A DNA stretch of 64,000 nucleotides from Clostridia bacterium. GTDB taxonomy: Bacteria > Bacillota > Clostridia > Oscillospirales > CAG-272. Location of the stretch: positions 16,702 through 80,701 of the forward strand of contig JAFULC010000023.1 of assembly GCA_017483305.1 (NCBI GenBank). Direction: 5' to 3'. Position numbers and translations under genes: made by a program. How positions within the stretch are numbered: the first letter of the stretch is position 1; every line of letters begins with the position of its first letter. Shown here one piece after another: positions 1 to 64,000 of this stretch. Under the pieces are notes generated by a model. The model was not told where the DNA came from. It did no database searches and saw only the letters and a list, made by a program, of their open reading frames with translations.

Positions 1-1052
1 TCGGCGGTGATCCTACGGACTGCATTTGCCTTTTGCATTGCGAGCAGTGCATCCTGAAGCATACCGCAATGGTAGGACAAGCGCTCTGTCGTGAAGAGCG
101 CGGCAAGGCTTGTGAGCGCTTGCGCCTCGCTATCCGTGAGATCGAGATAACGGGTTGCGTTTTTGGACGATTTTACGATGAGCAGATCGCGGTAGACCGA
201 GATAAGATCCTGCCAGAAAACCGTTATATCTCTTGACGATCTTACCGTTTCGTCGACTGCGGCGAAGATCGTTTCATAATCCTTCTGCGCGACCGCTCTG
301 ACGACGGCGAGCATATTTTCTCTGCCAATTTTTCCTACAGTGAGGTTGACAAGCTCGTCGGTGATCCTCTCGCGGCTTCCCGCGCAAAGATCGAGCAGGC
401 TGATCGCATCTCGCATTCCTCCCTGCGCCTGCTTTGCAAGCAGTACGGCGGCGGAGTCGTCAAGCTCGATTCCCTCTGCTCTGGCTATGCGAAGGAGGTG
501 ATTTTTGAGCACCTCGGTAGTAATGCGACGGAAATCAAAGCGTTGGCAACGCGAGATGATGGTTGCGGGTAATTTATGAAGCTCTGTGGTTGCAAGGATG
601 AAAACGACGTGCTCCGGAGGCTCCTCGAGTGTTTTCAGCAGAGCGTTGAATGCGCTTGCCGAAAGCATGTGAACCTCGTCGATGATATAGACTCTGTATT
701 TGAGGTTTGAGGGCGAGTAGACGACCTCGTCGCGAATATCTCGGATATTGTCGACGCCGTTGTTCGATGCGGCGTCCATTTCGAGCACGTCGGTTGCCGC
801 GCCCGAATCGATAGCCAGACAAGCCTCGCACTTACCGCAGGGATTTCCGTCCTTGGAGTCAAGACAGTTGACCGCCTTGGCAAGTATTTTCGCACAGGAC
901 GTTTTTCCCGTTCCGCGTGAGCCGCAGAAAAGATATGCGTGCGAGAATTTGCCGTTTGCTACCTCGTATTTCAGTATAGAGGTTATATGCTCCTGTCCGT
1001 GCACCTCGTCAAAGCTGCGGGGACGCCATTTTCTATACAGTGCCTGATGCAT
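1..1052 (-). CDS. dnaX: DNA polymerase III subunit gamma/tau (N-terminal part; C-terminus lies beyond the window edge)
   Basis: Absent from the ORF track because it runs off the window edge. Manual reverse-strand translation from the ATG (revcomp of cat at 1050-1052) gives MHQALYRKWRPRSFDEVHGQEHITSILKYEVANGKFSHAYLFCGSRGTGKTSCAKILAKAVNC...IIDEVHMLS...LKTLEEPP...IISRCQRF. These are the clamp-loader Walker A, DEVH Walker B and SRC motifs. Confidence 0.9.
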   Translation of the reverse strand, partial: MHQALYRKWRPRSFDEVHGQEHITSILKYEVANGKFSHAYLFCGSRGTGKTSCAKILAKAVNCLDSKDGNPCGKCEACLAIDSGAATDVLEMDAASNNGVDNIRDIRDEVVYSPSNLKYRVYIIDEVHMLSASAFNALLKTLEEPPEHVVFILATTELHKLPATIISRCQRFDFRRITTEVLKNHLLRIARAEGIELDDSAAVLLAKQAQGGMRDAISLLDLCAGSRERITDELVNLTVGKIGRENMLAVVRAVAQKDYETIFAAVDETVRSSRDITVFWQDLISVYRDLLIVKSSKNATRYLDLTDSEAQALTSLAALFTTERLSYHCGMLQDALLAMQKANAVRRITA

Positions 1053-1099
1053 ATTTACCTCCTTATACGTGAATTTTGTTATGATAATAAAGCAACCGT

Positions 1100-1400
1100 C
1101 TGTTGCAAAACGAGACCATACACCGCAAAGTCGAACCTTATCTCCACGCGATCTTCATACCCACTGCTCAAGGCAGGCACCCTCGCGGCACATCGGGTTA
1201 ACCGCTTAATGCTGCTTGGTTCCCCATCTGACATGGTTCACAGCTCCCGATTGCGCAAGACCCGCCTCTCAACACAGAGGATATGACTCAATTCGTAAAG
1301 ACTCAGCCCTCAAGTGCGGGATCCACCCCTGCTGTAGCGGATTTCAGGTACAGGGCTCCGCTAAATCCCCGGCTGGTATGACCTCGTTTCGCAGCACACG
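1100..1400 (-). ncRNA. ffs: Signal recognition particle RNA (long Bacillus-type scRNA/ffs); ends approximate
   Basis: The reverse strand reads ...CCATGTCAGATGGGGAACCAAGCAGCATTAAGCGG..., which resembles the conserved SRP domain IV core (GUCAGGUCCGGAAGGAAGCAGC-like). The 5' segment CGAAACGAGGTCATACC can pair with the 3' segment GGTGTATGGTCTCGTTTTG. It lies directly upstream of dnaX, as in Bacillus (scr-dnaX synteny). It is followed by the hairpin GCAACAGACGGTTGC plus a T-rich tract, and no credible ORF is present. Confidence 0.75.
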
Positions 1401-1447
1401 GCTGCATTTTCAGCTATTTATTTGTCGGTCGATTGCGACCTCTGTAT

Positions 1448-1476
1448 ATTATAGCAGATTTTTTTCTTTTTTTCAA
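1448..1476 (-). promoter_or_regulatory. Sigma-A type promoter upstream of the SRP RNA
   Basis: On the minus strand: TTGAAA (1471-1476), a 17-nt spacer, then TATAAT (1448-1453). Confidence 0.6.
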
Positions 1477-1525
1477 TAGGTTTTTGAAAAATTAACAATT
1501 TATATTTTGGCAAAGGAAACGCGCG

Positions 1526-2116
1526 TCAGATCTCGGTTGCCGTGTCCTCGATCTTCTTTTTTGGAACTATATAGTCGCGGTTTTCGTCGAGGCGGTATTT
1601 TACGTCGCCGTCCTCTCCAATCTCGGTGACGGTGCTCTTATGAGTCGGGTAGCCGAAGCCAATCACGCAACTTATATCGAGGCTATCGTCGATCGCGAGC
1701 AGATCGCGGAGCTTATCGGCGTTTACACTTCCGAGGATGCAGGAGCCGACTCCGTGGGCATACGCGGAAAGCGTGAGATTGGAGGCGGCAAGTCCCTCGT
1801 CGAAGGAAGTGTATTTTGATTGGAGCGCTTTATCGGAGAGTATTGCCACGAACATGGTCGGTCTTTCGCCCGCTTTGGGTCTTCCTTCTCCGTTTGGCAG
1901 TGCTCCGCCCCAGCTTGTGATGTCGAATACGGCGTTGACTGTCTCGGGGGTGCGGATATAGATATAGCGAAGGGGCTGGCGGTTCATCGCGGAGGACGCG
2001 AGCTGTGCCGCTCTTTTCATATCTGCGACGACCTCGTCGGGTATTTGTCTGATTTCGTCAAAGCGGCGGTAGGTTCTTCTCTCCTCGAGTATTTGCATTA
2101 TTTCTTGTGAGTTCAT
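1526..2116 (-). CDS. Nitroreductase family protein
   Basis: The track ORF is 1526-2245. I chose the internal ATG at 2114-2116 (MNSQEIMQILEERRTYRRF...) because it follows a GGAGAA RBS. RTYRRF and the overall pattern are typical of the NADH/FMN nitroreductase fold. Confidence 0.75.
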   Translation of the reverse strand: MNSQEIMQILEERRTYRRFDEIRQIPDEVVADMKRAAQLASSAMNRQPLRYIYIRTPETVNAVFDITSWGGALPNGEGRPKAGERPTMFVAILSDKALQSKYTSFDEGLAASNLTLSAYAHGVGSCILGSVNADKLRDLLAIDDSLDISCVIGFGYPTHKSTVTEIGEDGDVKYRLDENRDYIVPKKKIEDTATEI

Positions 2117-2188
2117 ATTTTCTCCGATCTGCCGTGGGGCGTGGTGATATGCTTTATTATAGCATAACAAGGATACGATGTCAAGAAA

Positions 2189-2216
2189 AACCCAGCGCTG
2201 TGAAGGCGCCGGGTTA
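2189..2216 (-). terminator. Intrinsic terminator after the lipoprotein gene 2264-3037
   Basis: The minus strand reads AACCCGGCGCCTTCACAGCGCTGGGTT followed by TTTTTC. Confidence 0.55.
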
Positions 2217-2263
2217 ACAAATATGAATTTATTCTGAGGTGTCAAGTGGGTTAAACAGTTATC

Positions 2264-3037
2264 TTAATCAACCGTTAATCCGTACTCGTCTATAACTTTC
2301 TCAATCAGACTACACATTGTATCATCACACAGCAAATAACTATAGTCACCATAGTCTGAAAAATACTCGTATGAAAAATCGGAGTATATTTCTAAGTAAT
2401 ACTTGCCTTCATACGAATATATTTTCGCTATCCAAAGTATATTGGGATAATCTTTGATTGAAAAACTAATTGCTAAATTGTTTCTTTTTGTATCTGTAGC
2501 TGTACGCACCGGACGTGCATGAGGCCACCAATCTTTAGGGCGTGGCATTGCTTCAACGCCGAAATTGTAAATATCCGTTGCAACCAACTCTGCTACCGTT
2601 GCATCAACTTTTGTTAATTGCTGTTTTTTTAATTCTGTTTCATACGATCCAACATCATTAACAAAAGGGATTCCCATCAAAAACAATTCAGCCGAGGATA
2701 TATCAAGCTCTAACTGATGATCTGAGTCTTTTCGCCTCATAACGTGTGGAAAATCGGAGCCTCGAAATAAACCTCTCTCGCTAACCGTACACCCGATGTA
2801 TTCTTGAACTGGAACGTCTACAATTTTGTAATAAGCAAAGTAATAATCAGTGGTATAATCATGATCGAAACTCTTAGGATTACATTCGGTCCAAACATAG
2901 TTGGAGCTTAAAAGTTCATAATTGGAGATGTCCATTTCATCAAACACATCTATAATATCTAAAAAACTGGTCGAGCATGACGAGAACATGAGGACAGATA
3001 GCAGAATGCAAACAAATAAAATGTGTTTTTTCTTCAT
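2264..3037 (-). CDS. Hypothetical lipoprotein
   Basis: The N-terminus MKKKHILFVCILLSVLMFSSC is a signal peptide plus a lipobox-like Cys. An AGGAGGA RBS lies upstream. The gene is visibly more AT-rich than its flanks. I recognise no family. Confidence 0.6.
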   Translation of the reverse strand: MKKKHILFVCILLSVLMFSSCSTSFLDIIDVFDEMDISNYELLSSNYVWTECNPKSFDHDYTTDYYFAYYKIVDVPVQEYIGCTVSERGLFRGSDFPHVMRRKDSDHQLELDISSAELFLMGIPFVNDVGSYETELKKQQLTKVDATVAELVATDIYNFGVEAMPRPKDWWPHARPVRTATDTKRNNLAISFSIKDYPNILWIAKIYSYEGKYYLEIYSDFSYEYFSDYGDYSYLLCDDTMCSLIEKVIDEYGLTVD

Positions 3038-3318
3038 AATAATCCTCCTTAAATTATTTCAAATCAACAATTAAAAAGCGCATAGTACGGCACTTATCCC
3101 GACACTATGCGCAAAGTATATTTAGATTATATGCTTCGAAATATCGCTCGTAACGGATAACCGTAGCTTCACTAAACGTGTCAAGGATAATTTCATCTCC
3201 GCAATTACATTATACCATGCTTTGGCGACATTGTCAAGCATAACTTAAAAACATCCCCAAGTGAACCAAAAAACATCCCCGAGCGACGTGAAGGCGCTGG
3301 GGGCTATGTTTTATAAGA

Positions 3319-3675
3319 TTATGCCGGAATATACCAAGGGTATATAAATCGATATGCGCGGCCTTCTGAATCAAAATGGATTTGAAAATATACGGCTGGA
3401 TCTGTTCCAAAAGGTCCAACGCGTTTCTCTTTCACTTCATAACAACAACCTGCAGAATAATAGTTTCCATCTTCGCTTTTTTCTTTATGACCTCGAATAA
3501 AGTCAAATGATCCGTATCTTTCTTCGATCTCAGAGGATGTTTTCCCAAGCATCCATTCCATGTCATCCATGTCAAAGCGCCGTTTATTTGAACACGAAGC
3601 TAAGCAAATGAGAGTTGCGATTATTACACAAACAATTAAACAAGCAAATATTCTTCTTTTTTTCTTATTATTCAT
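3319..3675 (-). CDS. Hypothetical small lipoprotein
   Basis: The N-terminus MNNKKKRRIFACLIVCVIIATLICLASCSN contains the lipobox LASC. A GGAGGATTAGGAA RBS region lies upstream and the gene is AT-rich. Confidence 0.6.
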   Translation of the reverse strand: MNNKKKRRIFACLIVCVIIATLICLASCSNKRRFDMDDMEWMLGKTSSEIEERYGSFDFIRGHKEKSEDGNYYSAGCCYEVKEKRVGPFGTDPAVYFQIHFDSEGRAYRFIYPWYIPA

Positions 3676-3821
3676 TTCCTAATCCTCCTACTTATGATTC
3701 TACGGTTACTTACCCTGCACTTTTATTATAACACGTTTTGGATAATTTTGCAAGTGATTGGCTGAATTAATAAAAATTACGCCGAGCGGCGCAGTTGCAT
3801 CGCTCGGCGTATGGATGTTTT

Positions 3822-4946
3822 TTATTCGGTTAAGAGCATATCGTCCTTTTTGATCCAGCCGAGCTTGCGGAGGATCTCGCTGAAGAGCAAGGAGAGTACC
3901 GCGGGGAGAACGATGCAGCAAAGGATGAGTCCGGTCCACATCATAGGTGAGGATTTCGTGTCTGCGATGATGCCGATAGGACCGACGAGACCGCAGGTTC
4001 CCATTCCCGCGGAAACGCCCGTGCAATAAAGCTTGAAGACCATTGTGGAGAGAGGTCCGACGATCGCTGCCGCGAGCGTGGGAGGTATCCAGATGCGAGG
4101 ATTTTTGCAGATGTTACCCATCTGGAGCATCGATGTGCCGAGTCCTTGCGAGATAATGCCGCCCCATTTGTTTTCTCTGAAGCTTGATGCGGCAAAGCCC
4201 ACCATCTGCGCGCAGCATCCGACTGCCGCCGCGCCGCCTGCTAGCAAGAAGCCCTCACTCGTTCCGTTCATGACCGCGACCTCAAGGGCAGACGAGGAGA
4301 AGATCATAGCACATATTGCCGCGCTCGAGATCGGAAGAGTGAGAATAATTCCGACCACTACCGACACAACTATGCCCATAAGCAGAGGCTGGAAGGTGGT
4401 AGCCGTGGCGATAAATACGCCGAGATAATACATTACGTAGGATACGATCGGACAAAGCAGCCAGCTTGCCGCAAAGCCCACGGTGAGAGTGACTACGGGG
4501 GTGACGAGTATGTCGACCTTGGTTTTTTTCGATACGAGCATTCCGATCTCGCAGGCGATTATTACCGCGAAGAACGCGCCTGCAGGGCCTGCGCTGTAAA
4601 AGACTCCGTTGCCCGTAGCATTGGCGGTCACTGCCCAAGCCTTGATAGCTCCGCCGTTTACGACAGCGCCCATAGCGTTTGACATAGCGCCGACTGCCGC
4701 GCAGGAGAACATAACGAGGGGATGTGCGCCGAGCTTATACGCGATAGCGACACCGATAGCCATTCCCGTTGCCGCCTTGGCATAGGTGGCTATGGTATTC
4801 AGCGCGCTTGCGAGCCACGCGATCTTGACGTAGCCGCCGACTGTGCCGAAGATCGTTCCGATAAGCAGCGAGGCGAAAAGTCCGAGCGCCATAGCGCCCA
4901 TAGCGTCGATAAAATACCGATGAAGATATTTTTTCAAAGTTTTCAT
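3822..4946 (-). CDS. Multi-pass membrane protein, PTS EIIC-like permease (PTS_EIIC_2-type, from memory of the family)
   Basis: The 374-aa product is very hydrophobic and Gly/Ala-rich. Its N-terminus MKTLKKYLHRYFIDAMGAMALGLFASLLIG resembles stand-alone EIIC-like permeases. The terminator hairpin ACGCCGAGCG...CGCTCGGCGT lies at about 3779-3812. Confidence 0.5.
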   Translation of the reverse strand: MKTLKKYLHRYFIDAMGAMALGLFASLLIGTIFGTVGGYVKIAWLASALNTIATYAKAATGMAIGVAIAYKLGAHPLVMFSCAAVGAMSNAMGAVVNGGAIKAWAVTANATGNGVFYSAGPAGAFFAVIIACEIGMLVSKKTKVDILVTPVVTLTVGFAASWLLCPIVSYVMYYLGVFIATATTFQPLLMGIVVSVVVGIILTLPISSAAICAMIFSSSALEVAVMNGTSEGFLLAGGAAAVGCCAQMVGFAASSFRENKWGGIISQGLGTSMLQMGNICKNPRIWIPPTLAAAIVGPLSTMVFKLYCTGVSAGMGTCGLVGPIGIIADTKSSPMMWTGLILCCIVLPAVLSLLFSEILRKLGWIKKDDMLLTE

Positions 4947-5096
4947 AAGGTTTTTCCTCTTTTGTTTTTTATTGATTAGAGTATATCACTTTTTTTCGGC
5001 TGTGACAAGGTCAAAAATAGACCAAAATTTTGTGGCTTTCGGTCGATTTTTGTGTATTATGTAAATACAAGTGTATATACACTTTGCTTCAAAGGA

Positions 5097-5130
5097 AAGC
5101 ATATTTCCCGACGGGTCGGGAAATATGCTT
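5097..5130. terminator. Hairpin terminator downstream of polA
   Basis: AAGCATATTTCCCGAC GG GTCGGGAAATATGCTT with T/A runs on both sides. Confidence 0.5.
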
Positions 5131-5141
5131 TTTTTGTTTGA

Positions 5142-7667
5142 TCAATGGCATTCGAGCCAATTTTCGCCTATATGGGCATCGACCTTAAGCGGAACTGCCA
5201 GCTTGACGGCATTTTCCATTTCGGTTCGGAGTATTTCGAGGATCTCCTCGGCACATTCGCGCGGACTTTCAATGAGCAACTCGTCGTGAACCTGAAGGAG
5301 CAGCTTTGCTCCCTTTCCGTGCTTGCGGAGCGCTTTATCTACGTTTATCATGGCTATTTTGATGATATCCGCGCTGCTTCCCTGAATCGGGCTGTTTCTT
5401 GCGACTCTCTCACCGAAATTCTGAAGATTTTTGTTGGTGGAGGCGAGCTCGGGGATATATCTGCGTCTGCCGAGCATCGTCGTGACGTAGCCGTCCTCTC
5501 TCGCATCTCTTGCGACGTTATGCAGATACTCGTTGATACCGGGGTAGCTTGCAAGGTAGCTGTCAATGTACTCCTTCGCCTTGGCGCGAGATATCTTAAG
5601 GTCCTCCGCAAGCGAAAATTCGCCCATTCCGTAAAGAATTCCGAAGTTTACCGCCTTGGCTCTCTTTCGCATCTCGATCGTGACCTCGGGAGGTGTAACA
5701 CCAAAGACGCGGCAGGAGGTTGCGGTGTGGATATCCTCGCCCGAAAGGAAGGCTTCGATCATATTTTCGTCGCTCGAAACGTGCGCGAGCACGCGGAGCT
5801 CGATCTGTGAATAGTCGGCATCGATGAGCACCTTACCGCTATCGTTTGAGATGAAATATTCGCGGAAGCGTCTGCCTGCCTCGGTTCTTATCGGGATGTT
5901 CTGTAGATTGGGGTTGACCGAGGAAAGACGTCCCGTTGCCGTTCCCGTTTGCTTGAAGGTGGTATGGCATTTGCCGTTTTCGTCGGCGCTCTTTAAGAGA
6001 CCGTCGACGTACGTGCTCTTGAGCTTGCTTACCTGTCTGTAATCGAGTATATCGTCGATGATCGGGTGATATTTGCGGAGCTTTTCGAGCACCTCGGCGT
6101 TGGTGGAATAGCCTGTTTTTGTCTTTTTGACGGTCGGGAGCATGAGCTTTTCAAAGAGCACCTCGCCGAGCTGCTTGGGGGAATTTATGTTGAATTCCTC
6201 ACCTGCCATTGAGTATATTCGCTCCTCGAGCGCTCTTACCTGCTCCTCGAGCTCCTCGCCGTAGCGCGCTATGCCCTCGCGGTCGATCTTGAAGCCTGCG
6301 TTTTCCATATCGCAGAGGACTGCGGCAAGTGGCATTTCGATGTTATAGAGCAGGTCGAGCTGACCGCTTTCCGCGAGTCTTTTCTCTATGATCTGCCACA
6401 TTTTTGCGACGTAGTACGCTTCTGGGATGCTTTCGTCGGCGGTGTCGCCGAGATACGAGCCGATGAGCTTTTCAAGCTCGTAGCTGCTCTGCGAGGAATC
6501 GTCGACGTATGCGCCGAGCATTACGTCAAAGTAGCAATCACGGAAGTGGATGCCCTTTGAGTCAAGGGACTTATAGAGGGATTTGCAATCCCATGCGATT
6601 ATTTTCTTGGTTTTGATAAAGCTTGCAAGCGCGTCCGTGTTGCTTGTGGCGGCAACTGTTTCACCGTCGGAAATATATGCCTTTTCGTCTGTGAGGGAGA
6701 GGGCGTACATCTCGCCGCCGAGAGAAGTGAAGTCGGCGTTCTCGATGACGGTAACGCTTGATTTTTCCGTCGCTTCGGGCAGGCTTGAGGGCTCGTCCGC
6801 ATCCTTATCGAGTCCGCAACGCTTTATTGCGGAGAGGAGATTGTAGCGCAAAAACAGCTTTTTCGCCTCGGAGCGATCGATTCCCTTGTGGGCAATATCC
6901 GAAAGGGTGATGCCAAGGGGGACGTTGCGGATTATAGTTGCAAGGCCCTTGGACATATACGCGCTTTCCCTGCCGTTTTCCATCTTGGCTCTGACCGAGG
7001 GGGTGAGCTTGATGTTATCGAGATTTTCGTATATGGCGTCGAGGCTTCCCTGCTCTGCGATGAGTCTGAACGCGGTCTTTTCACCAACGCCTGCGACACC
7101 CGGAATGTTGTCCGAGCTATCGCCCATAAGCGCTTTTACGTCGATGTACTGACACGCGTGTACTCCGTATTTTTCAAAGAACGCCGCGTCGTCCATCGTC
7201 ACTGTGTCGGTATTCGTGGCGAGAAGCACCTTTGTCTTATCGCTGATGAGCTGGAGCGAGTCGCGGTCGCCCGTGAGCACGTACGCCTCGGTGTCGCTCT
7301 CGTTCTCTGCCCAAGCCGCGAGCGTGCCGAGTATGTCGTCCGCCTCGTAGCCTGCGAGCTCGAGCACGTGAAGTCCCATTGCGCGACAGATCTCCTTTGC
7401 CACGGGAAGCTGCTTTGCGAGGTCCTCGGGCATCGGCTTTCTGCCTGCCTTATATTCGCCGTACATTTCATGGCGGAAGGTGGGCGCTTTGAGGTCAAAC
7501 GCTACCGCCGCGTAGTCGGGCGAGAGTCCTTCGAGCTGCTTTATGAGCACGTTTACCATGCCGAAGATGGCGTTGGTGGGAAAGCCGTCGGGCGTGGAGA
7601 GAGGTCTGATACCGTAAAACTGTCGGTTAAGTATACTGTTTCCGTCTATACAGAGTAGTTTTTTCAT
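5142..7667 (-). CDS. polA: DNA polymerase I
   Basis: 841 aa. It has a 5'-3' exonuclease N-terminus (CIDGNSILNRQFYG...GYEADDILGTLA) and polymerase motifs DYSQIELRVLAH, RRxAKAVNFGILYG and QVHDELL. Confidence 0.95.
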   Translation of the reverse strand: MKKLLCIDGNSILNRQFYGIRPLSTPDGFPTNAIFGMVNVLIKQLEGLSPDYAAVAFDLKAPTFRHEMYGEYKAGRKPMPEDLAKQLPVAKEICRAMGLHVLELAGYEADDILGTLAAWAENESDTEAYVLTGDRDSLQLISDKTKVLLATNTDTVTMDDAAFFEKYGVHACQYIDVKALMGDSSDNIPGVAGVGEKTAFRLIAEQGSLDAIYENLDNIKLTPSVRAKMENGRESAYMSKGLATIIRNVPLGITLSDIAHKGIDRSEAKKLFLRYNLLSAIKRCGLDKDADEPSSLPEATEKSSVTVIENADFTSLGGEMYALSLTDEKAYISDGETVAATSNTDALASFIKTKKIIAWDCKSLYKSLDSKGIHFRDCYFDVMLGAYVDDSSQSSYELEKLIGSYLGDTADESIPEAYYVAKMWQIIEKRLAESGQLDLLYNIEMPLAAVLCDMENAGFKIDREGIARYGEELEEQVRALEERIYSMAGEEFNINSPKQLGEVLFEKLMLPTVKKTKTGYSTNAEVLEKLRKYHPIIDDILDYRQVSKLKSTYVDGLLKSADENGKCHTTFKQTGTATGRLSSVNPNLQNIPIRTEAGRRFREYFISNDSGKVLIDADYSQIELRVLAHVSSDENMIEAFLSGEDIHTATSCRVFGVTPPEVTIEMRKRAKAVNFGILYGMGEFSLAEDLKISRAKAKEYIDSYLASYPGINEYLHNVARDAREDGYVTTMLGRRRYIPELASTNKNLQNFGERVARNSPIQGSSADIIKIAMINVDKALRKHGKGAKLLLQVHDELLIESPRECAEEILEILRTEMENAVKLAVPLKVDAHIGENWLECH

Positions 7668-7810
7668 TAAATTTCACTCCGAAGTGTTTATTTATGATAA
7701 TATTTTACCACATTTCCACGGTCTGTGTCAACCGAATTGGAGATTTATTTAAATTTTTTGGGGTGGGATCATTTTATAGTAAAAATTGCTCAAAAATTTG
7801 ATTTATCTTC

Positions 7811-7839
7811 TTGACAAGGGTCAAGCCGTATGATATAAT
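7811..7839 (+). promoter_or_regulatory. Sigma-A type promoter for the SH3b lipoprotein gene
   Basis: TTGACA (7811-7816), a 17-nt spacer, then TATAAT (7834-7839) preceded by TGA (extended -10). Confidence 0.6.
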
Positions 7840-7905
7840 TATAAAGTAATATTGGTATTTATGTCAAAAATCAAAGATTAACATACATTTCAGGAGGATT
7901 TTAAG

Positions 7906-8625
7906 ATGAACAGAAAGCTTATTGCCATTTTTACCGCACTTCTTCTCGCGGCTTCTCTTTGCGCATGTAACAACGGTGGTGCCGGTGAGGAAACCACCGA
8001 TGGTAACAGAATAGAAATTCCTACGGGTGATGAGGATACCTCTGTAGACGAGGGCGACGATACAACCGAGGGTACTACCGAGGGTCAGGTATCCACAGAT
8101 GAATTTGAGGAGGTAAACGATACCGTTTACATTCTCGTTCTTAACCAGGCTGCAAACCTTCGCAAGTCTCCCAGCATGTCTGATTCCGCTATCGCTCTGA
8201 GCGTTTCCAACGGAACCGAGCTTCAGAGAGTCGGAGTTAACGGCGACGGCTGGAGCAAGGTCACCTACAATGACGAGACCTACTACGTTAAGACCTCTTG
8301 CGTGATCTCTAACACCGATCTTGACGGCTTCGTTGCGGCTAGCGGTACCATTACCGTTTCGGGTAACTTCAATGTTCGTATCGCTCCTACCTCCAGCAAC
8401 GATCTCGTTGGTAACTTCGCAGAGGGCGACAGCTTTGAGGTAATCGCAGTAAACGAGACTACCGGCTGGTACAAGATCAACTTCGAGGGCACTTACTACA
8501 CCGGTGAGGCTTACGTTGCGATCATCCCTGAGTATATGAAGGGCGACGTTGTTATTGAGGGCGCTGAGGACACTACCGCTGAGGAGACCACAGTTGAGGA
8601 AGACACAACCGTTGCTGAGCAGTAA
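7906..8625 (+). CDS. Lipoprotein with an acidic linker and tandem SH3b-like domains
   Basis: The N-terminus is MNRKLIAIFTALLLAASLCACNN (lipobox). A D/E/T-rich low-complexity stretch follows. Two repeats of the type ANLRKSPSMSD...GWSKVTYNDETYYV and NVRIAPTSSND...GWYKINFEGTYYTGEAYV are typical of bacterial SH3 domains. Confidence 0.7.
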   Translation: MNRKLIAIFTALLLAASLCACNNGGAGEETTDGNRIEIPTGDEDTSVDEGDDTTEGTTEGQVSTDEFEEVNDTVYILVLNQAANLRKSPSMSDSAIALSVSNGTELQRVGVNGDGWSKVTYNDETYYVKTSCVISNTDLDGFVAASGTITVSGNFNVRIAPTSSNDLVGNFAEGDSFEVIAVNETTGWYKINFEGTYYTGEAYVAIIPEYMKGDVVIEGAEDTTAEETTVEEDTTVAEQ

Positions 8626-8645
8626 TAATTTTTAGGCTTAATAAA

Positions 8646-8679
8646 GGGCTCGCTCCAAGATTGGAGCGAGCCCTTTGGT
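8646..8679. terminator. Bidirectional intrinsic terminator
   Basis: GGGCTCGCTCCAAGATTGGAGCGAGCCC followed by TTTGGTTTATTTTTT, lying between convergent genes. Confidence 0.7.
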
Positions 8680-9267
8680 TTATTTTTTAGGGGAATTGCG
8701 GTGCTTTTTCTTTTTTGTGGCGGAGAAGCCGAATTTACCGATCCTCTTACCAAGCTCGAAGTATTCGCCGTGGGCGTACGCGGCAAGTCCCGCTTTTTCA
8801 AGGTGGAGCTTCCCTTCCTTGTCGATAAGCTCCTCGTCGACGTCGACCGCGACTATGTCGGCTAAAAACATATCGTGTGTGCCCAAGGGGATGATCTCGG
8901 TGACCTTACACTCAAGCGAAAGCGGACTTTCGCCGATAAGCGCGCACTTTACCTCCGTGGCGGGCTCTTTTGTAAGCTTGCATTTCTCGAATTTATCGAC
9001 CTTTGCGCCCGTGTAGATGCCGCAATAGTCTGCCTCCTTAACAAGCCTTGCGGGAGTCAGGTTTATGACGAACTCGCCGCTCTCCTTGATCATATTATAC
9101 GAGTGACGCTTCGGGCGCACGGAGATATAGGTCTTTGGCGGGATTGTGTTGATAATTCCCGTCCACGCGACCGTCATAATATTTGAGTTTTCCATATCTC
9201 CCGAGCTCACCATTACGGGTGGCAGGGGTGCTATCAGCGCGCCGCCGCGCCATTTTATTTTTGCCAT
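8680..9267 (-). CDS. Flavin reductase-like (flavoredoxin) domain protein
   Basis: The track ORF is 8680-9447. I chose the start at 9265-9267 (MAKIKWRGGALIAPLPPVMVSSGD...NIMTVAWTG...) because it lies 7 nt after GGAGAT. The region upstream of it is a structured leader shared with deoB. The TVAWTG-type motif is typical of the FMN-binding split-barrel flavin reductase family. Confidence 0.7.
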   Translation of the reverse strand: MAKIKWRGGALIAPLPPVMVSSGDMENSNIMTVAWTGIINTIPPKTYISVRPKRHSYNMIKESGEFVINLTPARLVKEADYCGIYTGAKVDKFEKCKLTKEPATEVKCALIGESPLSLECKVTEIIPLGTHDMFLADIVAVDVDEELIDKEGKLHLEKAGLAAYAHGEYFELGKRIGKFGFSATKKKKHRNSPKK

Positions 9268-9344
9268 TATAATCTCCATTCCGCCGCCCGCGGCGGCACA
9301 AATAGTAATCGATGAATTTTGCCCATTGGCAAAATTCGTGCGTG
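9268..9344 (-). promoter_or_regulatory. Conserved two-hairpin leader module, copy A (unclassified)
   Basis: The minus strand reads CACGCAC GAATTTTGCC AATG GGCAAAATTC ATCGATTACTATTTGTG CCGCCG CGGG CGGCGG AATGGAGATTATA ATG. It aligns with 61283-61358 at 64 of 77 columns. The stems are conserved and the loops differ. Confidence 0.55.
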
Positions 9345-9406
9345 TTACCGCACAGGAGGTGTAGTATGCTATCCGATTTTTTGAAAAGCGGTGTTGGTTT
9401 TTCTTA

Positions 9407-9435
9407 ATTTTATCATACGACGGCAAAAATGTCAA
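9407..9435 (-). promoter_or_regulatory. Sigma-A type promoter for the flavin-reductase-like gene
   Basis: On the minus strand: TTGACA (9430-9435), a 17-nt spacer, then TAAAAT (9407-9412) preceded by TGA. Confidence 0.55.
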
Positions 9436-9464
9436 TAAAAGGGGCAAAATTTTGCCTCAGATGC

Positions 9465-9493
9465 TTGAAATGGCAGAGATTTAGTGATATAAT
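9465..9493 (+). promoter_or_regulatory. Sigma-A type promoter for the aminotransferase gene
   Basis: TTGAAA (9465-9470), a 17-nt spacer, then TATAAT (9488-9493) preceded by TGA. Confidence 0.55.
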
Positions 9494-9528
9494 TTCAATA
9501 TGATAGAGCGAAAACGGAGAAAAACGTT

Positions 9529-10740
9529 ATGAATTACACCTTTTCAAAGAAAATTGCGGATCTCAAGCCGTCGGCGATAAGAGAGATTCTCAAGGCGCCC
9601 GCAACTGCCGAGACGATCAGCTTTGCTGCCGGCAATCCCGCGCCCGAGAGCTTCCCTGTGGCAGATATGGCACGGATATCCGCTGATATATACGAAAGCT
9701 CCGCGGCAAAGGCACTTCAATACGGCGCGACCGACGGATACTTCCCTTTGCGCGAGGCTATTGCCAAGAGGCAGAAGGCGATCTTCAATATCGGCAGATC
9801 GGTTGCCGAGGGGGACCGCTTTAACGACGAAACGATAGTGGTTTCGGGCGGTCAGCAAGGCATTGAGCTTGCTTGCAAGGTCTTTTGCAACGAGGGGGAT
9901 GCGGTCATTTGCGAAAATCCCACGTTTATCGGAGCGCTGAATGCTTTTAGGTCAAACGGTGCGACTGTTGCCGGGGTTACGCTTGAGGACGACGGAATGA
10001 ATATCGAGGAGCTTGAGTCGGTGATCAAGTCGACACCGAACGCGAGGCTTATCTACGTTATTCCGACCTTTCACAACCCCTGCGGTATCACGACGTCTTA
10101 CGAAAAGCGCGTTAAGATATACGAGCTTGCGAAAAAGCACGGTCTTATGATCCTTGAGGACAATCCCTACGGCGAGCTTCGCTTTGCGGGTGAGGATATT
10201 CCCACGATAAAGAGCATGGACGAGGACGGCATAGTTATCTACTGCTCGACCTTCTCGAAAATACTTTCGGCAGGAATGAGAGTCGGATTTGTGATCGCGC
10301 CCGAGGCGGTGACATCCAAAATGGTGGTCTCGAAGCAGACCAGCGACGTTCACACCACTCTCTTTTTCCAGATGCTTTGCTACCGATACATGACCGAGTG
10401 CGATCTTGACGGTCACATTCGCGATATTCAGAAGATTTATGGGCACAAGTGCTCGCTGATGCTCGAATGTCTTGACCGCGAGCTGCCGAAATCGGTGAAA
10501 TTTACACGTCCCGAGGGCGGTCTGTTCATTTGGGGCACTCTGCCCGACAAGGTAGATGCTGCCGAATTTATCAGAAAAGCAAGCGAGAGAAACGTGCGCG
10601 TGGTTCCCGGCTCTGCCTTTAACTGCGACACCGACGCGCCCTCAAATTCCTTCCGTCTTAACTACAGCACGCCCTCCGATGAGCAGATCGTTACGGGTAT
10701 CCGCGTACTCGGCGAGCTTGCGCGTGAGATGGGGCTTTGA
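9529..10740 (+). CDS. PLP-dependent aminotransferase, class I/II (2-aminoadipate/aromatic aminotransferase-like)
   Basis: 403 aa. The N-terminal pattern is KPSAIREIL...ISFAAGNP. The PLP-lysine context is STFSKILSAGMRVGF, and the C-terminal pattern is VPGSAF. Confidence 0.8.
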   Translation: MNYTFSKKIADLKPSAIREILKAPATAETISFAAGNPAPESFPVADMARISADIYESSAAKALQYGATDGYFPLREAIAKRQKAIFNIGRSVAEGDRFNDETIVVSGGQQGIELACKVFCNEGDAVICENPTFIGALNAFRSNGATVAGVTLEDDGMNIEELESVIKSTPNARLIYVIPTFHNPCGITTSYEKRVKIYELAKKHGLMILEDNPYGELRFAGEDIPTIKSMDEDGIVIYCSTFSKILSAGMRVGFVIAPEAVTSKMVVSKQTSDVHTTLFFQMLCYRYMTECDLDGHIRDIQKIYGHKCSLMLECLDRELPKSVKFTRPEGGLFIWGTLPDKVDAAEFIRKASERNVRVVPGSAFNCDTDAPSNSFRLNYSTPSDEQIVTGIRVLGELAREMGL

Positions 10741-10754
10741 GGAATTTTCAAAAT
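10729..10754 (+). repeat. Left 26-nt direct repeat bounding the cassette; overlaps the last 3 codons and stop of the aminotransferase
   Basis: ATGGGGCTTTGAGGAATTTTCAAAAT. The same 26-mer with one G/T difference recurs at 15247-15272. Confidence 0.85.
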
Positions 10755-10783
10755 TTCGATACGCAAAAGACAGTTTTTCTCGG

Positions 10784-10812
10784 TTGACACAAGAAGAAAC
10801 AAATTGTATAAT
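10784..10812 (+). promoter_or_regulatory. Consensus sigma-A promoter of the cassette
   Basis: TTGACA (10784-10789), a 17-nt spacer, then TATAAT (10807-10812). The RBS AAGGAGA lies upstream of the ATG at 10860. Confidence 0.65.
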
Positions 10813-10859
10813 AATATCACAACGTCACGCGACGGACATTTACACAAGGAGATAGAAAA

Positions 10860-11534
10860 ATGCTGCATTTTTTGGGCGACGGCTCTGCATTTAACGTGGA
10901 TTCAAATAACACCTCTGCGTATATCAAAAAGGGTGATGCCATGATTCTTTTTGACTGCGGCGAGCGTATATGCAACGTCATCATCAAGGCAGGAATTCTT
11001 GAGGGGATCAAAAGGCTTCACCTCTTTATCACCCACACTCACAGCGATCATATTGGCTCGCTTGAAGGATTTATCTACTATATCCATTACTTTACGGATA
11101 TAAAGCTGTCGGTCTACTATCCCCACACCTCGCGTCTCGATAAGATGATGCGTATGCAGGGCCTTGAGTTTGAGTATGCGACACTTCCCGTGCCCGAGCA
11201 GGTCGAGGGATACCGCGTAGATGCGGTAAGACAAAAGCATATGTTCGGAGCATACGGCTTCTTTTTCTACTCTGAGGGCGACTCCTTCTTCTTCAGCGGT
11301 GACACCTCGGTGATAAGCAAGCGTGCAAAAAAGGAGCTTTGCGAGGGCAAGATCGATGTTATTTACCACGAGGTAAGCTTTTCGGATTCTCCCATTCACA
11401 CACCCATAGCGGACCTTGAAAAAGCATTTCCGATGGAGATAAGAGACAAGGTCTATCTTATGCATTTTGCAAACGACGCCTGCCGCGAGATGGCGGCGGC
11501 CAAAGGATTTTCGGTCGTTTCGGTCGAGTATTAA
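10860..11534 (+). CDS. Metallo-beta-lactamase fold hydrolase (small stand-alone, phosphodiesterase/nuclease-like)
   Basis: 224 aa. The motif is LFITHTHSDHIGSL, i.e. H59-x-H61-x-D63-H64. Downstream metal-ligand candidates are QKHMFG, FSGDT and VIYHEVSF. Confidence 0.8.
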   Translation: MLHFLGDGSAFNVDSNNTSAYIKKGDAMILFDCGERICNVIIKAGILEGIKRLHLFITHTHSDHIGSLEGFIYYIHYFTDIKLSVYYPHTSRLDKMMRMQGLEFEYATLPVPEQVEGYRVDAVRQKHMFGAYGFFFYSEGDSFFFSGDTSVISKRAKKELCEGKIDVIYHEVSFSDSPIHTPIADLEKAFPMEIRDKVYLMHFANDACREMAAAKGFSVVSVEY

Positions 11535-11558
11535 GTTTGAAAAGGAATTACTATTGAT

Positions 11559-14399
11559 ATGAATTCAAAAAACATATTCATAAGCTACGGACACGGCATT
11601 CAGGATCACGCCGTAAAGCGCCTGGCGGATGACCTTCGGGAATTCGGATTTCAGGTGTTTTTGGACGTTGATTATTTGAAAATGGGTGACTGGGAAAAAA
11701 TAATCGACGAGCATATCATTGCCTCAAAATATTTTCTCTTTATGGTATCCTCGCGCTCGGTAGCTCACGACGGATATTGCCTCAACGAGCTTTGTCGCGC
11801 AGGTGAAAACTCTGCTGAGATCATCCCCATAAAGCTTGACGAGTCTATGCTTCCGCTCTCAATAAACAAGCATCAGCGTCTGTCTATGATCCCCTGTATT
11901 TCCCCCGACGGCACTATTATAGAGTCGGTCTACAAGAACTTTCTTGTAAATCTGGTCGAGATCCTCTCGGGCAAGACTGCTCTTGGCTTCTCGGACGCGG
12001 ATATGCGACTTCGCGGTGCGCTCAAGCCCGTATTCTCAAAGGACCTGACGTACAGTTATTACGCGACCTTCTGCGGAAGACGCGACGTGTTTGCAAAGGT
12101 TGAAAGCTTTATTAATTCAAATAAAAACATATTCTGGCTCAACGCTGCACCCGGAACGGGTAAGACGGCGTTTTCATCCATGCTTACCTGGCGCTATCCC
12201 GAGATCGTCGGTGCGGCGCACTTTTGCAAGTTCAACAACTCCGACCGAGTTAACCCCAAGGTAATAATCTCGTCCATAGCATATCAGCTCTCGGAAAGCA
12301 TCCCTGCATACCGCGAAAAGCTTTTGGGACTTATGGAGCTTGACTCTCTCTTTGAGAAAAATCCCGCGAGGATATTTGAATATCTTATCGTCGAGCCTCT
12401 CAGCACAATAGAGCGTGAGACCCCCGTCCTTGTGGTAATAGACGCACTCGACGAATGCTCATGGCGAGGCAGTAACGAGATATGCACCATACTTCAACAT
12501 ACACGTGAGAATTTGCCGCATTGGCTCAAATTCTTCTTGACCAGCCGCAACGAAGCGATAATAAGAAGAACACTTCTGCCCATCGCGCAAACCTACACGC
12601 TCTCCGAATCGAAGACCGAGGATGATCTGCGTGAGTATTACAGAATGCAGTTCCCGAGCGCTACGAGTGACAAGATCGAGCTTCTGCTTACAAAGAGCGA
12701 CGGATCCTTCCTTTACGCCAGCGAAATAGTAAAGCAGATAAAGGAAGAAAATCTTTCACTTGACGACATAAATTTCTTCCCGATAGGCATCTACGGCTTT
12801 TACAATGATTGCTTCTCGCGTATTTTCGACAGCAACAACGAGGACGCACTCGACTACAACACCGTAAAGCCTCTCTTTGAGCTTCTTTGCATAGAGCAAG
12901 AGCCGACCGAGCTTTCCTTCCTCGAGGATTTTCTCGATTGGGACGAATATACCTTAAAGAATATCCTTTCCCGCATAAACGGACTTTTCCCCACCAAGAA
13001 CGGTTTTATAGAGCCGCTGCACAAATCCATTATAGACTGGCTGACAAGCGACGATATGGGGCAGCTCTTCTATATCAGCCGCAAGAACGGATACAAGCGA
13101 CTCCTCGCCTACATAGAGGATGAATATACAAATGGCAAGTGGCACAAGAATAAATACGTTCTCAAGTATTTCGGCTTTGTGCTTATTGAGCTCAAGCGCT
13201 ACGATCGACTTGCCGACATTCTTTCGGACTGTGCGCTCGTCGAGGAAATGATAGACTATTTTGAGTTCGATTCGGGACTTGAAAGCTATCTCTCCGAGCT
13301 TGAGATACTCAACGAAAACGCCAAGGAGCGATGCCTTGAGCTTCTCACCGGCGCAACGTTTATCAAGATATTCTCCGAGAACAGACGCTTGCTTTACAAC
13401 TCGGGAATGTTCTTCAAGCTCAAGCAGCTTGGACTGTCGGTGGCTCTCCGTCAGGACACCAGCGATTGGGGACTTGAGGGTGAGGTAGGAAAGGTATTTT
13501 ACTACTACATCGTCGAGGATTTTGCCAAGGCGATAAAAAAGGCGGCAGGACTTATATCACGCGGCGAGGGCGGCGAGATGACCGCGTCCATACTTTCCGA
13601 GCTATACAACGTAAAGGGGCTCTCGGAGCGAAAGATCGTGCGCTTCGACGATGCGCTCGAGAGCTTTGAGAAGAGCATCGAGTACGCCGAGGTGGCGATA
13701 GATGAGATGGATACCACGCACAGCGACGCCGAGTTTGAGCTATCGCTTGCATATCTGATAAAGGGCAAGATATTTCTCAGTACCCTGCGCTTTGATGAAA
13801 GCAACAAGAGCTGCAAGAAGGCGATCAAGGTGCTCTCCCGAAAGATCGACGAGATGCCCGACTCCGATAAGCGCATATCCAATCTGCTGTTTTTAGCCGA
13901 GGATTATCGCGTATCCGCTTACGGCTACATCTGGCAGGGAGAGTATGAGATGGCGGCGGACAGACTGCTCTCTGCTGAGGAGATCTACCGCGAAAACAGC
14001 AACACTGTCGACAGATATTATATACGCTTTTTGTACACGTCGATCTTTCTCAAGATAATGGAAGGCAAAACGTCGGGGGTACTTGACGAGCTAAAGCAGC
14101 TTCTCTGCGAGGTCTCAAGCTCAAAGTATGACAAGGGACAGCTGCATTTCCTGACAGCACTCGAGATATTCCTTAATCATAAGGACGATATGGAGCTTGC
14201 CGCAGAGGGACTGAAGCACGCAAGAAGCGGCTCGGATATTTACGAGTCAATCGACGCGTTGCTTGAAAAGGCGGAATGCGATCTTATGATAAAGTATCTT
14301 TCCTCACGCATAGGCAAGAGAGCGCTTATTGATGAGGAAGATAACGAATACGTAGAAGAATGGATCAGCTATCTCGATTCCATTCTGAGCAAAAGATAA
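11559..14399 (+). CDS. TIR-NACHT-TPR protein (bacterial NLR-like STAND NTPase; candidate antiphage sensor/effector)
   Basis: 946 aa. The N-terminal TIR region has IFISYGH...FLDVDYL...KYFLFMVS...DGYCLNEL, with the catalytic-type Glu at E77. Walker A is NAAPGTGKT (K202), Walker B is VLVVIDALDEC (D295, D298-E299), and FLTSRNE is a NACHT-type sensor motif. The C-terminal ~400 aa are helical and TPR-like. Confidence 0.8.
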   Translation: MNSKNIFISYGHGIQDHAVKRLADDLREFGFQVFLDVDYLKMGDWEKIIDEHIIASKYFLFMVSSRSVAHDGYCLNELCRAGENSAEIIPIKLDESMLPLSINKHQRLSMIPCISPDGTIIESVYKNFLVNLVEILSGKTALGFSDADMRLRGALKPVFSKDLTYSYYATFCGRRDVFAKVESFINSNKNIFWLNAAPGTGKTAFSSMLTWRYPEIVGAAHFCKFNNSDRVNPKVIISSIAYQLSESIPAYREKLLGLMELDSLFEKNPARIFEYLIVEPLSTIERETPVLVVIDALDECSWRGSNEICTILQHTRENLPHWLKFFLTSRNEAIIRRTLLPIAQTYTLSESKTEDDLREYYRMQFPSATSDKIELLLTKSDGSFLYASEIVKQIKEENLSLDDINFFPIGIYGFYNDCFSRIFDSNNEDALDYNTVKPLFELLCIEQEPTELSFLEDFLDWDEYTLKNILSRINGLFPTKNGFIEPLHKSIIDWLTSDDMGQLFYISRKNGYKRLLAYIEDEYTNGKWHKNKYVLKYFGFVLIELKRYDRLADILSDCALVEEMIDYFEFDSGLESYLSELEILNENAKERCLELLTGATFIKIFSENRRLLYNSGMFFKLKQLGLSVALRQDTSDWGLEGEVGKVFYYYIVEDFAKAIKKAAGLISRGEGGEMTASILSELYNVKGLSERKIVRFDDALESFEKSIEYAEVAIDEMDTTHSDAEFELSLAYLIKGKIFLSTLRFDESNKSCKKAIKVLSRKIDEMPDSDKRISNLLFLAEDYRVSAYGYIWQGEYEMAADRLLSAEEIYRENSNTVDRYYIRFLYTSIFLKIMEGKTSGVLDELKQLLCEVSSSKYDKGQLHFLTALEIFLNHKDDMELAAEGLKHARSGSDIYESIDALLEKAECDLMIKYLSSRIGKRALIDEEDNEYVEEWISYLDSILSKR

Positions 14400-14415
14400 T
14401 TTATAGGAGCAATAT

Positions 14416-15192
14416 ATGAATATCAATTCGCTGATGCTCCGTCTGACGGAGATAACGAAGGAGGCGGGAGCGCGACTGCTTGCGCAGACGGTAACCGTGA
14501 ACAGTCACAAGACAAAAAATGATCTTCTGACCGAAAACGATCTCGCCACGGAAAACTATATTATTTCCGAGCTGAAAAAATATTATCCCGATGTAAATAT
14601 CATCAGTGAGGAATACAATCCCGACAATGAGCTTGAGGGAGTTACCGTAATAATCGATCCCATTGACGGCACTTGCAATTATGCGGTCGGAATGGATCTT
14701 TTCGGCATACAGCTTGCAGTCTTTGAGGATAATGTGTGCCGTGCATCGCTGCTTTACTTCCCTGTCAGCGGCGACATTTATACCGCGGAAAAGGGCAAGG
14801 GCGCATATCTCAACGGAAAGCCCTTGAGAGTTGATACGGGTGCAACTCCGAGAAATGGGATGCTCTTTATCAGCGACTACTACGACTCTATCGGAATACC
14901 GATGGATAAGCAGTTTGGTCTTGTAAAAGCGCTTCAAAAGCACTTTTTGAAGACACGTCACTTTGGTGCGGCATGCGTGGATTTTTCCATGATCGCAAAG
15001 GGACACGGCGTGGCATATATTACGTATTACCACAAGATCTGGGATATCGCCCCGGGGCTTTTGATCGCCACCGAGGCCGGATGCGTAAGCGGCGGTCTGG
15101 ACGGAGAGTACCGATACGGTGAGCCCGGACTTGTAGTCGCAACAAACAGCGAAACGCTCGAGCTTATCCGCAGACTTTACCGAGAGGTGTAG
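14416..15192 (+). CDS. Inositol monophosphatase family phosphatase (IMPase/SuhB/CysQ-like)
   Basis: 258 aa. Motifs are ISEEYNP (E65-E66), VIIDPIDGTCNY (D81, D84, T86) and KIWDIAPG. The RBS TAGGAGC lies 8 nt upstream. The start is 16 nt after the stop of the TIR-NACHT gene. Confidence 0.8.
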   Translation: MNINSLMLRLTEITKEAGARLLAQTVTVNSHKTKNDLLTENDLATENYIISELKKYYPDVNIISEEYNPDNELEGVTVIIDPIDGTCNYAVGMDLFGIQLAVFEDNVCRASLLYFPVSGDIYTAEKGKGAYLNGKPLRVDTGATPRNGMLFISDYYDSIGIPMDKQFGLVKALQKHFLKTRHFGAACVDFSMIAKGHGVAYITYYHKIWDIAPGLLIATEAGCVSGGLDGEYRYGEPGLVVATNSETLELIRRLYREV

Positions 15193-15246
15193 TTTTGCGG
15201 TTAAAAAGGATCTGTTCTCAAAAAATGAAATGTAACAATTTCGAAA

Positions 15247-15272
15247 ATGGGTCTTTGAGGAATTTTCAAAAT
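15247..15272 (+). repeat. Right 26-nt direct repeat bounding the cassette
   Basis: ATGGGTCTTTGAGGAATTTTCAAAAT, identical to 10729-10754 at 25 of 26 positions. It lies immediately upstream of the trpS T-box promoter. Confidence 0.85.
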
Positions 15273-15276
15273 CTTA

Positions 15277-15305
15277 TTGACAAATCAGATTTTGTGTGCT
15301 ACAAT
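15277..15305 (+). promoter_or_regulatory. Sigma-A promoter of the trpS T-box leader
   Basis: TTGACA (15277-15282), a 17-nt spacer, then TACAAT (15300-15305). Confidence 0.65.
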
Positions 15306-15311
15306 AGTCAC

Positions 15312-15606
15312 ATCAAACCGATGAGGAAGATTAGTAGGTCATTTCCCTTCTGTACAGAGAGCCGCGGATGATGAGAGCGCGGTCAGAACAAACGGCTGAA
15401 TGGACTTCCGAGGGTGAACGGAAATTGCATCATTAGGGTGTGGGAGTATGGGAGACGGAGGCGACTCTCCGTGAAAAAAGGTCGGCATATTACGTATGCG
15501 CAAAGAGGACGTTTTTCGTCAAGCGGGGTGGCACCGCAGGAATTTTGTTTTATTCCTGTCCCTGTACTGATAGGCTTTTCCTATCGTACGGGACAGGTTT
15601 TTTATT
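15312..15606 (+). promoter_or_regulatory. T-box leader (tRNA-Trp responsive) with terminator/antiterminator
   Basis: An AGAGA box lies near 15356. The specifier-loop context GAA-TGG-A places the Trp codon TGG at 15401-15403. The T-box sequence AAGCGGGGTGGCACCGCAGG is at 15521-15540; its UGGC would pair with an NCCA end carrying a G discriminator. The terminator stem CCTGTCCCTGTAC...GTACGGGACAGG plus TTTTTT is at 15555-15606. Confidence 0.85.
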
Positions 15607-15635
15607 TTGTAATTATTTTTTGGAGGATATACATT

Positions 15636-16637
15636 ATGTTTAACGATCAGAAGGTCTCTTTTTCCGGCGTTCAGCCCAGCGGAAATCTGACTATTGGAAA
15701 TTATCTTGGTGCGATCAAGAATTTTTCCGCTTACTCCGAGCAGTACAAGTGCTTTTACTGTGTTGTTGACGAGCACGCGATAACCGTTCGTCAGGTCCCT
15801 GCCGACCTGCGCCGTCGCACCTACGAAACGCTTGCGCTCTACATGGCTTGCGGTCTTGACCCCGACAAGAATACGCTTTACGTTCAGTCACACGTAAAGG
15901 AGCACGCCGAGCTTGCATGGCTGCTCAACTGCTTCACCGGCTTCGGTGAGCTTTCGCGCATGACACAGTTCAAGGACAAATCCCAGAAGCACGCCGACAA
16001 CATCAACGCGGGTCTTTTCACATATCCCGTGCTTATGGCGGCTGATATTCTGCTCTATCAGACCGACGTCGTTCCCGTCGGCATCGACCAGAAGCAGCAC
16101 GTTGAGCTCTGCCGCGATATCGCGATGCGCTTCAACTCTATCTATCCCGACACCTTCACTATTCCCGAGCCCATTATGGCGAAGGCAGGCGCGAAGATCA
16201 TGTCTCTTGCCGATCCCACGAAGAAGATGAGCAAGTCCGACGAGAACACCAACGCGGTGGTCTACATTCTCGACGACAGAGACACTATAATCCGTAAATT
16301 CAAGCGTGCCGTTACCGACTCCGACACCTGCGTGCGCTATGCCGAGGGCAAGGACGGTATCAATAATCTGATGACTATTTATTCGGTATTCACTGGTGAA
16401 ACACTCGACGAGATCGAGCGCGAGTTCGAGGGCAAGGGCTACGGCGACTTCAAGCTTGCGGTCGGTGAGGTCTGCGCGGATGCACTCGCACCTGTTCAGG
16501 AGAAGTTCAAGGGCTTTATGTCCGACAAGGCTCAGCTCGAATCTCAGATGAAGAAGGGCGCCGAGGAGGCCTCTTACGTCGCACGCCGCACCCTTTCCAA
16601 GGTTCAGAAAAAGCTTGGATTCGTACAGGTGAGATAA
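15636..16637 (+). CDS. trpS: Tryptophan--tRNA ligase
   Basis: The track ORF starts at 15414, inside the T-box leader. The real start, ATG at 15636, follows GGAGGA. The N-terminus is MFNDQKVSFSGVQPSGNLTIGNYLG, and KMSKS is present (KKMSKSD). Confidence 0.92.
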   Translation: MFNDQKVSFSGVQPSGNLTIGNYLGAIKNFSAYSEQYKCFYCVVDEHAITVRQVPADLRRRTYETLALYMACGLDPDKNTLYVQSHVKEHAELAWLLNCFTGFGELSRMTQFKDKSQKHADNINAGLFTYPVLMAADILLYQTDVVPVGIDQKQHVELCRDIAMRFNSIYPDTFTIPEPIMAKAGAKIMSLADPTKKMSKSDENTNAVVYILDDRDTIIRKFKRAVTDSDTCVRYAEGKDGINNLMTIYSVFTGETLDEIEREFEGKGYGDFKLAVGEVCADALAPVQEKFKGFMSDKAQLESQMKKGAEEASYVARRTLSKVQKKLGFVQVR

Positions 16638-16652
16638 GGGATGAAGGAATTC

Positions 16653-16703
16653 AGGGGAGGGAGAGAACCCTTCTTTGAGGAAGAAGGGTTCTCTCCCTCC
16701 CCT
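16653..16703 (+). repeat. 23-bp perfect inverted repeat (purine-rich arm) downstream of trpS
   Basis: AGGGGAGGGAGAGAACCCTTCTT tgagg AAGAAGGGTTCTCTCCCTCCCCT. No U-tract follows. Confidence 0.8.
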
Positions 16704-16836
16704 GACCCCTCTCTCTTTCCCAAGAACCTTCAATAAATGACCGAGCATGGCGTTAAAAGCGCCTAATAGGTGGAACGTATTGACTTTTTGATGTAAGATG
16801 GTATAATTCAGATAAAATATCAATACAGAAAGGACA

Positions 16837-17631
16837 ATGATAACTATGCAGGAACTTATAAGGGTCAAAAATCTGTCCAAGACCTTTAAGCTTTCTTCCA
16901 AGCAACAGAAAATAGAAAAGACGAACGAAAAGGTTCGTCGCGCAGTCGATGGGCTTTCATTCGAGGCTTACGAGGGCGAGATCTTCGGCTTGTTAGGACC
17001 TAATGGCGCAGGTAAAACTACTACGCTTCGTATGCTTGCGACTCTGATCAAGCCCGACTCGGGAGATGCCGAGATCGACGGCTACAGCGTCGTCACCGAG
17101 CCTGACAAGGTTCGTCAGAGAATAGGATTTCTCACGAGTGAATTGAAGCTTGAGGAATTCTTTACGCCTAACTATCTTTTCGACTTTTTCTCTTCTCTGC
17201 ACGGAGTTGATCCCGAGGTGAGCGCAAGGAGAAAATTTGAGCTTTTCAGACGCTTCGGCATCGACAAATTTGCCGAGGTCAAGGTTGCGGATCTTTCAAC
17301 GGGTATGAAGCAGAAGACCTCGCTTGCGGTCTCTCTTGTGCACGATCCCGATATTATTATATTTGATGAGCCGACCAACGGTCTGGACGTGCTTACGGCA
17401 AAGGTGGTTACCGACTTTTTGATCTCCCTGAAGGAAGCGGGCAAGACTATCATCGTATCGACTCATATTTTCAGTCTTATAGAGAAGCTTTGCGACAGAG
17501 TCGGAATAATCATCGACGGAAAAATGGTGGTTTGCGACACGCTTGCAGATCTCTGCGGTGAAAAGTCACTCGAGGATAAATTCTTCGATATTTTCGCAGA
17601 CTACACCGAGGCGAAGGGAGGCGAGATCTGA
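16837..17631 (+). CDS. ABC transporter ATP-binding protein (NatA-like, ABC-2 exporter type)
   Basis: Walker A is GPNGAGKTT, the signature is LSTGMKQK, and Walker B is IIIFDEPTNGLD. An alternative start at 16846 is possible. Confidence 0.85.
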   Translation: MITMQELIRVKNLSKTFKLSSKQQKIEKTNEKVRRAVDGLSFEAYEGEIFGLLGPNGAGKTTTLRMLATLIKPDSGDAEIDGYSVVTEPDKVRQRIGFLTSELKLEEFFTPNYLFDFFSSLHGVDPEVSARRKFELFRRFGIDKFAEVKVADLSTGMKQKTSLAVSLVHDPDIIIFDEPTNGLDVLTAKVVTDFLISLKEAGKTIIVSTHIFSLIEKLCDRVGIIIDGKMVVCDTLADLCGEKSLEDKFFDIFADYTEAKGGEI

Positions 17632-18806
17632 TGAAGAATTCGGCAATTTTTACGATCTTCAAAAAGGAGCTTTCCCGATTTTTTAAGGACAGGAGAACGC
17701 TTGTGGCTCTTATAATGCCCGGCATTCTGATCTATATGATCTACTCTCTTATGGGCGGCGCGATGTCCGATGCCTTTATGCCCGGCGACGAATATATGCC
17801 GCGAATCGTGGCGGTCGACCTGCCTGATTCGGTGGGCTCTATGATAGATTCCAATACCGTGATTCTGAGTATTATTGACGAGGATACTATCGACGAGGTC
17901 AAGGAGCAGATCGCCGATGGTGTGCAGGACATACTTATTGTCTTTCCCGAGAACTTTGACGAGCTTGTAGCTAATTACACCCCCTCGGGCAATACTCCTG
18001 CGCCGAACATTGATATTTATTACAATTCGACCTCGACCGACTCGACCGCGGCGTACACTTATATGTCGACTCTGCTGGATATTTACGAGTCCTCGATGAC
18101 CAACAAATTTGACGTGAATATGGGTGGCGGCGTGTACGATCTTGCATCGGACGAGGATATGACGAGCATGATATTCTCTATGATAATGCCTATGCTTCTC
18201 GTTATGCTTCTCTTCTCGGGTTGTATGGCAGTCGCTCCTGAATCAATAGCGGGCGAAAAGGAGCGCGGCACTATCGCGACCTTGCTTATCACTCCTACCA
18301 AGCGCTCTCATATTGCAATCGGAAAGATTCTTGCACTCTCCGTGATGGCTCTGATAAGCGGTGCTTCGAGCACGCTCGGTGTCGTTCTTTCCCTTCCCAA
18401 GCTGATGGGTGACACGGTCAGCATTGACGGCAGCGTTTACGGCGTTACCGACTATCTGATGCTTGCGGTCGTTATCCTTTCGACCGTTCTTGTCTTCGTT
18501 ACGGTGATCTCGATCATCTCTGCGTATGCCAAGTCGGTCAAGGAGGCAGGCTCTTACGTTACGCCCTTGATGATAGTTTCTATGCTCATCGGTCTTTCGG
18601 GTATGTTCGGCACGGTGGCAAGCAACACAGCTCTCTATCTGATACCTATATACAACAGTGTACAGAGCATGATAGGAATCTTCTCGTTCTCTGCCAGCGT
18701 TCCGAATATGATCGTGACGGTAATATCGAACATTGCCTTCACGGGAATAGGAGTATTCGTTCTCACGAGAATGTTTAACAGTGAGAGAATAATGTTCAAT
18801 AAATAA
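17631..18806 (+). CDS. ABC-2 family transporter permease (NatB-like)
   Basis: 391 aa. It has one N-terminal TM segment, a large extracytoplasmic loop and a C-terminal multi-TM domain. Its start overlaps the upstream stop by 1 nt (TGATG). Confidence 0.75.
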   Translation: MKNSAIFTIFKKELSRFFKDRRTLVALIMPGILIYMIYSLMGGAMSDAFMPGDEYMPRIVAVDLPDSVGSMIDSNTVILSIIDEDTIDEVKEQIADGVQDILIVFPENFDELVANYTPSGNTPAPNIDIYYNSTSTDSTAAYTYMSTLLDIYESSMTNKFDVNMGGGVYDLASDEDMTSMIFSMIMPMLLVMLLFSGCMAVAPESIAGEKERGTIATLLITPTKRSHIAIGKILALSVMALISGASSTLGVVLSLPKLMGDTVSIDGSVYGVTDYLMLAVVILSTVLVFVTVISIISAYAKSVKEAGSYVTPLMIVSMLIGLSGMFGTVASNTALYLIPIYNSVQSMIGIFSFSASVPNMIVTVISNIAFTGIGVFVLTRMFNSERIMFNK

Positions 18807-18844
18807 CCAAAAGATCCGTTCTCCTCGGAGAACGGATCTTTTGG
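18807..18844. terminator. Bidirectional terminator
   Basis: CCAAAAGATCCGTTCTCC TC GGAGAACGGATCTTTTGG is a perfect 18-bp stem. It lies between convergent genes. Confidence 0.75.
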
Positions 18845-19441
18845 TTATTTCGCTTTTTTCATAGGACGAAGGGTCTTAGGATCTATCGCGGCGCAGACGA
18901 TCACGGCAAAAATGCCTGTGAGGACTGTGGTGGGCAGCATATAAGAGCTGTTATAGATCAAGGAATACACCCAGACGTTCATATTCTCGGGACCGGACGA
19001 GCCCCAGAGGATGACACCCGAGAGAAAGCTTGAAACGAAACGGATAAGGCAGACTGCGACCGCGCCGACACAATAGCCTGCGATGCGCTTTTTGCCGAAA
19101 GGCTTTGCAAAAAGGTCTGCCGCGCCCACTACCGCAAACGCTACGAGATAGTCAAGCACTATGCAAAGCACGAGCGCCCACCACGTGCCTGCGGGCGGGA
19201 TATAAAATCCGAGCAGCATCTGAAGCAGCGAGTAGACAAATCCCGCGCCGACGCCCCAAAGCGTGCCGTGTCGGTAGGAATAGTAGATTATCGGGAGCAT
19301 GCTTATGGTTATCGTTCCCCCGAAGGGTAAAAGCGCGCCGACACCCGTAATCGTGTTGAGCCAGACACAGAGCAGCTCGAGCACGTAGGCAAGAGCCAAT
19401 GACAGAGCTCCCTCTGTGACACAAAGAATTCTTTTTTTCAT
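18845..19441 (-). CDS. thiT: ECF-type thiamine transporter S component
   Basis: The start was chosen at 19439-19441 (MKKRILCVTEGALSLALAYV...) after AAGGAGGAG. The 198-aa product has about 6 TM segments. It lies directly downstream of a TPP riboswitch. Confidence 0.75.
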   Translation of the reverse strand: MKKRILCVTEGALSLALAYVLELLCVWLNTITGVGALLPFGGTITISMLPIIYYSYRHGTLWGVGAGFVYSLLQMLLGFYIPPAGTWWALVLCIVLDYLVAFAVVGAADLFAKPFGKKRIAGYCVGAVAVCLIRFVSSFLSGVILWGSSGPENMNVWVYSLIYNSSYMLPTTVLTGIFAVIVCAAIDPKTLRPMKKAK

Positions 19442-19456
19442 TTGTGATCTCCTCCT

Positions 19457-19501
19457 TAAAAAATAAAAATTCATCCGCACGAAAAATCACGGTCGGATGA
19501 A
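19457..19501 (-). terminator. Riboswitch expression-platform terminator
   Basis: The minus strand reads TTCATCCGACCGTGATTTTTCGTGCGGATGAA followed by TTTTTATTTTTT. Confidence 0.7.
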
Positions 19502-19545
19502 TTTTTTATGAGGGCGGGCGTGGCTTGCCCGATTCACAAAGCTAT

Positions 19546-19640
19546 TCTATCAAAATCTTCCTACGCCGGTATTATCCGTATCAGGTACAAGGGTTCGGAG
19601 TTCTCCGTCTCAGCCTATCTCTCGCCACTGTGCACTCGTG
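19546..19640 (-). promoter_or_regulatory. TPP (THI-box) riboswitch
   Basis: The minus strand reads ...GGCGAGAGATAGGCTGAGACGGAGAACTCCGAACCCTTGTACCTGATACGGATAATACCGGCGTAGGAAG. It contains the conserved CUGAGA and ACCUGAU-GGAUAAUACC-GCG elements. Ends are approximate. Confidence 0.85.
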
Positions 19641-19700
19641 TCAAGCTTCGGCACCCCTGATTTTTTATGCGGTTTTTTGTCGGCTTCAGCCGACGGTTTG

Positions 19701-19729
19701 ATTATATCACTCATTCCCCTGCTTGTCAA
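19701..19729 (-). promoter_or_regulatory. Sigma-A promoter of the TPP riboswitch-thiT unit
   Basis: On the minus strand: TTGACA (19724-19729), a 17-nt spacer, then TATAAT (19701-19706) preceded by TGA. Confidence 0.65.
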
Positions 19730-19847
19730 TAGCTTTTGGATTTTTTGAGGCTGATTTTTTGTTTTTTTCAAATTGTCCGCGCAAATAAGTACAGGCAACG
19801 GTCTCATATACTCCTTTGTATAAACGTGTTTACAAAAGGAGACGGTC

Positions 19848-20546
19848 ATGATCATTTTCACTTTGATCTTAGCAGTTATCACCAAACTGCTAAGTCCGAT
19901 GCTGAGCATTGGGACTCAACAAAATTTTCCGCCTGCGCTATCGGGCGAGGAGGAGAAAAAGAACTTCTTGCTTATGCGACAGGGCGGTCGCACAGGAGAG
20001 GACGCGAGGCAGACTCTTATTCTGCACAATCTCAGATTGGTCGCGCACATCGTTCGCAAGTATTATTCGACGGTCAAAAATCAGGAGGATCTCGTATCTA
20101 TCGGGACTATTGGACTTGTCAAGGCGGTAGACACATTTAACGTCGACAACGGCACGAGGTTTGCGACCTATGCCGCCAAATGTATTCAGAATGAGATTCT
20201 GATGAATTTCCGTTCGCAGAAAAAGCACTCCTCCGAAATATCGATAAACGAGACTATCGACGTTGACCGAGACGGAAATCCGCTTTCGTATATGGACGTT
20301 ATCAGCTCCGAGGAGGATATGGCGAACGAGGTCGAGCGCAAGATACTCAGCGAGAAGGCGCTCAAATACATAAAGACCGTGCTCTCCCAGCGCGAGCGGC
20401 AGATAATCGTTATGAGATATGGTCTTTTCGGGGTCAAGGAGCTGACACAGCGCGAGATCGCGGAAAAGCTGGGTATATCCCGCTCCTACGTTTCGAGGAT
20501 CGAAAAAAGCGCTCTTGAAAAGCTCAAAAGCGCGCTTGGGGGGTGA
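19848..20546 (+). CDS. sigK: Sporulation sigma factor SigK (pro-sigma-K, uninterrupted)
   Basis: 232 aa. It has a hydrophobic pro-sequence followed by NFPPALSGEEEKKNFLLMRQG, then HNLRLVAHIVRKY, SIGTIGLVKAV and ISRSYVSRIEKSAL. These are closer to B. subtilis SigK than to SigE as I recall them. The RBS is AAAGGAG. Confidence 0.85.
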   Translation: MIIFTLILAVITKLLSPMLSIGTQQNFPPALSGEEEKKNFLLMRQGGRTGEDARQTLILHNLRLVAHIVRKYYSTVKNQEDLVSIGTIGLVKAVDTFNVDNGTRFATYAAKCIQNEILMNFRSQKKHSSEISINETIDVDRDGNPLSYMDVISSEEDMANEVERKILSEKALKYIKTVLSQRERQIIVMRYGLFGVKELTQREIAEKLGISRSYVSRIEKSALEKLKSALGG

Positions 20547-20795
20547 TACGCCGCAGGCGGATAGTGAAGCTATCCTTCTACATATTGTTACGCCACAGGC
20601 GTGTAGTGGAGCTATCCTTCTACATATTGTTACGCCACAGGCGTGTAGTGGAGCTATCCTCCTAAAGATTAGCAAAGCTATCCTACTACGGATCGATACG
20701 CCGCAGGCGAATAGCGAGGCGTACTCCTCATCCACCGCAAGCGGTCCCCCTTCTCCCGCAGGAGAAGGCTATCACGCCGCAGGTGCGTAGGGGCG
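20547..20795 (+). repeat. Tandem repeat array, about 42-nt unit (2 near-perfect units plus degenerate copies)
   Basis: Units begin at 20547, 20589 and 20631 (TACGCC[A/G]CAGGCG..TAGTG.AGCTATCCTTCTACATATTGT). Degenerate units begin at 20697 and 20773. Each carries an ACGCCNCAGGCGT mini-palindrome. Confidence 0.85.
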
Positions 20796-20839
20796 GATTA
20801 CATATCCGCCCGTTATCATTCTGCGCTTTTCCGCGGTTT

Positions 20840-21208
20840 TTATCCTCGGCGTTTTCCACGGAACATTATTGCCGCGAGATAGCCGAAAACGAGCGCGGCT
20901 GAAATTCCGCCTGCGGCAGCAGTCAAGCCGCCCGTCAGGGCGCCGAGAAGTCCCTGCTTATCGACCGCTTCCCTGACGCCCTCGGATATGAGGTAGCCAA
21001 ATCCCGTAAGCGGCACGGTCGCACCTGCGCCTGCGAAGTCGACCAGAGGCTTATAAAGTCCAAGCGCCCCTAAAAGCACGCCAACCGTGACGTAGGTGAC
21101 GAGTATTCGCGCAGGGGTCAGGCGCGTTTTATCTATAAGGATCTGGGCGATCATACAGAGCGCGCCGCCTATCACGAACGCCCAGATAAATTTACTGAAG
21201 GTCTCCAT
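20840..21208 (-). CDS. spoVAE: Stage V sporulation protein AE (SpoVAEB-like)
   Basis: METFSKFIWAFVIGGALCMIAQILID...FAGAGATVPLTGFG matches the SpoVAE pattern. The start at 21206-21208 follows AAAGGAAG. Confidence 0.8.
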   Translation of the reverse strand: METFSKFIWAFVIGGALCMIAQILIDKTRLTPARILVTYVTVGVLLGALGLYKPLVDFAGAGATVPLTGFGYLISEGVREAVDKQGLLGALTGGLTAAAGGISAALVFGYLAAIMFRGKRRG

Positions 21209-21225
21209 ATTTTTTCTTCCTTTTA

Positions 21226-22218
21226 TCACGCTTCAAATGAGAGCAGGTGTCCGACCGCGGGTATCGACTCGCCCTGCTTGATGCTGTCAGGGCTCATCAT
21301 AGCGCCCGAGGCAACGAAAAGGGTCTTCTTGAATCTTCCCTTTTCCATTTGCGGCAGGACGTACGCCGAGAGCACGGATGCCGAGCATCCGCATCCCGAG
21401 CCGCCCGAGTGGGTATCCTGCGTGCTTTTATCAAAGATGAGGATGCCGCAGTCGGTATAGTTCTCCTCAAATTTATAGCCCTCGATATGCATAAGCTTGC
21501 GAAGGATAGACGAGCCCTCGTGACCGAGGTCGCCCGTCAGGATAAGATCGTAGTCCTCCGGTCTCTCTCCGCTCTCCGAGAAGAAGCGGCAGAAGCTATC
21601 GCATATCGCAGGTGCCATTGCCGCGCCCATATTGTTGGCATCGTTTATGCCCTTATCAATGACTCTGCCCGGCAGTCCTGCTTTGATCTTCACTGTTCCC
21701 GCATCGGTGTCACCGATGATGAATGCGCCCGAGCCTGTGACCGTCCACTGTGACGTGGGGGTTCTCTGTCCGCCGTACTCGATCGGCGTGCGGTACTGTC
21801 GCTCGGCAGAGCAGTTATGCGAGCTTGTAACGGCGGCGCAACGGTCAAATATCTTATGGGTCGTCAGGATCGAGGCAAGCATTATTCCCTCTCCCGACGT
21901 TGAGCAAGCGCCGTAGATCCCAAAATATGGGATCATACATCCAAGCAGTCCGTAGGACGAGCCTGCGCACTGGTTGAGCAGATCTCCCGCGAAGATCGCG
22001 CCGATGTCCTCAAAGCCGAGATCGGCTTTTTTTAGCGCCATATTGAAGGCGATCCTTTGCATCTCACTCTCTGCTTTTTCCCACGTGTTCTTGCCGAAGC
22101 GGTCATCGGTATCGTGTGTATCGAAAAGCGATCCGAGAGGTCCCTCAAACTCCTTTTTGCCGACCGCATTTCCCGTGCTTACAAAGGATGCGTCGAGCTC
22201 TATGATCTGTTTTCCCAT
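21226..22218 (-). CDS. spoVAD: Stage V sporulation protein AD
   Basis: 330 aa with a thiolase-like fold. Characteristic stretches are VGKKEFEGPLG...FD, YGACSTSGEG and SGGSGCGCSA. Confidence 0.85.
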   Translation of the reverse strand: MGKQIIELDASFVSTGNAVGKKEFEGPLGSLFDTHDTDDRFGKNTWEKAESEMQRIAFNMALKKADLGFEDIGAIFAGDLLNQCAGSSYGLLGCMIPYFGIYGACSTSGEGIMLASILTTHKIFDRCAAVTSSHNCSAERQYRTPIEYGGQRTPTSQWTVTGSGAFIIGDTDAGTVKIKAGLPGRVIDKGINDANNMGAAMAPAICDSFCRFFSESGERPEDYDLILTGDLGHEGSSILRKLMHIEGYKFEENYTDCGILIFDKSTQDTHSGGSGCGCSASVLSAYVLPQMEKGRFKKTLFVASGAMMSPDSIKQGESIPAVGHLLSFEA

Positions 22219-22288
22219 ATTTATGCCCCATTTTTGATGATTTTGCTCTTATTATTCGCCGTGGAGCGTGAAATATACAAAATTTCTA

Positions 22289-22317
22289 TTGAAATTTGGC
22301 GAGATATGTGGTACAAT
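22289..22317 (+). promoter_or_regulatory. Sigma-A promoter upstream of udp
   Basis: TTGAAA (22289-22294), a 17-nt spacer, then TACAAT (22312-22317) preceded by TGG. Confidence 0.55.
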
Positions 22318-22396
22318 AAGAAAAAGGGGGCAACAGGTTGCCCATAAAACGGATAAAAAATTTTTTCTCAATAAAAATAATACTTGGAGGTGTAAG

Positions 22397-23170
22397 ATGT
22401 TATCCTCACATGAAAAGCAGTACCATATAAACGTTTCGGAGGGTCAGGTGGGCAAATATTGCATTCTGCCCGGAGATCCCGGCAGATGCGAGAAGATCGC
22501 GGCTTTCTTTGACGAGCCTTATTTCGTTTCGTCCAACCGCGAATACACGATCTGGAACGGTAAGCTTTGCGGCGAGGTCGTTTCGGTCTGCTCGACCGGT
22601 ATCGGCGGTCCTTCGGCGGCTATCGCGATGGAGGAGCTGAAAAATTGCGGAGTTCACACCTTCATTCGAGTCGGAACCTGCGGTGGAATCGATCTTGACG
22701 TCAAGGCAGGCGACGTGGTCATCGCGAGCGGCGCGGTCAGACAGGACGGCACCTCGCGCGAGTACGCGCCTATTGAATTTCCCGCGGTCAGTGACCCTGA
22801 GGTTATGATCGCTCTGCGCGAATCGGCGGCGAAGCTTGGTTATTCCTCGCACACGGGAATCGTGCAGGCAAAGGACTCCTTTTACGGTCAGCACTCCCCT
22901 GCCCGCATGCCCGTAGCAAATCAGCTTCTCGACAAATGGGAGGCTTGGAAGCGTCTCGGCGTTCTCGCGAGTGAGATGGAGTCGGGTGCGCTGTTTACCG
23001 TGGCTTCGTTCCTGCGAGTACGTTGCGGATCGGTATTTTCGGTCGTCTGGAATCAGGAGCGCGCAGATGCGGGACTTGACACGGGTGCGGACGAGCACCA
23101 CGACACCGAGCGTGCTATTAAGGTTGCGATCGAAGCTTTGAAAAATATGATCACGGAGAGCAAACGATGA
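22397..23170 (+). CDS. udp: Uridine phosphorylase (PNP/UDP family 1)
   Basis: The start ATG at 22397 follows [20 protein letters not shown]...[18 protein letters not shown]...RVGTCGG...EMESGAL parallels E. coli Udp. Confidence 0.8.
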
Positions 23171-23466
23171 AAAATAAAGATCAGATTGCACGGGATGATG
23201 GTTGCGGATGCGATGAAAGCATGTCGAAAAAAGAAAATCAGCCCGATCTTGAGACAAGGATATATATTGCGCTGCACAACGCCGAGAGGGTGGCTGTAAA
23301 GCTGGCGCAGATCAATCAAATACTCAAGAAGGAACGTAAAAAGAAGAGAAAAAAGAACAAAAAGCTTGGAAAGATCGATAAAAAGACAGGAACTCTGATC
23401 CTTAAGGGTCAGAAAAAGCAGAAAAAGGCAAAGCTATTCAAGCGGCACAAAAAGGTCGCAAAATGA
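23167..23466 (+). CDS. Hypothetical lysine-rich small protein
   Basis: 99 aa. Its start overlaps the udp stop (ATGA). The C-terminal half is about half Lys/Arg ([20 protein letters not shown]...[17 protein letters not shown]). Whether it is really coding is uncertain. Confidence 0.4.
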
Positions 23467-23528
23467 TCTGCTTTAGGTTTTGAGATCAAAAAAACGGCGT
23501 GATACGTAGAGTATCATGCCGTTTTAGC

Positions 23529-24302
23529 TTATTCTTCCGCACCTGCGGACAAAAACGCTTTCATTTTGTCGCTCTTGGGGTTTCCGAAGATCTCGTCGGG
23601 AGTTCCCTCCTCCTCGATGACTCCGTCTGCCATAAAAACAACGCGGTCGGAAACACGACGGGCAAACTCCATTTCGTGAGTTACGATTATCATCGTATGT
23701 CCGCTATCCTTTAAGGAGCGTATAACTCGCAGGACCTCGCTGGTAAGCTCGGGGTCAAGCGCACTTGTCGGCTCGTCGAAGCAGAGTATCTCGGGAGCGA
23801 GCATGAGTGCGCGAGCTATGGCAACTCTCTGCTGTTGACCGCCCGAGAGCTGACAGGGGTAGTCGTTTGCCTTTTTCTCAAGTCCTACTCTCAAAAGCAG
23901 ATCCTCGGCACGCGCTCGGATCTCGCCAGCCGATTCTCCTCCCGCAACGCCTTTTGAACGAAGCTTCGGGGCTAACATAAGGTTTTCGATAACGCTATAT
24001 TGGGGGAAAAGATTGAATTGCTGGAAAACGAGTCCGAAGGAAAGCTGAGCCTCGGGGCTGATCTCGGGCTTCTCTCCCTCCTTTGCACTATAAACCGTTT
24101 TTCCGTTTACGATTATCTCGCCGCAATTGGCGCGCTCGAGAAAGTTCATACAGCGGAGAAGCGTGGTCTTTCCGCCGCCCGACGAGCCGATGACAGAGAG
24201 CACCTCTCCCTTTTGCAAGACCAGATCGACGCCCTTTAACACCTCGGTGTCGCCAAACCGCTTGCGAAGATTTTTGATCTCCAGAATCTTCATTTTCGTC
24301 AC
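23529..24302 (-). CDS. Amino acid ABC transporter ATP-binding protein (GlnQ-like)
   Basis: Walker A is GSSGGGKTT, the signature is [15 protein letters not shown], and Walker B is [12 protein letters not shown]. Confidence 0.9.
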
Positions 24303-24303
24303 C

Positions 24304-24996
24304 TCATGCCTTAAAATAATCGAGTTTTTTCTCTAATCTGCCGAAAAGGAGAGTCAGCAGACCGACGAAGATAAGATAAAATCCGCCTGCCGCGAAGATT
24401 GGCCAGATCAGTCCGTCTACCGTCATAAATTCCTTCGCCTCGAATATAAGCTCATAGACCGCTATGGTGTTGGCAAGCGCAGTATCCTTGATGAGAGTTA
24501 TTATCTCGTTGGACATTGGTGGGATGATGCGCTTGATAACCTGAAGCAGAACTATTTTGAAAAAGACCTGCTTTTTAGTAAGTCCAAGCACCTGTCCCGC
24601 CTCGTACTGACCCTTAGGGATCGATTCGATGCCTCCTCGGTATATCTCGGAAAAATACGCCGCGTAATTTATTGCAAACGCCGCAAGGGCAGCTATAAAT
24701 CTTGTGGAAAAGGTGCTGTCGAACCACGCCCAGCCCGTATTCATCTGTGGCCAGACGAAGAGCTTGAGCAATCCCGGAAGATAAAATATCGCAAAGACCT
24801 GAAGCATAAGAGGTGTTCCGCGGAGCACCCACACGATCAGCTTCGAAAAAAGACTCAACGGCTTGAATTTCGACATAGTGCAAAAGCACATTACAAGCCC
24901 GAGGGGGATGGCGAGGATCAGGGTAAGGACAAACAGGAGCAGCGCTATTATAAAGCCGTTGCCGAGCTTGGCGAATACCTCAACAAAAAGTTCCAT
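24304..24996 (-). CDS. Amino acid ABC transporter permease (HisMQ family)
   Basis: 230 aa, multi-TM. It has an EAA-like loop ([22 protein letters not shown]) and lies adjacent to the ATPase and binding protein. Confidence 0.85.
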
Positions 24997-25022
24997 AAGA
25001 CACCTTTTTTACATCAATTTAA

Positions 25023-25805
25023 TTATTTAAGTGCGTCGGTATTAAGACCAACGTTGTATTTTTCAGCGAGGGCGGTCAGAGTACCGTCCGCATACTTTGC
25101 CTTCAGAAATGCATCGAGCTCGGCTTTCAGGTCGCTTCCCTTGCGCAGACCGACTGCGAAGATCTCGTCACCATAGCTTGCACCCTCCAAGATTTCAAGG
25201 TCTGCATACACGCCCTTACCTACCACGTTTTGAGCCATGGTTATATCAATGATCGCAACGTCACTTGTGCCTGCAAGCACCTCGTTGAGCGCATCTACCA
25301 TTGCGCCGACCTTGTTTATATTCGTACCCTTGACGGTCTCTTGCGCTACCGTAGCTCCTGCGGAGCCGTTTTCGACTGCTATTGCGGCATCCTTGACACC
25401 GTCTGCGGTCAGGGCGCTTCCCTTTTTAACGACCGCTACCTGCGCGTTCTTTGCATAGGATACGGAGAAATCGATCTTTTCTCCAAGCTCGTCGGATGCG
25501 GTCATACCGTTCCAGATGAGGTCGATCTGATTGGAGTTGAGCTCGGCTACCTTGTTGTCCCATTTGATGATAACGATCTGGCAATTGACGCCGAGGGTTT
25601 CGGCAAACTGCTGTGCGAGCTCTGCATCAAATCCTGTCCATTCGCCGTTTTCGTCGAGATAATCCATAGGGGGATATACTGTAACGCCGACTACTATCTT
25701 GCCTGCGTCCTTGACTGCCTGAACGTCGCTCTTCCCGCTGCCGCAGGAAATGAGAAGTGTACAAAGAATAACTGCTGTGAGAATGAGAGAAATGATTTTT
25801 TTCAT
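25023..25805 (-). CDS. Amino acid ABC transporter substrate-binding lipoprotein
   Basis: MKKIISLILTAVILCTLLISCGSG contains a lipobox. The body has the SBP family 3 pattern (YPPMDY...WTGFDAELA...DLIWNGMT). Confidence 0.85.
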   Translation of the reverse strand: MKKIISLILTAVILCTLLISCGSGKSDVQAVKDAGKIVVGVTVYPPMDYLDENGEWTGFDAELAQQFAETLGVNCQIVIIKWDNKVAELNSNQIDLIWNGMTASDELGEKIDFSVSYAKNAQVAVVKKGSALTADGVKDAAIAVENGSAGATVAQETVKGTNINKVGAMVDALNEVLAGTSDVAIIDITMAQNVVGKGVYADLEILEGASYGDEIFAVGLRKGSDLKAELDAFLKAKYADGTLTALAEKYNVGLNTDALK

Positions 25806-25873
25806 GATATTTGCCTCCGTTTTCTGTGCTTGCGCTTTAGCGCTTTAGCGCTTTACTTTGCTAAAGTAATGAC

Positions 25874-25902
25874 ATTATATCACGTTCAAAGCGACTTGTC
25901 AA
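25874..25902 (-). promoter_or_regulatory. Sigma-A promoter of the amino-acid ABC operon
   Basis: On the minus strand: TTGACA (25897-25902), a 17-nt spacer, then TATAAT (25874-25879) preceded by TGA. Confidence 0.6.
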
Positions 25903-26012
25903 TAGGTTTTTGAAAAATAATTTATTTTTTTTCGAAGGGATAGGAAATGAGGCTGTTTTGCGGACGTTGCGGGGGTAAAGCAACAAAAAGGACTGCGGTG
26001 CAGTCCTTTTTG

Positions 26013-26657
26013 TTATATGAATTTTTTGATATCTTCAACACTCTCGGCGATATAGGTCGCGCCTGCGGCTTCAAGCTCGGGGCGGTCTCCGTAGCCGAAA
26101 AGCACACCTATCGAGTCAAGTCCGTTCAATCCGGCGCCGTTTATATCATGCTCCCTGTCGCCTATCATAACCGCACGGGCGAGATCATCAAGCTTTACCG
26201 TTTCAAGCGCATATTCTATTACGGCGGCTTTTTTGTTTCTCGATTCGTCCATCGACGCGCCGCAGATATGATCAAAATACTCGGTCAGTCCGAAATGATC
26301 GAGTATCTGCTTTGCGAAAAGCTCGGGCTTGGAGGTAGCGAGAATTATTTTTTTGCCGCGAGACTTAAGTGTAGCAAGCAGCTCGGGGATCCCATCATAG
26401 AGCAGATTTTCAAAAATGCCCTTGTCTCTATAATACTCGCGGTAATATTCTACGCATCTAAGGCTTTCTTCCATTGAAAAGCCGAAAAACCTTGAAAAGC
26501 TTTCTGAAAGCGGAGGACCGATGAAGCAATAAAGCTCCTTTTTGTCCGTGACCTCGATTCCCTGCTTTCTAAGAGCATAGGCGACCGAATTGGTGATACC
26601 CTCGCCGGGGTCGGTCAATGTACCGTCAAGGTCGAAAAGCAAATAATCGTAACTCAT
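26013..26657 (-). CDS. HAD-superfamily hydrolase (phosphoglycolate phosphatase-like)
   Basis: YLLFDLDGTLTD is HAD motif I. ILATSK and GDREHDINGA are later motifs. Confidence 0.8.
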   Translation of the reverse strand: MSYDYLLFDLDGTLTDPGEGITNSVAYALRKQGIEVTDKKELYCFIGPPLSESFSRFFGFSMEESLRCVEYYREYYRDKGIFENLLYDGIPELLATLKSRGKKIILATSKPELFAKQILDHFGLTEYFDHICGASMDESRNKKAAVIEYALETVKLDDLARAVMIGDREHDINGAGLNGLDSIGVLFGYGDRPELEAAGATYIAESVEDIKKFI

Positions 26658-27370
26658 TATATCTTAGCCTTCTTGATCCTTCTCTTCATTTTGAGGATAT
26701 CGCGGATCATCTTGAAGGAGTCGCGAAGGACGTTGACCTTGCTCTCTCTGTGGTTGATGATCTTGACCGGCATTTCGACGATCTTCATGCCGAATTTTAC
26801 TGCCCAAAGGATGCACTCGAAGTCAAACGCGAAGCGATCCACCTCACAACGAGAGAAGATCTCCTTTGCCGCTTCGCCCGTGAATGCCTTACAGCCGCAC
26901 TGCGAGTCGGAAAGCTTGAAGCCGCCCACGATAGAAAGCACCTTGATATAAACCTTCGAGGCAAGCTTGCGGATGGCGGTATAGCCCTCGTAGCCGTCCT
27001 TGGAGAGATTACGCGAGCCGATGACCATGTGTGCGTCGGGGTTGGCAAGGAAGGTCTCATAAACGCGCTTTATGACGTCGGTGCCGTACGCGAGGTCGGC
27101 GTCGGTGAACATTATGATATCTCCCTCTGCGGCGAGCATTGCCGTTCTAACGGCGTAGCCCTTGCCTCTGTTCTGCTCATAGCCTACCACACGTACGCAG
27201 GGGAGGTTCATCTCCTCGACTGCCTTATCGCAGCCGTCCTTTGAGCCGTCGTTTGAGAAAATGATCTCATAATCCTCGAAGTTCGCAGACATATAGTCGG
27301 ACAGAGTTTGTGCGGTCTCCTTGATTATCGAGCTCTCGTTATACATAGGGATACAAAGCGAAAATTTCAT
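26657..27370 (-). CDS. Glycosyltransferase family 2
   Basis: SLCIPMYNES...IIFSNDGSKD...FTDADL are typical GT2 (GT-A) motifs. The stop overlaps the downstream HAD start by 1 nt. Confidence 0.8.
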   Translation of the reverse strand: MKFSLCIPMYNESSIIKETAQTLSDYMSANFEDYEIIFSNDGSKDGCDKAVEEMNLPCVRVVGYEQNRGKGYAVRTAMLAAEGDIIMFTDADLAYGTDVIKRVYETFLANPDAHMVIGSRNLSKDGYEGYTAIRKLASKVYIKVLSIVGGFKLSDSQCGCKAFTGEAAKEIFSRCEVDRFAFDFECILWAVKFGMKIVEMPVKIINHRESKVNVLRDSFKMIRDILKMKRRIKKAKI

Positions 27371-27397
27371 TTTTAATTACCTTTCAATACTTTGGTG

Positions 27398-28243
27398 TTA
27401 TTTCTTATATACGTTTATTTCAAATTCGATCTCGGTTTCGAGTGAGTCGAGACCTGCCAGCTTTTGCTTGTCCGCCTCGCTGGTGCGCCAATAATACGGT
27501 GTCATTGAAAAGAGTGCGGCGATATTCTCTTTTCCCGAAATGGTCATTGAATAGTGGGAGATCACGCGATCAACGTGCTCCATATTTTTCGGCAGGTCGG
27601 CGCGAGACCCGTTTTCGTATACGTCCTCATACATCACTCTCTTCAATCCCATAAGGTGATTTTTGCCCGCACCTACCACGAACAGATATCCGCCTTCCTT
27701 AAGGATGCGGTTATACTCCTCCTCGGCGCAGGGTGCGAAGATATTGGTGACTGCATCGGCGCAGTTATCCCTGATAGGCAGCTCGAACACACTCGCGGTA
27801 GCGAAAAGCAAGCTCTGCTTGCCGTCCCGTCTCGCTTGCTTCGATCCTGCTAAGCAGGCAAATTTCGAGAGATCGAAGCCGACGGTGCTCGCCGAGATGT
27901 CGGAGAGTATTGAGGTATAGTACCCTTCTCCGCAGCCCGCGTCGACGAGAAGCTTACAGTCGGGAACGTAGTGCTTCACCGTGTGATATATCGCCTCTGC
28001 GGCAAGCTTATAGTTGGGCGTGGAGCGCAGAAACGACCGTCTTGCCGCAACCGCCTCCTTGGAGTCGCCGCCCGTAGCGCCGAAGCTCAGGTATCCGTCT
28101 GCGGAAAAATCAAAGCTATGCCGTTTGTTTTTCGGATTATCTCCGCTACACTTCACGCTTTTGCCGTCCTCCGTCACCTCCATTGGACAGCGGCAGAGCG
28201 GACAGATGAAATACTCGCGGATCAATTTGTCGTGATTGTTCAA
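27398..28243 (-). CDS. RlmA-family rRNA (guanine-N1)-methyltransferase-like protein
   Basis: It has an N-terminal zinc ribbon (CPLCRCPM...KCSG) and the SAM motif LVDAGCGEGYY. Similarity to E. coli RlmA as I recall it continues through IFAPC...GGYLFVV...MTPYYWR. Confidence 0.7.
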   Translation of the reverse strand: MNNHDKLIREYFICPLCRCPMEVTEDGKSVKCSGDNPKNKRHSFDFSADGYLSFGATGGDSKEAVAARRSFLRSTPNYKLAAEAIYHTVKHYVPDCKLLVDAGCGEGYYTSILSDISASTVGFDLSKFACLAGSKQARRDGKQSLLFATASVFELPIRDNCADAVTNIFAPCAEEEYNRILKEGGYLFVVGAGKNHLMGLKRVMYEDVYENGSRADLPKNMEHVDRVISHYSMTISGKENIAALFSMTPYYWRTSEADKQKLAGLDSLETEIEFEINVYKK

Positions 28244-28396
28244 GGCATCTCCTTCAATGAGTAAAAATAGGGGTCGAGAGGTGAGCCGTCGCGAATTTTT
28301 ACATCGGCTCGGCTATCCTTTATATTGTAATACAAAAAGCCAAAAAAATCAATAGGTTTGGGGAAAATCGCGCTTGATTTTCCCCAATTTGTTATT

Positions 28397-29875
28397 TTAA
28401 GTCAATTTTTCCTCGAAATCACCGTCGTAAACGGCATCAAGCTCAAACCAGAAGGTCGAGCCCTGATCTATCACGCTTTCGACTCCGTAGGGGGCTCCGT
28501 GGGATGCAAGTATACCCTTGACTATCGAAAGTCCGAGTCCCGTGCCTACCACCGCGCGCTTATGCACCTTGTCGACCTTATAGTATCTGTCCCAGATATA
28601 CGGGATGTCCTCCGGGGCAATTCCAACTCCCGTATCGGTGACCGAGACTCTTACCTTGCCGTTTGACACGGTCTGTCTGATAAGCACCTTTTTGTCCTCT
28701 CCCGTATAGTTTAGCGCGTTGTTTACGAGATTATACACGACCTGAAGTATCATCGTTCTGTCGGCGTTTACCGAGACGTTCTCGGTCTTCTCAAAGATTA
28801 TCGAATACTCCTGCTGCTCGGTGAACTTTTCGTAGCGGAGCATTACCGCGCTTATCGCTTCGGTCAGGTCGAATACCTCGGGCTCGGGCTTTCTCGTGCC
28901 TGCTCGGATCTTTGAGAGGTCGAGCATATCGTTTACAAGCTCGGTCAGTCTCTCAGTCTCGTCGATTATGACCTGCATATTTTCGGGTGTGCTCTCTCCC
29001 GGAATGTCGCGCATGACCTCGCCATAGCCCTTGATCATCGTCAGTGGGGTGCGCAGGTCGTGGGATATATTGGCTACGAGCTCCTTTTGGAGATTATCGG
29101 TCTTGGCAAGCTCACTTGCAGCATAGTTAAGCGCCTCGGCAAGCTCCTCCGCTTCCCTGTATCCTCCGCCAAAGAAGTTGGCATCGTATTCGCCCTTTGC
29201 AAGCCGTCTTGCCGAGCGGCTCATTCTTTCCATTGGCAGACAGATAAGTCGTGAGAGCAACAGCGCCATAACGAGCGCGCCCATTATCAGTATGCACATG
29301 ATCCAGCCGAACTGATGCTCGAGCGTGGTTACTGTGGCACTGAGAGGAAGCAGCGCCGATTCCTGCAATATGACGTATTCGTTTCCGTCCGCTCCCTTGC
29401 TTGCCGCTACGTGTATCGTTACGATGACGGTCGAGTCACCGATCGAGTTCGACATTCTGCGGGTATAGCTGCCGCCCTTCTCAATAACACTTTCGCAGAG
29501 GCGGTTGAGCTCCATACCGTCCGCACGGTGTATGAAGCAGTTCATGTTTGTGTCGTAGTCGGCAATTTCGATGGGTGCTCCGTCGGATATCCTGAACACC
29601 CTGATGCACGAGTCGGTCTTTACCGAGCGCATATATACTGTGGGGCGCAATTGCTCTTCGCTGTCGACGACGGCAAATATTTGCTCGTCGGTCTGGTGAA
29701 ATTCGTCGAGCTTTGAGCTCTCGTAAAAACGGTTGAGCAGGGCGACCTGGAAGGTCCAGATGACTATCAGGGTCAGTACCACGAACAAGGTAAGCATACC
29801 GAAAAGTCTCCACGAAATACCTGACACGCGGCGACGTTTTTTATTTATGGGGGCGTTTGTTCTGTCATTATTCAT
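28397..29875 (-). CDS. Sensor histidine kinase
   Basis: It has two TM segments flanking an extracytoplasmic loop, a HAMP-like linker, the H-box ISHDLRTPL, and HATPase motifs (NALNYT, DTGVGI, GTGLGLSIV). Confidence 0.9.
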   Translation of the reverse strand: MNNDRTNAPINKKRRRVSGISWRLFGMLTLFVVLTLIVIWTFQVALLNRFYESSKLDEFHQTDEQIFAVVDSEEQLRPTVYMRSVKTDSCIRVFRISDGAPIEIADYDTNMNCFIHRADGMELNRLCESVIEKGGSYTRRMSNSIGDSTVIVTIHVAASKGADGNEYVILQESALLPLSATVTTLEHQFGWIMCILIMGALVMALLLSRLICLPMERMSRSARRLAKGEYDANFFGGGYREAEELAEALNYAASELAKTDNLQKELVANISHDLRTPLTMIKGYGEVMRDIPGESTPENMQVIIDETERLTELVNDMLDLSKIRAGTRKPEPEVFDLTEAISAVMLRYEKFTEQQEYSIIFEKTENVSVNADRTMILQVVYNLVNNALNYTGEDKKVLIRQTVSNGKVRVSVTDTGVGIAPEDIPYIWDRYYKVDKVHKRAVVGTGLGLSIVKGILASHGAPYGVESVIDQGSTFWFELDAVYDGDFEEKLT

Positions 29876-29900
29876 ATCGGTATTCCCCGTTAATTACTTG

Positions 29901-30602
29901 TTATATCTCGCCCTCGAAGCGATAGCCCACTCCACGAAGCGTTACGATATATTTGCTGTATTCACCAAGGCTTTTGCGCAAAAGCTTGATGTGTGTGTCG
30001 AGGGTTCTTGCATCTCCGTAGAAGTCGTAGCCCCAGACCTCGCTTATAAGCTTTTCGCGTGAAAGCGCGATATTGCGGTTATCGAGCATATAGAAGAAGA
30101 GGTCGTACTCCTTGGGGGACATATCGACCCTCTTGCCGTCTATGTAGACGAGTCTTGCGGTGAGGTCTGCCTTGAGTCCTCCGTTGTCAAGCTCAACTAT
30201 TACGTTGGGCTTCTTGACCGTATCGTCGGCACGGTCGTGTCTTGACATACGCTTCATTATCGCCTCGATCCTGAGCATAAGCTCCTTGGGTGAGAAGGGC
30301 TTGACGACGTAATCGTCGATTCCGAGCTCGAATCCGTTTATTTTATCGTATTCCTCGCCGCGCGCGGAGAGCATAATGATCGGCGTACTTGTGACCTTGC
30401 GGATCTCTCGGCAAGCCGAAAATCCGTCGAGCTCGGGCATCATAATATCCATTATGATGATATCGAACTTGTCCTTGCGGCAGAGTCTGACCGCCTCCAT
30501 TCCGTCGCCTGCCTCGATGACGGTATGTCCTTCAAATTCGGCGTATTTTTTGATTATAGAACGTATTCTTGCTTCGTCGTCTACTACTAAAATATTGTAC
30601 AT
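29901..30602 (-). CDS. OmpR/PhoB-family response regulator
   Basis: The receiver domain shows ILVVDDE...IIMDIMMPELDG. The winged-helix output domain shows LTxKEYDLFFYM...TLRGVGYRF. Confidence 0.92.
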   Translation of the reverse strand: MYNILVVDDEARIRSIIKKYAEFEGHTVIEAGDGMEAVRLCRKDKFDIIIMDIMMPELDGFSACREIRKVTSTPIIMLSARGEEYDKINGFELGIDDYVVKPFSPKELMLRIEAIMKRMSRHDRADDTVKKPNVIVELDNGGLKADLTARLVYIDGKRVDMSPKEYDLFFYMLDNRNIALSREKLISEVWGYDFYGDARTLDTHIKLLRKSLGEYSKYIVTLRGVGYRFEGEI

Positions 30603-30825
30603 TTTATCTCCGTTCCGTCTCTGCCCACCGTGGCCCGAGACTGTTTTATTTAAGTTGGATTTGCATTTTTTTACATTTCTGTTATTATTATAATCAAAAT
30701 TTGTGACAGTTTAATGAAGAATCGAGAAAAAGTCATTGAAAAAAGCAAATTTATTCTTGTTTTTCGGCTATATATATGATAAAATTAATATATATTATAA
30801 ATCTTTAGGGTCGGGGACGGATTTT

Positions 30826-31656
30826 ATGACTGAATTTATCGAAAAAACGCTTAAAGGCGCGGGGATTGAGCTTTTTGCCCCAATATCGCTTGAAAAATGC
30901 ATTCTTACAAGGAAATATAAGCTCGAGCGCTGCGGCTTTTCTGATATTTCTTCATTGAGCGCGATAATGATAGCCGTACCCTACCTTGTCAAGCACGAAA
31001 GGCGCAACATTTCGGCTTACGCCGTCCCTAAGGATTATCACGGATTTTTCAAGGAGCTTTTCGGCAGGGTGATTCCCGTGCTTGAACGTGAATATTCCGA
31101 TCACAGATTCGTGGGGTTTGCCGACGATTCGCCGATCGACGAGCGCTCTGCCGCCGCTATGGCGGGGCTTGGAATCGTTGGAGACAACGGGATGCTGATA
31201 ACCGAAAAATACTCGTCGTACGTGTTTTTGGGCGAGATAATCACCGATCTGCCGATTGAATCGGTCGCAGGAGAGATAAGGCGATGCGAGGGATGTGGCA
31301 AATGCAAGCTCGCCTGTCCGACGGAAAAGATCGGTCAATGTCTTTCTGCGCTGACACAAAAAAAGGGTGCTTTATCGCCCGAGGAGCAACAGATCATTCT
31401 CTCACACGGCTACGCGTGGGGGTGTGACATTTGCCAGGAGGTCTGTCCGCACACAAAAAGGGCGATCGCCGACGGAACAATTTATACGAATATTGAATAC
31501 TTCAAAAATGACAATCTTCCCCTTCTTACACTCGCAGACATTGACTCGATGACTGACCTTGAATTTGCATCACGCGCTTACTCCTGGCGAGGCAGGGAGA
31601 CTGTCAAAAGAAATCTTGAGCTTTTTGAATCGAAGGACTCACAAAACCAAACTTAA
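30826..31656 (+). CDS. QueG-like epoxyqueuosine reductase family 4Fe-4S protein
   Basis: The start was chosen at 30826 (MTEFIEKTLKGAGIELF...). The two cluster motifs are CEGCGKCKLACP and CDICQEVCP. The assignment is from memory of QueG-like layouts and is moderate only. Confidence 0.5.
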   Translation: MTEFIEKTLKGAGIELFAPISLEKCILTRKYKLERCGFSDISSLSAIMIAVPYLVKHERRNISAYAVPKDYHGFFKELFGRVIPVLEREYSDHRFVGFADDSPIDERSAAAMAGLGIVGDNGMLITEKYSSYVFLGEIITDLPIESVAGEIRRCEGCGKCKLACPTEKIGQCLSALTQKKGALSPEEQQIILSHGYAWGCDICQEVCPHTKRAIADGTIYTNIEYFKNDNLPLLTLADIDSMTDLEFASRAYSWRGRETVKRNLELFESKDSQNQT

Positions 31657-31667
31657 GGAAAAAAATT

Positions 31668-34600
31668 ATGCTGACATTTCTTTTTGGAAGATCCGGAAGC
31701 GGAAAAACTTCTTACATAATCGATAAAATAAAGGAGTCGGTGGCATCGGGCAAGCAGACCTATCTGCTCGTTCCCGAGCAGCAGGCTTTTATCAGTGAAT
31801 CTATGCTTGCAGATCTGCCTGCATCGTCCGCTCTCTGCTTTGAGGTGGTATCCTTTTCGCGCCTTTGTGAAAAGGTGTTTGGCGAGGTCGGAGGTCTTGT
31901 CGACACTCGAATGGGCAGTGATCTGAGCAGTCTTATAATGTGGCAGACTCTGCGCGAGGTCGCTCCTCTTTTAGAGGAATACAAAAAGGTCAAGACCGAC
32001 CGCGCCTTCGGCGATATGATGCTCTCACTTATAGACGAGCTTCACGCCAATTCGGTGAGCGCCGAGGATTGTCAAAGGCTCTCCGAGCAGTGCGAGGACC
32101 CCGCGCTCTCGCGAAAGCTTTCTGATATTTCGCTTATTTACGCTAACCGCGACAGGATCCTCGAGGAGCTGCTCGGCGAATCGGCTATTGCGGCTGAAAA
32201 CAAGCTTTCCCTGCTTCTGACTGCTCTGCGCTCTCATAAATTCTTTAACGGATGCAGGGTTTTCGTCGATTCCTTTACAAGCTTTACGGGCGAGGAGCAC
32301 AGCATACTGGAGGAGATCGCAAGACAGGCGGATGAGCTCTGCATATCCTTCTGCTACAAGGGCAGAGGCTCTGAATCTCCGCACACCGAAAGCATCCGTG
32401 AAACCGTAAAAAGATTTACGCGATTTGCGCGTGAAAACGGTGTGGATACAAGAGACGTAGTGCTTCAGACAAACACTCGCACGACAAGTCCCGTTCTCTC
32501 GGAGCTCGAGCGGCTTTTGTGGGATTTCTCGGTCACAAAAAAATCTCTTCCCTGCGTTAACGCCGAGCAGCTTGAGGTCATACCGATGGCAATATGTAAA
32601 AACGAATATGAGGAGACCTTCTTTGCCGCTCTGCAGATCCTGAAGGCTCGCTCGGAGGGCGTTAAATTCTCGGAGATAGCGCTCATTATGCGAGACTGTG
32701 ACAACCGAAAGGGTCTCATCGACGCGGTCTTTGAGCGCTTGAATATTCCTTATTTCTACTCCAAAAAGACCGATCTTTCAAGCACGCCCGTAGCAAGACT
32801 TATTCTTTCTGCTCTGCGGTGTATCACGTATAATTTCAGAACGGCAGACGTACTGACTCTGCTTAAGACCGGTCTTTGCGGAATTGAGGCACACGACGCC
32901 GACCTTTTCGAGGATTATTGCTACACCTGGTCGATCAGCGGAAGCAAATTTCTTGACGACGTATGGAGCATGAATCCCAACGGTTACACCGTGCAGACAA
33001 CCGCGCGAGGCGACGAGATCCTGCTTGCCGCAAACAAGGTGCGTTCTTCTCTTATTCCTCCTCTGGTCACGCTCCGCAAGGCTTTCTCACACGCTGACGG
33101 CAACACTCTTAAAAACTGCCGCGCGCTTTACGAATATCTTTGCGATCTTCACGTATCCGAGTCGCTTTGCTCGCTTGCCGAGCTTGAGCTTGCCTCGGGA
33201 AATATAAGAGGCGCGAGCGAGGCTCTGCGCATATACGATCATATCGTATCGGTGCTGACAAGCATTGGCACCGTGCTCCAAAACGCTCCCACAAATGCCG
33301 AGGAGCTTACCTCCGCTATTGAAATTATGCTCAGTCACACGGATATGGGCTCGGTGCCCGCCGTTGGCGACTACGTTACCGTCGGCTCGGCGGCAACTCT
33401 CCGAGTTGAAAACATCAAGGTTGCGATACTGCTCGGTCTTTGCGACGGAGAGTTTCCAAAGGCTTATGCAGACGCGGGACTCCTCAGCGAGACCGACAAG
33501 AGCGCGATGGAGAAGCTTGGAGTTTCCCTTGCCTCACGCGAAAACACGGTCACGTCGGACGAGCTCTTTTACGTCTACCGCGCCATGACCAAGCCCTCGG
33601 ATAAGCTCGTGCTCTGCACCTGCTCCTCGAGCATCGGCGGTCGCGCGCTCACGCCCTCAACGGCGTGGAACCGAGTCAGATTTATCTTCCCCAACATAAA
33701 GCCGATCGAATTCGATCTTGCTGGGGTCGCTCGTCTTGCAGAATCTTTGTCAGGGGACAAGAGCAACGACGGCGGAAAGGTTTCCGACGGCGAGGATGCG
33801 GTATCGATCGATCCTATCTACGTTCGCATGCTGTTCGGAGACAAGCTGCATCTTTCAAAGTCGCAGATCTCGACCTTTGCCGAGTGCCCCTACAGATATT
33901 GGTGCGAATTCGTGCTCGGACTTCGTGAGCAAAAGGTTTCCTCCGTCAGCTATGCCGATTCGGGTACTATAATCCACTACGTTCTTGAAAAATTCCTTAA
34001 AAAAGTCCGTCTTCCCGACGGCTCGGTAGAGCGCCCCTGTGACGATGAGATAATCAAGGAGGTCGACTCGATCATATCCGAATATATCTACGGTATAAGC
34101 TGTCCTCTGCCCTCCTCGATGGTATACAGCTTCTCGAGGCTTCGCGATCTTTCGCTCGTGATGGTGCGCAGCGTTCTTGATGAATTCCAGCGCTCAAGCT
34201 TCAAGATAGTCGCTTTTGAAAAGCGGATCTCCGATCGCCGAGAGGGTGCTCTCAAGCCGATGGAGATAAGGATAGGTGACGAGGACGGCGCACCTATTGT
34301 CAGTCTTGGCGGCGTTATCGACAGGATCGACCTTTACGACGACGGAGAGAACAAGCATCTGCGCATAGTTGATTACAAGACCGGATCGCACAAATACGAC
34401 GTTTCCAAGGTATCGACGGGCGAGGATCTTCAGCTCCCCGCGTATCTCTTCACTGCCGCACAGAAGGAAAACAGCGAGTTCTTCGGTGGTAAGACAGAGA
34501 TCCATCCCGTATCGGCGCTTTTCCTTTCGGCAGAAGAGGAAAAGGGTGAGATAAATCCCGTGAGAAGCGGATTTATTCTCGGTGACAGGGACATTTTGTC

Positions 34601-34850
34601 AGCGGCAAGCGCCGATATGGACAAAAAGATACTTGCAGGTATTACGGTCAAAAAGGACGGAGAGATCAGCGGCAAGGCCGCAGTCAGCGACGAGCAGATA
34701 AAGGGTATTAACGATTCCCTGCACGCCTCAATAGTCGGCACGGCAAGATCGATGTATTCCGGCAAGGCGCCTCGCACTCCGTCAAAGGATGCCTGCGCAT
34801 TCTGCTCTATTCGCTCCTCCTGTCCGTCTGCATACAAGGAAAAGCATTAA
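31668..34850 (+). CDS. addB: Helicase-exonuclease AddAB subunit AddB
   Basis: 1060 aa. The N-terminal P-loop is GRSGSGKTS. The C-terminal RecB-type nuclease carries Fe-S cysteines (ECPYRYWCEF ... CAFCSIRSSC). It lies immediately upstream of addA. Confidence 0.9.
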   Translation: MLTFLFGRSGSGKTSYIIDKIKESVASGKQTYLLVPEQQAFISESMLADLPASSALCFEVVSFSRLCEKVFGEVGGLVDTRMGSDLSSLIMWQTLREVAPLLEEYKKVKTDRAFGDMMLSLIDELHANSVSAEDCQRLSEQCEDPALSRKLSDISLIYANRDRILEELLGESAIAAENKLSLLLTALRSHKFFNGCRVFVDSFTSFTGEEHSILEEIARQADELCISFCYKGRGSESPHTESIRETVKRFTRFARENGVDTRDVVLQTNTRTTSPVLSELERLLWDFSVTKKSLPCVNAEQLEVIPMAICKNEYEETFFAALQILKARSEGVKFSEIALIMRDCDNRKGLIDAVFERLNIPYFYSKKTDLSSTPVARLILSALRCITYNFRTADVLTLLKTGLCGIEAHDADLFEDYCYTWSISGSKFLDDVWSMNPNGYTVQTTARGDEILLAANKVRSSLIPPLVTLRKAFSHADGNTLKNCRALYEYLCDLHVSESLCSLAELELASGNIRGASEALRIYDHIVSVLTSIGTVLQNAPTNAEELTSAIEIMLSHTDMGSVPAVGDYVTVGSAATLRVENIKVAILLGLCDGEFPKAYADAGLLSETDKSAMEKLGVSLASRENTVTSDELFYVYRAMTKPSDKLVLCTCSSSIGGRALTPSTAWNRVRFIFPNIKPIEFDLAGVARLAESLSGDKSNDGGKVSDGEDAVSIDPIYVRMLFGDKLHLSKSQISTFAECPYRYWCEFVLGLREQKVSSVSYADSGTIIHYVLEKFLKKVRLPDGSVERPCDDEIIKEVDSIISEYIYGISCPLPSSMVYSFSRLRDLSLVMVRSVLDEFQRSSFKIVAFEKRISDRREGALKPMEIRIGDEDGAPIVSLGGVIDRIDLYDDGENKHLRIVDYKTGSHKYDVSKVSTGEDLQLPAYLFTAAQKENSEFFGGKTEIHPVSALFLSAEEEKGEINPVRSGFILGDRDILSAASADMDKKILAGITVKKDGEISGKAAVSDEQIKGINDSLHASIVGTARSMYSGKAPRTPSKDACAFCSIRSSCPSAYKEKH

Positions 34851-34879
34851 TATCGCCATACGGCGAAATGGAGATCTTT

Positions 34880-37800
34880 ATGAATTTCACAAAAGCACAG
34901 CAAGCGGCTATCGACGCTCGCGGACGCACTCTGCTTGTCAGCGCCGCCGCGGGCTCGGGTAAGACGTTTACGCTTACACAGAGAATAATTAAGAGAATAA
35001 TTGAGGAAAGGGTCGATATTTCGAGTCTTCTTATCGTCACGTTTACACGCGCCGCCGCGGGCGAGCTGAGAGCGAAGATCGCAAAGGCTCTTGCCGAGGC
35101 TATCGCCGAGCATCCCGACGACCAGCATCTGCAAAAGCAGATGATCAAGCTTGGCGGCGCGCACATAAGCACGATCGACTCGTTTTTCTCCGACCCCGTA
35201 CGAGCGAATTTTGAAAAGCTCGGGCTACCTGCCTCGATGAGACTTTCCGACACGGCGGAGCTTGCTCCGCTGCAAGAGGAGATCATGAAGGAGGTTCTGG
35301 AGGGCTTTTTCGACCGTTGCGAAGATTTTTCGGGCGGTCCGTTGTCCTCCGTGGGCTACCGAAGCTTATTTTCAGACCTTGTCGGTGTGATCGCAGTCGC
35401 ACGAGACAGCTCGTCACTGATTCCCACCCTTCTCAAGATATATGACAAGCTGATCACTGCGCCCGAGGGCATCGGTCAGCTTAAAAAGCACGCCGAGAGA
35501 TTAGAAGCCTCTGCATTACTCGACTTCTTTGACACCGATGAGGGAAGAATAATCCGAGGTGAGCTTTGCTCTCTGCTCCGATACACCGCATCGACCTTTG
35601 AAAAATGCTGCACCGAGATGGCGTTGGAGGGTGAATGGAAGGAAAAATATATTCCCTGCTTTGATGCTAACGCCGAGCTTTGCCGTTCGCTTCTGAGCAT
35701 CACAGAAAGTGAAAATTACGAGGCGGTGCGCGCGGCATTTGGATCTTACGCGCCCGAGCGGATACCCTCGCTTAAGGGAGATGAAAAGACGGAAGTCAGC
35801 GAATACTACAAGGATCTTCGCGGCAAAAAGCTTAATCCCGCAGTCAAAGGTGCGGCTAAGGAGCTTCTGTATGCCGACACTGACGAAATATCGGCGTGGT
35901 ATAAGCAGTGCGCAAGGCTTTCATTGCTTATTTTCGACATTCTCAGCGAATACGAACGCAAATATTCTGATGAGAAGAAGGCACGCGGTCTTTGCGAATT
36001 CTCCGACATGCCCAAATTTATGCTCCAGCTACTTCAGACCGAGGACGGCTCGCCATCCGAATACGCGAGATCGATATCCACCGATTTCAAAGAGGTTTAC
36101 ATTGACGAGTACCAGGACGTAAACGAGATCCAGGACAGGATATTCGAGATGATCGGCGGCGATCACCGCTTTATGGTCGGTGATATCAAGCAAAGCATTT
36201 ACGGCTTCCGCGAGGCAGAGCCTTCTATATTCGCTGACTACCGAAGGAATTTTGATCCTTACGACGAAAATACGCCTGTTTCCAAAGGCGGAAACACGAT
36301 ATTCATGTCGGATAATTTCAGATGCGATGAAAACGTGATCCGCTTTACAAATCTCGTTTGCTCAATGATATTCACCGCGTTTGCCGAGAGCATCGGCTAC
36401 ACCAGGGAGGACGATCTCATCTTCTCAAAGGAAAAGCCGTCTGAAACGTATCAAAGTCCCAAGGTAACCGTAAATCTCATTCAGCCCGTTGAAAGCGAGG
36501 ATGGGGACGAGGGTGAAGAAGCCGCCGCTCCGACAAGTAATCTTCACGATGAGGCGATCGTTACTGCAAACGAGATAGCAAGGCTTATCAGGGAGGGTGT
36601 GAAGGCTGACGGAACACCTATACGCGCTTCGGATATTACCGTACTCGTTCGCAGTCACTCTCACGCGAAGCCTCTTATAGCAAGCCTTAAAAAGCTGAAT
36701 ATTAATATTTCAAGCTCGTCCAAAAGCGCTCTTTTCGAGGGCGAGGAGATGTCCTTGCTTGTCGATCTGCTTTCGGTCATAGACAATCCGAGGCGCGACG
36801 TGCCCTTGTGTCACGTACTGACGGAGAATTTCGGCACTATGGGTGCATTCTTCTCTCTTGAAGAGACTGTGATTATCCGCCGTCACGCGCCCGAGTCGAA
36901 GTCCTTGTTTGACGCACTGCTCGACTACGTCGGAGACGATGTTGACGCGACTGTTGCAGAAAAATGCCGCGCGTTTGCCTTCGACCTGCAAAGGCTGCGA
37001 GAAATAGCATCCAAGCTTTCCGCAGACAAGCTGTTGCGCGTGATCGGCAATCACGAAAGGTACAGTGCGGCATGTCGGGGTGAGGCTTACACCTATCTTT
37101 ACGACTGCGCGTGCAAGTACGTTAAGATCTCCTGGAACGGTCTTTACGCCTTTCTTACATACTTTAAAAAGCTTATTGAAAAAGGAGAATCGGGAGCAGA
37201 GCCCTCGAAGTCCGATCCCAACAGCATCACGATCATGACGATACATCAGTCCAAGGGTCTGGAGTTCAACACCTGCTTTTTGTTCGGACTTGCAAAGCAG
37301 TTTAACAGTGAGGACTCGAAGTCACCGCTTCTCTTTACCAAGGAGCTTGGCATCTCGCCGAAGCTTCCGCCCAAGGAGGACGAGGACACAGACAGGCTCG
37401 AATCGATACGCGTGCGCTACAGGAACAATCTGCTGTTCCAATCCGCAAACAAGCTAAGCCGTCGCAAGCAGCTTGAGGAGGAGGCGAGAATCCTTTACGT
37501 AGCTCTCACGAGAGCGAGAGAGCGTCTCTATCTCAGCGCGACACTCAACAAGCCCGAGGTCGAATATTTTGCCGATATAAGCGGTCACGCAGACAAGGCA
37601 TACGGTATTATGACCTCGAAGAACTACATCCGTCAGATTTTGCTTGCTTTGTCCGAGTATTCCGACTCCGACAAGGACGGAGTTGTTGAGTTCAGGACAT
37701 TTGATAAGGGCAACAACGTCCTTGTGAATTCGTTTGAGGGGTCTGTCTCGCGCTCTGACACCGCGGTAGCAGACGAGCTCTCCTATGAGCTTGCCGCTCT

Positions 37801-38608
37801 TCTCTCGAAGAAGAACGATCAGAGCGAGGAGGACAAAATACTTGCACTGATTCCCGCGAAGGTGGCGGCATCCAAGGTTTCCCCTTCTATGCTTGACGAC
37901 AGCGTTTTCATTCCTATTCCCACGGGCGAGGCGTTTGCGATCGGCGAGGGAGATCCCGACGGGCAAAACCGCGATAACGCCGAGCAGATAAAGAAACGGA
38001 TCGAGCTTATGCGCTCAAAGCAGGTCAGCTTTGACGAGCTGCTTGAGGTGAACAAAAAGCCCACCGCCGCCGAGATCGGAACGGCGACGCATCTGTTCTT
38101 ACAGTACTGCGACTATAAGAACGCCGCAGAAAACGGCATTGATGCCGAGATCGAGCGTTTGCGCGAAAAACGCTTTATCAGCGATCGCGTTGCCGAGATA
38201 ATCAACCGCAAGCACCTTGAAGGCTTCTTTGAAAGCGAGCTTTTCGGCTACATAAAGGATGCGGGAAGGATACACCGAGAGTTCCACTTCCACGCCTTCC
38301 GCTCCGCATCGGAATTTTCACAGGATGAGAAGATAAAGGCGCTGATCGCTGACAAAAAGATCTTCGTTCAGGGATCTATCGATCTTATCATCGAGACCGC
38401 CGACGGAGAGCTGATCCTTTGCGACTACAAGACCGACCGAATATCCGCAGAGGAGAAGGCTGACACCGCTATACTCATCGAAAGCATGAGAGAAAAGCAC
38501 GGTCATCAGCTTGATGAATACAGTCTCGCTGTGGAGAGGATATTTGGAAAGGCGCCCTCAAGGGTATTTATCTATTCTGTTCCGATCGGAAGGATCGTAG
38601 AAATATAA
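34880..38608 (+). CDS. addA: Helicase-exonuclease AddAB subunit AddA
   Basis: UvrD-type helicase motifs are FTKAQQAAIDARGRTLLVSAAAGSGKT, VYIDEYQDVN and TIHQSKGLEF. A C-terminal RecB nuclease is present (GSIDLI...DYKTD). The track start is 34868; the ATG at 34880 is better placed after GGAGA. Confidence 0.92.
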   Translation: MNFTKAQQAAIDARGRTLLVSAAAGSGKTFTLTQRIIKRIIEERVDISSLLIVTFTRAAAGELRAKIAKALAEAIAEHPDDQHLQKQMIKLGGAHISTIDSFFSDPVRANFEKLGLPASMRLSDTAELAPLQEEIMKEVLEGFFDRCEDFSGGPLSSVGYRSLFSDLVGVIAVARDSSSLIPTLLKIYDKLITAPEGIGQLKKHAERLEASALLDFFDTDEGRIIRGELCSLLRYTASTFEKCCTEMALEGEWKEKYIPCFDANAELCRSLLSITESENYEAVRAAFGSYAPERIPSLKGDEKTEVSEYYKDLRGKKLNPAVKGAAKELLYADTDEISAWYKQCARLSLLIFDILSEYERKYSDEKKARGLCEFSDMPKFMLQLLQTEDGSPSEYARSISTDFKEVYIDEYQDVNEIQDRIFEMIGGDHRFMVGDIKQSIYGFREAEPSIFADYRRNFDPYDENTPVSKGGNTIFMSDNFRCDENVIRFTNLVCSMIFTAFAESIGYTREDDLIFSKEKPSETYQSPKVTVNLIQPVESEDGDEGEEAAAPTSNLHDEAIVTANEIARLIREGVKADGTPIRASDITVLVRSHSHAKPLIASLKKLNINISSSSKSALFEGEEMSLLVDLLSVIDNPRRDVPLCHVLTENFGTMGAFFSLEETVIIRRHAPESKSLFDALLDYVGDDVDATVAEKCRAFAFDLQRLREIASKLSADKLLRVIGNHERYSAACRGEAYTYLYDCACKYVKISWNGLYAFLTYFKKLIEKGESGAEPSKSDPNSITIMTIHQSKGLEFNTCFLFGLAKQFNSEDSKSPLLFTKELGISPKLPPKEDEDTDRLESIRVRYRNNLLFQSANKLSRRKQLEEEARILYVALTRARERLYLSATLNKPEVEYFADISGHADKAYGIMTSKNYIRQILLALSEYSDSDKDGVVEFRTFDKGNNVLVNSFEGSVSRSDTAVADELSYELAALLSKKNDQSEEDKILALIPAKVAASKVSPSMLDDSVFIPIPTGEAFAIGEGDPDGQNRDNAEQIKKRIELMRSKQVSFDELLEVNKKPTAAEIGTATHLFLQYCDYKNAAENGIDAEIERLREKRFISDRVAEIINRKHLEGFFESELFGYIKDAGRIHREFHFHAFRSASEFSQDEKIKALIADKKIFVQGSIDLIIETADGELILCDYKTDRISAEEKADTAILIESMREKHGHQLDEYSLAVERIFGKAPSRVFIYSVPIGRIVEI

Positions 38609-38635
38609 AAGCTTTAAAAGGACGGTGATATTACT

Positions 38636-39451
38636 ATGAATGAATCAAAATACAGTGATCTTATTGCGAAAATACAGAAAAAAAGAAAATGGGTAATTGC
38701 TTTAACAATAGTAGCGGTATTATTGGTTATACTGCTTACCTCACCAATAAAATTAGAAGTAATGGGAGAGATCGTTGTTGATTACAAAGGGTTGCATCCC
38801 GTTCTTACCATATTATTTGTTTTCTTTTGCTTTTTTATTGAAATCGTTGCTTACGCTATGGTTTCTCTGCCTTTAAACACATCAATGGATCAAGAATGTG
38901 ATCCCGAAAAGCACCTGATATTGAATTCGTCACTTAATAAACAGAAAAATATTGATTACGTTTATTCCGTTGATCATCTGTATTTGGGAAATTATACCGA
39001 ATCCATCAAATATGCAGAAAAAATGATCGCAAGTGCAAATGAGCCGATGGTATTGGTGGGGTTATTCAACAAAGCAAGATGTGAATTTCTTGCCGCTGAT
39101 TATGATACCTTCACTCAAACAGCAAGCCAATACGCGAACACATTGTCAAGATGTCAGAAAATAAAACCTCGATCTATGGTAGAATATCAAAAAATCAGCC
39201 GCATCATTGATTTGATGCTCGCCGTTTCAAAAGATGATTGGGATACTATCAATAAAATTCGTAATAATATTGAAGTTTGGAATGCATCTAAAGCAACGGA
39301 AGGATTTGTCAATTATATAAGAGGTATTGCTGCGTATAAAGCAAACGACAAAGAAGAAGCAATATACCGGCTTAAAGCTGTAGAAGAACATTGCTCAAGA
39401 ACAATTTTGGCAAGGCTTGCAATCGAACATCTTGATTTGCTCAAGGAATAA
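38636..39451 (+). CDS. Hypothetical membrane-anchored protein with helical (TPR-like) C-terminal region
   Basis: 271 aa with two predicted TM helices near the N-terminus (WVIALTIVAVLLVILL; VLTILFVFFCFFIEIVAYAMV). It is strikingly AT-rich relative to addA and eno. I recognise no family. Confidence 0.55.
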   Translation: MNESKYSDLIAKIQKKRKWVIALTIVAVLLVILLTSPIKLEVMGEIVVDYKGLHPVLTILFVFFCFFIEIVAYAMVSLPLNTSMDQECDPEKHLILNSSLNKQKNIDYVYSVDHLYLGNYTESIKYAEKMIASANEPMVLVGLFNKARCEFLAADYDTFTQTASQYANTLSRCQKIKPRSMVEYQKISRIIDLMLAVSKDDWDTINKIRNNIEVWNASKATEGFVNYIRGIAAYKANDKEEAIYRLKAVEEHCSRTILARLAIEHLDLLKE

Positions 39452-39489
39452 AAACAGCCATCGTCTCAAATGAGACGATGGCTGTTTTT
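39452..39489. terminator. Bidirectional terminator between the hypothetical gene and eno
   Basis: AAAACAGCCATCGTCTCA AA TGAGACGATGGCTGTTTTT. Confidence 0.75.
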
Positions 39490-40810
39490 ATTGACACTGG
39501 TCGCCGCAATAGGTCGTTGCCGTAGGCTTTACGCCGTCGGGATTGAGACCGTAGGTCGCCGAGTGACCGAGTGACGCTTCTATGCGTAAAAGTCGGTTAT
39601 ACTTTGCCACTCGGTCACTTCGGCAGGGCGCGCCCGATTTTATGAAGGGTGCGCCGAGCCCGACGGCGAGGTCAGCGATGGTCGTATCCTCGGTCTCACC
39701 CGAGCGGTGAGATAAAATATACGAATACCCTGCGGTCGATGCGATATTCGTCACGCCGATGACCTCGGACAAGCTACCTATCTGATTTGGCTTTACCAAG
39801 ATCGCATTTGCCGCGCCGAGCTCGATTCCCTGCTTAAGTCTTGACGGCGAGGTGACGAACAGGTCGTCTCCGACGAGCATTACACGATCGCCGATTCTTT
39901 CCGTGATGATGCGCCAGCCCTCGAAATCGCGCTGGTCGAGGGGGTCCTCGATAGAGATGATCGGATATTTTGATATAAGTCCCTCGTAATAATCTATCAG
40001 CTCTTCTCTTTTCATTTCCTTTTGGCGCTTGGGAAGCTTATAAGATCTTGCACTCTCGTCGTACCATTCGCTTGATGCCACGTCGAGCGCGAGCTTGACC
40101 TTATCCACCCCGTACCCTGCCTCACTTATCGCCTCGCAGAGAAGATCAAGTGCCTGCTCGTCGGAGTCAAGGCTCGGGGCAAATCCTCCCTCGTCACCCA
40201 CGGCGGTGGAAAGTCCTTTATTCTTCAATATCTTGCCTAAGGCGTGATAGATCTCACTTCCCATTCGCAGAGCGTCGAAGAACGAGGGTGCGCCAGTGGG
40301 AACTATCATAAATTCTTGTATTTCGACGTTGTTTGAGGCGTGCGCGCCTCCGTTGAGCACGTTCATCATTGGGATCGGGAGTCTTGACGCTCTTGCTCCC
40401 CCTATCCAGCGGAAAAGAGGTATTCCGTAGGAGTTGGCGCAGGCTCTTGACGCCGCGAGCGAGACCGCCAGAATTGCATTTGCGCCAAGCTTGGATTTAT
40501 TATCTGTGCCGTCCAGCTCGATCATCAAGCGGTCGATCGTTGATTGCTCCGAGGCGTATACTCCGACAAGCTCGGGAGAGATCATACGGCAGATGTTATT
40601 TACCGCCTCGAGCACTCCCTTGCCACCGTATCTGCGGTCATCTAAGTCTCTTTTTTCACAAGCCTCGTATATTCCCATTGAAGCTCCCGAGGGAACACTT
40701 GCCACGCCTATCGTGCCGTCGGACAAAACAACGGTCGCCTCAACTGTCGGATTGCCTCGGGAGTCGAGTATCTCCCTTCCCGTGCATTTTACAATCTGCG
40801 GTTTTATCAT
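39488..40810 (-). CDS. eno: Enolase (phosphopyruvate hydratase)
   Basis: MIKPQIVKCTGREILDSRGNPTVEA..., SHRSGETEDTTIADLAV and KYNRLLRIE. The track start 40831 was rejected in favour of 40810, which gives the canonical N-terminus. Confidence 0.93.
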   Translation of the reverse strand: MIKPQIVKCTGREILDSRGNPTVEATVVLSDGTIGVASVPSGASMGIYEACEKRDLDDRRYGGKGVLEAVNNICRMISPELVGVYASEQSTIDRLMIELDGTDNKSKLGANAILAVSLAASRACANSYGIPLFRWIGGARASRLPIPMMNVLNGGAHASNNVEIQEFMIVPTGAPSFFDALRMGSEIYHALGKILKNKGLSTAVGDEGGFAPSLDSDEQALDLLCEAISEAGYGVDKVKLALDVASSEWYDESARSYKLPKRQKEMKREELIDYYEGLISKYPIISIEDPLDQRDFEGWRIITERIGDRVMLVGDDLFVTSPSRLKQGIELGAANAILVKPNQIGSLSEVIGVTNIASTAGYSYILSHRSGETEDTTIADLAVGLGAPFIKSGAPCRSDRVAKYNRLLRIEASLGHSATYGLNPDGVKPTATTYCGDQCQ

Positions 40811-40921
40811 AATTTCTCTCCAATCCATCAAAAATTTCTATATTCGTATTATTTTACACTTTGGGATAAATTATGCGAAAAAAGGCTCCGTTCTTAAATT
40901 TCCGACCGGAGGCCTTTTATT

Positions 40922-42166
40922 TTAAATATTCATAGCTTTGAAAAATTCACTCTTGATCTCGACGGCGAAGTCCACCGAGCCAAAGCAGAAGATGAGCTTT
41001 TCGCTCTTGCCAAGCCCGAGCAGCTCCTTTGTAGCTTCCTTTGCCGAGCTGCACCTGATGAGATTATCAGTATTCAATTCTTCATCGGTTTCGCGACCGA
41101 CAAGCACGATGTTGTTGAGCTTTCTGCCCGAGAATGCGGAAAGCATACTCGCAAGGCTTGTTTTTTTATCGGGAGCGACAACTACCGAAAAGCCCTCGAC
41201 CGCTCCCCAGACCTCGTCGGCGGTTTTGAGCATTGGGATCAACTCCTCCCTTACTCTTGCCGAATCGGTCACTATGATAGGCGATGCCGAGATTATCTCG
41301 AAGCATCTGGTGTCGGATGCCGACGAAAGACCGTTGAAAATTCCACTCCAAGGCATTTTTACGCCGCCGCGACGCAGTGCAAGTGACGCTTCGACCGCGG
41401 TCATAGCGCAATCTCTCAATATATGCGACGGGGTGCGGAGAGTATAGCCCTCCTTGCCGCCGTAATTGAAGCAGAGCTTACGGGAAGATATTTCGGTCGG
41501 TTCAAACTGTGCTTTGGCGGGTATGTAAAGTCTCACTCCGCTTATTGCGCATGCCTGCGATATTTTATTATACACGTCGCTTCGCTGATTTCCGCTTACT
41601 ACCTCACGCGTGCCTCTGCGGATCACGTCGCACATAGCCTTGATCCTTTCTGTCGCTCCGCTTCCCTCGTAAACCGTGGGGATAACTATGAGATCATACG
41701 GCGCGCAGATGGCGTCGAGCGCCATACAGTCCTTTGAAAGTCCTTCCAAAATAACGTATTCACACGCCTCGAGCTTGCAGATCAAAAGACCGAGAGCCAA
41801 AACCATCTCCTCTTTTGTGTACATATCGTCGGGGTCGTTTTTGGCTACGCTTTTGAGCGCGGTGACCGACTTATTATAGGTCTCGATACTCACCGTTTCG
41901 CCGCCGATGAGAATAGAGCTTCTCGAATCGAAGCCGCAGCAGCTCATAATTCGTCCTACGCTATGCTCCGAGCTTTTGATGATATTCTCGAGCAATACGG
42001 CGCAGGCGTGTCCCGCACTGCCGTCGGGAACACATATATATCTCGTGCCGACGTTGACTCTGCCGAGCCGCTTACAAAGATCCGCTATTCTTTTTTGCGA
42101 AATATCGGCACCCGTCTTGGCGGGAGAAAAGCTATTCATATATTTCAGTGAATTGGAATATTTCAT
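40922..42166 (-). CDS. FolC/Mur-ligase-like protein with degenerate catalytic motifs
   Basis: 414 aa. It appears collinear with folylpolyglutamate synthase as I recall it. The P-loop position reads VPDGSAGHA instead of GTNGKGS, and later motifs are also altered (EGLSKDC, VTDSAR). Its start overlaps the GH13 stop (ATGA). Confidence 0.55.
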   Translation of the reverse strand: MKYSNSLKYMNSFSPAKTGADISQKRIADLCKRLGRVNVGTRYICVPDGSAGHACAVLLENIIKSSEHSVGRIMSCCGFDSRSSILIGGETVSIETYNKSVTALKSVAKNDPDDMYTKEEMVLALGLLICKLEACEYVILEGLSKDCMALDAICAPYDLIVIPTVYEGSGATERIKAMCDVIRRGTREVVSGNQRSDVYNKISQACAISGVRLYIPAKAQFEPTEISSRKLCFNYGGKEGYTLRTPSHILRDCAMTAVEASLALRRGGVKMPWSGIFNGLSSASDTRCFEIISASPIIVTDSARVREELIPMLKTADEVWGAVEGFSVVVAPDKKTSLASMLSAFSGRKLNNIVLVGRETDEELNTDNLIRCSSAKEATKELLGLGKSEKLIFCFGSVDFAVEIKSEFFKAMNI

Positions 42167-44106
42167 CTCGGCACTTCCTTTAAAATCATTGCACTGTCGG
42201 CCTTTACTGTCATTTCGCCGTTATATTTCTCGCCGCTTATAAGGTCGACGTAGGTCGAGTTTGCAGGTATCTCAAACACGAAATCCGCACCTCTGTTTGC
42301 GACGGTTATCACGCGGCTGTCCTCTTTTTCACGGACGTACACGATCGCGCCGTTTTCGTGGTGGACAACGTAAAATCTACCGCCGTCGAGCGCTTTCTCG
42401 TTCTTTCGTATTCTTCCAAGCGCACGGTAGTACCAAAGCAGCTCCGCGCGGTGCGACTCATTCATCTTATGCCACGGGAAAGGCATACGGCAGAAGGGAT
42501 CTCCGTATCCCTCCATACCGATCTCGTCGCCATAATAGACCGACGGGATACCGTACACGGTAAACTGAAGCGCGGCGGCGATCTTAAGCATTTCGATTCC
42601 ATGACTTAACTGATCGCGGGAGAGCTTCTTGGTCGATTTGGCTTTATTATCGAGAAATTCGTCCTCGTCATCTCTGCCGAGCACGGTGAGGATACGGTCG
42701 GTATCGTGCGTACCGATAATATTCATCAATTTATGCGAAACGCAGGGCGGATACGAGGAATATATCTCGGTGAGTGTATTGTAAAGCGTTTCCTCATCTC
42801 CCCACTGGCAAAATGAGATTATCGCATTCTTTACGGGATAATTCATAACGCTGTCGAGCTGACTTCCTCTGAAATAGCGTCTTCTTTTACCGTATGCGAC
42901 CTTATCGGCGGCGTTTTCCCAGACCTCACCGATGATCACTGCATCAGAGTTGCTTGCTCTCTTTGCGCTGACTCGCAATTCGTCGAGAAATTCGTCGGAG
43001 AGCTCGTCCGCGACGTCAAGTCGCCAACCAACGATGCCGCGGTCTATATATTTTTGAATTATACCGCCCTCACCCGTAAAATAGTGGCGGCAATCCTTAT
43101 TTTCATGGTTAAGCTTTGGCAAAATCTCGATTCCCCACCACGATTCGTATTCGTTTGGGTAATTTCTGAAATTAAACCAACTGCGATAGGGCGAATCGGG
43201 GTCATTATACGCTCCTCCGTCGCCGTATTTTTTGTATCGGTTGAAATATACGCTATCGTCGCCCGTGTGGTTGAAAACTCCGTCGAGGATAATGCCGATG
43301 CCCTTTTCCTTTGCCTTTGCAACAAGGTTATCGAACGCCTCGTCTCCTCCGAACATCGCATCAACGCGCTCGTAGGTAGCGGTATCGTATTTGTGATTGG
43401 AATATGCCTCGAAGATCGGGCAGAGGTATATATAGGTCACTCCGAGCGAGCAGAGGTAGTCGAGCTTTTCGGCAACTCCCCACAGGTTTCCTCCAAAGAA
43501 CATATTGTTCTTAAGGGGCTGACCCGGATGCTCCTGATACTGAGGGATTCCCTTCTCCCAGTCCTTATTGAGCTCCGCATCCTCGCGGATCTCTATGCTT
43601 TTTGCTTCGTCGCTCTCTCCGCGGAAAAATCTGTCCGTGAAAATCTGATACATTACTCCCTTACCGAAGCTGTCGGGGGTCTTGAAATCCTTTTCGTAGA
43701 CAAGCATACGGAAGCGTGAGCCTGCTTTTTCGTTAAGCTCAAAGTCAAAATTGTTGCAGGTATCGGTGAATAGCGTATTCAAGCCGCGAAGGAAAAGAAA
43801 TTCGTAATAAAACAGTCCCTGATCCTCGCCGCCACAGAGCTCTGAGGTGTTAAGCGTACAGCAATAAATATCCTCTCTGTTGTCGGAGCGGCAAAAATCG
43901 AGCGGTATATCAAGGTCTCCCTCGCCGTCCTTACAGATCCGCAATACTACTCCCGAAGCGCCGTAGCGATGAGAAACGGTCACCTCAATATCTATAACCG
44001 CTCCGCACGGGAAAGCGCCGAGATACGAAACGTCCTCGGCATTTATGAATTTACGTATCTGCACGGTACCCGTGCTTTCTGTTTCCTGATAAAATTTAGG
44101 GAGCAT
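42163..44106 (-). CDS. GH13 alpha-amylase family enzyme (neopullulanase/maltogenic-amylase-like)
   Basis: GH13 conserved regions are DGVFNHTG, GWRLDVADE, IGEVWE and IGTHDTDR. The start at M83 of the track ORF (44104-44106, MLPKFYQ...) avoids overlap with the glgP 3' end. Confidence 0.85.
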   Translation of the reverse strand: MLPKFYQETESTGTVQIRKFINAEDVSYLGAFPCGAVIDIEVTVSHRYGASGVVLRICKDGEGDLDIPLDFCRSDNREDIYCCTLNTSELCGGEDQGLFYYEFLFLRGLNTLFTDTCNNFDFELNEKAGSRFRMLVYEKDFKTPDSFGKGVMYQIFTDRFFRGESDEAKSIEIREDAELNKDWEKGIPQYQEHPGQPLKNNMFFGGNLWGVAEKLDYLCSLGVTYIYLCPIFEAYSNHKYDTATYERVDAMFGGDEAFDNLVAKAKEKGIGIILDGVFNHTGDDSVYFNRYKKYGDGGAYNDPDSPYRSWFNFRNYPNEYESWWGIEILPKLNHENKDCRHYFTGEGGIIQKYIDRGIVGWRLDVADELSDEFLDELRVSAKRASNSDAVIIGEVWENAADKVAYGKRRRYFRGSQLDSVMNYPVKNAIISFCQWGDEETLYNTLTEIYSSYPPCVSHKLMNIIGTHDTDRILTVLGRDDEDEFLDNKAKSTKKLSRDQLSHGIEMLKIAAALQFTVYGIPSVYYGDEIGMEGYGDPFCRMPFPWHKMNESHRAELLWYYRALGRIRKNEKALDGGRFYVVHHENGAIVYVREKEDSRVITVANRGADFVFEIPANSTYVDLISGEKYNGEMTVKADSAMILKEVPR

Positions 44107-44227
44107 CTTTTTTCTTTCCACCGTCCGCGTCGCATTTGCCGCCTTGGAGGCGACGGAAACCGCCGCCTCCAAGGCTTTGATCAAATTCGGGTGCGACCGA
44201 TATTTGTTGAATTTGTTATTTTTGAGA

Positions 44228-46654
44228 TCAGTTAAGGGGCTTGAGATTCCAGAACTTGTCGGCATACTCCTTGATGGAGCGGTCTGCCGCGAAGAAGCCT
44301 GCCGCACTGGTATTGAGAAGCGACATTCTCGTCCACTTTTCTCTGTCATCATACGCCTTGAGCATCTCGTCGTGAGTCATACGGTAGGACTCGAAGTCGG
44401 CAAGGCACATATAGGGGTCTGCAACTCCGTTGCCTGTCAAAAGATAGGTTGCTATATCCGCAAAGGACTCGCCCGCAAAGCCGATCGAGAGGAAGTTAAT
44501 GATTCTGCGGAGTCTTGCATTGTTCGAGTAGAACTCTGCGGCACGGTAGCCGTTAAGCCAGAGCTTTTCGACCTCGTCACTCTTAAGACCGAAGATATAC
44601 ATATTATCCTTACCGACCGCATCAAGCATTTCGACGTTTGCGCCGTCGAGAGTACCGATGGTAATAGCGCCGTTGATCATAAGCTTCATACAGCCCGTAC
44701 CGCTTGCTTCCTTACCTGCAAGCGAGATCTGCTCGCTGATATCTGCCGAGGGAATGAGAATCTCGGCGGTGCTTACATCGTAGTTCTCAAGGAACACGAC
44801 ATTGAGCTTTTCCTTGATCTTGGGGTTGTTGTCGATGTCCTTGGAGATCATACAGAGAAGCTGAATGATTCTCTTTGCCATCTGATATCCGGGCGCTGCC
44901 TTTGCTCCGAAGATAAAGGTCTGAGGACGGATGTCAAGATCGGGGTTATCCTTGAGCTCGAGGTATATACCGATGATATTGAGTGCATTGAGGAGCTGTC
45001 TCTTATACTCGTGAAGTCTCTTGATCTGTACGTCGAAGAGCGAATGGGTATCGATTTTCTTTCCTGTTTTAGCGTAAAGATGATTTGCGAACGCGATCTT
45101 GTTGTTGTGCTTGATCGCGCGGACTCTTTCGAGCACTGCCTTATCGTCTGCAAACTTTGCAAACTCGGCAAGCTCTATGGGATTATGTCTGTATCCCGTG
45201 CCGATGCACTCGTCGAGCAGAGCTGCCAATTCGGGATTCGAGTAGCAGAGCCAACGGCGGTGTGCGATACCGTTCGTTACGTTTTCGAACTTGTAGGGAT
45301 ACATCTTATAGAAATCGTTGAATACCGTCTTGGTGAGAATATCAGAGTGGAGCTTGGAAACGCCGTTTACCGAATGAGATCCGATAACCGAGAGATTTGC
45401 CATTCTTACAGAGCCGTATCCAATTACGCTCATCTTGCTTATTCTCTGCCAGTTACCAGGGAACGCGTTCCAAGCGTCGCGGCAGAATCTTTCATTGATC
45501 TCCTTGATGATGTCGTATATTCTGGGAAGCTTGAGCTTGAAGAGATCCTCGTTCCAGGTCTCAAGCGCCTCGGGCATTACGGTGTGGTTGGTATACGAGC
45601 AGATCTTTACAACCTTATCCCACGCGTCCTCCCAAGAGAAGAAATAATCGTCCACGAGAATTCTCATAAGCTCGGGGATACAGAGTGCGGGATGGGTATC
45701 GTTGATATGGATAGCTACCTTTTCATCGAGGTTCGAGAGCGTGCCGTAGACTGCCATGTGATCGCGGATGATGCTCTGCACCGATGCGGAAACGAGGAAG
45801 TACTGCTGAGAGAGACGAAGGAGCTTTCCTTCGGTGTGGTTATCCGAGGGATAGAGCACCTTGGTGAGAGTTTCGGCATTTGTGCTATCCTCAACTGCCT
45901 TATGATACTGTCCCTGAGTAAACAGGCCCATATTGAAGTTCTGGATATTTCTTGCCTTCCACAGACGCAGGCGGCTGACGCCCTTACTGTCTGCTCCCGA
46001 GATCATCATATCGTAAGGAACTGCCTCGATCTCCTCGCTGTTTTCATAAATAACGGTCATGTGGTTATTTTCCCACTTTTCGCGGACGTGTCCTCCGAAG
46101 CGGACTACGAATGCGCGGTCTGTTCTCGGAACGAGCCAGACCTCTCCGCCGGGAAGCCATACGTCAGGAAGCTCTACCTGCATGCCGTCGACGATCTTCT
46201 GCTTGAAAAGACCGTACTCGTAGCAGAGCGAGAAGCCTGTTGCGGGGTAGTCGAGAGAGGACAGAGAGTCCATAAAGCAAGCGGCGAGTCTTCCAAGACC
46301 TCCGTTGCCAAGTCCCGCGTCGGGCTCGCACTCGTAAAGATCGTTGAGCTTGAAACCAAGCGCCTCAAGCGCCTCTCCGTAGGACTTGTCAAGTCCGAGG
46401 TTACAGACGTTGGTCTTGAGCGATCTGCCGAGCAGGAATTCCATACACATATAGTAAATGCGCTTTGCGCCCTTTTTGTTGACTTCCTTTTTGAAGTCGC
46501 CGCGCTTTTCGGTGAGGATGTCGCGGACGGTCATAGAGACCGCCTTATACATCTGCTCGTCGGATGCTTCGGCGGGAGTACAGCCAAAATAGCGCGAAAG
46601 CTTGATTTCAATGTTTTCTTTGATTTTTGCCGGGGTCAAATTTTCTTGATTCAT
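44228..46654 (-). CDS. glgP: Glycogen/maltodextrin phosphorylase
   Basis: GT35 hallmarks are LGNGGLGRLAACF and the PLP site EASGTGCMKLMINGA. The track start 46699 is a GTG without an RBS. The ATG at 46654 (MNQENL...) is the alternative used here, so the start is uncertain by 15 codons. Confidence 0.9.
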   Translation of the reverse strand: MNQENLTPAKIKENIEIKLSRYFGCTPAEASDEQMYKAVSMTVRDILTEKRGDFKKEVNKKGAKRIYYMCMEFLLGRSLKTNVCNLGLDKSYGEALEALGFKLNDLYECEPDAGLGNGGLGRLAACFMDSLSSLDYPATGFSLCYEYGLFKQKIVDGMQVELPDVWLPGGEVWLVPRTDRAFVVRFGGHVREKWENNHMTVIYENSEEIEAVPYDMMISGADSKGVSRLRLWKARNIQNFNMGLFTQGQYHKAVEDSTNAETLTKVLYPSDNHTEGKLLRLSQQYFLVSASVQSIIRDHMAVYGTLSNLDEKVAIHINDTHPALCIPELMRILVDDYFFSWEDAWDKVVKICSYTNHTVMPEALETWNEDLFKLKLPRIYDIIKEINERFCRDAWNAFPGNWQRISKMSVIGYGSVRMANLSVIGSHSVNGVSKLHSDILTKTVFNDFYKMYPYKFENVTNGIAHRRWLCYSNPELAALLDECIGTGYRHNPIELAEFAKFADDKAVLERVRAIKHNNKIAFANHLYAKTGKKIDTHSLFDVQIKRLHEYKRQLLNALNIIGIYLELKDNPDLDIRPQTFIFGAKAAPGYQMAKRIIQLLCMISKDIDNNPKIKEKLNVVFLENYDVSTAEILIPSADISEQISLAGKEASGTGCMKLMINGAITIGTLDGANVEMLDAVGKDNMYIFGLKSDEVEKLWLNGYRAAEFYSNNARLRRIINFLSIGFAGESFADIATYLLTGNGVADPYMCLADFESYRMTHDEMLKAYDDREKWTRMSLLNTSAAGFFAADRSIKEYADKFWNLKPLN

Positions 46655-46781
46655 TTGCGTTTTATACCTTTCGGATTGATTTTCGTAATTGTCGTTCACG
46701 TTGATCCGTGAAACAGAGCTCCGCTTACAAAAGGCTTTATAAGCAGAGGTCCGCTACACGAAAGCTATGCTTTTTAAAACT

Positions 46782-46812
46782 TCGCCGTCCCCGAGAGTGA
46801 TTGCCCTCGGGG
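46782..46812 (-). terminator. Terminator after glgA
   Basis: The minus strand reads GTCCCCGAGGGCAATCACTCTCGGGGAC followed by a T-containing tail. It separates glgBCDA from the glgP unit. Confidence 0.5.
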
Positions 46813-46839
46813 ACTTTTCGGCGTTATTATTGCTATTTA

Positions 46840-48285
46840 TCAAAGCGAGTTGAACATATCCATATATCTGCCTGCAGACACGCTCCAGGAGAAGTCGGTT
46901 CCCATGATCTTACTGATGAACTTCTTGTTCTGTGCCTTATCCGCATAGAGCGCGAGGGCGGCGTTTATTCTGTCCTCAAGCTCCCAGGAGGAATAGTTTG
47001 CGAAGGTGAAGCCGTTGCCCTTGATCTCGCCGTTATCTACCCAATAGCCCTTGATTGAGTCGGCAAGACCGCCCGTTTCTCTGACCACCGGTACTGCTCC
47101 GTAGCGCGATGCGATCATCTGCGAAAGTCCGCAGGGCTCGCTCTTGGAGGGCATTACGAAGATGTCGCAAGCGGCGTATATCTTCTTGGAGAGGTCTCTG
47201 TCGTAGGTCAACAGAGCTCTGACCTTATCGGGATATCTGCACTCGAGCTCGTAGAAGAAGCTTTCGTACTGAGGCTCGCCCTTGCCGAGAATGACGAACT
47301 GGACGTCGTTGTTTCTTACTACGTTGTCCGCGATATCTCTTACGAGGTCAAGTCCCTTATGGGTGGCAAGCCTTGAGATGATGGCAAGCATCGGCACGTC
47401 GGCTCTTTCGGGGAGTCCGTATTCGCGCTGAAGCGCCATTTTGTTCTCTGCCTTGCCCTTGATGACTCCTCTGCGGTCGTAATTCTTTACGAGCACGTTA
47501 TCCTTTGCGGGATTATAATAATCGTAGTCTATGCCGTTGAGGATTCCCGTGAGCTTATGCGCGTTTCTGTAGAGTATGTGTGAAAGGCCGTGCGAATATT
47601 CGTAGGTCTTGATCTCCTCGGCATATCTTTCACTTACCGTGGAGACCTTATCGGCACACTCGATAGCCGCTTTCATAAGGTTGATGCAATCATCGTATCT
47701 CATGAGCGAATAGTATTCGGGGCCGAGATCGAACACGTCGCCGAGTATCTTGAAGTCGTACTTGCCCTGATACTCGATGTTGTGTATGGTATACACTGTC
47801 TTGGTATCCGAAAGTCCCTCGATATAGCGGTACTTGGTGTTGAGGTAGACCACCGCCATTGCCGCCTGCCAGTCGTTTGCCTGGATAACGTCGGGATAGA
47901 ACTCGAGGTGGACGAGCATTTCCATAACTGCTTTGCAGAAATACGCATATCTTTCACCGTCGTCGTAATATCCGTAGAGCATTCCGCTACGCTTGAAGTA
48001 GTACTCGTTATCGATGAAGTAATACTTTACTCCGTCCTTAACGAGACTCTTTACTCCGCAATAGAGGCTTCTCCATGCGAGCGGCACGTAAAAGACTGCT
48101 TCGTCCTTCATCTGCGCTCTCCACTCGTCCTTTATTGCCGAGTACAGAGGCATAACTACTCTGACGTCCACATTATTTTTTTCCTTTGCCTTGATCGCCG
48201 CGGGCAGCGAGCCCATTACGTCGCCAAGACCTCCTGTTGCTGCGAAGGGCATGACCTCCGCGCCTATAAACAATATCTTTTTCAT
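46840..48285 (-). CDS. glgA: Glycogen synthase (ADP-glucose type)
   Basis: MKKILFIGAEVMPFAATGGLGDV is the KxGGL-like N-terminal motif. The 481-aa length fits a GT5 enzyme. Confidence 0.92.
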   Translation of the reverse strand: MKKILFIGAEVMPFAATGGLGDVMGSLPAAIKAKEKNNVDVRVVMPLYSAIKDEWRAQMKDEAVFYVPLAWRSLYCGVKSLVKDGVKYYFIDNEYYFKRSGMLYGYYDDGERYAYFCKAVMEMLVHLEFYPDVIQANDWQAAMAVVYLNTKYRYIEGLSDTKTVYTIHNIEYQGKYDFKILGDVFDLGPEYYSLMRYDDCINLMKAAIECADKVSTVSERYAEEIKTYEYSHGLSHILYRNAHKLTGILNGIDYDYYNPAKDNVLVKNYDRRGVIKGKAENKMALQREYGLPERADVPMLAIISRLATHKGLDLVRDIADNVVRNNDVQFVILGKGEPQYESFFYELECRYPDKVRALLTYDRDLSKKIYAACDIFVMPSKSEPCGLSQMIASRYGAVPVVRETGGLADSIKGYWVDNGEIKGNGFTFANYSSWELEDRINAALALYADKAQNKKFISKIMGTDFSWSVSAGRYMDMFNSL

Positions 48286-48321
48286 AATTTTTAACCTATC
48301 TTTTTGAATTTTGAGATAGAA

Positions 48322-49452
48322 TTATACTGACATTTTTTTACCGATATAGAACGGCATCGTCTTGTGTCCCGAGAGGACTCTTCCGTCCTTTATCACCACG
48401 TTCTTATCCGCGATAACGCAGTTAAGCTCCGCCTTCGGGCAGACGTAGCTATCCTGGAACAGAATAGAATTCTTGACCACTGCTCCCTTTCCAACGTGCA
48501 CGCCGCGGAAGATGATCGAATTCTCGACCGTGCCCTCGATAACACAGCCCTCTGCAACTACCGAATTGGTAACCTTTGCGCCGTCGCAATATCTGGTGGG
48601 CGCAGAGTTACGTACCTTGGTAAGAACGGGGCGGTTCTTGACGCCGAAGAGTCTTTCTCTCGCGTCTGCCTCAAGCAGCTTCATCGAGCACTCGAAATAG
48701 CCCTCGAGCGAGCCGATATGAGCGTACCAGCCATCGTACTTATAGACCTTGTACGCCGCCTTGCCGATATTCTTCATAATAATGTCGCGAAGGAAGCTGG
48801 TATATCCGCGGGAGATAGCCGTTTCAACAACTCCGAGCAGATACTGTCTCTTCATGACCATTATGTTGATATACACCTGAGTATCCTCGGATACGTGATC
48901 CTCAAAAACATCGGTGACGTTGTCGTTCTCGTCGGACTTGATGAGCGTAAGTATTTCGCTTTCGCTGACTCCCGTCAGGTCGGTGCTCTTGGTTACGAAT
49001 GTGATATCCGCGCCGCTTGCAGCGTGTCTTTCTATAACGTCGTTGAGGTCGATATTGCAGATGACGTCACAGTCCGACATAACTATGTAATCCTCGTTAC
49101 AGCGGTTGAGGAAGTTCACCGTACCCATAAGCGCCTCAAGGCGAGAGGTATAGAACTTATTTGCGCCTGCATTGTCGAACGCGGAGACGAAGGGAGGCAG
49201 GAGCTTGATTCCGCCCGAGCGGCGCGCAAGATCCCAGTCCTTACCGTTTCCGAGATGGTCGAGAAGCGACTGATAATTGTTGTGGGTAACAAGACCTATT
49301 TTGGATATTCCCGAATTTACCATGCTCGAGAGAGCGAAGTCTATAAGGCGGTATCTTCCGCCGAAGGGCACGCTTCCGATGGTTCTCATTCTTGTGAGCT
49401 CGGGAATGCTGTTATCGTGTATATTTGAAAATATAAGACCTACTGCTGTCAT
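48322..49452 (-). CDS. glgD: Glucose-1-phosphate adenylyltransferase regulatory subunit GlgD
   Basis: It is a paralogue of GlgC that lacks the GGxGxRL loop (GLIFSN...). A left-handed beta-helix C-terminus is present. It lies between glgC and glgA, as in Firmicutes. Confidence 0.85.
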   Translation of the reverse strand: MTAVGLIFSNIHDNSIPELTRMRTIGSVPFGGRYRLIDFALSSMVNSGISKIGLVTHNNYQSLLDHLGNGKDWDLARRSGGIKLLPPFVSAFDNAGANKFYTSRLEALMGTVNFLNRCNEDYIVMSDCDVICNIDLNDVIERHAASGADITFVTKSTDLTGVSESEILTLIKSDENDNVTDVFEDHVSEDTQVYINIMVMKRQYLLGVVETAISRGYTSFLRDIIMKNIGKAAYKVYKYDGWYAHIGSLEGYFECSMKLLEADARERLFGVKNRPVLTKVRNSAPTRYCDGAKVTNSVVAEGCVIEGTVENSIIFRGVHVGKGAVVKNSILFQDSYVCPKAELNCVIADKNVVIKDGRVLSGHKTMPFYIGKKMSV

Positions 49453-49584
49453 TTATTTTACTCCGTTCCGCCGCCTTTCTTGCGGCTCAATTCAAATAAT
49501 GTTGATAGATCCCACCGTGGCAAGATCTTAGCGTGAAAAGGATCGATTACCTTTCAAGCGGTCGCAGCTTACGCAACCCTTCTG

Positions 49585-50769
49585 TCAAAGCTCCGAGATG
49601 ATAGTGCCGTCTTCAACGACAACGCCGTTGGGAACTGTGATATCCGCGCCAAGCACGGTAATTCCCTTCGCCTTGTCCTTGGATGCGCCTATGATCGCAC
49701 CTGCGCCGACTTCGACACCGGTATCAATGATAGAGTAGTTGACCGTTGCACCCGAGCCGATTACGGTATCACCCATAAGTACGCAGTCCTTTACGTATGC
49801 GCCGGGCATAACCTTTACGCCCGAGCCGAGAACACAGTTCTTCACCGTTCCGTAGATCTCACAGCCGTCGGTAACGTAGCTGTTGACGATCTTGGCATTC
49901 TCGCCGATGAACTGAGGTCCGTTGGACTGATTTCTTGAATAGATCTTGAAGTTAGGATCGTTGAGATCGAGAACGGGGTCTGTGCCAAGGAGGTCCATAT
50001 TAGCCTCCCAAAGCGAATTGATCGTTCCAACGTCCTTCCAATAGCCCTCGAAGCTATAAGCAAACATCTTTTCGCCCGCAGCGAGCATATTGGGGATGAT
50101 ATTCTTTCCGAAGTCGTTGGAGGAGTTGGGGTCTGCCTCATCCTCGACAAGATACTTCTGGAGCTTTTCTCTCGTGAAGATATATATACCCATCGAAGCG
50201 TTTGTGCTATCGGGGTTCTTGGGCTTTTCGGTGAACTTGTATATCGAGCCGTCCTCGTTTGCGCTCATGATACCGAAGCGGCTTGCCTCCTCGATCGGAA
50301 CGTCGATGACCGCGATAGTACAGTCCGCGCCCTTTGCCTTATGATACTCAAGCATCTTGGCGTAGTCCATCTTATAGATATGGTCGCCTGAGAGGATAAG
50401 AACGTAGTCGGTGTCGTATCTGTTGATAAACTCAAGGTTCTGATAGATAGCGTTTGCGGTGCCCTTGTACCAGTCTGCAGACTTCTGTCCCTGATACGGA
50501 GGCAGGATCTTAACACCACCCCAGATACGGTCGAGATCCCAAGGCTGTCCGTTGCCTATGTACTCGTTTAACACGAGGGGCTGATACTGTGTCAGTACTC
50601 CCACTGTGTCGATACCGGAGTTGATACAGTTAGACAGGGTGAAGTCGATAATTCTGTATTTTCCTCCGAAGGATACTGCCGGTTTTGCGGTTTTGGTCGT
50701 CAGGGCGTACAAGCGCGAGCCCTGGCCTCCTGCAAGCAACATTGCCACACATTCTTTTTTCTTGAACAT
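49585..50769 (-). CDS. glgC: Glucose-1-phosphate adenylyltransferase
   Basis: [33 protein letters not shown] and EKPK-type motifs are present. Confidence 0.93.
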
Positions 50770-50852
50770 AAGAACTCTCCTCTATGATAAAAAATTAATG
50801 ATACGCTGGTTTTTCCGAACGCTCGGACATAGGGATATTGCTGTTTTTAGGG

Positions 50853-52796
50853 TTATTTTTGCTCTTTTTTAGGTCTTTTTCGACGGGGTGCGGCGTTTTT
50901 TCGTGAAATCGGCTTCTTGGAGGTCATTTTCAGAATGACTGCGCCGAGAGGAGGAACGCGGAGGCGTATTCCCTCGGAATATTTGCCGAATTCCTTGTCG
51001 CGAGTGCTTTCAAACTGCACTCCCGTATTCGTTACGCCGCTTCCTCCGTATTTTTCGTCATCCGAGTTGAATATTTCCTCGTAGACACCTGCTTGTGCGG
51101 TGCGAAGGAAGAAGTTTTCGTAGGTCTTTGGTGTGAAGTTGATCACAACGGTAAGCTCGCTGCCGTTTTTCGCGATTCTTCGAAACGAGATTATACTGTC
51201 CCTTGAATTGTCGGGATCTATCCACTGATAGCCCTTCCAGCCGTCGTCAACCTCCCAGAGCTGCGGTGACCGCAGATACAGGTCGTTGAGCTCGGAGCAG
51301 AAGAACTGATGCTTGGCGTGGCTTTCGTAGTCGAGCAAAAACCACTCGACCTGACCGTCGTGTGCCCATTCGCGAAACTGACCTATCTCCGAGCCCATAA
51401 ACGTGAGCTTCTTTCCGGGACAAGTCATTCTGTAGACCTCAAAGGCTCTCGCTCCCGCGAATTTACACCAATAGTCGCCCTGCATTTTGTCAAGGAATGA
51501 CCGTTTCCCGTGAACCACCTCATCGTGCGATATCGGCAGGACAAAGCGCTCGTTGAAGGCATATACCATCGGGAAGGTGAGCTTTGAGTGATTGTCGGGT
51601 CTGTATTTAAAGTCGGTAGAGGCGTACCACAAGGTATCGTTCATCCACCCCATATTCCATTTGAGGTCGAAGCCAAGTCCCTGCCCCTCGGTTGAGGTAA
51701 CGCCCGGCCACGCGCTCGACTCCTCCGCTATCATCATCACATCGGGATGAAGCTCCTTTACGGTGCGGTTGAGCTTTTGCAGAAAATCTATTCCCTCAAG
51801 GCAACGGTTGTCGCCGTACTCATTCGGCGTCCAGTCGCCAGGGGCGCGATCGTAATCAAGATATATCATCGACGAGACCGCATCGACCCGCAGTCCGTCG
51901 GCGTGATATTTTTCGATCCAATATAACGCGTTTGATATGAGGAAGGAGCGGACCTCGGCTCTGCCAAGATCGAAGCGAAGTGTTCCCCACCCCGCAAGCT
52001 CTGCCTTGCGCGAGTCCCCGTATTCGTAAAGCGGCTCTCCGTCGAAGCGGGCAAGTCCGAACTCATCTCTGACGAAATGGGCGGGTACCCAATCGAAAAT
52101 AACGCCTATTCCCGCTCCGTGCATAATGTCGACGAAGCGCATAAGCTCCTTCGGCTCGCCGTATCTTGAGGTCGGGGAGTAAAATCCTCCCACCTGATAG
52201 CCCCAGGAGCCGTTGAAGGGATGCTCGGCGATCGGCATAAGCTCGACGTGGGTATATCCCATCTGCTTGACGTAGGGCACGAGCTCCTCGGCGATCTCTC
52301 TGTAGGAGAGGCAGCTTCCGTCCTCGCGGCGCTTCCACGAGCCGAGATGCAGCTCGTATATATTCATAGGTCGCGAGTAAAAATCAGTATCCTCGATACG
52401 CTGCTCGAGCCAGCCGCGGTCTCGCCAGCGGTAGCCTCCGATATCGGCAACGATCGACGCCGCGTGCGGAGGGTTGTCCATACGGAAGCCGTAGGGGTCC
52501 GACTTATAGATAACCTTATCGCGCGTGTAAAATTTGAATTTGTAGAGATCTCCCGCTTTTATCTCGGAATCGGGGATTTTTGCCTCCCAGACTCCCTCGT
52601 CGGTCAGCCTGATCATAGGGTGCGAATCCGACCACTCGTTGAAGCTTCCCGTAACGAACACGCTATCGGCGTGCGGTGCGTATACACGGAAAACGAAGCT
52701 TCCCTCGCTTCTGCTCACCCCGAAAAGCTCGTAGGCTTTTTTGGAGTCGCCCGAATGAAAGAGAGCGAGCTGTGTCTTTAAGCTTTTTTCGGTCAT
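50853..52796 (-). CDS. glgB: 1,4-alpha-glucan branching enzyme
   Basis: The start at 52796 (MTEKSLKTQLALF...) follows GGAGGTG. GH13 branching-enzyme regions are DWVPAHF, GLRVDAV and AEESSAWPG. The C-terminal tail is basic. Confidence 0.92.
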   Translation of the reverse strand: MTEKSLKTQLALFHSGDSKKAYELFGVSRSEGSFVFRVYAPHADSVFVTGSFNEWSDSHPMIRLTDEGVWEAKIPDSEIKAGDLYKFKFYTRDKVIYKSDPYGFRMDNPPHAASIVADIGGYRWRDRGWLEQRIEDTDFYSRPMNIYELHLGSWKRREDGSCLSYREIAEELVPYVKQMGYTHVELMPIAEHPFNGSWGYQVGGFYSPTSRYGEPKELMRFVDIMHGAGIGVIFDWVPAHFVRDEFGLARFDGEPLYEYGDSRKAELAGWGTLRFDLGRAEVRSFLISNALYWIEKYHADGLRVDAVSSMIYLDYDRAPGDWTPNEYGDNRCLEGIDFLQKLNRTVKELHPDVMMIAEESSAWPGVTSTEGQGLGFDLKWNMGWMNDTLWYASTDFKYRPDNHSKLTFPMVYAFNERFVLPISHDEVVHGKRSFLDKMQGDYWCKFAGARAFEVYRMTCPGKKLTFMGSEIGQFREWAHDGQVEWFLLDYESHAKHQFFCSELNDLYLRSPQLWEVDDGWKGYQWIDPDNSRDSIISFRRIAKNGSELTVVINFTPKTYENFFLRTAQAGVYEEIFNSDDEKYGGSGVTNTGVQFESTRDKEFGKYSEGIRLRVPPLGAVILKMTSKKPISRKNAAPRRKRPKKEQK

Positions 52797-52996
52797 TTTG
52801 ACACCTCCGTTAACAGTGATCGAGGCCACCCGCCCGAAAGCGAGATACTCCTAATATCTATTATACCACCGCTTTTTCCCCGTGTCAATGCACATTTCTT
52901 ATAAATCTACATTAATATATGTGGTAAAATTGCCAATATATTTTAAATATGCTAACGTTTTTGGCGGTCAAGTCGCCGCTCGGGGCAAAATTAGTG

Positions 52997-53025
52997 TTGA
53001 CAACACTTGTTTTTTGTGATACAAT
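52997..53025 (+). promoter_or_regulatory. Sigma-A promoter upstream of holB
   Basis: TTGACA (52997-53002), a 17-nt spacer, then TACAAT (53020-53025) preceded by TGA. Confidence 0.6.
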
Positions 53026-53067
53026 AAAGTGATATATTGTTTCAAATTCGAGCTGGAGGATCATGCG

Positions 53068-54114
53068 ATGGCTGACGAAAATATCTACTTTCCCGATATT
53101 GTCGGAAACGACTCGCTTATCCGACGCTTGTCAAAGGATATATCCGAAAACCGACTCGCCCACGCATACGTTATAGAGGGTATAAAGGGTAGCGGACGGC
53201 ATACGATTGCGAGGCAGGCAATCGCCGCGATAGAATGCAGCGCCCGTGCCGAAGGAAAGGCTCACGTATCTCTGCCATGCGGCAGATGCAAAAGCTGTGA
53301 AAAGATACTCTCCGAAAAGTCGCCCGACGTTATAACCGTTGGACTTGAGGAGGACAGATCCACGATCGGCGTTGAGACCATCCGAGGTCTTAAGGAAGAC
53401 ATATACACTGCTCCAAACGACCTTTCAGTCAAGGCTTACATTCTTGAGGATGCCGATCTTTTGACTCCGCAGGCTCAAAACGCATTTTTGCTCTCTCTTG
53501 AGGAGCCGCCCGCGTACATTATATTCTTTCTGATATGCGAAAATTCCGATAATCTGCTTGAGACCGTGCGCTCGCGCGCTCCCACACTCCGAACCGAGAG
53601 ATTATCCTCTGAGGCGGTCGCCGAGCACTTGCTCAAGCACGACAGTCGAGCAAGAGAGCTTAAGGAGACCTCGCCGAGCGAATGGGAGGAGATAATTTGC
53701 ATAAGTCAAGGCTCGATCGGAAGCGGTCTTGAGCTGCTTGATGCAAAAAAGCGATCACGGACTATCGAATACAGAAACGTGGCTAAGAGTCTTGTTGCGA
53801 TGCTCGGTCGGTCAAACAGAGCCGCCGCGTTCGAGGCGATAGGAGCATTCGGCACGAAAAGAGCCGAGGTGTGCAGACAGCTTTCATTTTTGCAATATGC
53901 GATCAGAGACCTTCTGCTGCTCAAAAAGTGCGAGACGAGCCCGCTTTGCTTCTTTGAGAGGCGAGACGATGCTATCGAGCTCTCGACTCACTTCACCGCT
54001 CACGGACTCCTCTCTCTTTACGATGCGTCTGCCGTTGCAATGGACGATCTTGAGGCAAACGCCAACGTCCGTCTGACTCTGATGAATATGATGCAGAGAG
54101 CGGGACTTGTTTAA
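53068..54114 (+). CDS. holB: DNA polymerase III subunit delta prime
   Basis: The start at 53068 follows GGAGGA. HAYVIEGIKGSGRHTIA is a degenerate P-loop, CGRCKSCEKI is the Zn module, and SLEEPP and RSRAPT are also present. Confidence 0.85.
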   Translation: MADENIYFPDIVGNDSLIRRLSKDISENRLAHAYVIEGIKGSGRHTIARQAIAAIECSARAEGKAHVSLPCGRCKSCEKILSEKSPDVITVGLEEDRSTIGVETIRGLKEDIYTAPNDLSVKAYILEDADLLTPQAQNAFLLSLEEPPAYIIFFLICENSDNLLETVRSRAPTLRTERLSSEAVAEHLLKHDSRARELKETSPSEWEEIICISQGSIGSGLELLDAKKRSRTIEYRNVAKSLVAMLGRSNRAAAFEAIGAFGTKRAEVCRQLSFLQYAIRDLLLLKKCETSPLCFFERRDDAIELSTHFTAHGLLSLYDASAVAMDDLEANANVRLTLMNMMQRAGLV

Positions 54115-54152
54115 ATCACGAAAATTTCCAATTCAAAAAGGTTGGTACGAAG

Positions 54153-55259
54153 ATGAATTCAGATACAAAGCCAAACAATCAGGGCAATCAGGGAAACAAT
54201 CCCTCCCACAACAAGCATAAAAAGAAGCCCTACTATATGAAAAAGAAAAACCGTCACTCCCACAAGCCCAAGGATCGTGACGCCTCTGCACAGCTCAACG
54301 AGCAAAAGCTCGATCAGCCTGCCGAGGTTGAAAACGATGCCGACGGTGAAGTGATGGTATTCGAGGCGGATGACAGTCTCACCCCCGAGGTCATTGTCTC
54401 TATTGAGGACGACGATACACCCAAGGTACACGTTACCGGTGTTCGATTCAAGCCCGGCGGAAAGGTTTATTTCTTCGCCAAGGGCGATCTTGAGCCCAAG
54501 AGCTCATCCTACGTTATAGTTGAGACCGCGCGCGGTCTCGAATTCGGCGAGGTGGCATTCGGCGACCGTGAGGTCAAGGAATCGGCTCTCGTTCCCCCGC
54601 TCCGTCCCGTCGTGCGCATCGCCACCGACGAGGACATACGGCGCAACAAGGAAAACAAGCGCAAGGAGGAGGAGGCATTTAAGATCTGTGCCGAAAAGAT
54701 ACAGAAGCACGGTCTTAGCATGAAGCTTCTCGAGGCGCAATATTCCTTTGACAACTCCAAGCTTCTTTTCTACTTCACGTCTGCAAGCCGAGTCGACTTC
54801 AGAGAGCTCGTTAAGGATCTCGCAAGCGTATTCAAGACCCGAATCGAGCTCCGTCAGATAGGTATCAGAGACGAGGCGAAGATCATGGGCGGTCTCGGCG
54901 TTTGCGGCAGACCTCTTTGCTGCTCGACCTTCCTCTCGGATTTCGTTCAGGTATCGATCAAGATGGCAAAAGAGCAGAATCTCTCGCTTAATTCGGGCAA
55001 GATCTCGGGCTGCTGCGGCCGTCTTATGTGCTGCTTGCAGTACGAATACAGCACGTATGCCGAGGAGACCGCAAAAACTCCTCCCGTAGACTCGACCGTA
55101 AGGACAAGAGACGGCTTCGGCACAGTAACCGAAATCAGTCCGCTCGCAGGCACTCTCAAGGTCAGGCTCAAGGACAAGCCCGACTCGGCTCCCGTTATCT
55201 ACAAAAGAGACGATGTCACCTTGATCTCCAAGCCCGCGACGAAGAAAAACGAGGATTGA
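54153..55259 (+). CDS. ricT: PSP1-domain protein RicT/YaaT
   Basis: It contains a PSP1 C-terminal domain with a Cys cluster (GVCGRPLCCSTF...GCCGRLMCCLQYE). The first ~95 aa form a low-complexity extension, so the true start could be further downstream. Confidence 0.8.
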   Translation: MNSDTKPNNQGNQGNNPSHNKHKKKPYYMKKKNRHSHKPKDRDASAQLNEQKLDQPAEVENDADGEVMVFEADDSLTPEVIVSIEDDDTPKVHVTGVRFKPGGKVYFFAKGDLEPKSSSYVIVETARGLEFGEVAFGDREVKESALVPPLRPVVRIATDEDIRRNKENKRKEEEAFKICAEKIQKHGLSMKLLEAQYSFDNSKLLFYFTSASRVDFRELVKDLASVFKTRIELRQIGIRDEAKIMGGLGVCGRPLCCSTFLSDFVQVSIKMAKEQNLSLNSGKISGCCGRLMCCLQYEYSTYAEETAKTPPVDSTVRTRDGFGTVTEISPLAGTLKVRLKDKPDSAPVIYKRDDVTLISKPATKKNED

Positions 55260-55340
55260 TTAGGCAAATTAGCCTACGCTAACTGTGCGATTTTGTGCAA
55301 TCCGCATAAATTATCTTGAAAATTTTGTACACAACGATAC

Positions 55341-55369
55341 TTGAAAATTAAGTCGGATTGTGATACAAT
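55341..55369 (+). promoter_or_regulatory. Sigma-A promoter of the ferredoxin gene
   Basis: TTGAAA (55341-55346), a 17-nt spacer, then TACAAT (55364-55369) preceded by TGA. Confidence 0.6.
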
Positions 55370-55402
55370 GGTAGCATCAAAAATATATGGAGGTACATTT
55401 CT

Positions 55403-55573
55403 ATGGCATACAAGATTTCCGACGATTGCATCTCTTGCGGCGCTTGTGCAGCAGAGTGCCCCGTTGAAGCTATTTCCGAGGGTGACGGCAAGTACGTTAT
55501 CGACGCTGACACATGTATCGACTGCGGTAACTGCGCAGAGGTATGTCCCGTTGGCGCTCCCGCTCAGGACTAA
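55403..55573 (+). CDS. fdx: Clostridial-type 2x[4Fe-4S] ferredoxin (56 aa; below the ORF-track cutoff)
   Basis: Manual translation gives MAYKISDDCISCGACAAECPVEAISEGDGKYVIDADTCIDCGNCAEVCPVGAPAQD. It contains two CxxCxxCxxxCP motifs. The RBS GGAGGT lies upstream, and the terminator hairpin CGCCGAGCC...GGCTCGGCG plus a T-run follows. Confidence 0.9.
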   Translation: MAYKISDDCISCGACAAECPVEAISEGDGKYVIDADTCIDCGNCAEVCPVGAPAQD

Positions 55574-55662
55574 TATAGCTTATAGCTATCGCCGAGCCGC
55601 GTGAGTGGCTCGGCGTTTGTTTTTATTGTGATTACTAAAACGCTTTTTATTCGGAGGTCGCT

Positions 55663-56412
55663 TTGGAAAAGACTACGAAAATAAACGATAATCTTACTCT
55701 GATACAAAGCTCTCAGGGGCTCACCTTCGGCAGCGACGCTTACCTTTTGTCCGCTTTCGTTTCGGGGGGCAAAAATCAGGTCGGCGCCGACCTCGGCAGC
55801 GGCACGGGAGTCATTTCCCTGCTCTGTGCGTCAAGGAAGAAGGCTTCGAGGATATACTCTATCGAGGTCCAAGAGAAATTTGCCGATATCATCGGGCGCA
55901 ACGCCGAGGCAAACGGCATGGGTGAGATCATAAAGCCGATTTGCACCGACCTGCGCGAGCTCAAGGCTTCGGACGTGGACGGCGAGGTCGATTTCGTTAC
56001 GGCTAACCCTCCTTACATGAAGCTTGACAGCGGAAAGCGCAACGAGCACGACGAAAAATTTATCGCGCGGCACGAGGTCTGCGGAGGCATCGGGGACTTC
56101 TGCGCCTGCGCTTACAGGCTACTCAAGCACGGCGGTAAATTTTACGTGGTCTGGCGCCCCGACCGACTTGTCGATCTGATCTGCGCTCTTCGTGAAAACC
56201 GTCTCGAACCAAAGCTTATTACCTTCGTTTGCGCTACACCCGAAAGCGAGCCCTCGATGGTTTTGGTGCGCTCGTTGAAGGGTGCGGCATCCGGGTCTGT
56301 CGTCACTCGCACACTCTTTTTGCACGACGACAAGCAGGGTGCGATTCAAAGCAAGCTATCCGCAGATGCGGAAAAAATATACGAAAGCTGCTCTTTTTCC
56401 CACTTCAAATGA
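55663..56412 (+). CDS. N6-adenine methyltransferase, TrmN6/YfiC-like (NPPY)
   Basis: The SAM motif is DLGSGTGVISL and the catalytic motif is TANPPYM. It has a TTG start after GGAGGT. The position after holB-ricT matches the Bacillus yabB neighbourhood. Confidence 0.7.
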   Translation: MEKTTKINDNLTLIQSSQGLTFGSDAYLLSAFVSGGKNQVGADLGSGTGVISLLCASRKKASRIYSIEVQEKFADIIGRNAEANGMGEIIKPICTDLRELKASDVDGEVDFVTANPPYMKLDSGKRNEHDEKFIARHEVCGGIGDFCACAYRLLKHGGKFYVVWRPDRLVDLICALRENRLEPKLITFVCATPESEPSMVLVRSLKGAASGSVVTRTLFLHDDKQGAIQSKLSADAEKIYESCSFSHFK

Positions 56413-56438
56413 TCTGAAGCGTTACGGAGATTTAATTT

Positions 56439-57206
56439 ATGGAAAATATGAAACGAATCCTCAGCTATACGCGCCGAGGAGTAGACGATTACAATATGAT
56501 ACAAGAGGGGGATAAGATCGCCGTCGGAGTTTCGGCAGGCAAGGATTCCCTCACCCTTTTGTGCGCCATGGCTTATCTGCGCCGCTTTTATCCCAAGAAA
56601 TTCGAGCTTATTGCGATCACTGTTGATATGGGCTTTGACGAGGGAATGGATTTTGAGCCGATAAGGAAGCTTTGCGAGGAGCTTGACGTGCCGTATCACA
56701 TCGTGCCCACGCAGATATACAAGATCATTTTTGACGTCAGAAAGGAGTCTAATCCCTGCTCTCTTTGTGCTAAAATGCGCCGTGGTGCGCTTCACAACGC
56801 GGCAAAGGAGCTTGGATGCACCTCGGTTGCTCTCGGACACCATTTCGACGATGTGGTGGAGACCTTTATGCTCAATCTCTTTTTCGAAGGCAGGCTTGGT
56901 TGCTTCAGTCCCGTTACAGAGCTTTCGCGAGTCGGAATAAAGCTTATCCGACCTATGATCTATATGCCCGAGAAGGACGTTGCCGAGTTTGCAAGGAAAA
57001 ATCAGCTTCCCGTTATAAGCTCGCCCTGCCCCGCGGATAAAAACACGGAGCGCGAGGAGATGAAGCAGCTTTTACGGTCGCTTGAGCGCGAGAACAAGGG
57101 GCTTCGCTACCGAATTTTCGGTGCGATCTGCCGCGGAGAGATCGACGGTTTTCGCGAGCTTAGCCGAATGGAAGGAATCAAAAAATACTCGGAGGACACC
57201 GAATAA
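56439..57206 (+). CDS. TtcA-family PP-loop ATPase (tRNA 2-thiocytidine synthase-like)
   Basis: The PP-loop is VGVSAGKDSLTLL. Cys motifs are NPCSLCAKMRRG and SSPCP. Confidence 0.7.
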   Translation: MENMKRILSYTRRGVDDYNMIQEGDKIAVGVSAGKDSLTLLCAMAYLRRFYPKKFELIAITVDMGFDEGMDFEPIRKLCEELDVPYHIVPTQIYKIIFDVRKESNPCSLCAKMRRGALHNAAKELGCTSVALGHHFDDVVETFMLNLFFEGRLGCFSPVTELSRVGIKLIRPMIYMPEKDVAEFARKNQLPVISSPCPADKNTEREEMKQLLRSLERENKGLRYRIFGAICRGEIDGFRELSRMEGIKKYSEDTE

Positions 57207-57208
57207 AT

Positions 57209-57246
57209 AAAAAGCCATTCTCACACTTGGTGAGAATGGCTTTTTT
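57209..57246. terminator. Bidirectional terminator
   Basis: AAAAAGCCATTCTCAC ACTTG GTGAGAATGGCTTTTT. Confidence 0.75.
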
Positions 57247-57266
57247 GTATGGACTTCGGGCTATAT

Positions 57267-57866
57267 TTAGCCCTTGAATGTCATTGTGCCGAAATTTTCG
57301 GGTCGGTGGAAGGTGAAATGCTCCCTGTCGACCTCGCTCCAGGATAAATAATGAGGTGGCTCGGAGAGGTCGGCGCATTTATAGCAGTTTGCGCGTACGG
57401 TCTTGCCGTCTTTGACTTCAAAATCGGGGAAAAATCGGCGGATGAAGTCAAACGGGAGCTTATAAAAGATCTCCCAGCCGTCAATATACTTATTTATCTG
57501 CGGCTCGAGGGTTGATATGTAACCGTCGGGGATGATAAGTCTGGTGAGCGTATCTACAGAAGATCCGATCCCGAAAAAAAGTGTGCCAAGCGAATTGAAT
57601 TCTATATTCAGATATCTTTTGTCGTTTTCCATCGGGCAGATGAAAAACTCAAGGCAGCTATCCTTGCAGGGCGCGGCAAGCTCACCTCTCTCCTCTGCGC
57701 GTGTTTGTTGCTCGGTCGTTGAGAGGTGTAAGAGGATGGCTCTGTCATCCCAGGCGATCTGCGCGGAGGCCGTGATATTGCTCGGAGTTTCGAGATACGG
57801 AATATCGATGTTTATGATCGGAATGTCATCCCAATTTGTGAATTTGTTGATTTGATAGGTTTTCAT
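57267..57866 (-). CDS. Hypothetical protein, possibly carbohydrate-binding family 9-like
   Basis: 199 aa and cytoplasmic-looking. The family assignment is only a weak recollection (pattern AQIAWDDRAILLHL...EFF). Confidence 0.35.
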   Translation of the reverse strand: MKTYQINKFTNWDDIPIINIDIPYLETPSNITASAQIAWDDRAILLHLSTTEQQTRAEERGELAAPCKDSCLEFFICPMENDKRYLNIEFNSLGTLFFGIGSSVDTLTRLIIPDGYISTLEPQINKYIDGWEIFYKLPFDFIRRFFPDFEVKDGKTVRANCYKCADLSEPPHYLSWSEVDREHFTFHRPENFGTMTFKG

Positions 57867-57995
57867 AGCTTGTCGCTTTTCTAAATTATTTGTTTATTTC
57901 TCTATTTATTGTTTCAGATTTTGTCTTGTTTTGAAATATATTGTCGAGTTTTCGGGATCTTTGTTTAGCGAGTTGCGGTTACAAAATTTGATGAT

Positions 57996-58757
57996 TCAGC
58001 CCAACAAAACATCCAGCGCAAGCATGGTGCAAAAACCAACCAGCAAAGCATATGTTGCCCCGCGCTCGTTTCCGTGAGCGTGAGTTTCGGGGATCATCTC
58101 ATCGCTGACGACGTATATCATCGTTCCTCCCGCAAAGGCGAGAGCAAACGGCAAAATAACCGACGCCACCGATACGGCGAAATATCCGATCAAGGTACCG
58201 ATGACCTCGACAAGTCCCGTAAGCATAGCAATAACCAAGGTTTTTCCCGGCTTAACACCCGCGGCGAGCATAGGCGCGATAACTATCATACCCTCGGGAA
58301 TATTTTGCAAGGCGATACCGCCTGCAATTATAAGCGCTCTCGACGTGTCTCCCGAGCCAAAACCAACTCCCGCGGCAATACCCTCGGGGAGATTATGGAT
58401 CGCGATTGCCACAACGAAAAGCAAAACTCGGCTTAAATTCGCGTTATGTCCGTGCGGCTCGATATCTGCGCCGACGATCCTGTGCAGGTGAGGAACTATT
58501 CGGTCTATCACGTTGAGAAACAACGCGCCGACGAAAATGCCGGCTATTGTTACAAGCAGTCCGAATTTACCTCCGTACTCAAGTGACGGCACTATCAGAC
58601 CGAAAACCGCAGCAGCAAGCATTACGCCCGCGGCAAAGGACTGTATCATATCCGAAAATTTATGAGAGGCGTTTTTGAACAAAAAGCCTATTAAGGCTCC
58701 TATTACCGTTGCACCGCCAACGCCAAGTGCGGTAAGCAGGACAAGCTCCATAAGCAT
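57996..58757 (-). CDS. ZIP family metal transporter (ZupT-like)
   Basis: 253 aa with about 8 TM segments. Motifs are HNLPEGIA and LQNIPEG, with a His-rich loop (HLHRIVGADIEPHGH). Confidence 0.85.
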   Translation of the reverse strand: MLMELVLLTALGVGGATVIGALIGFLFKNASHKFSDMIQSFAAGVMLAAAVFGLIVPSLEYGGKFGLLVTIAGIFVGALFLNVIDRIVPHLHRIVGADIEPHGHNANLSRVLLFVVAIAIHNLPEGIAAGVGFGSGDTSRALIIAGGIALQNIPEGMIVIAPMLAAGVKPGKTLVIAMLTGLVEVIGTLIGYFAVSVASVILPFALAFAGGTMIYVVSDEMIPETHAHGNERGATYALLVGFCTMLALDVLLG

Positions 58758-59012
58758 CTCCTTTCAAGTGTTGATGATCTTTGTAGTTTAATTATAAGGC
58801 ATTTTTGTGCATTAATCAAGTCAAAAATGAAAAATATTTGCCGTTTTGCAATTTTGACCGATGATTTGAGTGCTCACCTCGAGAATAGCGACAGAAGAAA
58901 CAAGGGTTGCCTGAAAAGGATATTGACAAATCAAGTAAATTGTGGTATACTATCGCTTGTGTCTGCAATAAAATTAATAAGAAGCAGACTAATCAATGCA
59001 TTGGAGTTAAAA

Positions 59013-59591
59013 ATGTTTGGTCTTGTAATAACTGCGCTCGGTCTTGGGGCAGGTCTTGCGATGGATGCTTTTTCGGTCTCGCTTGCAAACGGATTGCACG
59101 AGCCCAGGATGAAGGCGCCGAGGATGCTGCTTATAGCGGGCACATTTGCTATATTTCAGGGCGTGATGCCTATGCTCGGTTGGGTTTGTGTACACACCGT
59201 GCTTCAATATTTCAACATACTTGCGAAATTCATTCCGTGGATAGCCTGCGGTCTGCTCGGATATATCGGCGGAAAGATGATATACGATGGAGTCAAATGT
59301 GATTGCGACGAATGCGAATGCGGCGAGAGGCTGACCCTCGGACTCCTTATGGTCCAAGGAATTGCGACCTCGATAGACGCTTTGTCGGTCGGGTTTGCGA
59401 TTGCCAAAAATACGCTCGCAGAGGCGTTATTGAGTGCCGTTATAATTTCCGTAATGACACTTGCTATCTGTATTGCCGGTTTGATCCTCGGCAAGCTCTT
59501 TGGCTCGAAATTCGCGGGCAAGGCTTCGGTATTCGGCGGAATTATCCTTGTGGCTATCGGTCTTGAAATACTTATTTCATCGTTCTTTTAA
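59013..59591 (+). CDS. mntP: Manganese efflux pump MntP
   Basis: The start at 59013 follows GGAG. MDAFSVSLANG and IDALSVGFA are the duplicated motifs of the MntP family. The upstream promoter is TTGACA-17-TATACT at about 58924-58952. Confidence 0.8.
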   Translation: MFGLVITALGLGAGLAMDAFSVSLANGLHEPRMKAPRMLLIAGTFAIFQGVMPMLGWVCVHTVLQYFNILAKFIPWIACGLLGYIGGKMIYDGVKCDCDECECGERLTLGLLMVQGIATSIDALSVGFAIAKNTLAEALLSAVIISVMTLAICIAGLILGKLFGSKFAGKASVFGGIILVAIGLEILISSFF

Positions 59592-59735
59592 AAATCAAGC
59601 AAGTCGAGAGGCTCATTTGGGCATCTTGACTTGTTTTTTTATTGGGATTTTATAAATTTATGTTGATTTTCCTCAAAATATATGGTATACTAATAATGAA
59701 ATAGTATGATTTCAATCAAACGGAGGAATAAATAT

Positions 59736-60413
59736 ATGGAAATCAACGACAAGATCCAACACATACTCGCATCCTGCGATCACACTCTGCTTTCTACCAC
59801 GGCTACCTGGGCAGACATCCGTGAGATCTGCAACGATGGAATGAAATACGGCACGGCTTCGGTCTGCATTCCGCCCGCTTTTGTTGCAAGAGCGCGCGAG
59901 TACGCAGGCAAGAGACTCAAAATATGCACCGTTATCGGCTTTCCCAACGGTTATCAGACCACCGAGGTCAAGGTCTTCGAGACCAAGAACGCCATCGAGA
60001 ACGGCGCGGACGAGATCGATATGGTCATCAACGTAGGCGAGCTCAAGGCGAGAAACTTCGGCTATCTTATGAACGAGATCTCCGAGATCAAAAAGGCTTG
60101 CGGAGACAAGATACTTAAGGTCATTATCGAGACCTGTCTGCTTACCGATGCTGAAAAGATGGAGATGTGCCGTCTGGTCAGTCTCTCGGGCGCGGACTAC
60201 ATCAAGACTTCGACCGGATTTTCGACCGGAGGCGCGACCTTTGACGACGTCAAGCTGATGCGCGACGCTTGTGATCCCTCTGTAAAGGTAAAGGCGGCAG
60301 GCGGCATCGCCAGTCTTGACGACGCGCAGAAATTCCTTGATCTCGGCGCGGACAGACTCGGTACGAGCCGCGTGGTAAAGATCGTAAAAAATGAGAAAGG
60401 CAGCGGTTATTGA
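59736..60413 (+). CDS. deoC: Deoxyribose-phosphate aldolase
   Basis: The start at 59736 follows GGAGGA. The Schiff-base lysine context is [10 protein letters not shown], with upstream motifs CIPP and VIGFPNG. Confidence 0.9.
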
Positions 60414-60414
60414 T

Positions 60415-61227
60415 ATGTACGACAAGCTTATGAATTGCATTAAAAGCATCAGAGAAAAGACCGATTTCGTGCCTGAGATAGGTCTCATTCTCGGCTCAGG
60501 TCTTGGAGATTACGCCAAGAATATCGACGTTGTTGCCAAGGTTGAATACTCGGATATCGAGGGCTTTCCCGTGTCGACCGTGCCCGGTCACTGCGGTAGG
60601 TTCGTTTTCGGCTACGTTGGCGGCAAAAAGGTAGTCGCTATGCAAGGTCGAGTTCATTATTACGAGGGCTATTCCATCGGTGACGTTGTACTTCCGACTC
60701 GTATTATGGGTCTGCTCGGCATTAAAAAGCTTTTCCTGACCAATGCCGCAGGCGGAGTTAATTTCGATTTCAAGCCCGGTGATTTTATGATGATCACCGA
60801 CCATATAACCAGCTTTGTGCCCAGTCCTCTTATTGGCAAGAACATTGAGGAGCTTGGTGTAAGATTTCCCGACATGAGTGAGGTCTACAGCAAGCCCTTG
60901 TGCGCTCTTATCGAGCAGTCGGCCGCAGAGCATTCGATCGAGCTCAAGCAGGGCGTTTACGTTCAGCTTACGGGTCCCAACTACGAAACTCCTGCCGAGA
61001 TCCGTATGTGCAGACTGCTTGGCGCAGACGCGGTGGGCATGAGCACGGCGTGCGAGGCTATGGCGGCAAGACATATGGGAATTGAGGTCTGCGGAATCTC
61101 CTGCATAACCAATATGGCGGCAGGTATGACCAAGGAAAAGCTTTCTCACAAAGAGGTTCAGGAAACCGCCGACCGTGTTGCGAAGCAGTTTGAGATGCTC
61201 GTTTCGTCGGTCATTGAGAAAATGTAA
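60415..61227 (+). CDS. punA: Purine nucleoside phosphorylase (trimeric PNP type)
   Basis: The start at 60415 is directly after the deoC stop. Motifs are GLILGSGLG, GRVHYYEG, VQLTGPNYETPAE and DAVGMST. Confidence 0.88.
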   Translation: MYDKLMNCIKSIREKTDFVPEIGLILGSGLGDYAKNIDVVAKVEYSDIEGFPVSTVPGHCGRFVFGYVGGKKVVAMQGRVHYYEGYSIGDVVLPTRIMGLLGIKKLFLTNAAGGVNFDFKPGDFMMITDHITSFVPSPLIGKNIEELGVRFPDMSEVYSKPLCALIEQSAAEHSIELKQGVYVQLTGPNYETPAEIRMCRLLGADAVGMSTACEAMAARHMGIEVCGISCITNMAAGMTKEKLSHKEVQETADRVAKQFEMLVSSVIEKM

Positions 61228-61282
61228 TTTAAGGATAACAGCGTGAAAGTTACTTCCAATTTAACGGTGAAATAATCTTTTT

Positions 61283-61358
61283 CACGCGTGAATTTTGCTA
61301 TGTGCAAAATTCATCGATTAATATTTGTACCGCCGATAGCGGCGGGATGGAGATTAAT
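61283..61358 (+). promoter_or_regulatory. Conserved two-hairpin leader module, copy B (unclassified)
   Basis: CACGCGT GAATTTTGC TATGT GCAAAATTC ATCGATTAATATTTGTA CCGCCG ATAG CGGCGG GATGGAGATTAAT ATG, lying in the punA-deoB spacer. See copy A at 9268-9344. Confidence 0.55.
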
Positions 61359-62480
61359 ATGAAAAAAAGAGCTTTTATTATAGTTCTGGATAGCTTTGGC
61401 ATCGGTGAGCTTCCCGACGCGGCGGATTTCGGCGACGAGGGCAGCCACACTCTACGCGCGGTTGCAGGTCTCCCCGAATTCAACTGTCCCAATCTTGCTA
61501 AAATGGGACTTTTCAATATCGAGGGCGCGGCGGTTGGCAAAGCACCCGAGGCAGAGCCGATTGCGGCACACGGACGAATGGCTGAGCTTTCCAAGGGCAA
61601 GGATACGACCACAGGCCACTGGGAGATCGCGGGGTTGGTATCAGAGCGCGCGCTTCCGACCTATCCCGACGGCTTTCCCGACGAGATAATATCCGAGCTT
61701 GAGCGCAGGACGGGCAAAAAGGTCATTTGCAACAAGCCTTATTCGGGCACGGAGGTCATCAAGGACTACGGCGAGGAGCATCTTCGCACGGGCGCTCTTA
61801 TCGTCTACACGTCTGCGGATTCGGTGCTTCAGATAGCGACACACGAGAAGATCGTGCCGCTCTCCGAGCTTTACAGATACTGCGAAATAGCCCGTGAGAT
61901 CATGCAGGGCGAGCACGGCGTTGGAAGAATCATTGCTCGTCCGTTTGGCGGCGAATATCCTTTTCAGCGCTTGTCAGGTCGCCACGACTACTCGCTGCTT
62001 CCTCCCAAGCCCACGATGCTTGACAGACTCAAAAATAGCGGCTACGACGTTATTTCTGTCGGCAAGATCAACGACATCTTCGCAGGACAAGGGGTTACCG
62101 AGAGCCATCCGACCAAGAGCAACTCCGAGGGTATGGACGTGGCTATTTCTATGCAGGACAAGGACTTTGACGGCTTGTGCTTCGTCAATCTCGTTGATTT
62201 TGATATGGTTTACGGTCACAGAAACAACGCCGCGGGCTACGCTAATGCGCTTACCGAGTTTGATCTTCGTCTGGGTGAATTTCTGCCGAGAATGAAGGAA
62301 AACGATCTGCTTATCATCACCGCAGACCACGGCTGCGATCCCGCAACGCCGTCTACCGACCACTCGCGCGAATACGTGCCGCTTTTCATTTACGGCAAGG
62401 GTGTCAAGCCCGAAAATCTCGGAACAAAGCAAGGCTTCTTCTTTGTCAGCGAGGTTGTGGAGGAGTTTTTGGCAAAATAA
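61359..62480 (+). CDS. deoB: Phosphopentomutase
   Basis: The start at 61359 (MKKRAFIIVLDSFGIGELPDA...) follows GGAGAT. TADHGCDP and the metalloenzyme-superfamily pattern are present. Confidence 0.9.
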   Translation: MKKRAFIIVLDSFGIGELPDAADFGDEGSHTLRAVAGLPEFNCPNLAKMGLFNIEGAAVGKAPEAEPIAAHGRMAELSKGKDTTTGHWEIAGLVSERALPTYPDGFPDEIISELERRTGKKVICNKPYSGTEVIKDYGEEHLRTGALIVYTSADSVLQIATHEKIVPLSELYRYCEIAREIMQGEHGVGRIIARPFGGEYPFQRLSGRHDYSLLPPKPTMLDRLKNSGYDVISVGKINDIFAGQGVTESHPTKSNSEGMDVAISMQDKDFDGLCFVNLVDFDMVYGHRNNAAGYANALTEFDLRLGEFLPRMKENDLLIITADHGCDPATPSTDHSREYVPLFIYGKGVKPENLGTKQGFFFVSEVVEEFLAK

Positions 62481-62499
62481 CAAAATAACGGCAAAGACT

Positions 62500-62531
62500 G
62501 ACACCGCCCGAAATATTCGGGCGGTGTTTTA
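62500..62531 (+). terminator. Intrinsic terminator after deoB
   Basis: ACACCGCCCGAAATATTCGGGCGGTGT followed by TTTATT. Confidence 0.75.
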
Positions 62532-62562
62532 TTAACTGAATATAAACTTTTAGAAAAAACTA

Positions 62563-62591
62563 TTGATTCTTGTATTATTATAGTGTATAAT
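62563..62591 (+). promoter_or_regulatory. Sigma-A promoter of the acyltransferase gene
   Basis: TTGATT (62563-62568), a 17-nt spacer, then TATAAT (62586-62591). Confidence 0.55.
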
Positions 62592-62630
62592 GTTGAAGGT
62601 TGTGCACAAATAAAACGTAAGGAAATTAAA

Positions 62631-63887
62631 ATGGACGTAAATTACAGGAATCAAAAGCGGTACAAGACCGCCAAATACCCGATCTGTCAGCCGATATACC
62701 TTACCTGGCTTATTCAGGTGCTTTCGACTATCATGTTGGCTTCAAAAAAGCACAAGGTCGAGTGTGTGGGCATGGAGGATCTCAAGCCGCCATATATTTT
62801 GCTCTCGAATCACATGTCATTCGTTGATTTCGAGCTTATCTCCAAGGGCACTTATCCCGCAAGGGTCAACAACGTGGTCAACATTGACGGATATTATCTC
62901 CGCCCCTGGCTTATGACCTGGATCGGTGCTATCTGCACCCGAAAGTTCACAAACGACTTTCATCTTGTAAAGTCGATCAAAAAGGTGACCTCGCGCGGCG
63001 ATATTCTTTGTATGTACCCCGAGGCGAGATACTCGCCCTGCGGTATAACCTCGTATCTGCCCGATTCGCTCGGCTCACTGATCAAAATGAACAAGGTTCC
63101 CGTGGTCGTTGCGATTCATCACGGTAATCATCTGCATTCGCCCGTATGGAACGTGAAGAAAAAAAGAAAGGTGCCTATGCACACCGTTCTGACCCGGCTT
63201 CTGAGTGCCGAGCAGGTCAAGGAGATGACCGCCGCTGAAATCAACGAGGCATTAAGGAACGCGTTTGTATACGACGAGTACAGATACCAGAAGGAATCGG
63301 GGATACTTATTACCGAAAAATACAGAGCCGAGGGGCTTCACAAGGTGCTTTATCAGTGTCCGCACTGTATGGCCGAGTCGAAGATGGCGTCCAAGGACAC
63401 TGAAATTTTCTGCACGGAGTGCGGAAAGCGTTGGACCTTATGCGAGGACGGCACTCTGTCGGCAAACGAGGGTGAGACCGAATTTTCGCACGTTCCCGAT
63501 TGGTTCAACTGGGAGCGCGAGCAGGTTCGCGCCGAGATCGAGCGCGGCGAATACTCTTTTGAGGACGAGGTTGACGTACACTCGATGCCCAGGTGCTATC
63601 GCTTTATGCCGCTTGGCAAGGCGACACTTACTCACGATGTAGAAAACGGATTTGTTCTCAAGGGACATTATCGCGGAAAGGATTACGAGATCCGCCGCTC
63701 GCCTTTGATGAATAACAGTCTGCACGTTGAGTACGATTTTCCTCATATCAAGCCCTTTGACTGTGTGGATATCTCCACAGAGAGCGATTCATTCTACTGC
63801 TATCCGACCAAGGAAAACGTGGTCACGAAGCTTGCCTTTGCAACCGAGGAGATATACAGGATCAAGATACAAAACGTTCGTAAATAA
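62631..63887 (+). CDS. Lysophospholipid (PlsC-type) acyltransferase family protein with C-terminal zinc-ribbon domain
   Basis: The start at 62631 follows AAGGAA. The HX4D motif is SNHMSFVDF, with a later YPEARYS motif. The zinc ribbon is CPHC...CTECG. Confidence 0.65.
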   Translation: MDVNYRNQKRYKTAKYPICQPIYLTWLIQVLSTIMLASKKHKVECVGMEDLKPPYILLSNHMSFVDFELISKGTYPARVNNVVNIDGYYLRPWLMTWIGAICTRKFTNDFHLVKSIKKVTSRGDILCMYPEARYSPCGITSYLPDSLGSLIKMNKVPVVVAIHHGNHLHSPVWNVKKKRKVPMHTVLTRLLSAEQVKEMTAAEINEALRNAFVYDEYRYQKESGILITEKYRAEGLHKVLYQCPHCMAESKMASKDTEIFCTECGKRWTLCEDGTLSANEGETEFSHVPDWFNWEREQVRAEIERGEYSFEDEVDVHSMPRCYRFMPLGKATLTHDVENGFVLKGHYRGKDYEIRRSPLMNNSLHVEYDFPHIKPFDCVDISTESDSFYCYPTKENVVTKLAFATEEIYRIKIQNVRK

Positions 63888-64000
63888 GAGACGGATGAAA
63901 AAAAGACTCGCAAAAGGCTGGTTCTCATAGGTAGTTATTCGTATGGCGTAGATTTTCCACGCTGTAAACAAATAATTAACGCCGACAGAAATCTGTCGGC

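What the first reader, a model, noticed from the sequence alone, without database searches (positions are those of the whole stretch)
10729..15272. 26-nt direct repeats (25/26 identical) bracket exactly the three-gene cassette; the right copy re-encodes the aminotransferase C-terminus
ATGGGGCTTTGAGGAATTTTCAAAAT at 10729-10754 contains the last three codons and the stop of the aminotransferase (M-G-L-stop) plus 14 nt beyond it. ATGGGTCTTTGAGGAATTTTCAAAAT at 15247-15272 differs only by a synonymous G to T change, and in frame it again spells M-G-L-stop. The right copy lies 4 nt upstream of the trpS T-box promoter -35 box. The repeats enclose only the cassette promoter and its three genes. This attL/attR-like geometry, a duplicated gene 3' end, is what site-specific insertion at the end of a gene leaves behind. 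However, no integrase, transposase or other recombinase gene lies between the repeats. The core TTGAGGAATTTTCAA is also an imperfect palindrome. I see no intrinsic terminator between the IMPase stop (15192) and the right repeat, so cassette transcription may read into the T-box leader.
Basis: seen in the sequence. Interest (0 to 1): 0.7.

Follow-up and report, generated by a model that had tools for sequence, protein, structure and literature searches.

The report
Recombinase-less defence cassette insertion footprint
A 4.5 kb three-gene block that looks like an anti-phage immune system was inserted into the tiny gap between two housekeeping genes of a ruminant-gut bacterium, duplicating 26 bases of the target, and no gene in or near the block encodes an enzyme that could have inserted it.

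Summary
ATGGGGCTTTGAGGAATTTTCAAAAT (10729-10754) recurs 25/26 at 15247-15272, and no shuffle gives such a match. Eight related genomes (about 90-92% nucleotide identity) have the aminotransferase followed directly by the trpS T-box, with one copy of the 26-mer. Twelve metagenome contigs of the window's own lineage carry the insert. Between the repeats lie a consensus promoter and three genes: an MBL-fold hydrolase (Apyc1-like), a 946-aa TIR-NACHT protein, and an IMPase-family phosphatase. None of them is a recombinase. The TIR-NACHT/IMPase pair sits in six other chromosomal contexts in gut Clostridia. None of those has a mobility gene nearby or flanking repeats. In a 97%-identical sister lineage the left copy has decayed, so the footprint is a fossil and not a working att pair. 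A second, unrelated insertion in the window (2214-3278) is bracketed in the same way by a 23-nt duplication (19/23). I therefore favour insertion with target duplication done in trans, the kind described for restriction-modification units. Site-specific att recombination in trans remains a close rival. This is a clean new member of a known kind, and it carries an unclassified candidate defence system.

The parts
9529..10740 (+). PLP-dependent aminotransferase gene (403 aa). Its last 12 nt (M-G-L-stop) form the first part of the left repeat.
   Evidence: ORF; Pfam Aminotran_1_2 at 6e-35.
10729..10754 (.). Left copy of the 26-nt target duplication (ATGGGGCTTTGAGGAATTTTCAAAAT).
   Evidence: Alignments of empty-site relatives to the window stop at 10754. 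This copy has decayed in L103/L104.
10755..15246 (+). Inserted DNA (4,492 bp; 4,518 bp counting one repeat copy). It is absent from eight related genomes.
10784..10812 (+). Cassette promoter, TTGACA-17-TATAAT (12/12 match to consensus).
10860..11534 (+). MBL-fold metallo-hydrolase (224 aa) with the THTHSDH motif. It is Apyc1-like and RNase Z-like, and it is an optional member of the cassette.
   Evidence: Pfam Anti-Pycsar_Apyc1 at 43 bits (cut-off 50) and Lactamase_B_2. PDB 7fct at 1.5e-28 and Apyc1 7u2r/7u2s at about 1e-12. Present in 4 of 7 cassette contexts.
11559..14399 (+). TIR-NACHT (STAND NTPase) protein with a helical repeat C-terminus, 946 aa.
   Evidence: Pfam TIR_2 at 6e-13 and NPHP3_N at 1.6e-25. 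E77, the G199/G201/K202/T203 P-loop and D295/L297/D298/E299 are invariant in 16 homologues sharing 30-87% identity with it. Only the TIR part matches PADLOC models.
14416..15192 (+). Inositol-monophosphatase-family phosphatase (258 aa) with the DPIDGT and WDIAPG motifs. It always follows the TIR-NACHT gene.
   Evidence: Pfam Inositol_P at 2.7e-45; PDB IMPase/SuhB at about 1e-25. It sits directly downstream of the TIR-NACHT gene in all 7 contexts.
15247..15272 (.). Right copy of the duplication (ATGGGTCTTTGAGGAATTTTCAAAAT). It is identical to the single copy in the empty sites L105 and L106.
   Evidence: Alignments of empty-site relatives restart at 15247.
15277..15305 (+). trpS promoter, TTGACA-17-TACAAT with an upstream TG.
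   Evidence: It is conserved in the empty-site relatives.
15312..15566 (+). T-box leader with a UGG specifier.
   Evidence: Rfam RF00230 at 89.5 bits (gathering score 93), E 3.3e-20, full-length model match.
15636..16637 (+). Tryptophanyl-tRNA synthetase gene.
   Evidence: Pfam tRNA-synt_1b at 1.4e-74.

Best explanation
A linear or circular piece of foreign DNA was inserted once into an ancestor of this strain lineage. It consisted of one consensus promoter and three genes: an MBL hydrolase, a TIR-NACHT protein and an IMPase-family phosphatase. It landed in the 18-nt gap between the aminotransferase stop codon and the trpS -35 box, and the event duplicated 26 bp of the target. This much is shown. 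The duplication left an intact gene end on the left. On the right it left the native sequence upstream of the trpS promoter, so neither neighbour was damaged. The joining enzyme is not encoded in the insert. I infer that this was an 'insertion with target duplication' carried out in trans by a process that does not depend on the cargo. In that model, breaks staggered by about two and a half helical turns are joined to the incoming DNA and the gaps are filled. This is the same kind of event described for restriction-modification units that lack mobility genes. I do not think it was recombination at a dedicated att site. The footprint is now a fossil. The cargo is most likely an abortive-infection type anti-phage system. 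In that reading, the STAND NTPase senses infection and switches on the TIR NADase, and the two hydrolases process nucleotide substrates or products. This last step is inferred from domains only. The confidence of 0.45 refers to the in-trans target-duplication mechanism; the insertion itself and its polarity are close to certain.
For: Insertion and polarity:
- Eight relatives at about 90-92% nucleotide identity have one 26-mer and aminotransferase-T-box-trpS adjacency. Their alignments to the window end at 10754 and restart at 15247, overlapping by exactly 26 nt.
- 43 of 80 aminotransferase loci across the family have trpS directly downstream, and none has the cassette genes. The empty state is therefore ancestral.
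- The arrangement is not an assembly artefact. Twelve fetched contigs from ten assemblies carry the occupied site.

No element-encoded or dedicated recombinase:
- No recombinase domain in the three products, in five antisense ORFs of the insert, or in ten integrase-sized ORFs of the window.
- No other element occupies this site in the 90 aminotransferase-bearing loci from other genomes examined.
- The 26-mer is absent from IMG/VR. The TIR-NACHT protein has no hit in phage records or IMG/VR and only weak partial hits (27-30% identity) in plasmids. The insert DNA has no plasmid hit.
- The insert holds only 105 + 54 nt of non-coding DNA outside the three genes.

Fossil status:
- In the 97%-identical lineage L103/L104 the left copy has 4 substitutions and a 6-nt deletion, while the right copy is intact.

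Generality:
- A second insert, 2214-3278, carries a low-GC ORF and no mobility gene. It is bracketed by a 23-nt direct repeat (19/23) that is unique in the window and single-copy in L001, L002, L004 and L107. The duplicated target there is a terminator hairpin.

Precedent:
- Furuta et al. 2010 (PMC2853133) describe defence-gene units inserted with target duplications and no other mobile element. Their repeats often span a neighbour's start or stop site.

Cargo:
- The TIR-NACHT/IMPase pair is conserved in 7 contexts.
- Catalytic residues are invariant.
- A TIR-NLR of the same architecture protects E. coli from phages (PMC9122126).
Against: - No enzyme or mechanism is known that makes 23-26-nt staggered target duplications in these bacteria. 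'Long target duplication' is a descriptive class, not a defined mechanism.
- Twenty-six bp is below the 30-bp threshold that Furuta et al. used specifically to exclude att-type repeats. It lies within the usual range of att cores.
- The second example is imperfect (19/23). It could instead be an insert that brought a homologous terminator with it.
- The six other cassette contexts show no flanking duplication, so the geometry is not a regular property of this cassette.
- The one-base difference between the copies fits either model.
- The defence function is inferred from domains only. PADLOC recognises only the TIR part.
Confidence: 0.45

Rival explanations
1. Conservative site-specific recombination. 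The 26-mer is an att core. A circular form of the cassette carrying the same core (attP) recombined with the chromosomal copy (attB), giving attL and attR. The recombinase was supplied in trans. It could have been a helper element's integrase (a non-autonomous element, like a CIME) or a host recombinase, as happens for Xer-exploiting elements.
For: - The geometry is exactly that of attL/attR, with one copy at empty sites and sharp repeat boundaries.
- The repeat spans the 3' end and stop codon of a conserved gene, and 26 bp is typical of att cores.
- The reconstructed circular junction has 12-nt inverted arms, AATTTCGAAAAT and ATTTTCAAAATT, 13 nt apart.
- The one-base difference between copies is natural if attP and attB differed.
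- CIMEs, which are elements that kept attL and attR but lost their integration genes, are documented (PMC5704250).
Against: - No helper element or any other occupant of this site was found in the 90 aminotransferase-bearing loci from other genomes.
- The 26-mer is absent from viral contigs, and the junction has no significant match in phage records.
- The inverted repeat is no better than about 3% of shuffles, and attB lacks the left arm.
- The left copy is not conserved in the sister lineage.
- A second insert nearby has the same geometry at an unrelated target, which would need a second recombinase.
- The six other cassette contexts have no repeats or recombinases.
Confidence: 0.33
2. Remnant of a larger integrated element. 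A prophage, ICE or IME integrated at the aminotransferase 3' end by its own integrase. Internal deletions later removed everything except a useful defence cassette, leaving both att sites.
For: - Same att-like geometry.
- Defence systems are common cargo of such elements.
- Decay to a CIME is a described route (PMC5704250).
Against: - Only 105 nt (holding the cassette's own promoter) and 54 nt remain between the genes and the repeats, so both deletion endpoints would have had to fall within these short stretches.
- There are no gene fragments of phage or conjugation functions.
- Relatives of the same compact two- or three-gene unit occur elsewhere with no mobile-element genes around them.
- No intact element is seen at this site in any relative.
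Confidence: 0.1
3. RecA-type single crossover (Campbell integration) between the chromosome and a circular DNA that happened to share about 26 bp with it. The repeat length would then simply be the length of shared homology.
For: - The repeat lengths (26 and 23 nt) are close to the minimal homology length reported for RecA-dependent recombination in E. coli (own knowledge, not tested here).
- No dedicated recombinase is needed, which fits.
Against: - The donor circle would already have to carry a sharply bounded 26-bp copy of this particular junction. That only pushes the origin of the duplication back one step.
- No similarity extends beyond the 26 bp on either side.
- No such donor was found.
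Confidence: 0.07
4. Chance repeat, dispersed intergenic repeat, or assembly chimera.
For: None beyond the AT-rich, partly palindromic character of the 3' half of the repeat.
Against: - No match in 100 shuffles.
- Only two copies in the window.
- One copy at each of eight empty sites, exactly at the junction.
- The only four matches in the metagenome collection lie in unrelated DNA.
- The occupied arrangement was assembled independently in ten samples.
Confidence: 0.01

Closest known systems
Insertion with long target duplication of restriction-modification units (Nobusato et al. 2000; Furuta, Abe and Kobayashi 2010, PMC2853133)
   Same: - A small defence-gene unit is present in one genome and absent from a close relative.
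- The target is single-copy at the empty site and directly duplicated at both ends.
- There is no transposase or integrase in or beside the insert.
- The repeat is unique in the genome and spans the stop site of the neighbouring gene. Their H. influenzae case has a 46-bp repeat overlapping 15 bp of a gene's 3' end.
   Different: - The duplication here is 26 bp. Their operational threshold was above 30 bp, and their cases run from 46 to more than 400 bp.
- The cargo here is a TIR-NACHT system, not a restriction-modification system, so no cargo nuclease could have made the breaks.
- The host is an uncultured gut Oscillospiraceae bacterium.
- The mechanism of the class is itself unknown.
CIME (cis-mobilizable element): decayed ICE or IME that kept attL and attR but lost its integrase (PMC5704250)
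   Same: - Direct repeats flank an integrase-less insert at the 3' end of a conserved gene.
- The right-hand copy carries a displaced duplicate of the gene's end.
   Different: - No related ICE, IME or prophage uses the site in any relative.
- There are no remnants of transfer or integration genes.
- The insert is a bare promoter-plus-operon unit.
- The left site is decaying.
Single-gene TIR-NLR, bNACHT and Avs anti-phage STAND NTPases (for example the TIR-NLR of Rousset et al. 2022, PMC9122126)
   Same: - N-terminal TIR with an invariant catalytic Glu.
- Central NACHT-type P-loop NTPase.
- Long helical C-terminal region.
- Patchy distribution as a small accessory unit.
   Different: - No PADLOC model matches beyond the TIR domain, and no NCBIfam family reaches its cut-off.
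- The protein is always followed by an IMPase-family phosphatase and often preceded by an Apyc1-like MBL hydrolase. I found neither partner described with TIR systems in the searched literature.
- Function has not been tested.
DNA transposons and casposons (element-end recognition with a fixed-length target site duplication)
   Same: The insertion is flanked by a direct duplication of target DNA.
   Different: - No transposase or Cas1.
- The terminal inverted repeat is only TTCGA/TCGAA, 5 bp (read from the sequences).
- Twenty-six bp is longer than the usual 2-15 bp duplications.
- The two inserts in the window share no terminal sequences.

Membership tests
Site-specific integrative element (attL/attR) | Direct repeats at both ends that correspond to a single copy at the empty site | tested here: met
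   Eight empty sites have one 26-mer, and alignments overlap by exactly 26 nt.
Site-specific integrative element (attL/attR) | Tyrosine or serine recombinase gene inside the element (autonomous form) | tested here: not met
   Pfam finds only MBL, TIR/NACHT and IMPase domains, and nothing in five antisense ORFs.
Site-specific integrative element (attL/attR) | Excised circular form or regenerated attB within the population | not testable with these tools
   No read data are available. All 12 contigs of the lineage are occupied. The left copy is degenerate in L103/L104.
CIME / trans-mobilised integrative cassette | A recombinase-bearing helper element that uses the same att site in related genomes | tested here: not met
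   The 90 aminotransferase-bearing loci from other genomes are either empty or hold housekeeping genes. The 26-mer is absent from IMG/VR. Only eight genomes of the species cluster were sampled, so this is not conclusive.
Insertion with long target duplication (Furuta et al. 2010) | Insert absent from a close relative whose flanks align on both sides; target duplicated directly | tested here: met
Insertion with long target duplication (Furuta et al. 2010) | No mobility-related gene in or next to the insert; repeat not a multi-copy element | tested here: met
Insertion with long target duplication (Furuta et al. 2010) | Duplication longer than 30 bp (their operational cut-off) | tested here: not met
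   The repeat is 26 bp; the criterion is quoted.
DNA transposon | Terminal inverted repeats and a transposase (or a family of copies sharing ends) | tested here: not met
   Only a 5-bp TTCGA/TCGAA match at the ends (read from the sequences), no transposase, and a single copy in the window.
TIR-STAND (NLR-like) anti-phage proteins | TIR domain with catalytic glutamate | tested here: met
   TIR_2 at 6e-13. E77 in the CLNEL motif is invariant in 16 homologues.
TIR-STAND (NLR-like) anti-phage proteins | NACHT/STAND P-loop NTPase module | tested here: met
   NPHP3_N at 1.6e-25. GxGKT and the Walker B DxLDE motif are invariant.
TIR-STAND (NLR-like) anti-phage proteins | Match to a curated defence-system model, or demonstrated phage protection | tested here: not met
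   PADLOC matches only the TIR part, at E 1e-7 or weaker. NCBIfam hits fall far below their cut-offs. A protection phenotype cannot be tested here.
T-box leader (RF00230) | Score at or above the Rfam gathering threshold with a full-length structure | tested here: inconclusive
   89.5 bits against 93, E 3.3e-20, model positions 1-219, UGG specifier, directly upstream of trpS.

The most novel reading that the evidence does not exclude
Small accessory cassettes in these gut Oscillospiraceae enter very short intergenic gaps by a recombinase-gene-independent process that duplicates about 23-26 bp of target. Two unrelated inserts in this one window show it. This would extend the unexplained 'insertion with long target duplication' from restriction-modification units to other cargo and to Firmicutes. 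It would suggest a host or trans-acting enzyme with a fixed stagger of about 2.5 helical turns. The cargo here, TIR-NACHT plus an IMPase-family phosphatase with or without an Apyc1-like MBL hydrolase, would then be a new multi-enzyme anti-phage system.
Probability: 0.25. Interest if true: 0.65.

Novelty: new member of a known kind. Interest (0 to 1): 0.45.

Why it matters
- **Clean example of an unexplained event.** How defence systems without mobility genes get into new chromosomal sites is poorly understood. This locus gives a dated example. The exact target is known, with eight empty sites. The exact insert is known. An intact 26-bp duplication survives in one lineage, and a decaying copy is seen in a sister lineage. 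The case therefore brings the 25-year-old, mechanistically unexplained 'insertion with long target duplication' into a new phylum and a new cargo class, and the samples that hold the strain can be named.
- **Why the duplication may matter to the host.** The duplication may be what lets an insert land in an 18-nt gap between a stop codon and a promoter without harming either neighbour.
- **An unclassified candidate immune module.** The TIR-NACHT/IMPase(/MBL) unit is conserved across many gut Clostridia and is not recognised by current defence-system models. Its accessory enzymes point to nucleotide-phosphate processing around a TIR NADase.

Tried and rejected
1. **Dispersed or chance repeat: rejected.** Two copies in the window, none in shuffles. 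The four matches in the JGI metagenome collection lie in unrelated DNA.
2. **Assembly chimera: rejected.** Ten assemblies carry the occupied site.
3. **Occupied state ancestral, with precise loss in relatives: rejected.** Outgroups decide it: 43 of 80 aminotransferase loci have trpS directly downstream and none has the cassette.
4. **Hidden recombinase: not found.** Nothing in the three products, five antisense ORFs or ten integrase-sized ORFs of the window.
5. **Other elements at the same site: none.** L009, L026, L032 and L042 hold housekeeping genes there (SpoU methylase, radical SAM, MatE, YitT), and these reflect lost synteny.
6. **Phage or plasmid vehicle: none.** The TIR-NACHT protein has no hit in IMG/VR or phage records and only weak partial plasmid hits. 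The insert DNA has no plasmid hit, and the reconstructed circular junction has no significant phage match.
7. **Flanking repeats around six other cassette contexts: none above shuffle level**. Two of these contexts are truncated downstream.
8. **Compositional foreignness of the cassette: not seen.** GC, GC3 and codon likelihood are all in range, so the donor was probably a related bacterium.
9. **Dyad symmetry as proof of a recombinase site: too weak.** About 3% of shuffles do as well.
10. **Closer donor: none sampled.** The best non-self TIR-NACHT shares 87% identity and sits in another site.
11. **Exact-protein look-up of the window's aminotransferase: found nothing**. The lineage was reached through the IMPase and through cluster members instead.
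12. **Literature on TIR together with IMPase in defence: nothing found**.
Full report
**1. The observation**

They differ at one base. No third copy exists in the 64 kb with up to three mismatches, and none of 100 dinucleotide-preserving shuffles gives any match. A whole-window repeat search ranks this pair as the best non-tandem direct repeat. Similarity stops sharply at both ends of the 26 nt.

The left copy contains the last three codons and the stop of a 403-aa PLP-dependent aminotransferase (9529-10740). The right copy ends 4 nt before the -35 hexamer of a TTGACA-17-TACAAT promoter (15277-15305). Next come a T-box leader (15312-15566) and trpS (15636-16637). The leader scores 89.5 bits, just under Rfam's gathering score of 93, with E 3e-20, a full-length model match and a UGG specifier.

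No terminator-like site or stable hairpin lies between the IMPase stop at 15192 and the right copy. The folding z-score for that stretch is 0.39.

**2. What lies between the repeats**

The 4,492 bp between the copies hold a 12/12 consensus promoter (10784-10812) and three co-oriented genes.

| Gene | Coordinates | Product | Evidence |
|---|---|---|---|
| 1 | 10860-11534 | 224-aa MBL-fold hydrolase, THTHSDH motif | Best Pfam match is anti-Pycsar Apyc1, below cut-off; PDB 7fct at 1.5e-28 and Apyc1 at about 1e-12 |
| 2 | 11559-14399 | 946-aa TIR-NACHT protein | TIR_2 at 6e-13, NPHP3_N at 1.6e-25 |
| 3 | 14416-15192 | 258-aa inositol-monophosphatase-family protein | Inositol_P at 2.7e-45; PDB IMPase/SuhB at about 1e-25 |

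None of the three is a recombinase. Five antisense ORFs in the insert have no Pfam match. Ten integrase-sized ORFs elsewhere in the window are housekeeping genes or have no Pfam match.

PADLOC recognises only the TIR part of the large protein, and no NCBIfam family reaches its cut-off. In an alignment of 16 homologues sharing 30-87% identity with the window protein, three features are invariant: the TIR catalytic Glu (E77), the P-loop (G199, G201, K202, T203) and Walker B (D295, L297, D298, E299).

**3. The empty-site test**

A scan of one genome per species with the aminotransferase returned 80 loci. Five of them share 95-97% protein identity with the window's aminotransferase and about 90-92% nucleotide identity with the window: L001-L004 and L012. 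In each, the aminotransferase is followed directly by the T-box and trpS. Three further contigs, reached through members of the aminotransferase's 90% cluster, show the same (L105-L107).

Each of the eight has exactly one copy of the 26-mer at the junction. Their BLAST alignments to the window end at 10754 and restart at 15247, overlapping by exactly 26 nt in the relative. In L105 and L106 the 26-mer and the sequence following it are identical to the window's right copy.

None of the 80 loci encodes any of the three cassette proteins. In 43 of them trpS lies within 500 nt of the aminotransferase stop. The empty state is therefore ancestral and the window carries an insertion.

The insertion is not an assembly artefact. 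Eight contigs from eight samples are 99.7-99.99% identical to the window and carry the same junctions, including the G/T difference. An exact look-up of TrpS found only occupied contigs.

**4. Age and state of the footprint**

A more divergent occupied lineage, L103/L104, is 97% identical to the window and also has the cassette at this site. Its right copy is intact. Its left copy reads ATGGGACTTTAAGGAACTATCA followed by a 6-nt deletion. The stretch between the aminotransferase stop and the cassette's -10 box is the most divergent part of the whole 11-kb alignment.

The insertion therefore predates about 3% divergence within the lineage and postdates the split from the relatives at about 91% identity. 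The repeat pair is not being maintained. Only the copy that sits upstream of the trpS promoter is conserved. This is a fossil footprint, not a working pair of recombination sites.

**5. Where the cassette occurs elsewhere**

The TIR-NACHT protein belongs to a large family of about 945-aa proteins in gut Clostridia metagenomes (984 hits). Six contexts outside this lineage were read.

- The IMPase gene always follows the TIR-NACHT gene directly.
- The MBL gene is present in three of the six contexts and absent in the other three.
- The flanks are unrelated housekeeping genes in five different chromosomal places.
- No integrase or transposase lies within 6-10 kb.
- None of these cassettes has flanking direct repeats above shuffle level.

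DNA similarity between cassettes begins about 15 nt before the first start codon and ends inside the IMPase gene. No conserved element ends can therefore be defined.

The closest non-self relative shares 87% identity (L082). It lies in a related genome between a PTS EIIC gene and the SRP RNA gene. No relative was found in IMG/VR or phage records, plasmids gave only weak partial hits, and the insert DNA has no plasmid hit. The 26-mer is absent from IMG/VR. Its four matches in JGI metagenomes lie in unrelated DNA.

The cassette's GC (47.5% against 49.7%), GC3 and codon usage are within the range of the window's core genes. The donor was therefore probably a related bacterium.

**6. A second case in the same window**

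Comparison with L001, L002, L004 and L107 shows a second strain-specific insert at 2214-3278. It lies between the EIIC gene and the nitroreductase promoter. It carries one 257-aa ORF on the minus strand with GC 36%, GC3 0.34, no Pfam match and a lipoprotein-like N-terminus.

It is bracketed by a 23-nt direct repeat, 2191-2213 and 3279-3301, matching at 19 of 23 positions. The repeat is unique in the window and does not arise in shuffles. It corresponds to a single terminator hairpin at the empty sites.

The geometry matches the main finding. A boundary element in a tight intergenic spacer is duplicated, so each neighbour keeps its own copy. The target, the cargo and the insert ends are all unrelated to the first case. 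This example is less clean, because the insert might have brought a homologous terminator with it.

**7. Mechanism**

Shown:
- There was a single insertion, and its polarity is known.
- It duplicated exactly 26 bp of target.
- The insert encodes no recombinase.
- No other element uses this site in the genomes sampled.
- One copy of the repeat is decaying.

Inferred: how the joints were made. Two readings remain.

- **Insertion with target duplication, done in trans and independent of cargo.** Staggered breaks are joined to incoming DNA and the gaps are filled. This is the event class described for restriction-modification units without mobility genes, where the repeats often span a neighbour's start or stop site (PMC2853133).
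- **Conservative att-site recombination by a recombinase supplied in trans, or decay of a larger element to a CIME** (PMC5704250).

My reasons are the bare promoter-plus-operon content of the insert, the absence of any helper element or other occupant at the site, the lack of conservation of the left copy, and the second insert with similar geometry at an unrelated target. The att reading stays close, at about 0.33 in trans plus 0.10 for a decayed larger element. Twenty-six bp is a typical att-core length and is below the 30-bp threshold that Furuta et al. used to exclude att repeats. The gene-3'-end position is classical for att sites. The reconstructed circular junction shows a 12-nt inverted repeat, although about 3% of shuffles give one as good. 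The single G/T difference does not discriminate between the readings. The position is a synonymous site that varies among relatives (T, A and G).

**8. Consequences for the neighbours**

The duplication leaves the aminotransferase reading frame and stop codon intact on the left. On the right it leaves the native 22 nt upstream of the trpS -35 box. Neither the empty nor the occupied site has a terminator ahead of the trpS promoter. Any read-through, from the aminotransferase in empty sites or from the cassette here, meets the T-box attenuator. The insertion therefore does not obviously change trpS control.

**9. The cargo**

By domain content the cargo is an NLR-like immune module: a STAND NTPase fused to a TIR NADase. 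A TIR-NLR of the same architecture protects E. coli against phages (PMC9122126). The obligate IMPase-family partner and the optional Apyc1-like MBL hydrolase are not part of any model in PADLOC. I found no paper linking IMPase-family enzymes to TIR defence.

My inference, untested, is that the two hydrolases process phosphorylated or cyclic nucleotide substrates or products of the TIR domain. They might feed NADP-derived substrates to it, or clear leaky product.

**10. Verdict**

The site-specific recombination part is not demonstrated. The finding is a well-resolved new member of a known kind, a recombinase-less insertion with target duplication, and it carries an unclassified candidate defence system. 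Interest is moderate.

Noticed in passing
window 2191-3301: A second strain-specific insert (2214-3278) is absent from L001, L002, L004 and L107. It is bracketed by a 23-nt direct repeat (2191-2213 and 3279-3301, 19/23) that duplicates a terminator hairpin present once at the empty sites. The cargo is one low-GC (36%) 257-aa ORF on the minus strand (2264-3037) with a lipoprotein-like N-terminus and no Pfam or NCBIfam match.
   Followed up: partly
L082 5697-10258; window 1381-3822: The closest non-self cassette (87% TIR-NACHT identity) lies in a related genome between the PTS EIIC gene and the SRP RNA gene. This is the same variable spot where the window holds the nitroreductase gene and the low-GC insert. 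L105 and L003 carry yet other content there. It looks like a local hotspot for small accessory genes.
   Followed up: partly
L103 3111-3236 and L104 3117-3242 (equivalent to window 10729-10860): In the 97%-identical occupied lineage, the stretch from the aminotransferase stop to the cassette -10 box is far more diverged than the 3% average, by my count about 20% plus a 6-nt deletion. Sequence from the -10 box onward is nearly identical. Divergence along the 11-kb alignment is mosaic, which suggests recombination among occupied alleles.
   Followed up: partly
L083, L096, L099/L100 versus window, L081, L082, L097: The MBL (Apyc1-like) gene is an optional first gene of the cassette. The TIR-NACHT/IMPase pair is invariant across all contexts read.
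   Followed up: partly
window 1116-1381 (-): Bacterial large SRP RNA gene (171.9 bits).
   Followed up: no
window 19541-19668 (-): TPP riboswitch (70.1 bits) upstream of a Thia_YuaJ-type thiamine transporter gene (18845-19480, minus strand).
   Followed up: no
window 20544-20735: Three to four tandem copies of a 42-nt unit lie downstream of a sigma-70-family gene. The relatives L001 and L002 lack about 170 nt here.
   Followed up: no
L001 7675-8261 (equivalent to window 7763-7790): L001 carries a small lipoprotein-like gene between polA and the SH3-domain gene. L004 keeps only the 3' remnant of it, and the window has neither. This looks like gene decay rather than insertion.
   Followed up: partly
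loci L020-L078: In more distant relatives trpS starts only 20-60 nt after the aminotransferase stop, too short for a T-box leader. The T-box-controlled arrangement seems confined to the window's closer relatives.
   Followed up: no

Follow-up and report, generated by a model that had tools for sequence, protein, structure and literature searches.

A TIR-NACHT NLR-like protein paired with predicted phosphoesterases in a mobile operon of gut anaerobes

Known NLR-like and TIR-based systems

TIR-NACHT-repeat proteins are already recognised in bacteria. The bNACHT and Avs proteins, which combine an effector, a NOD and a repeat sensor, have been characterised as systems of one gene each, in which a sensor, usually a variable one, recognises phage proteins. 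Among bNACHT proteins, TIR is a known N-terminal effector domain and TPR a known sensor, and the characterised bacterial TIR-STAND and bNACHT proteins are all antiphage (Kibby et al., 10.1101/2022.07.19.500537). In Metis, an NAD+-depleting sensor-effector (MisA/MisC) is encoded beside a small phosphatase, the HAD protein MisB, which removes the basal m6dAMP trigger, averts autoimmunity and is dispensable for defence (10.1101/2025.11.05.686725). TIR-based NAD+ chemistry is common to Thoeris, the phage cyclic-nucleotide phosphodiesterase Apyc1 and RyDEP, and the TIR products 2'/3'cADPR are bound or cleaved by RyR-domain proteins of phages (PMC13232231). In eukaryotes, the plant TNL receptors RPP1 and ROQ1 have the order TIR, NOD and repeat sensor. 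In SARM1, a helical-repeat domain that responds to a phosphorylated nucleotide, through the NMN/NAD+ ratio, gates the TIR NADase.

Here we analysed a gene from a Clostridia bacterium within a 64,000-nt stretch of DNA (the window). It had been predicted to encode a single polypeptide with the plant-TNL-like order of TIR, NACHT NTPase and TPR-like sensor. The TIR domain, NACHT module and helical-repeat sensor of a bacterial NLR-like (STAND) protein are indeed encoded in one piece by the open reading frame 11559..14399, and the protein alone is a further member of the recognised class. The description as a single polypeptide, however, overlooked a conserved operon: the NLR gene sits in a mobile operon of three genes, between an upstream MBL phosphodiesterase gene and a downstream IMPase-family phosphatase gene (Table 1). 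No published description of a TIR-NACHT-sensor plus phosphoesterase cassette was found in the literature searched.

Table 1 Features of the operon, with positions in the window
Feature	Position	Strand	Basis
Promoter-like site, TTGACA-17-TATAAT	10784..10812	+	12/12 consensus match; precedes the first cassette gene
Partner gene 1, MBL-fold phosphodiesterase (Apyc1/RNase Z-like), 224 aa	10860..11534	+	Pfam, PDB sequences
Central gene, TIR-NACHT-TPR-like NLR-type protein, 946 aa	11559..14399	+	ATG start; ORF, Pfam, homologs, model
TIR domain, residues 1-140	11559..11978	+	TIR_2 E 5.9e-13; beta-alpha fold in model
E77 codon, putative catalytic Glu of TIR	11787-11789	+	Alignment to SARM1/TIR-1
NACHT-type NOD, residues 186-530	12114..13148	+	NPHP3_N, invariant motifs
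Walker A K202 codon	12162-12164	+	
Walker B D295-E299	12441-12455	+	
Sensor-1 R330 codon	12546-12548	+	
All-helical TPR-like putative sensor, residues 531-946	13149..14396	+	Model, Foldseek
Partner gene 2, inositol-monophosphatase-family phosphatase, 258 aa	14416..15192	+	Pfam Inositol_P E 2.7e-45

Architecture of the TIR-NACHT protein

The ORF and every motif quoted in the original prediction were recovered in the translation: IFISYGH (residues 6-12), FLDVDYL (34-40), KYFLFMVS (57-64) and DGYCLNEL (71-78, containing E77) in the TIR region, and FWLNAAPGTGKTAF (192-205, containing K202), ETPVLVVIDALDEC (287-300) and KFFLTSRNE (324-332) in the NTPase. At E<=1e-5 the protein matched 830 database proteins, and an architecture of ~945 aa was common to ~115 of the best 120 of these 830 matches; judged on sequence, the match to the TIR-NACHT architecture is far beyond chance. 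Foldseek analysis of the AlphaFold model (pLDDT 87) returned Avs3 as the top match (8dgc, 7.7e-10), followed by the STAND-TPR protein 6mfv (1.4e-9) and the RPP1 resistosome chain 7crc_B, matched over the TIR and NOD (E 3.7e-8), with further matches to SAMD9, MalT (8bob) and Apaf-1 (1z6t). The TM-scores were low (0.2-0.5), as several domains are superposed at once in this comparison. The predicted TIR-NACHT-TPR-like STAND/NLR layout is upheld by the profile searches, the model and the Foldseek matches.

The N-terminal domain scored 49.8 bits against Pfam TIR_2 (cut-off 28), and residues 1-140 were modelled as a flavodoxin-like beta-alpha fold. The spacer originally put at about 110 aa is therefore too long: the TIR fold reaches approximately residue 140, and the linker in the model spans only ~141-185. 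A family profile matched the TIR NADases SARM1 and C. elegans TIR-1 (1.5e-10), which are the closest solved TIR sequences, as well as AbTir, SPARTA TIR-APAZ and Cat1. In the profile alignment, E77 falls on the Glu of the SARM1/TIR-1 motif WVHKE, which we take to be E642 of SARM1. E77 was invariant in two alignments, of 41 and 27 sequences, and the invariant TIR residues comprise F7, S9, Y10, H12, D36, W45, C74, L75 and E77. The assignment of this domain as TIR was borne out by the TIR_2 score, the NADase matches and the alignment of E77. The surrounding motif, YCLNEL, is similar to WCLxEL, the motif around the catalytic Glu of plant TNLs. NAD+ consumption by the TIR domain of the 946-aa protein is predicted on the basis of its sequence. 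Homology to SARM1 is confined to the TIR domain: SARM1 oligomerises through SAM domains, has no STAND NTPase and carries its sensor as an N-terminal ARM domain. A SAM domain is also present at the N-terminus of one variant of the family (P0139).

The NTPase matched NPHP3_N, a NACHT-clade model (PF24883; E 1.6e-25, 90.6 bits against a cut-off of 24.8). PF05729 NACHT scored below threshold (17.2 vs 26.7) for this protein and is recorded for many homologs, which also match a TANC1-type winged-helix model. The NPHP3_N score together with the STAND and NLR Foldseek matches identifies the NTPase as a STAND NTPase of the NACHT clade, as in Avs, and not a generic AAA+. The invariant NOD residues are G199, G201, K202, D295, D298, E299, R330, H488 and K489, and include those of Walker A (APGTGKT, K202), Walker B (VVIDALDE, D295, D298 and E299) and the TSR motif (R330); H488 and K489 lie in the helical and winged-helix subdomains that follow R330. 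K202, D295/D298/E299 and R330 were invariant across 41 homologs with identity down to 27%. The view that the catalytic signatures are intact thus held for the TIR and the NTPase, both of which also keep their catalytic residues in all 41 homologs. Membership in the plant-type TNLs was rejected, as the protein had no Pfam match to NB-ARC or LRR; of the plant-TNL likeness, the domain order stands, whereas a NACHT-type NOD takes the place of NB-ARC and a TPR-like helical sensor that of LRR. Unlike plant TNLs, the protein is bacterial, lies in an operon with hydrolases and has no EDS1-type downstream receptor.

Residues 531-946 were entirely alpha-helical in the model with high pLDDT, and Foldseek led to TPR proteins. 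The long helical region called TPR-like in the original prediction is accordingly all-helical, with a weak TPR match in Pfam (TPR_8 E 0.05). Pairwise identity in this domain was 0.43 (residues 531-700) and 0.35 (701-946) with gaps <3%, a conservation only a little below that of the enzymatic domains. Thirty-four charged or aromatic residues were near-invariant, with abundant invariant Arg, Lys and Tyr, and conserved motifs were found at YYY648-650/E653, R691-K692 and D818-R819-Y820..R823..Y826. The domain occurred in only 75 representative clusters among 1.84e9 proteins. In contrast to bNACHT and Avs, the sensor of this family is thus conserved and of fixed length, and a phosphoesterase partner is almost obligatory; such a partner is not mentioned in the bNACHT and Avs papers (10.1101/2022.07.19.500537 among them). 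The strong conservation of the sensor sequence argues weakly against arms-race sensing of a phage protein.

The operon and its phosphoesterase partners

Both partner genes are immediately adjacent to the NLR gene, on the same strand, and travel with it; the MBL stop codon is separated from the NLR gene by 24 nt and the NLR stop codon from the IMPase gene by 16 nt. The MBL partner carries HxHxDH at residues 59-64 and scored 32.6 bits against Pfam Lactamase_B_2, above the cut-off, and 43.4 bits against Anti-Pycsar_Apyc1, below the cut-off of 50. Its nearest PDB sequences were 7fct (E 1.5e-28) and Apyc1 (7u2r/7u2s, ~5e-12), and the metal ligands H59, H61, D63, H64, H127, D148 and H202 were invariant in 9 partner orthologs. 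The IMPase partner, with IMPase/SuhB as its nearest PDB sequences (~1e-25), carries the motifs E65-E66, D81-P-x-D84-G-T and W209-D210, and its catalytic motifs were invariant in 16 orthologs. It co-diverges with the NLR gene (Mantel r 0.90, with 0/5000 permutations as high), a value to which shared species phylogeny may contribute. DNA homology to related cassettes (L001, L011 and L025) starts at 10844-10859, just 3' of the promoter-like site, and homology with relatives is limited to the cassette, 10844-15142. No other window neighbour was conserved in any of 79 loci, and the neighbourhood outside the cassette differs even in a relative at 82% identity.

An adjacent phosphoesterase was called beside 27/32 family genes on the basis of ORFs, and tblastn detects an IMPase at three of the remaining five. 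At all informative related loci the NLR gene adjoins a phosphoesterase gene; the pairing is near-universal, and the class of partner varies by clade. The classes seen were IMPase, MBL, HAD, Nudix, Metallophos, PHP, a PPTase fold and, in one variant, a fused His_Phos, and they follow the clades of the NLR tree with several swaps; metagenome contigs gave Metallophos, HAD, IMPase plus Apyc1-MBL, PPTase fold and PHP. An unbiased Pfam census of 57 immediate neighbours counted Inositol_P 15, MBL 8, HAD 5, NUDIX 1 and PHP 1, or 30/57. For 44 TIR-NACHT homologs whose sensors are of other kinds, in contrast, no phosphoesterase family had two or more members among 81 neighbours, which corresponds to at most 5/81 (Fisher p<=7e-10 even in this worst case). 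Start and stop codons of the NLR and partner genes overlap (-4) in many loci. Two variants carry the chassis without a recognisable TIR: P0156, found on 7 contigs, consists of a non-TIR N-terminus, NACHT, the same sensor and a C-terminal His_Phos_1 (E 4e-39), and P0145 is paired with PHP. In the P0112 branch a small RyR-domain gene occupies the partner position, and RyR recurs next to distant TIR-NACHT genes (4/81 neighbours). The swapping of at least seven unrelated phosphoesterase folds at one position is a classic indication that the activity counts, here the hydrolysis of a phosphorylated small molecule, and not the fold.

At one further locus (L098), an IMPase gene comes after a TIR-NB-ARC-TPR gene, and genes for His_Phos_1 and an RyR protein come after a TIR-RuBisCO fusion.

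The cassette was found across phyla of gut anaerobes, in Clostridia, Bacilli/Anaeroplasma, Coriobacteriia, Spirochaetota and one Bacteroidota-like contig. The surroundings of relatives are of defence type (AbiEii/ArdA, IS21 and a cluster of TIR-STAND genes), and the window operon lies amid housekeeping genes (PolA, aminotransferase, TrpS and AddAB). The family was not found in phage, plasmid and IMG/VR collections. In PADLOC-DB v2, no model of a known STAND defence system, including Avs (AVAST) types 1-5, matched the NTPase or the sensor; matches fell in the TIR region (PDC-S66, Aga TIR, SAVED_TIR and bSEFIR), with one marginal match at Walker A (PDC-M16A, E 0.011, residues 174-209).

Comparison with Metis reveals a similar operon logic, which by analogy may apply here, and no homology: MisA is a PUA-like plus Metallophos NAD+ diphosphatase and not a TIR-STAND protein, and MisB is HAD_2, while the present partners are IMPase, MBL, Cof-type HAD, Nudix, Metallophos, PHP or His_Phos. 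The window operon contains neither a MisA/MisC-type protein nor a PF13419 protein. The 946-aa protein would share TIR-based NAD+ chemistry with Thoeris, Apyc1 and RyDEP, as predicted from its sequence; the MBL partner is related to Apyc1, and RyR-domain genes appear as alternative partners. The hydrolases here are host-encoded inside the system, whereas phage Apyc1 and RyDEP are phage-encoded counter-defence. Membership in Thoeris was rejected: the TIR is fused to NACHT and a sensor, no ThsA-type effector carrying a signal-binding domain is encoded separately, and the other operon genes are small hydrolases without a signal-sensing domain. NCBIfam Thoeris and retron TIR matches were far below their cut-offs.

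Possible roles of the partners

We assign a probability of roughly 0.5 to the reading that the protein is an NLR of the abortive-infection type and that its partner hydrolases, by breaking down a phosphorylated small molecule, determine the threshold at which it is activated; for this system we infer an immune role, NADase activity and oligomerisation, as well as what the partners do and which substrate they act on. The conserved helical C-terminal domain would bind an activating ligand, followed by nucleotide exchange and oligomerisation of the NACHT module via K202, D295/D298/E299 and R330. The clustered TIR domains would then form NADase sites (E77), and the resulting collapse of cellular NAD+ would stop growth or phage replication. 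The adjacent phosphoesterases, predicted to be active, would destroy the controlling phosphorylated molecule, thereby setting the threshold and preventing self-activation.

As to this molecule, we think it somewhat more likely to be the trigger that acts through the C-terminal domain than a product of the TIR itself; a candidate would be a nucleotide or sugar-phosphate danger signal, comparable to the m6dAMP cleared by MisB. The trigger is favoured because the pairing tracks the sensor chassis, including the TIR-less P0156 and P0145, and is missing from TIR-NACHTs with other sensors; because the sensor approaches the enzymatic domains in conservation and has many invariant Arg, Lys and Tyr residues; because most partners are phosphomonoesterases, yet ADPR and the cADPR isomers have no phosphomonoester; and because MisB provides a precedent. 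A stronger form of this proposal is possible, although we consider it doubtful: the family may consist of bacterial NLRs whose ligand is a small phosphorylated nucleotide or sugar-phosphate and not a phage protein, with the obligatory hydrolase as an integral quencher on which the firing threshold depends. The signal would then be a danger signal of infection, such as a nucleic-acid or NAD-breakdown product, or alternatively the TIR's own product in a feed-forward loop.

The trigger-side reading is weakened because RyR genes, of a domain type that in phages binds or cleaves TIR products, replace the partner in the P0112 branch; because the unrelated TIR proteins of L098 also have phosphatase neighbours; and because Nudix and Metallophos families commonly hydrolyse ADP-ribose. 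The same observations, with the recurrence of RyR beside distant TIR-NACHT genes and with TIR as the common denominator of the L098 genes that have IMPase, His_Phos_1 and RyR neighbours, favour processing on the product side, which we regard as rather unlikely. Here the partners or RyR proteins would degrade, buffer or convert ADPR-type nucleotides made by the TIR (ADPR, 2'/3'cADPR or a phosphorylated NADP+ derivative), rendering basal TIR activity harmless or making the mature signal. However, the 44 homologs with other sensors show no recurrent phosphoesterase neighbour, the TIR-less variants retain a phosphatase, whether fused (P0156) or as PHP (P0145), the commonest partners (IMPase and HAD) would find no phosphomonoester on canonical TIR products, and the cassette has no signal-responsive effector gene.

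It is improbable that the phosphoesterases are co-effectors that act after activation on intermediates of NAD+ salvage or reconstitution (ADPR, ADPR-PP, NMN or PRPP) or on other nucleotides, making the NAD+ collapse irreversible and blocking NAD+ reconstitution by phage. Phages do rebuild NAD+ from ADPR and nicotinamide, and the Metis authors argue that alternative NAD+ cleavage evades this rebuilding (10.1101/2025.11.05.686725). RyDEP supplies ADPR to NARP1, and the diversity of partner classes would suit a loosely specified destruction of phosphorylated intermediates. On the other hand, constitutively co-expressed small hydrolases without a visible regulatory domain would also act in uninfected cells, to our knowledge neither IMPase nor Cof-type HAD acts on ADPR, ADPR-PP, NMN or PRPP, and the C-terminal His_Phos fusion to the sensor suggests a tighter regulatory coupling.

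A non-immune role, either as a metabolic-stress or nucleotide-homeostasis switch or as a programmed-death or addiction module that monitors a phosphorylated metabolite in a role unrelated to phages, appears slightly more improbable still. It would be consistent with the housekeeping genes around the operon, the absence of the family from the phage, plasmid and viral collections, the unusual conservation of the sensor, the lack of defence HMM matches in the NTPase and sensor, and the function of SARM1, the closest solved TIR, as a metabolic sensor. The cassette nevertheless occupies differing neighbourhoods in close relatives and across phyla, as is typical of accessory defence genes, relatives adjoin AbiEii, ArdA, IS21 and other TIR-STAND genes, and the characterised bacterial TIR-STAND and bNACHT proteins are all antiphage. 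Finally, IMPase and MBL families are common housekeeping enzymes and the IMPase partner is closest to SuhB/IMPase, but a meaningless adjacency, in which ordinary housekeeping genes merely flank an inserted NLR gene, is strongly disfavoured by the presence of a partner at every informative locus where all other neighbours differ, the enrichment, the codon overlaps, the IMPase co-divergence and the exchange of unrelated folds in one position, one of them fused to the NLR.

Returning to hydrolases that set the threshold of an NLR, the new element is an NLR family consistently paired with a predicted-active phosphoesterase whose fold is freely exchanged. Small-molecule control of a bacterial NLR is thereby indicated, which is not described for Avs or bNACHT in the literature searched. 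A single operon and a few point mutants would suffice for a direct test of this hypothesis. If true, the cassette would represent SARM1-type metabolite gating in a prokaryotic form set on an NLR chassis, and the principle of Metis would be generalised to STAND receptors. Confirmation would link bacterial NLRs, Metis-type sensing of danger metabolites and SARM1-like gating of a TIR NADase, and would define a new host-encoded family of regulators of nucleotide immune chemistry in gut anaerobes.

Domain organization of the NLR protein

The ATG-initiated ORF of 946 aa was present exactly as in the original prediction, with all of the proposed TIR and NTPase motifs at their predicted residues, including E77 and K202; the GC content of the gene (0.48) is close to that of the window (0.495). 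In Pfam searches, residues 6–99 scored 49.8 bits against TIR_2 (cut-off 28; E 5.9e-13), and residues 186–330 scored 90.6 bits against NPHP3_N (cut-off 24.8; E 1.6e-25), which models NTPases of the NACHT clade; scores for TPR models were weak, and NB-ARC and LRR gave no match. Alignment of 41 homologs, with identity down to 27%, revealed invariant residues in the TIR domain (F7, S9, Y10, H12, D36, W45, C74, L75 and E77), Walker A (G199, G201 and K202), Walker B (D295, D298 and E299, a NACHT-style D-x-x-D-E), sensor 1 (R330) and the winged-helix region (H488 and K489). A profile of the TIR region gave its best matches to solved TIR NADases, namely C. elegans TIR-1 and human SARM1 (~1e-10), followed by AbTir, SPARTA TIR-APAZ and Cat1. 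In this profile E77 aligns with the Glu of the SARM1 'WVHKE' motif, which we take to be the catalytic E642.

An AlphaFold2 model built from the family alignment was confident (mean pLDDT 87). In it a beta-alpha TIR fold runs to residue ~140 and is joined by a short linker to the alpha/beta core of the NTPase; helical and winged-helix subdomains come next, and a repeat domain made wholly of helices occupies the rest, from ~530 to the C-terminus. Most of what had been read as a spacer of ~110 aa belongs, in this model, to the second half of the TIR fold. Searches of the PDB with Foldseek returned Avs3, the TPR-STAND crystal structure 6mfv, the plant TNL RPP1 resistosome, SAMD9, MalT and Apaf-1. 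Because the N-terminal domain falls within the TIR fold (by the TIR_2 match, the profile matches to solved TIR NADases and the modelled fold) and the NTPase within the STAND clade as a NACHT module (by the NPHP3_N match and the STAND/NLR structures returned by Foldseek), the interpretation as a TIR-STAND receptor is supported. The proposed likeness to plant TNLs holds for the order of the domains; unlike plant TNLs, the protein has no NB-ARC and no LRR, its NOD being NACHT and its sensor TPR-like.

Pairing with phosphoesterase genes

The NLR gene lies in a three-gene operon (Table), between a gene for an MBL-fold protein of 224 aa, which ends 24 nt upstream, and one for an inositol-monophosphatase (IMPase)-family protein of 258 aa, which starts 16 nt downstream. 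DNA similarity to the closest related loci extends from 10844–10859 to near 15142, and therefore covers exactly these three genes. No T-box was detected upstream of trpS at Rfam gathering thresholds. The nearest solved relatives of the MBL partner are 7fct (E 1.5e-28; no literature on this PDB entry was found), the anti-Pycsar cyclic-nucleotide phosphodiesterase Apyc1 (~5e-12) and RNase Z. Its score against the Apyc1 Pfam model is 43.4, just below the cut-off of 50, and orthologous MBL partners elsewhere have Apyc1 matches on record. The IMPase-family partner resembles SuhB/IMPase.

Phosphoesterase pairing is a rule of the NLR family. Among 79 genome loci encoding NLR relatives, an IMPase-family gene directly adjoins the NLR gene in ~20 and an MBL gene in ~12. 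In a clade of ~33% identity the gene downstream codes for an MBL protein or a Cof-type HAD phosphatase, and in a single Sphaerochaetaceae locus for a cupin-Nudix protein. Housekeeping synteny was rejected as the cause of the flanking genes, as the remaining genes around the cassette in the window (flavin reductase, aminotransferase, TrpS, ABC transporter, PolA and SH3) occur in 0/79 loci, including those whose protein identity reaches 82%. ORF calling placed a phosphoesterase next to 27 of 32 family genes; loci L011, L018 and L030, where a contig end truncates the NLR gene, are not in this count. Of the five exceptions, three do have an IMPase, which greedy ORF calling masked and tblastn detected; of the other two, one runs into a contig end and one is a shorter, second copy in L029.

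This census relied on HMMs built from the partners, making it circular for the background rate, and was redone with Pfam on all immediate neighbours. The 57 neighbour proteins of the full-length family included Inositol_P (15), Lactamase_B_2 (8), HAD families (5), NUDIX (1) and PHP (1). A control set of 44 loci, encoding TIR-NACHT homologs with different C-terminal sensors, yielded 81 neighbour proteins and no such phosphoesterase family with at least two members; recurrent there were TPR proteins, other TIR proteins, DUF4062 and RyR proteins (4/81, beside the distant homologs of L032–L079). The enrichment is significant with one hidden singleton per phosphoesterase family granted to the controls (Fisher's exact p = 7e-10).

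Precomputed Pfam labels on metagenome contigs revealed further partners: a 4'-phosphopantetheinyl-transferase fold with a Nudix gene nearby (47% identity), a calcineurin-like Metallophos protein (44%), an IMPase with an overlapping start codon (38%), an IMPase together with an Apyc1-type MBL (36%) and a HAD protein (31%). Partners at 28–29% identity differ, being a 101-aa RyR-domain protein or a 672-aa protein of no known kind, and the single short contig of the homolog P0085 (35% identity) carries an ankyrin-repeat protein upstream and no phosphoesterase.

No variation was seen in the catalytic residues of the partners (EE, DPxDGT and WDxAxG in IMPase; DxD in HAD; HxHxDH and distal His/Asp residues in MBL). 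Divergence among the IMPases follows that among the NLRs (Mantel r 0.90, with 0/5000 permutations as high). The partner classes form clades on the NLR neighbour-joining tree, in which one class is replaced by another at several discrete points and MBL is gained or lost repeatedly. ATGA overlaps between NLR and partner genes were observed in many loci.

Table. Positions of features in the window and in related loci (L-numbers)
Feature	Size	Position	Strand	Remarks
Bacterial large SRP RNA		window 1116-1381	(-)	full length, 172 bits
Two ORFs	256 + 117 aa	window 2264-3675	(-)	no Pfam match
PolA		window 5142-7667	(-)	
Sigma-70 consensus		window 10784-10812		perfect, TTGACA-17-TATAAT
MBL gene	224 aa	window 10860-11534	(+)	
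NLR gene	946 aa	window 11559-14399	(+)	
IMPase-family gene	258 aa	window 14416-15192	(+)	
Sigma-70 consensus		window 15277-15305		next strong consensus, ahead of trpS
ThiT/YuaJ-type thiamine transporter gene		window 18845-19480	(-)	TPP riboswitch upstream; ordinary arrangement
TPP riboswitch		window 19541-19668	(-)	70 bits
AddB/AddA helicase-nuclease pair	1060 + 1246 aa	window 31668-38608	(+)	
ORF	271 aa	window 38636-39451	(+)	no Pfam match at E<=1e-5; lower-GC segment, 0.447
ORF	855 aa	window 44144-46711	(+)	no Pfam match at E<=1e-5
RyR protein	101 aa	L084:1481-1786	(+)	E 4e-32, upstream of metagenome homolog P0112; also L085, L086
RyR-domain protein	857 aa	L098:1-1033	(-)	after His_Phos_1 gene
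His_Phos_1 phosphatase		L098:1046-1693	(-)	6 nt after TIR-RuBisCO fusion
TIR-RuBisCO_large fusion	585 aa	L098:1700-3460	(-)	RuBisCO_large E 1.4e-52
TIR ORF of P0134 branch	113 aa	L098:4676-5017	(+)	17-nt overlap with next ORF
NACHT-sensor ORF of P0134 branch		L098:5001-7511	(+)	
IMPase-family gene		L098:8392-9165	(-)	9 nt after TIR-NB-ARC-TPR gene; also L100
TIR-STAND, NB-ARC/nSTAND3-type NOD + TPRs	777 aa	L098:9175-11511	(-)	also L100

The sensor domain and variant architectures

When 1.84 billion representative proteins were searched exhaustively with HMMER for the sensor alone (residues 531–946), only 75 clusters were found, almost all with the sensor at about 535–940 of ~930–1000-aa proteins. 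Effector swapping on the sensor was thus rejected, the search having returned almost solely the same architecture. The conservation of the sensor nearly equals that of the enzymatic domains (mean pairwise identity 0.43 and 0.35, versus 0.46 for TIR and 0.49 for NACHT). It has almost no gaps and 34 near-invariant charged or aromatic residues, including YYY648-650, E653, R691-K692 and D818-R819-Y820..R823..Y826.

The few exceptions are the metagenome homologs P0156, P0139, P0145/P0150 and the split P0134. P0156 (1218 aa, 7 contigs) joins a non-TIR helical N-terminus, NACHT and sensor to a C-terminal His_Phos_1 domain (E 4e-39), a further phosphoesterase fold, which makes it a Rosetta-stone fusion. 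P0145 lacks TIR and has a degenerate Walker B; a PHP-family phosphoesterase precedes it, and HTH and AbiEii genes adjoin. P0139 (1193 aa) has an N-terminal SAM domain, followed by ~340 aa without Pfam match and then by NACHT and this sensor. In SARM1, oligomerization is driven by SAM domains, and it is to the SARM1 TIR that the TIR of the NLR family is closest. In P0134, the TIR is encoded on a separate overlapping ORF, and an Apyc1-type MBL then follows. The same type of split is found in L099 and L100, and in 8 contigs in all; it may reflect true splitting of the gene or a frameshift, either programmed or recurrent. Another homolog, P0122, lacks the NTPase core and looks like a decayed or chimeric gene.

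The L098 locus further contains a TIR-STAND gene of NB-ARC type followed by an IMPase gene, and the pairing of TIR-STAND with phosphatase therefore extends past the window's NACHT family. The TIR-RuBisCO_large protein of the same locus is unusual in fusing a sugar-bisphosphate-binding fold to TIR, and may represent another metabolite-gated TIR system.

Genomic setting and proposed role of the partners

We infer an immune role for the cassette. Its neighbourhood differs between close relatives, it is found in gut anaerobes of several phyla, and AbiEii, ArdA, IS21 and other TIR-STAND genes adjoin the relatives; moreover, bacterial NACHT and Avs proteins have proved antiphage in every case tested (10.1101/2022.07.19.500537). 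Against this role, the window context consists of housekeeping genes, with AddB/AddA, PolA, GlgB and TrpS embedding the cassette in core chromosomal genes, and a tblastn search of 50,697 phage records for the NLR family gave 0 matches. Plasmids gave two weak partial matches only, and an IMG/VR scan none. Prophage, plasmid or viral carriage was accordingly rejected, and the NLR family appears chromosomal. Within the window, GC content is clearly low only at 2264-3675 (0.395 versus ~0.50), a stretch that may be foreign DNA.

A known defence system was likewise rejected, the matches being marginal or confined to the TIR region, which also speaks against an immune role. PADLOC matched the TIR region of the NLR and, marginally, the Walker A region (PDC-M16A, E 0.011); for the partner enzymes it gave PDC-S07, a generic Nudix candidate, and a weak 'Effector' match for Metallophos, and no others. 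NCBIfam Thoeris and retron TIR models scored far under their cut-offs.

By analogy with characterized STAND/TIR systems, a ligand at the sensor would release the NACHT module, followed by oligomerization, assembly of the TIR active sites and cleavage of NAD+. The exchange of at least seven phosphoesterase folds, together with translational coupling, co-divergence and one fusion, indicates that the partners were probably selected for hydrolysing a phosphorylated small molecule.

We favour a role of the partners in destroying the ligand sensed by the C-terminal domain. This would resemble Metis, in which the HAD phosphatase MisB clears basal m6dAMP, the trigger of an NAD+-depleting effector, averting autoimmunity while being dispensable for defence itself (10.1101/2025.11.05.686725). 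Destruction of the ligand is favoured because the pairing follows the sensor, TIR-less variants included, and is absent from TIR-NACHTs with other sensors; because the sensor resembles a domain that binds a conserved ligand; and because most partners are phosphomonoesterases, for which ADPR/cADPR isomers are no substrate. Action of the partners on TIR products is a serious alternative, since in one branch the place of the phosphoesterase is taken by RyR genes and unrelated TIR proteins in L098 are also followed by phosphatases. Binding or cleavage of the TIR products 2'cADPR and 3'cADPR by RyR-domain proteins has been demonstrated, for phage-encoded members only (PMC13232231). The RyR genes adjoining TIR-NACHT genes here are host-encoded. 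A feed-forward design, with the sensor binding a TIR-type product, would reconcile ligand destruction with action on TIR products, and is pure speculation.

TIR-NACHT-TPR is a listed architecture of bacterial NLR-related proteins (10.1101/2022.07.19.500537), and the protein alone therefore belongs to a known kind; without the partner rule it would be moderately routine. It differs from Avs1-5 in having no match to Avs HMMs, and the cassette differs from Thoeris in lacking a separate TIR and effector, and from Metis in lacking MisA, MisB and MisC. A systematic Thoeris screen explicitly set aside the TIRs of Avs proteins. No description of a TIR-STAND with obligatory phosphoesterase partners was found in a search thin on subscription-journal papers, where an earlier account is possible. 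The new element is the conserved operon with exchangeable phosphoesterases, a larger finding than the confirmed protein itself. The partner rule had not been expected, and it opens small-molecule control of a bacterial NLR to direct tests.
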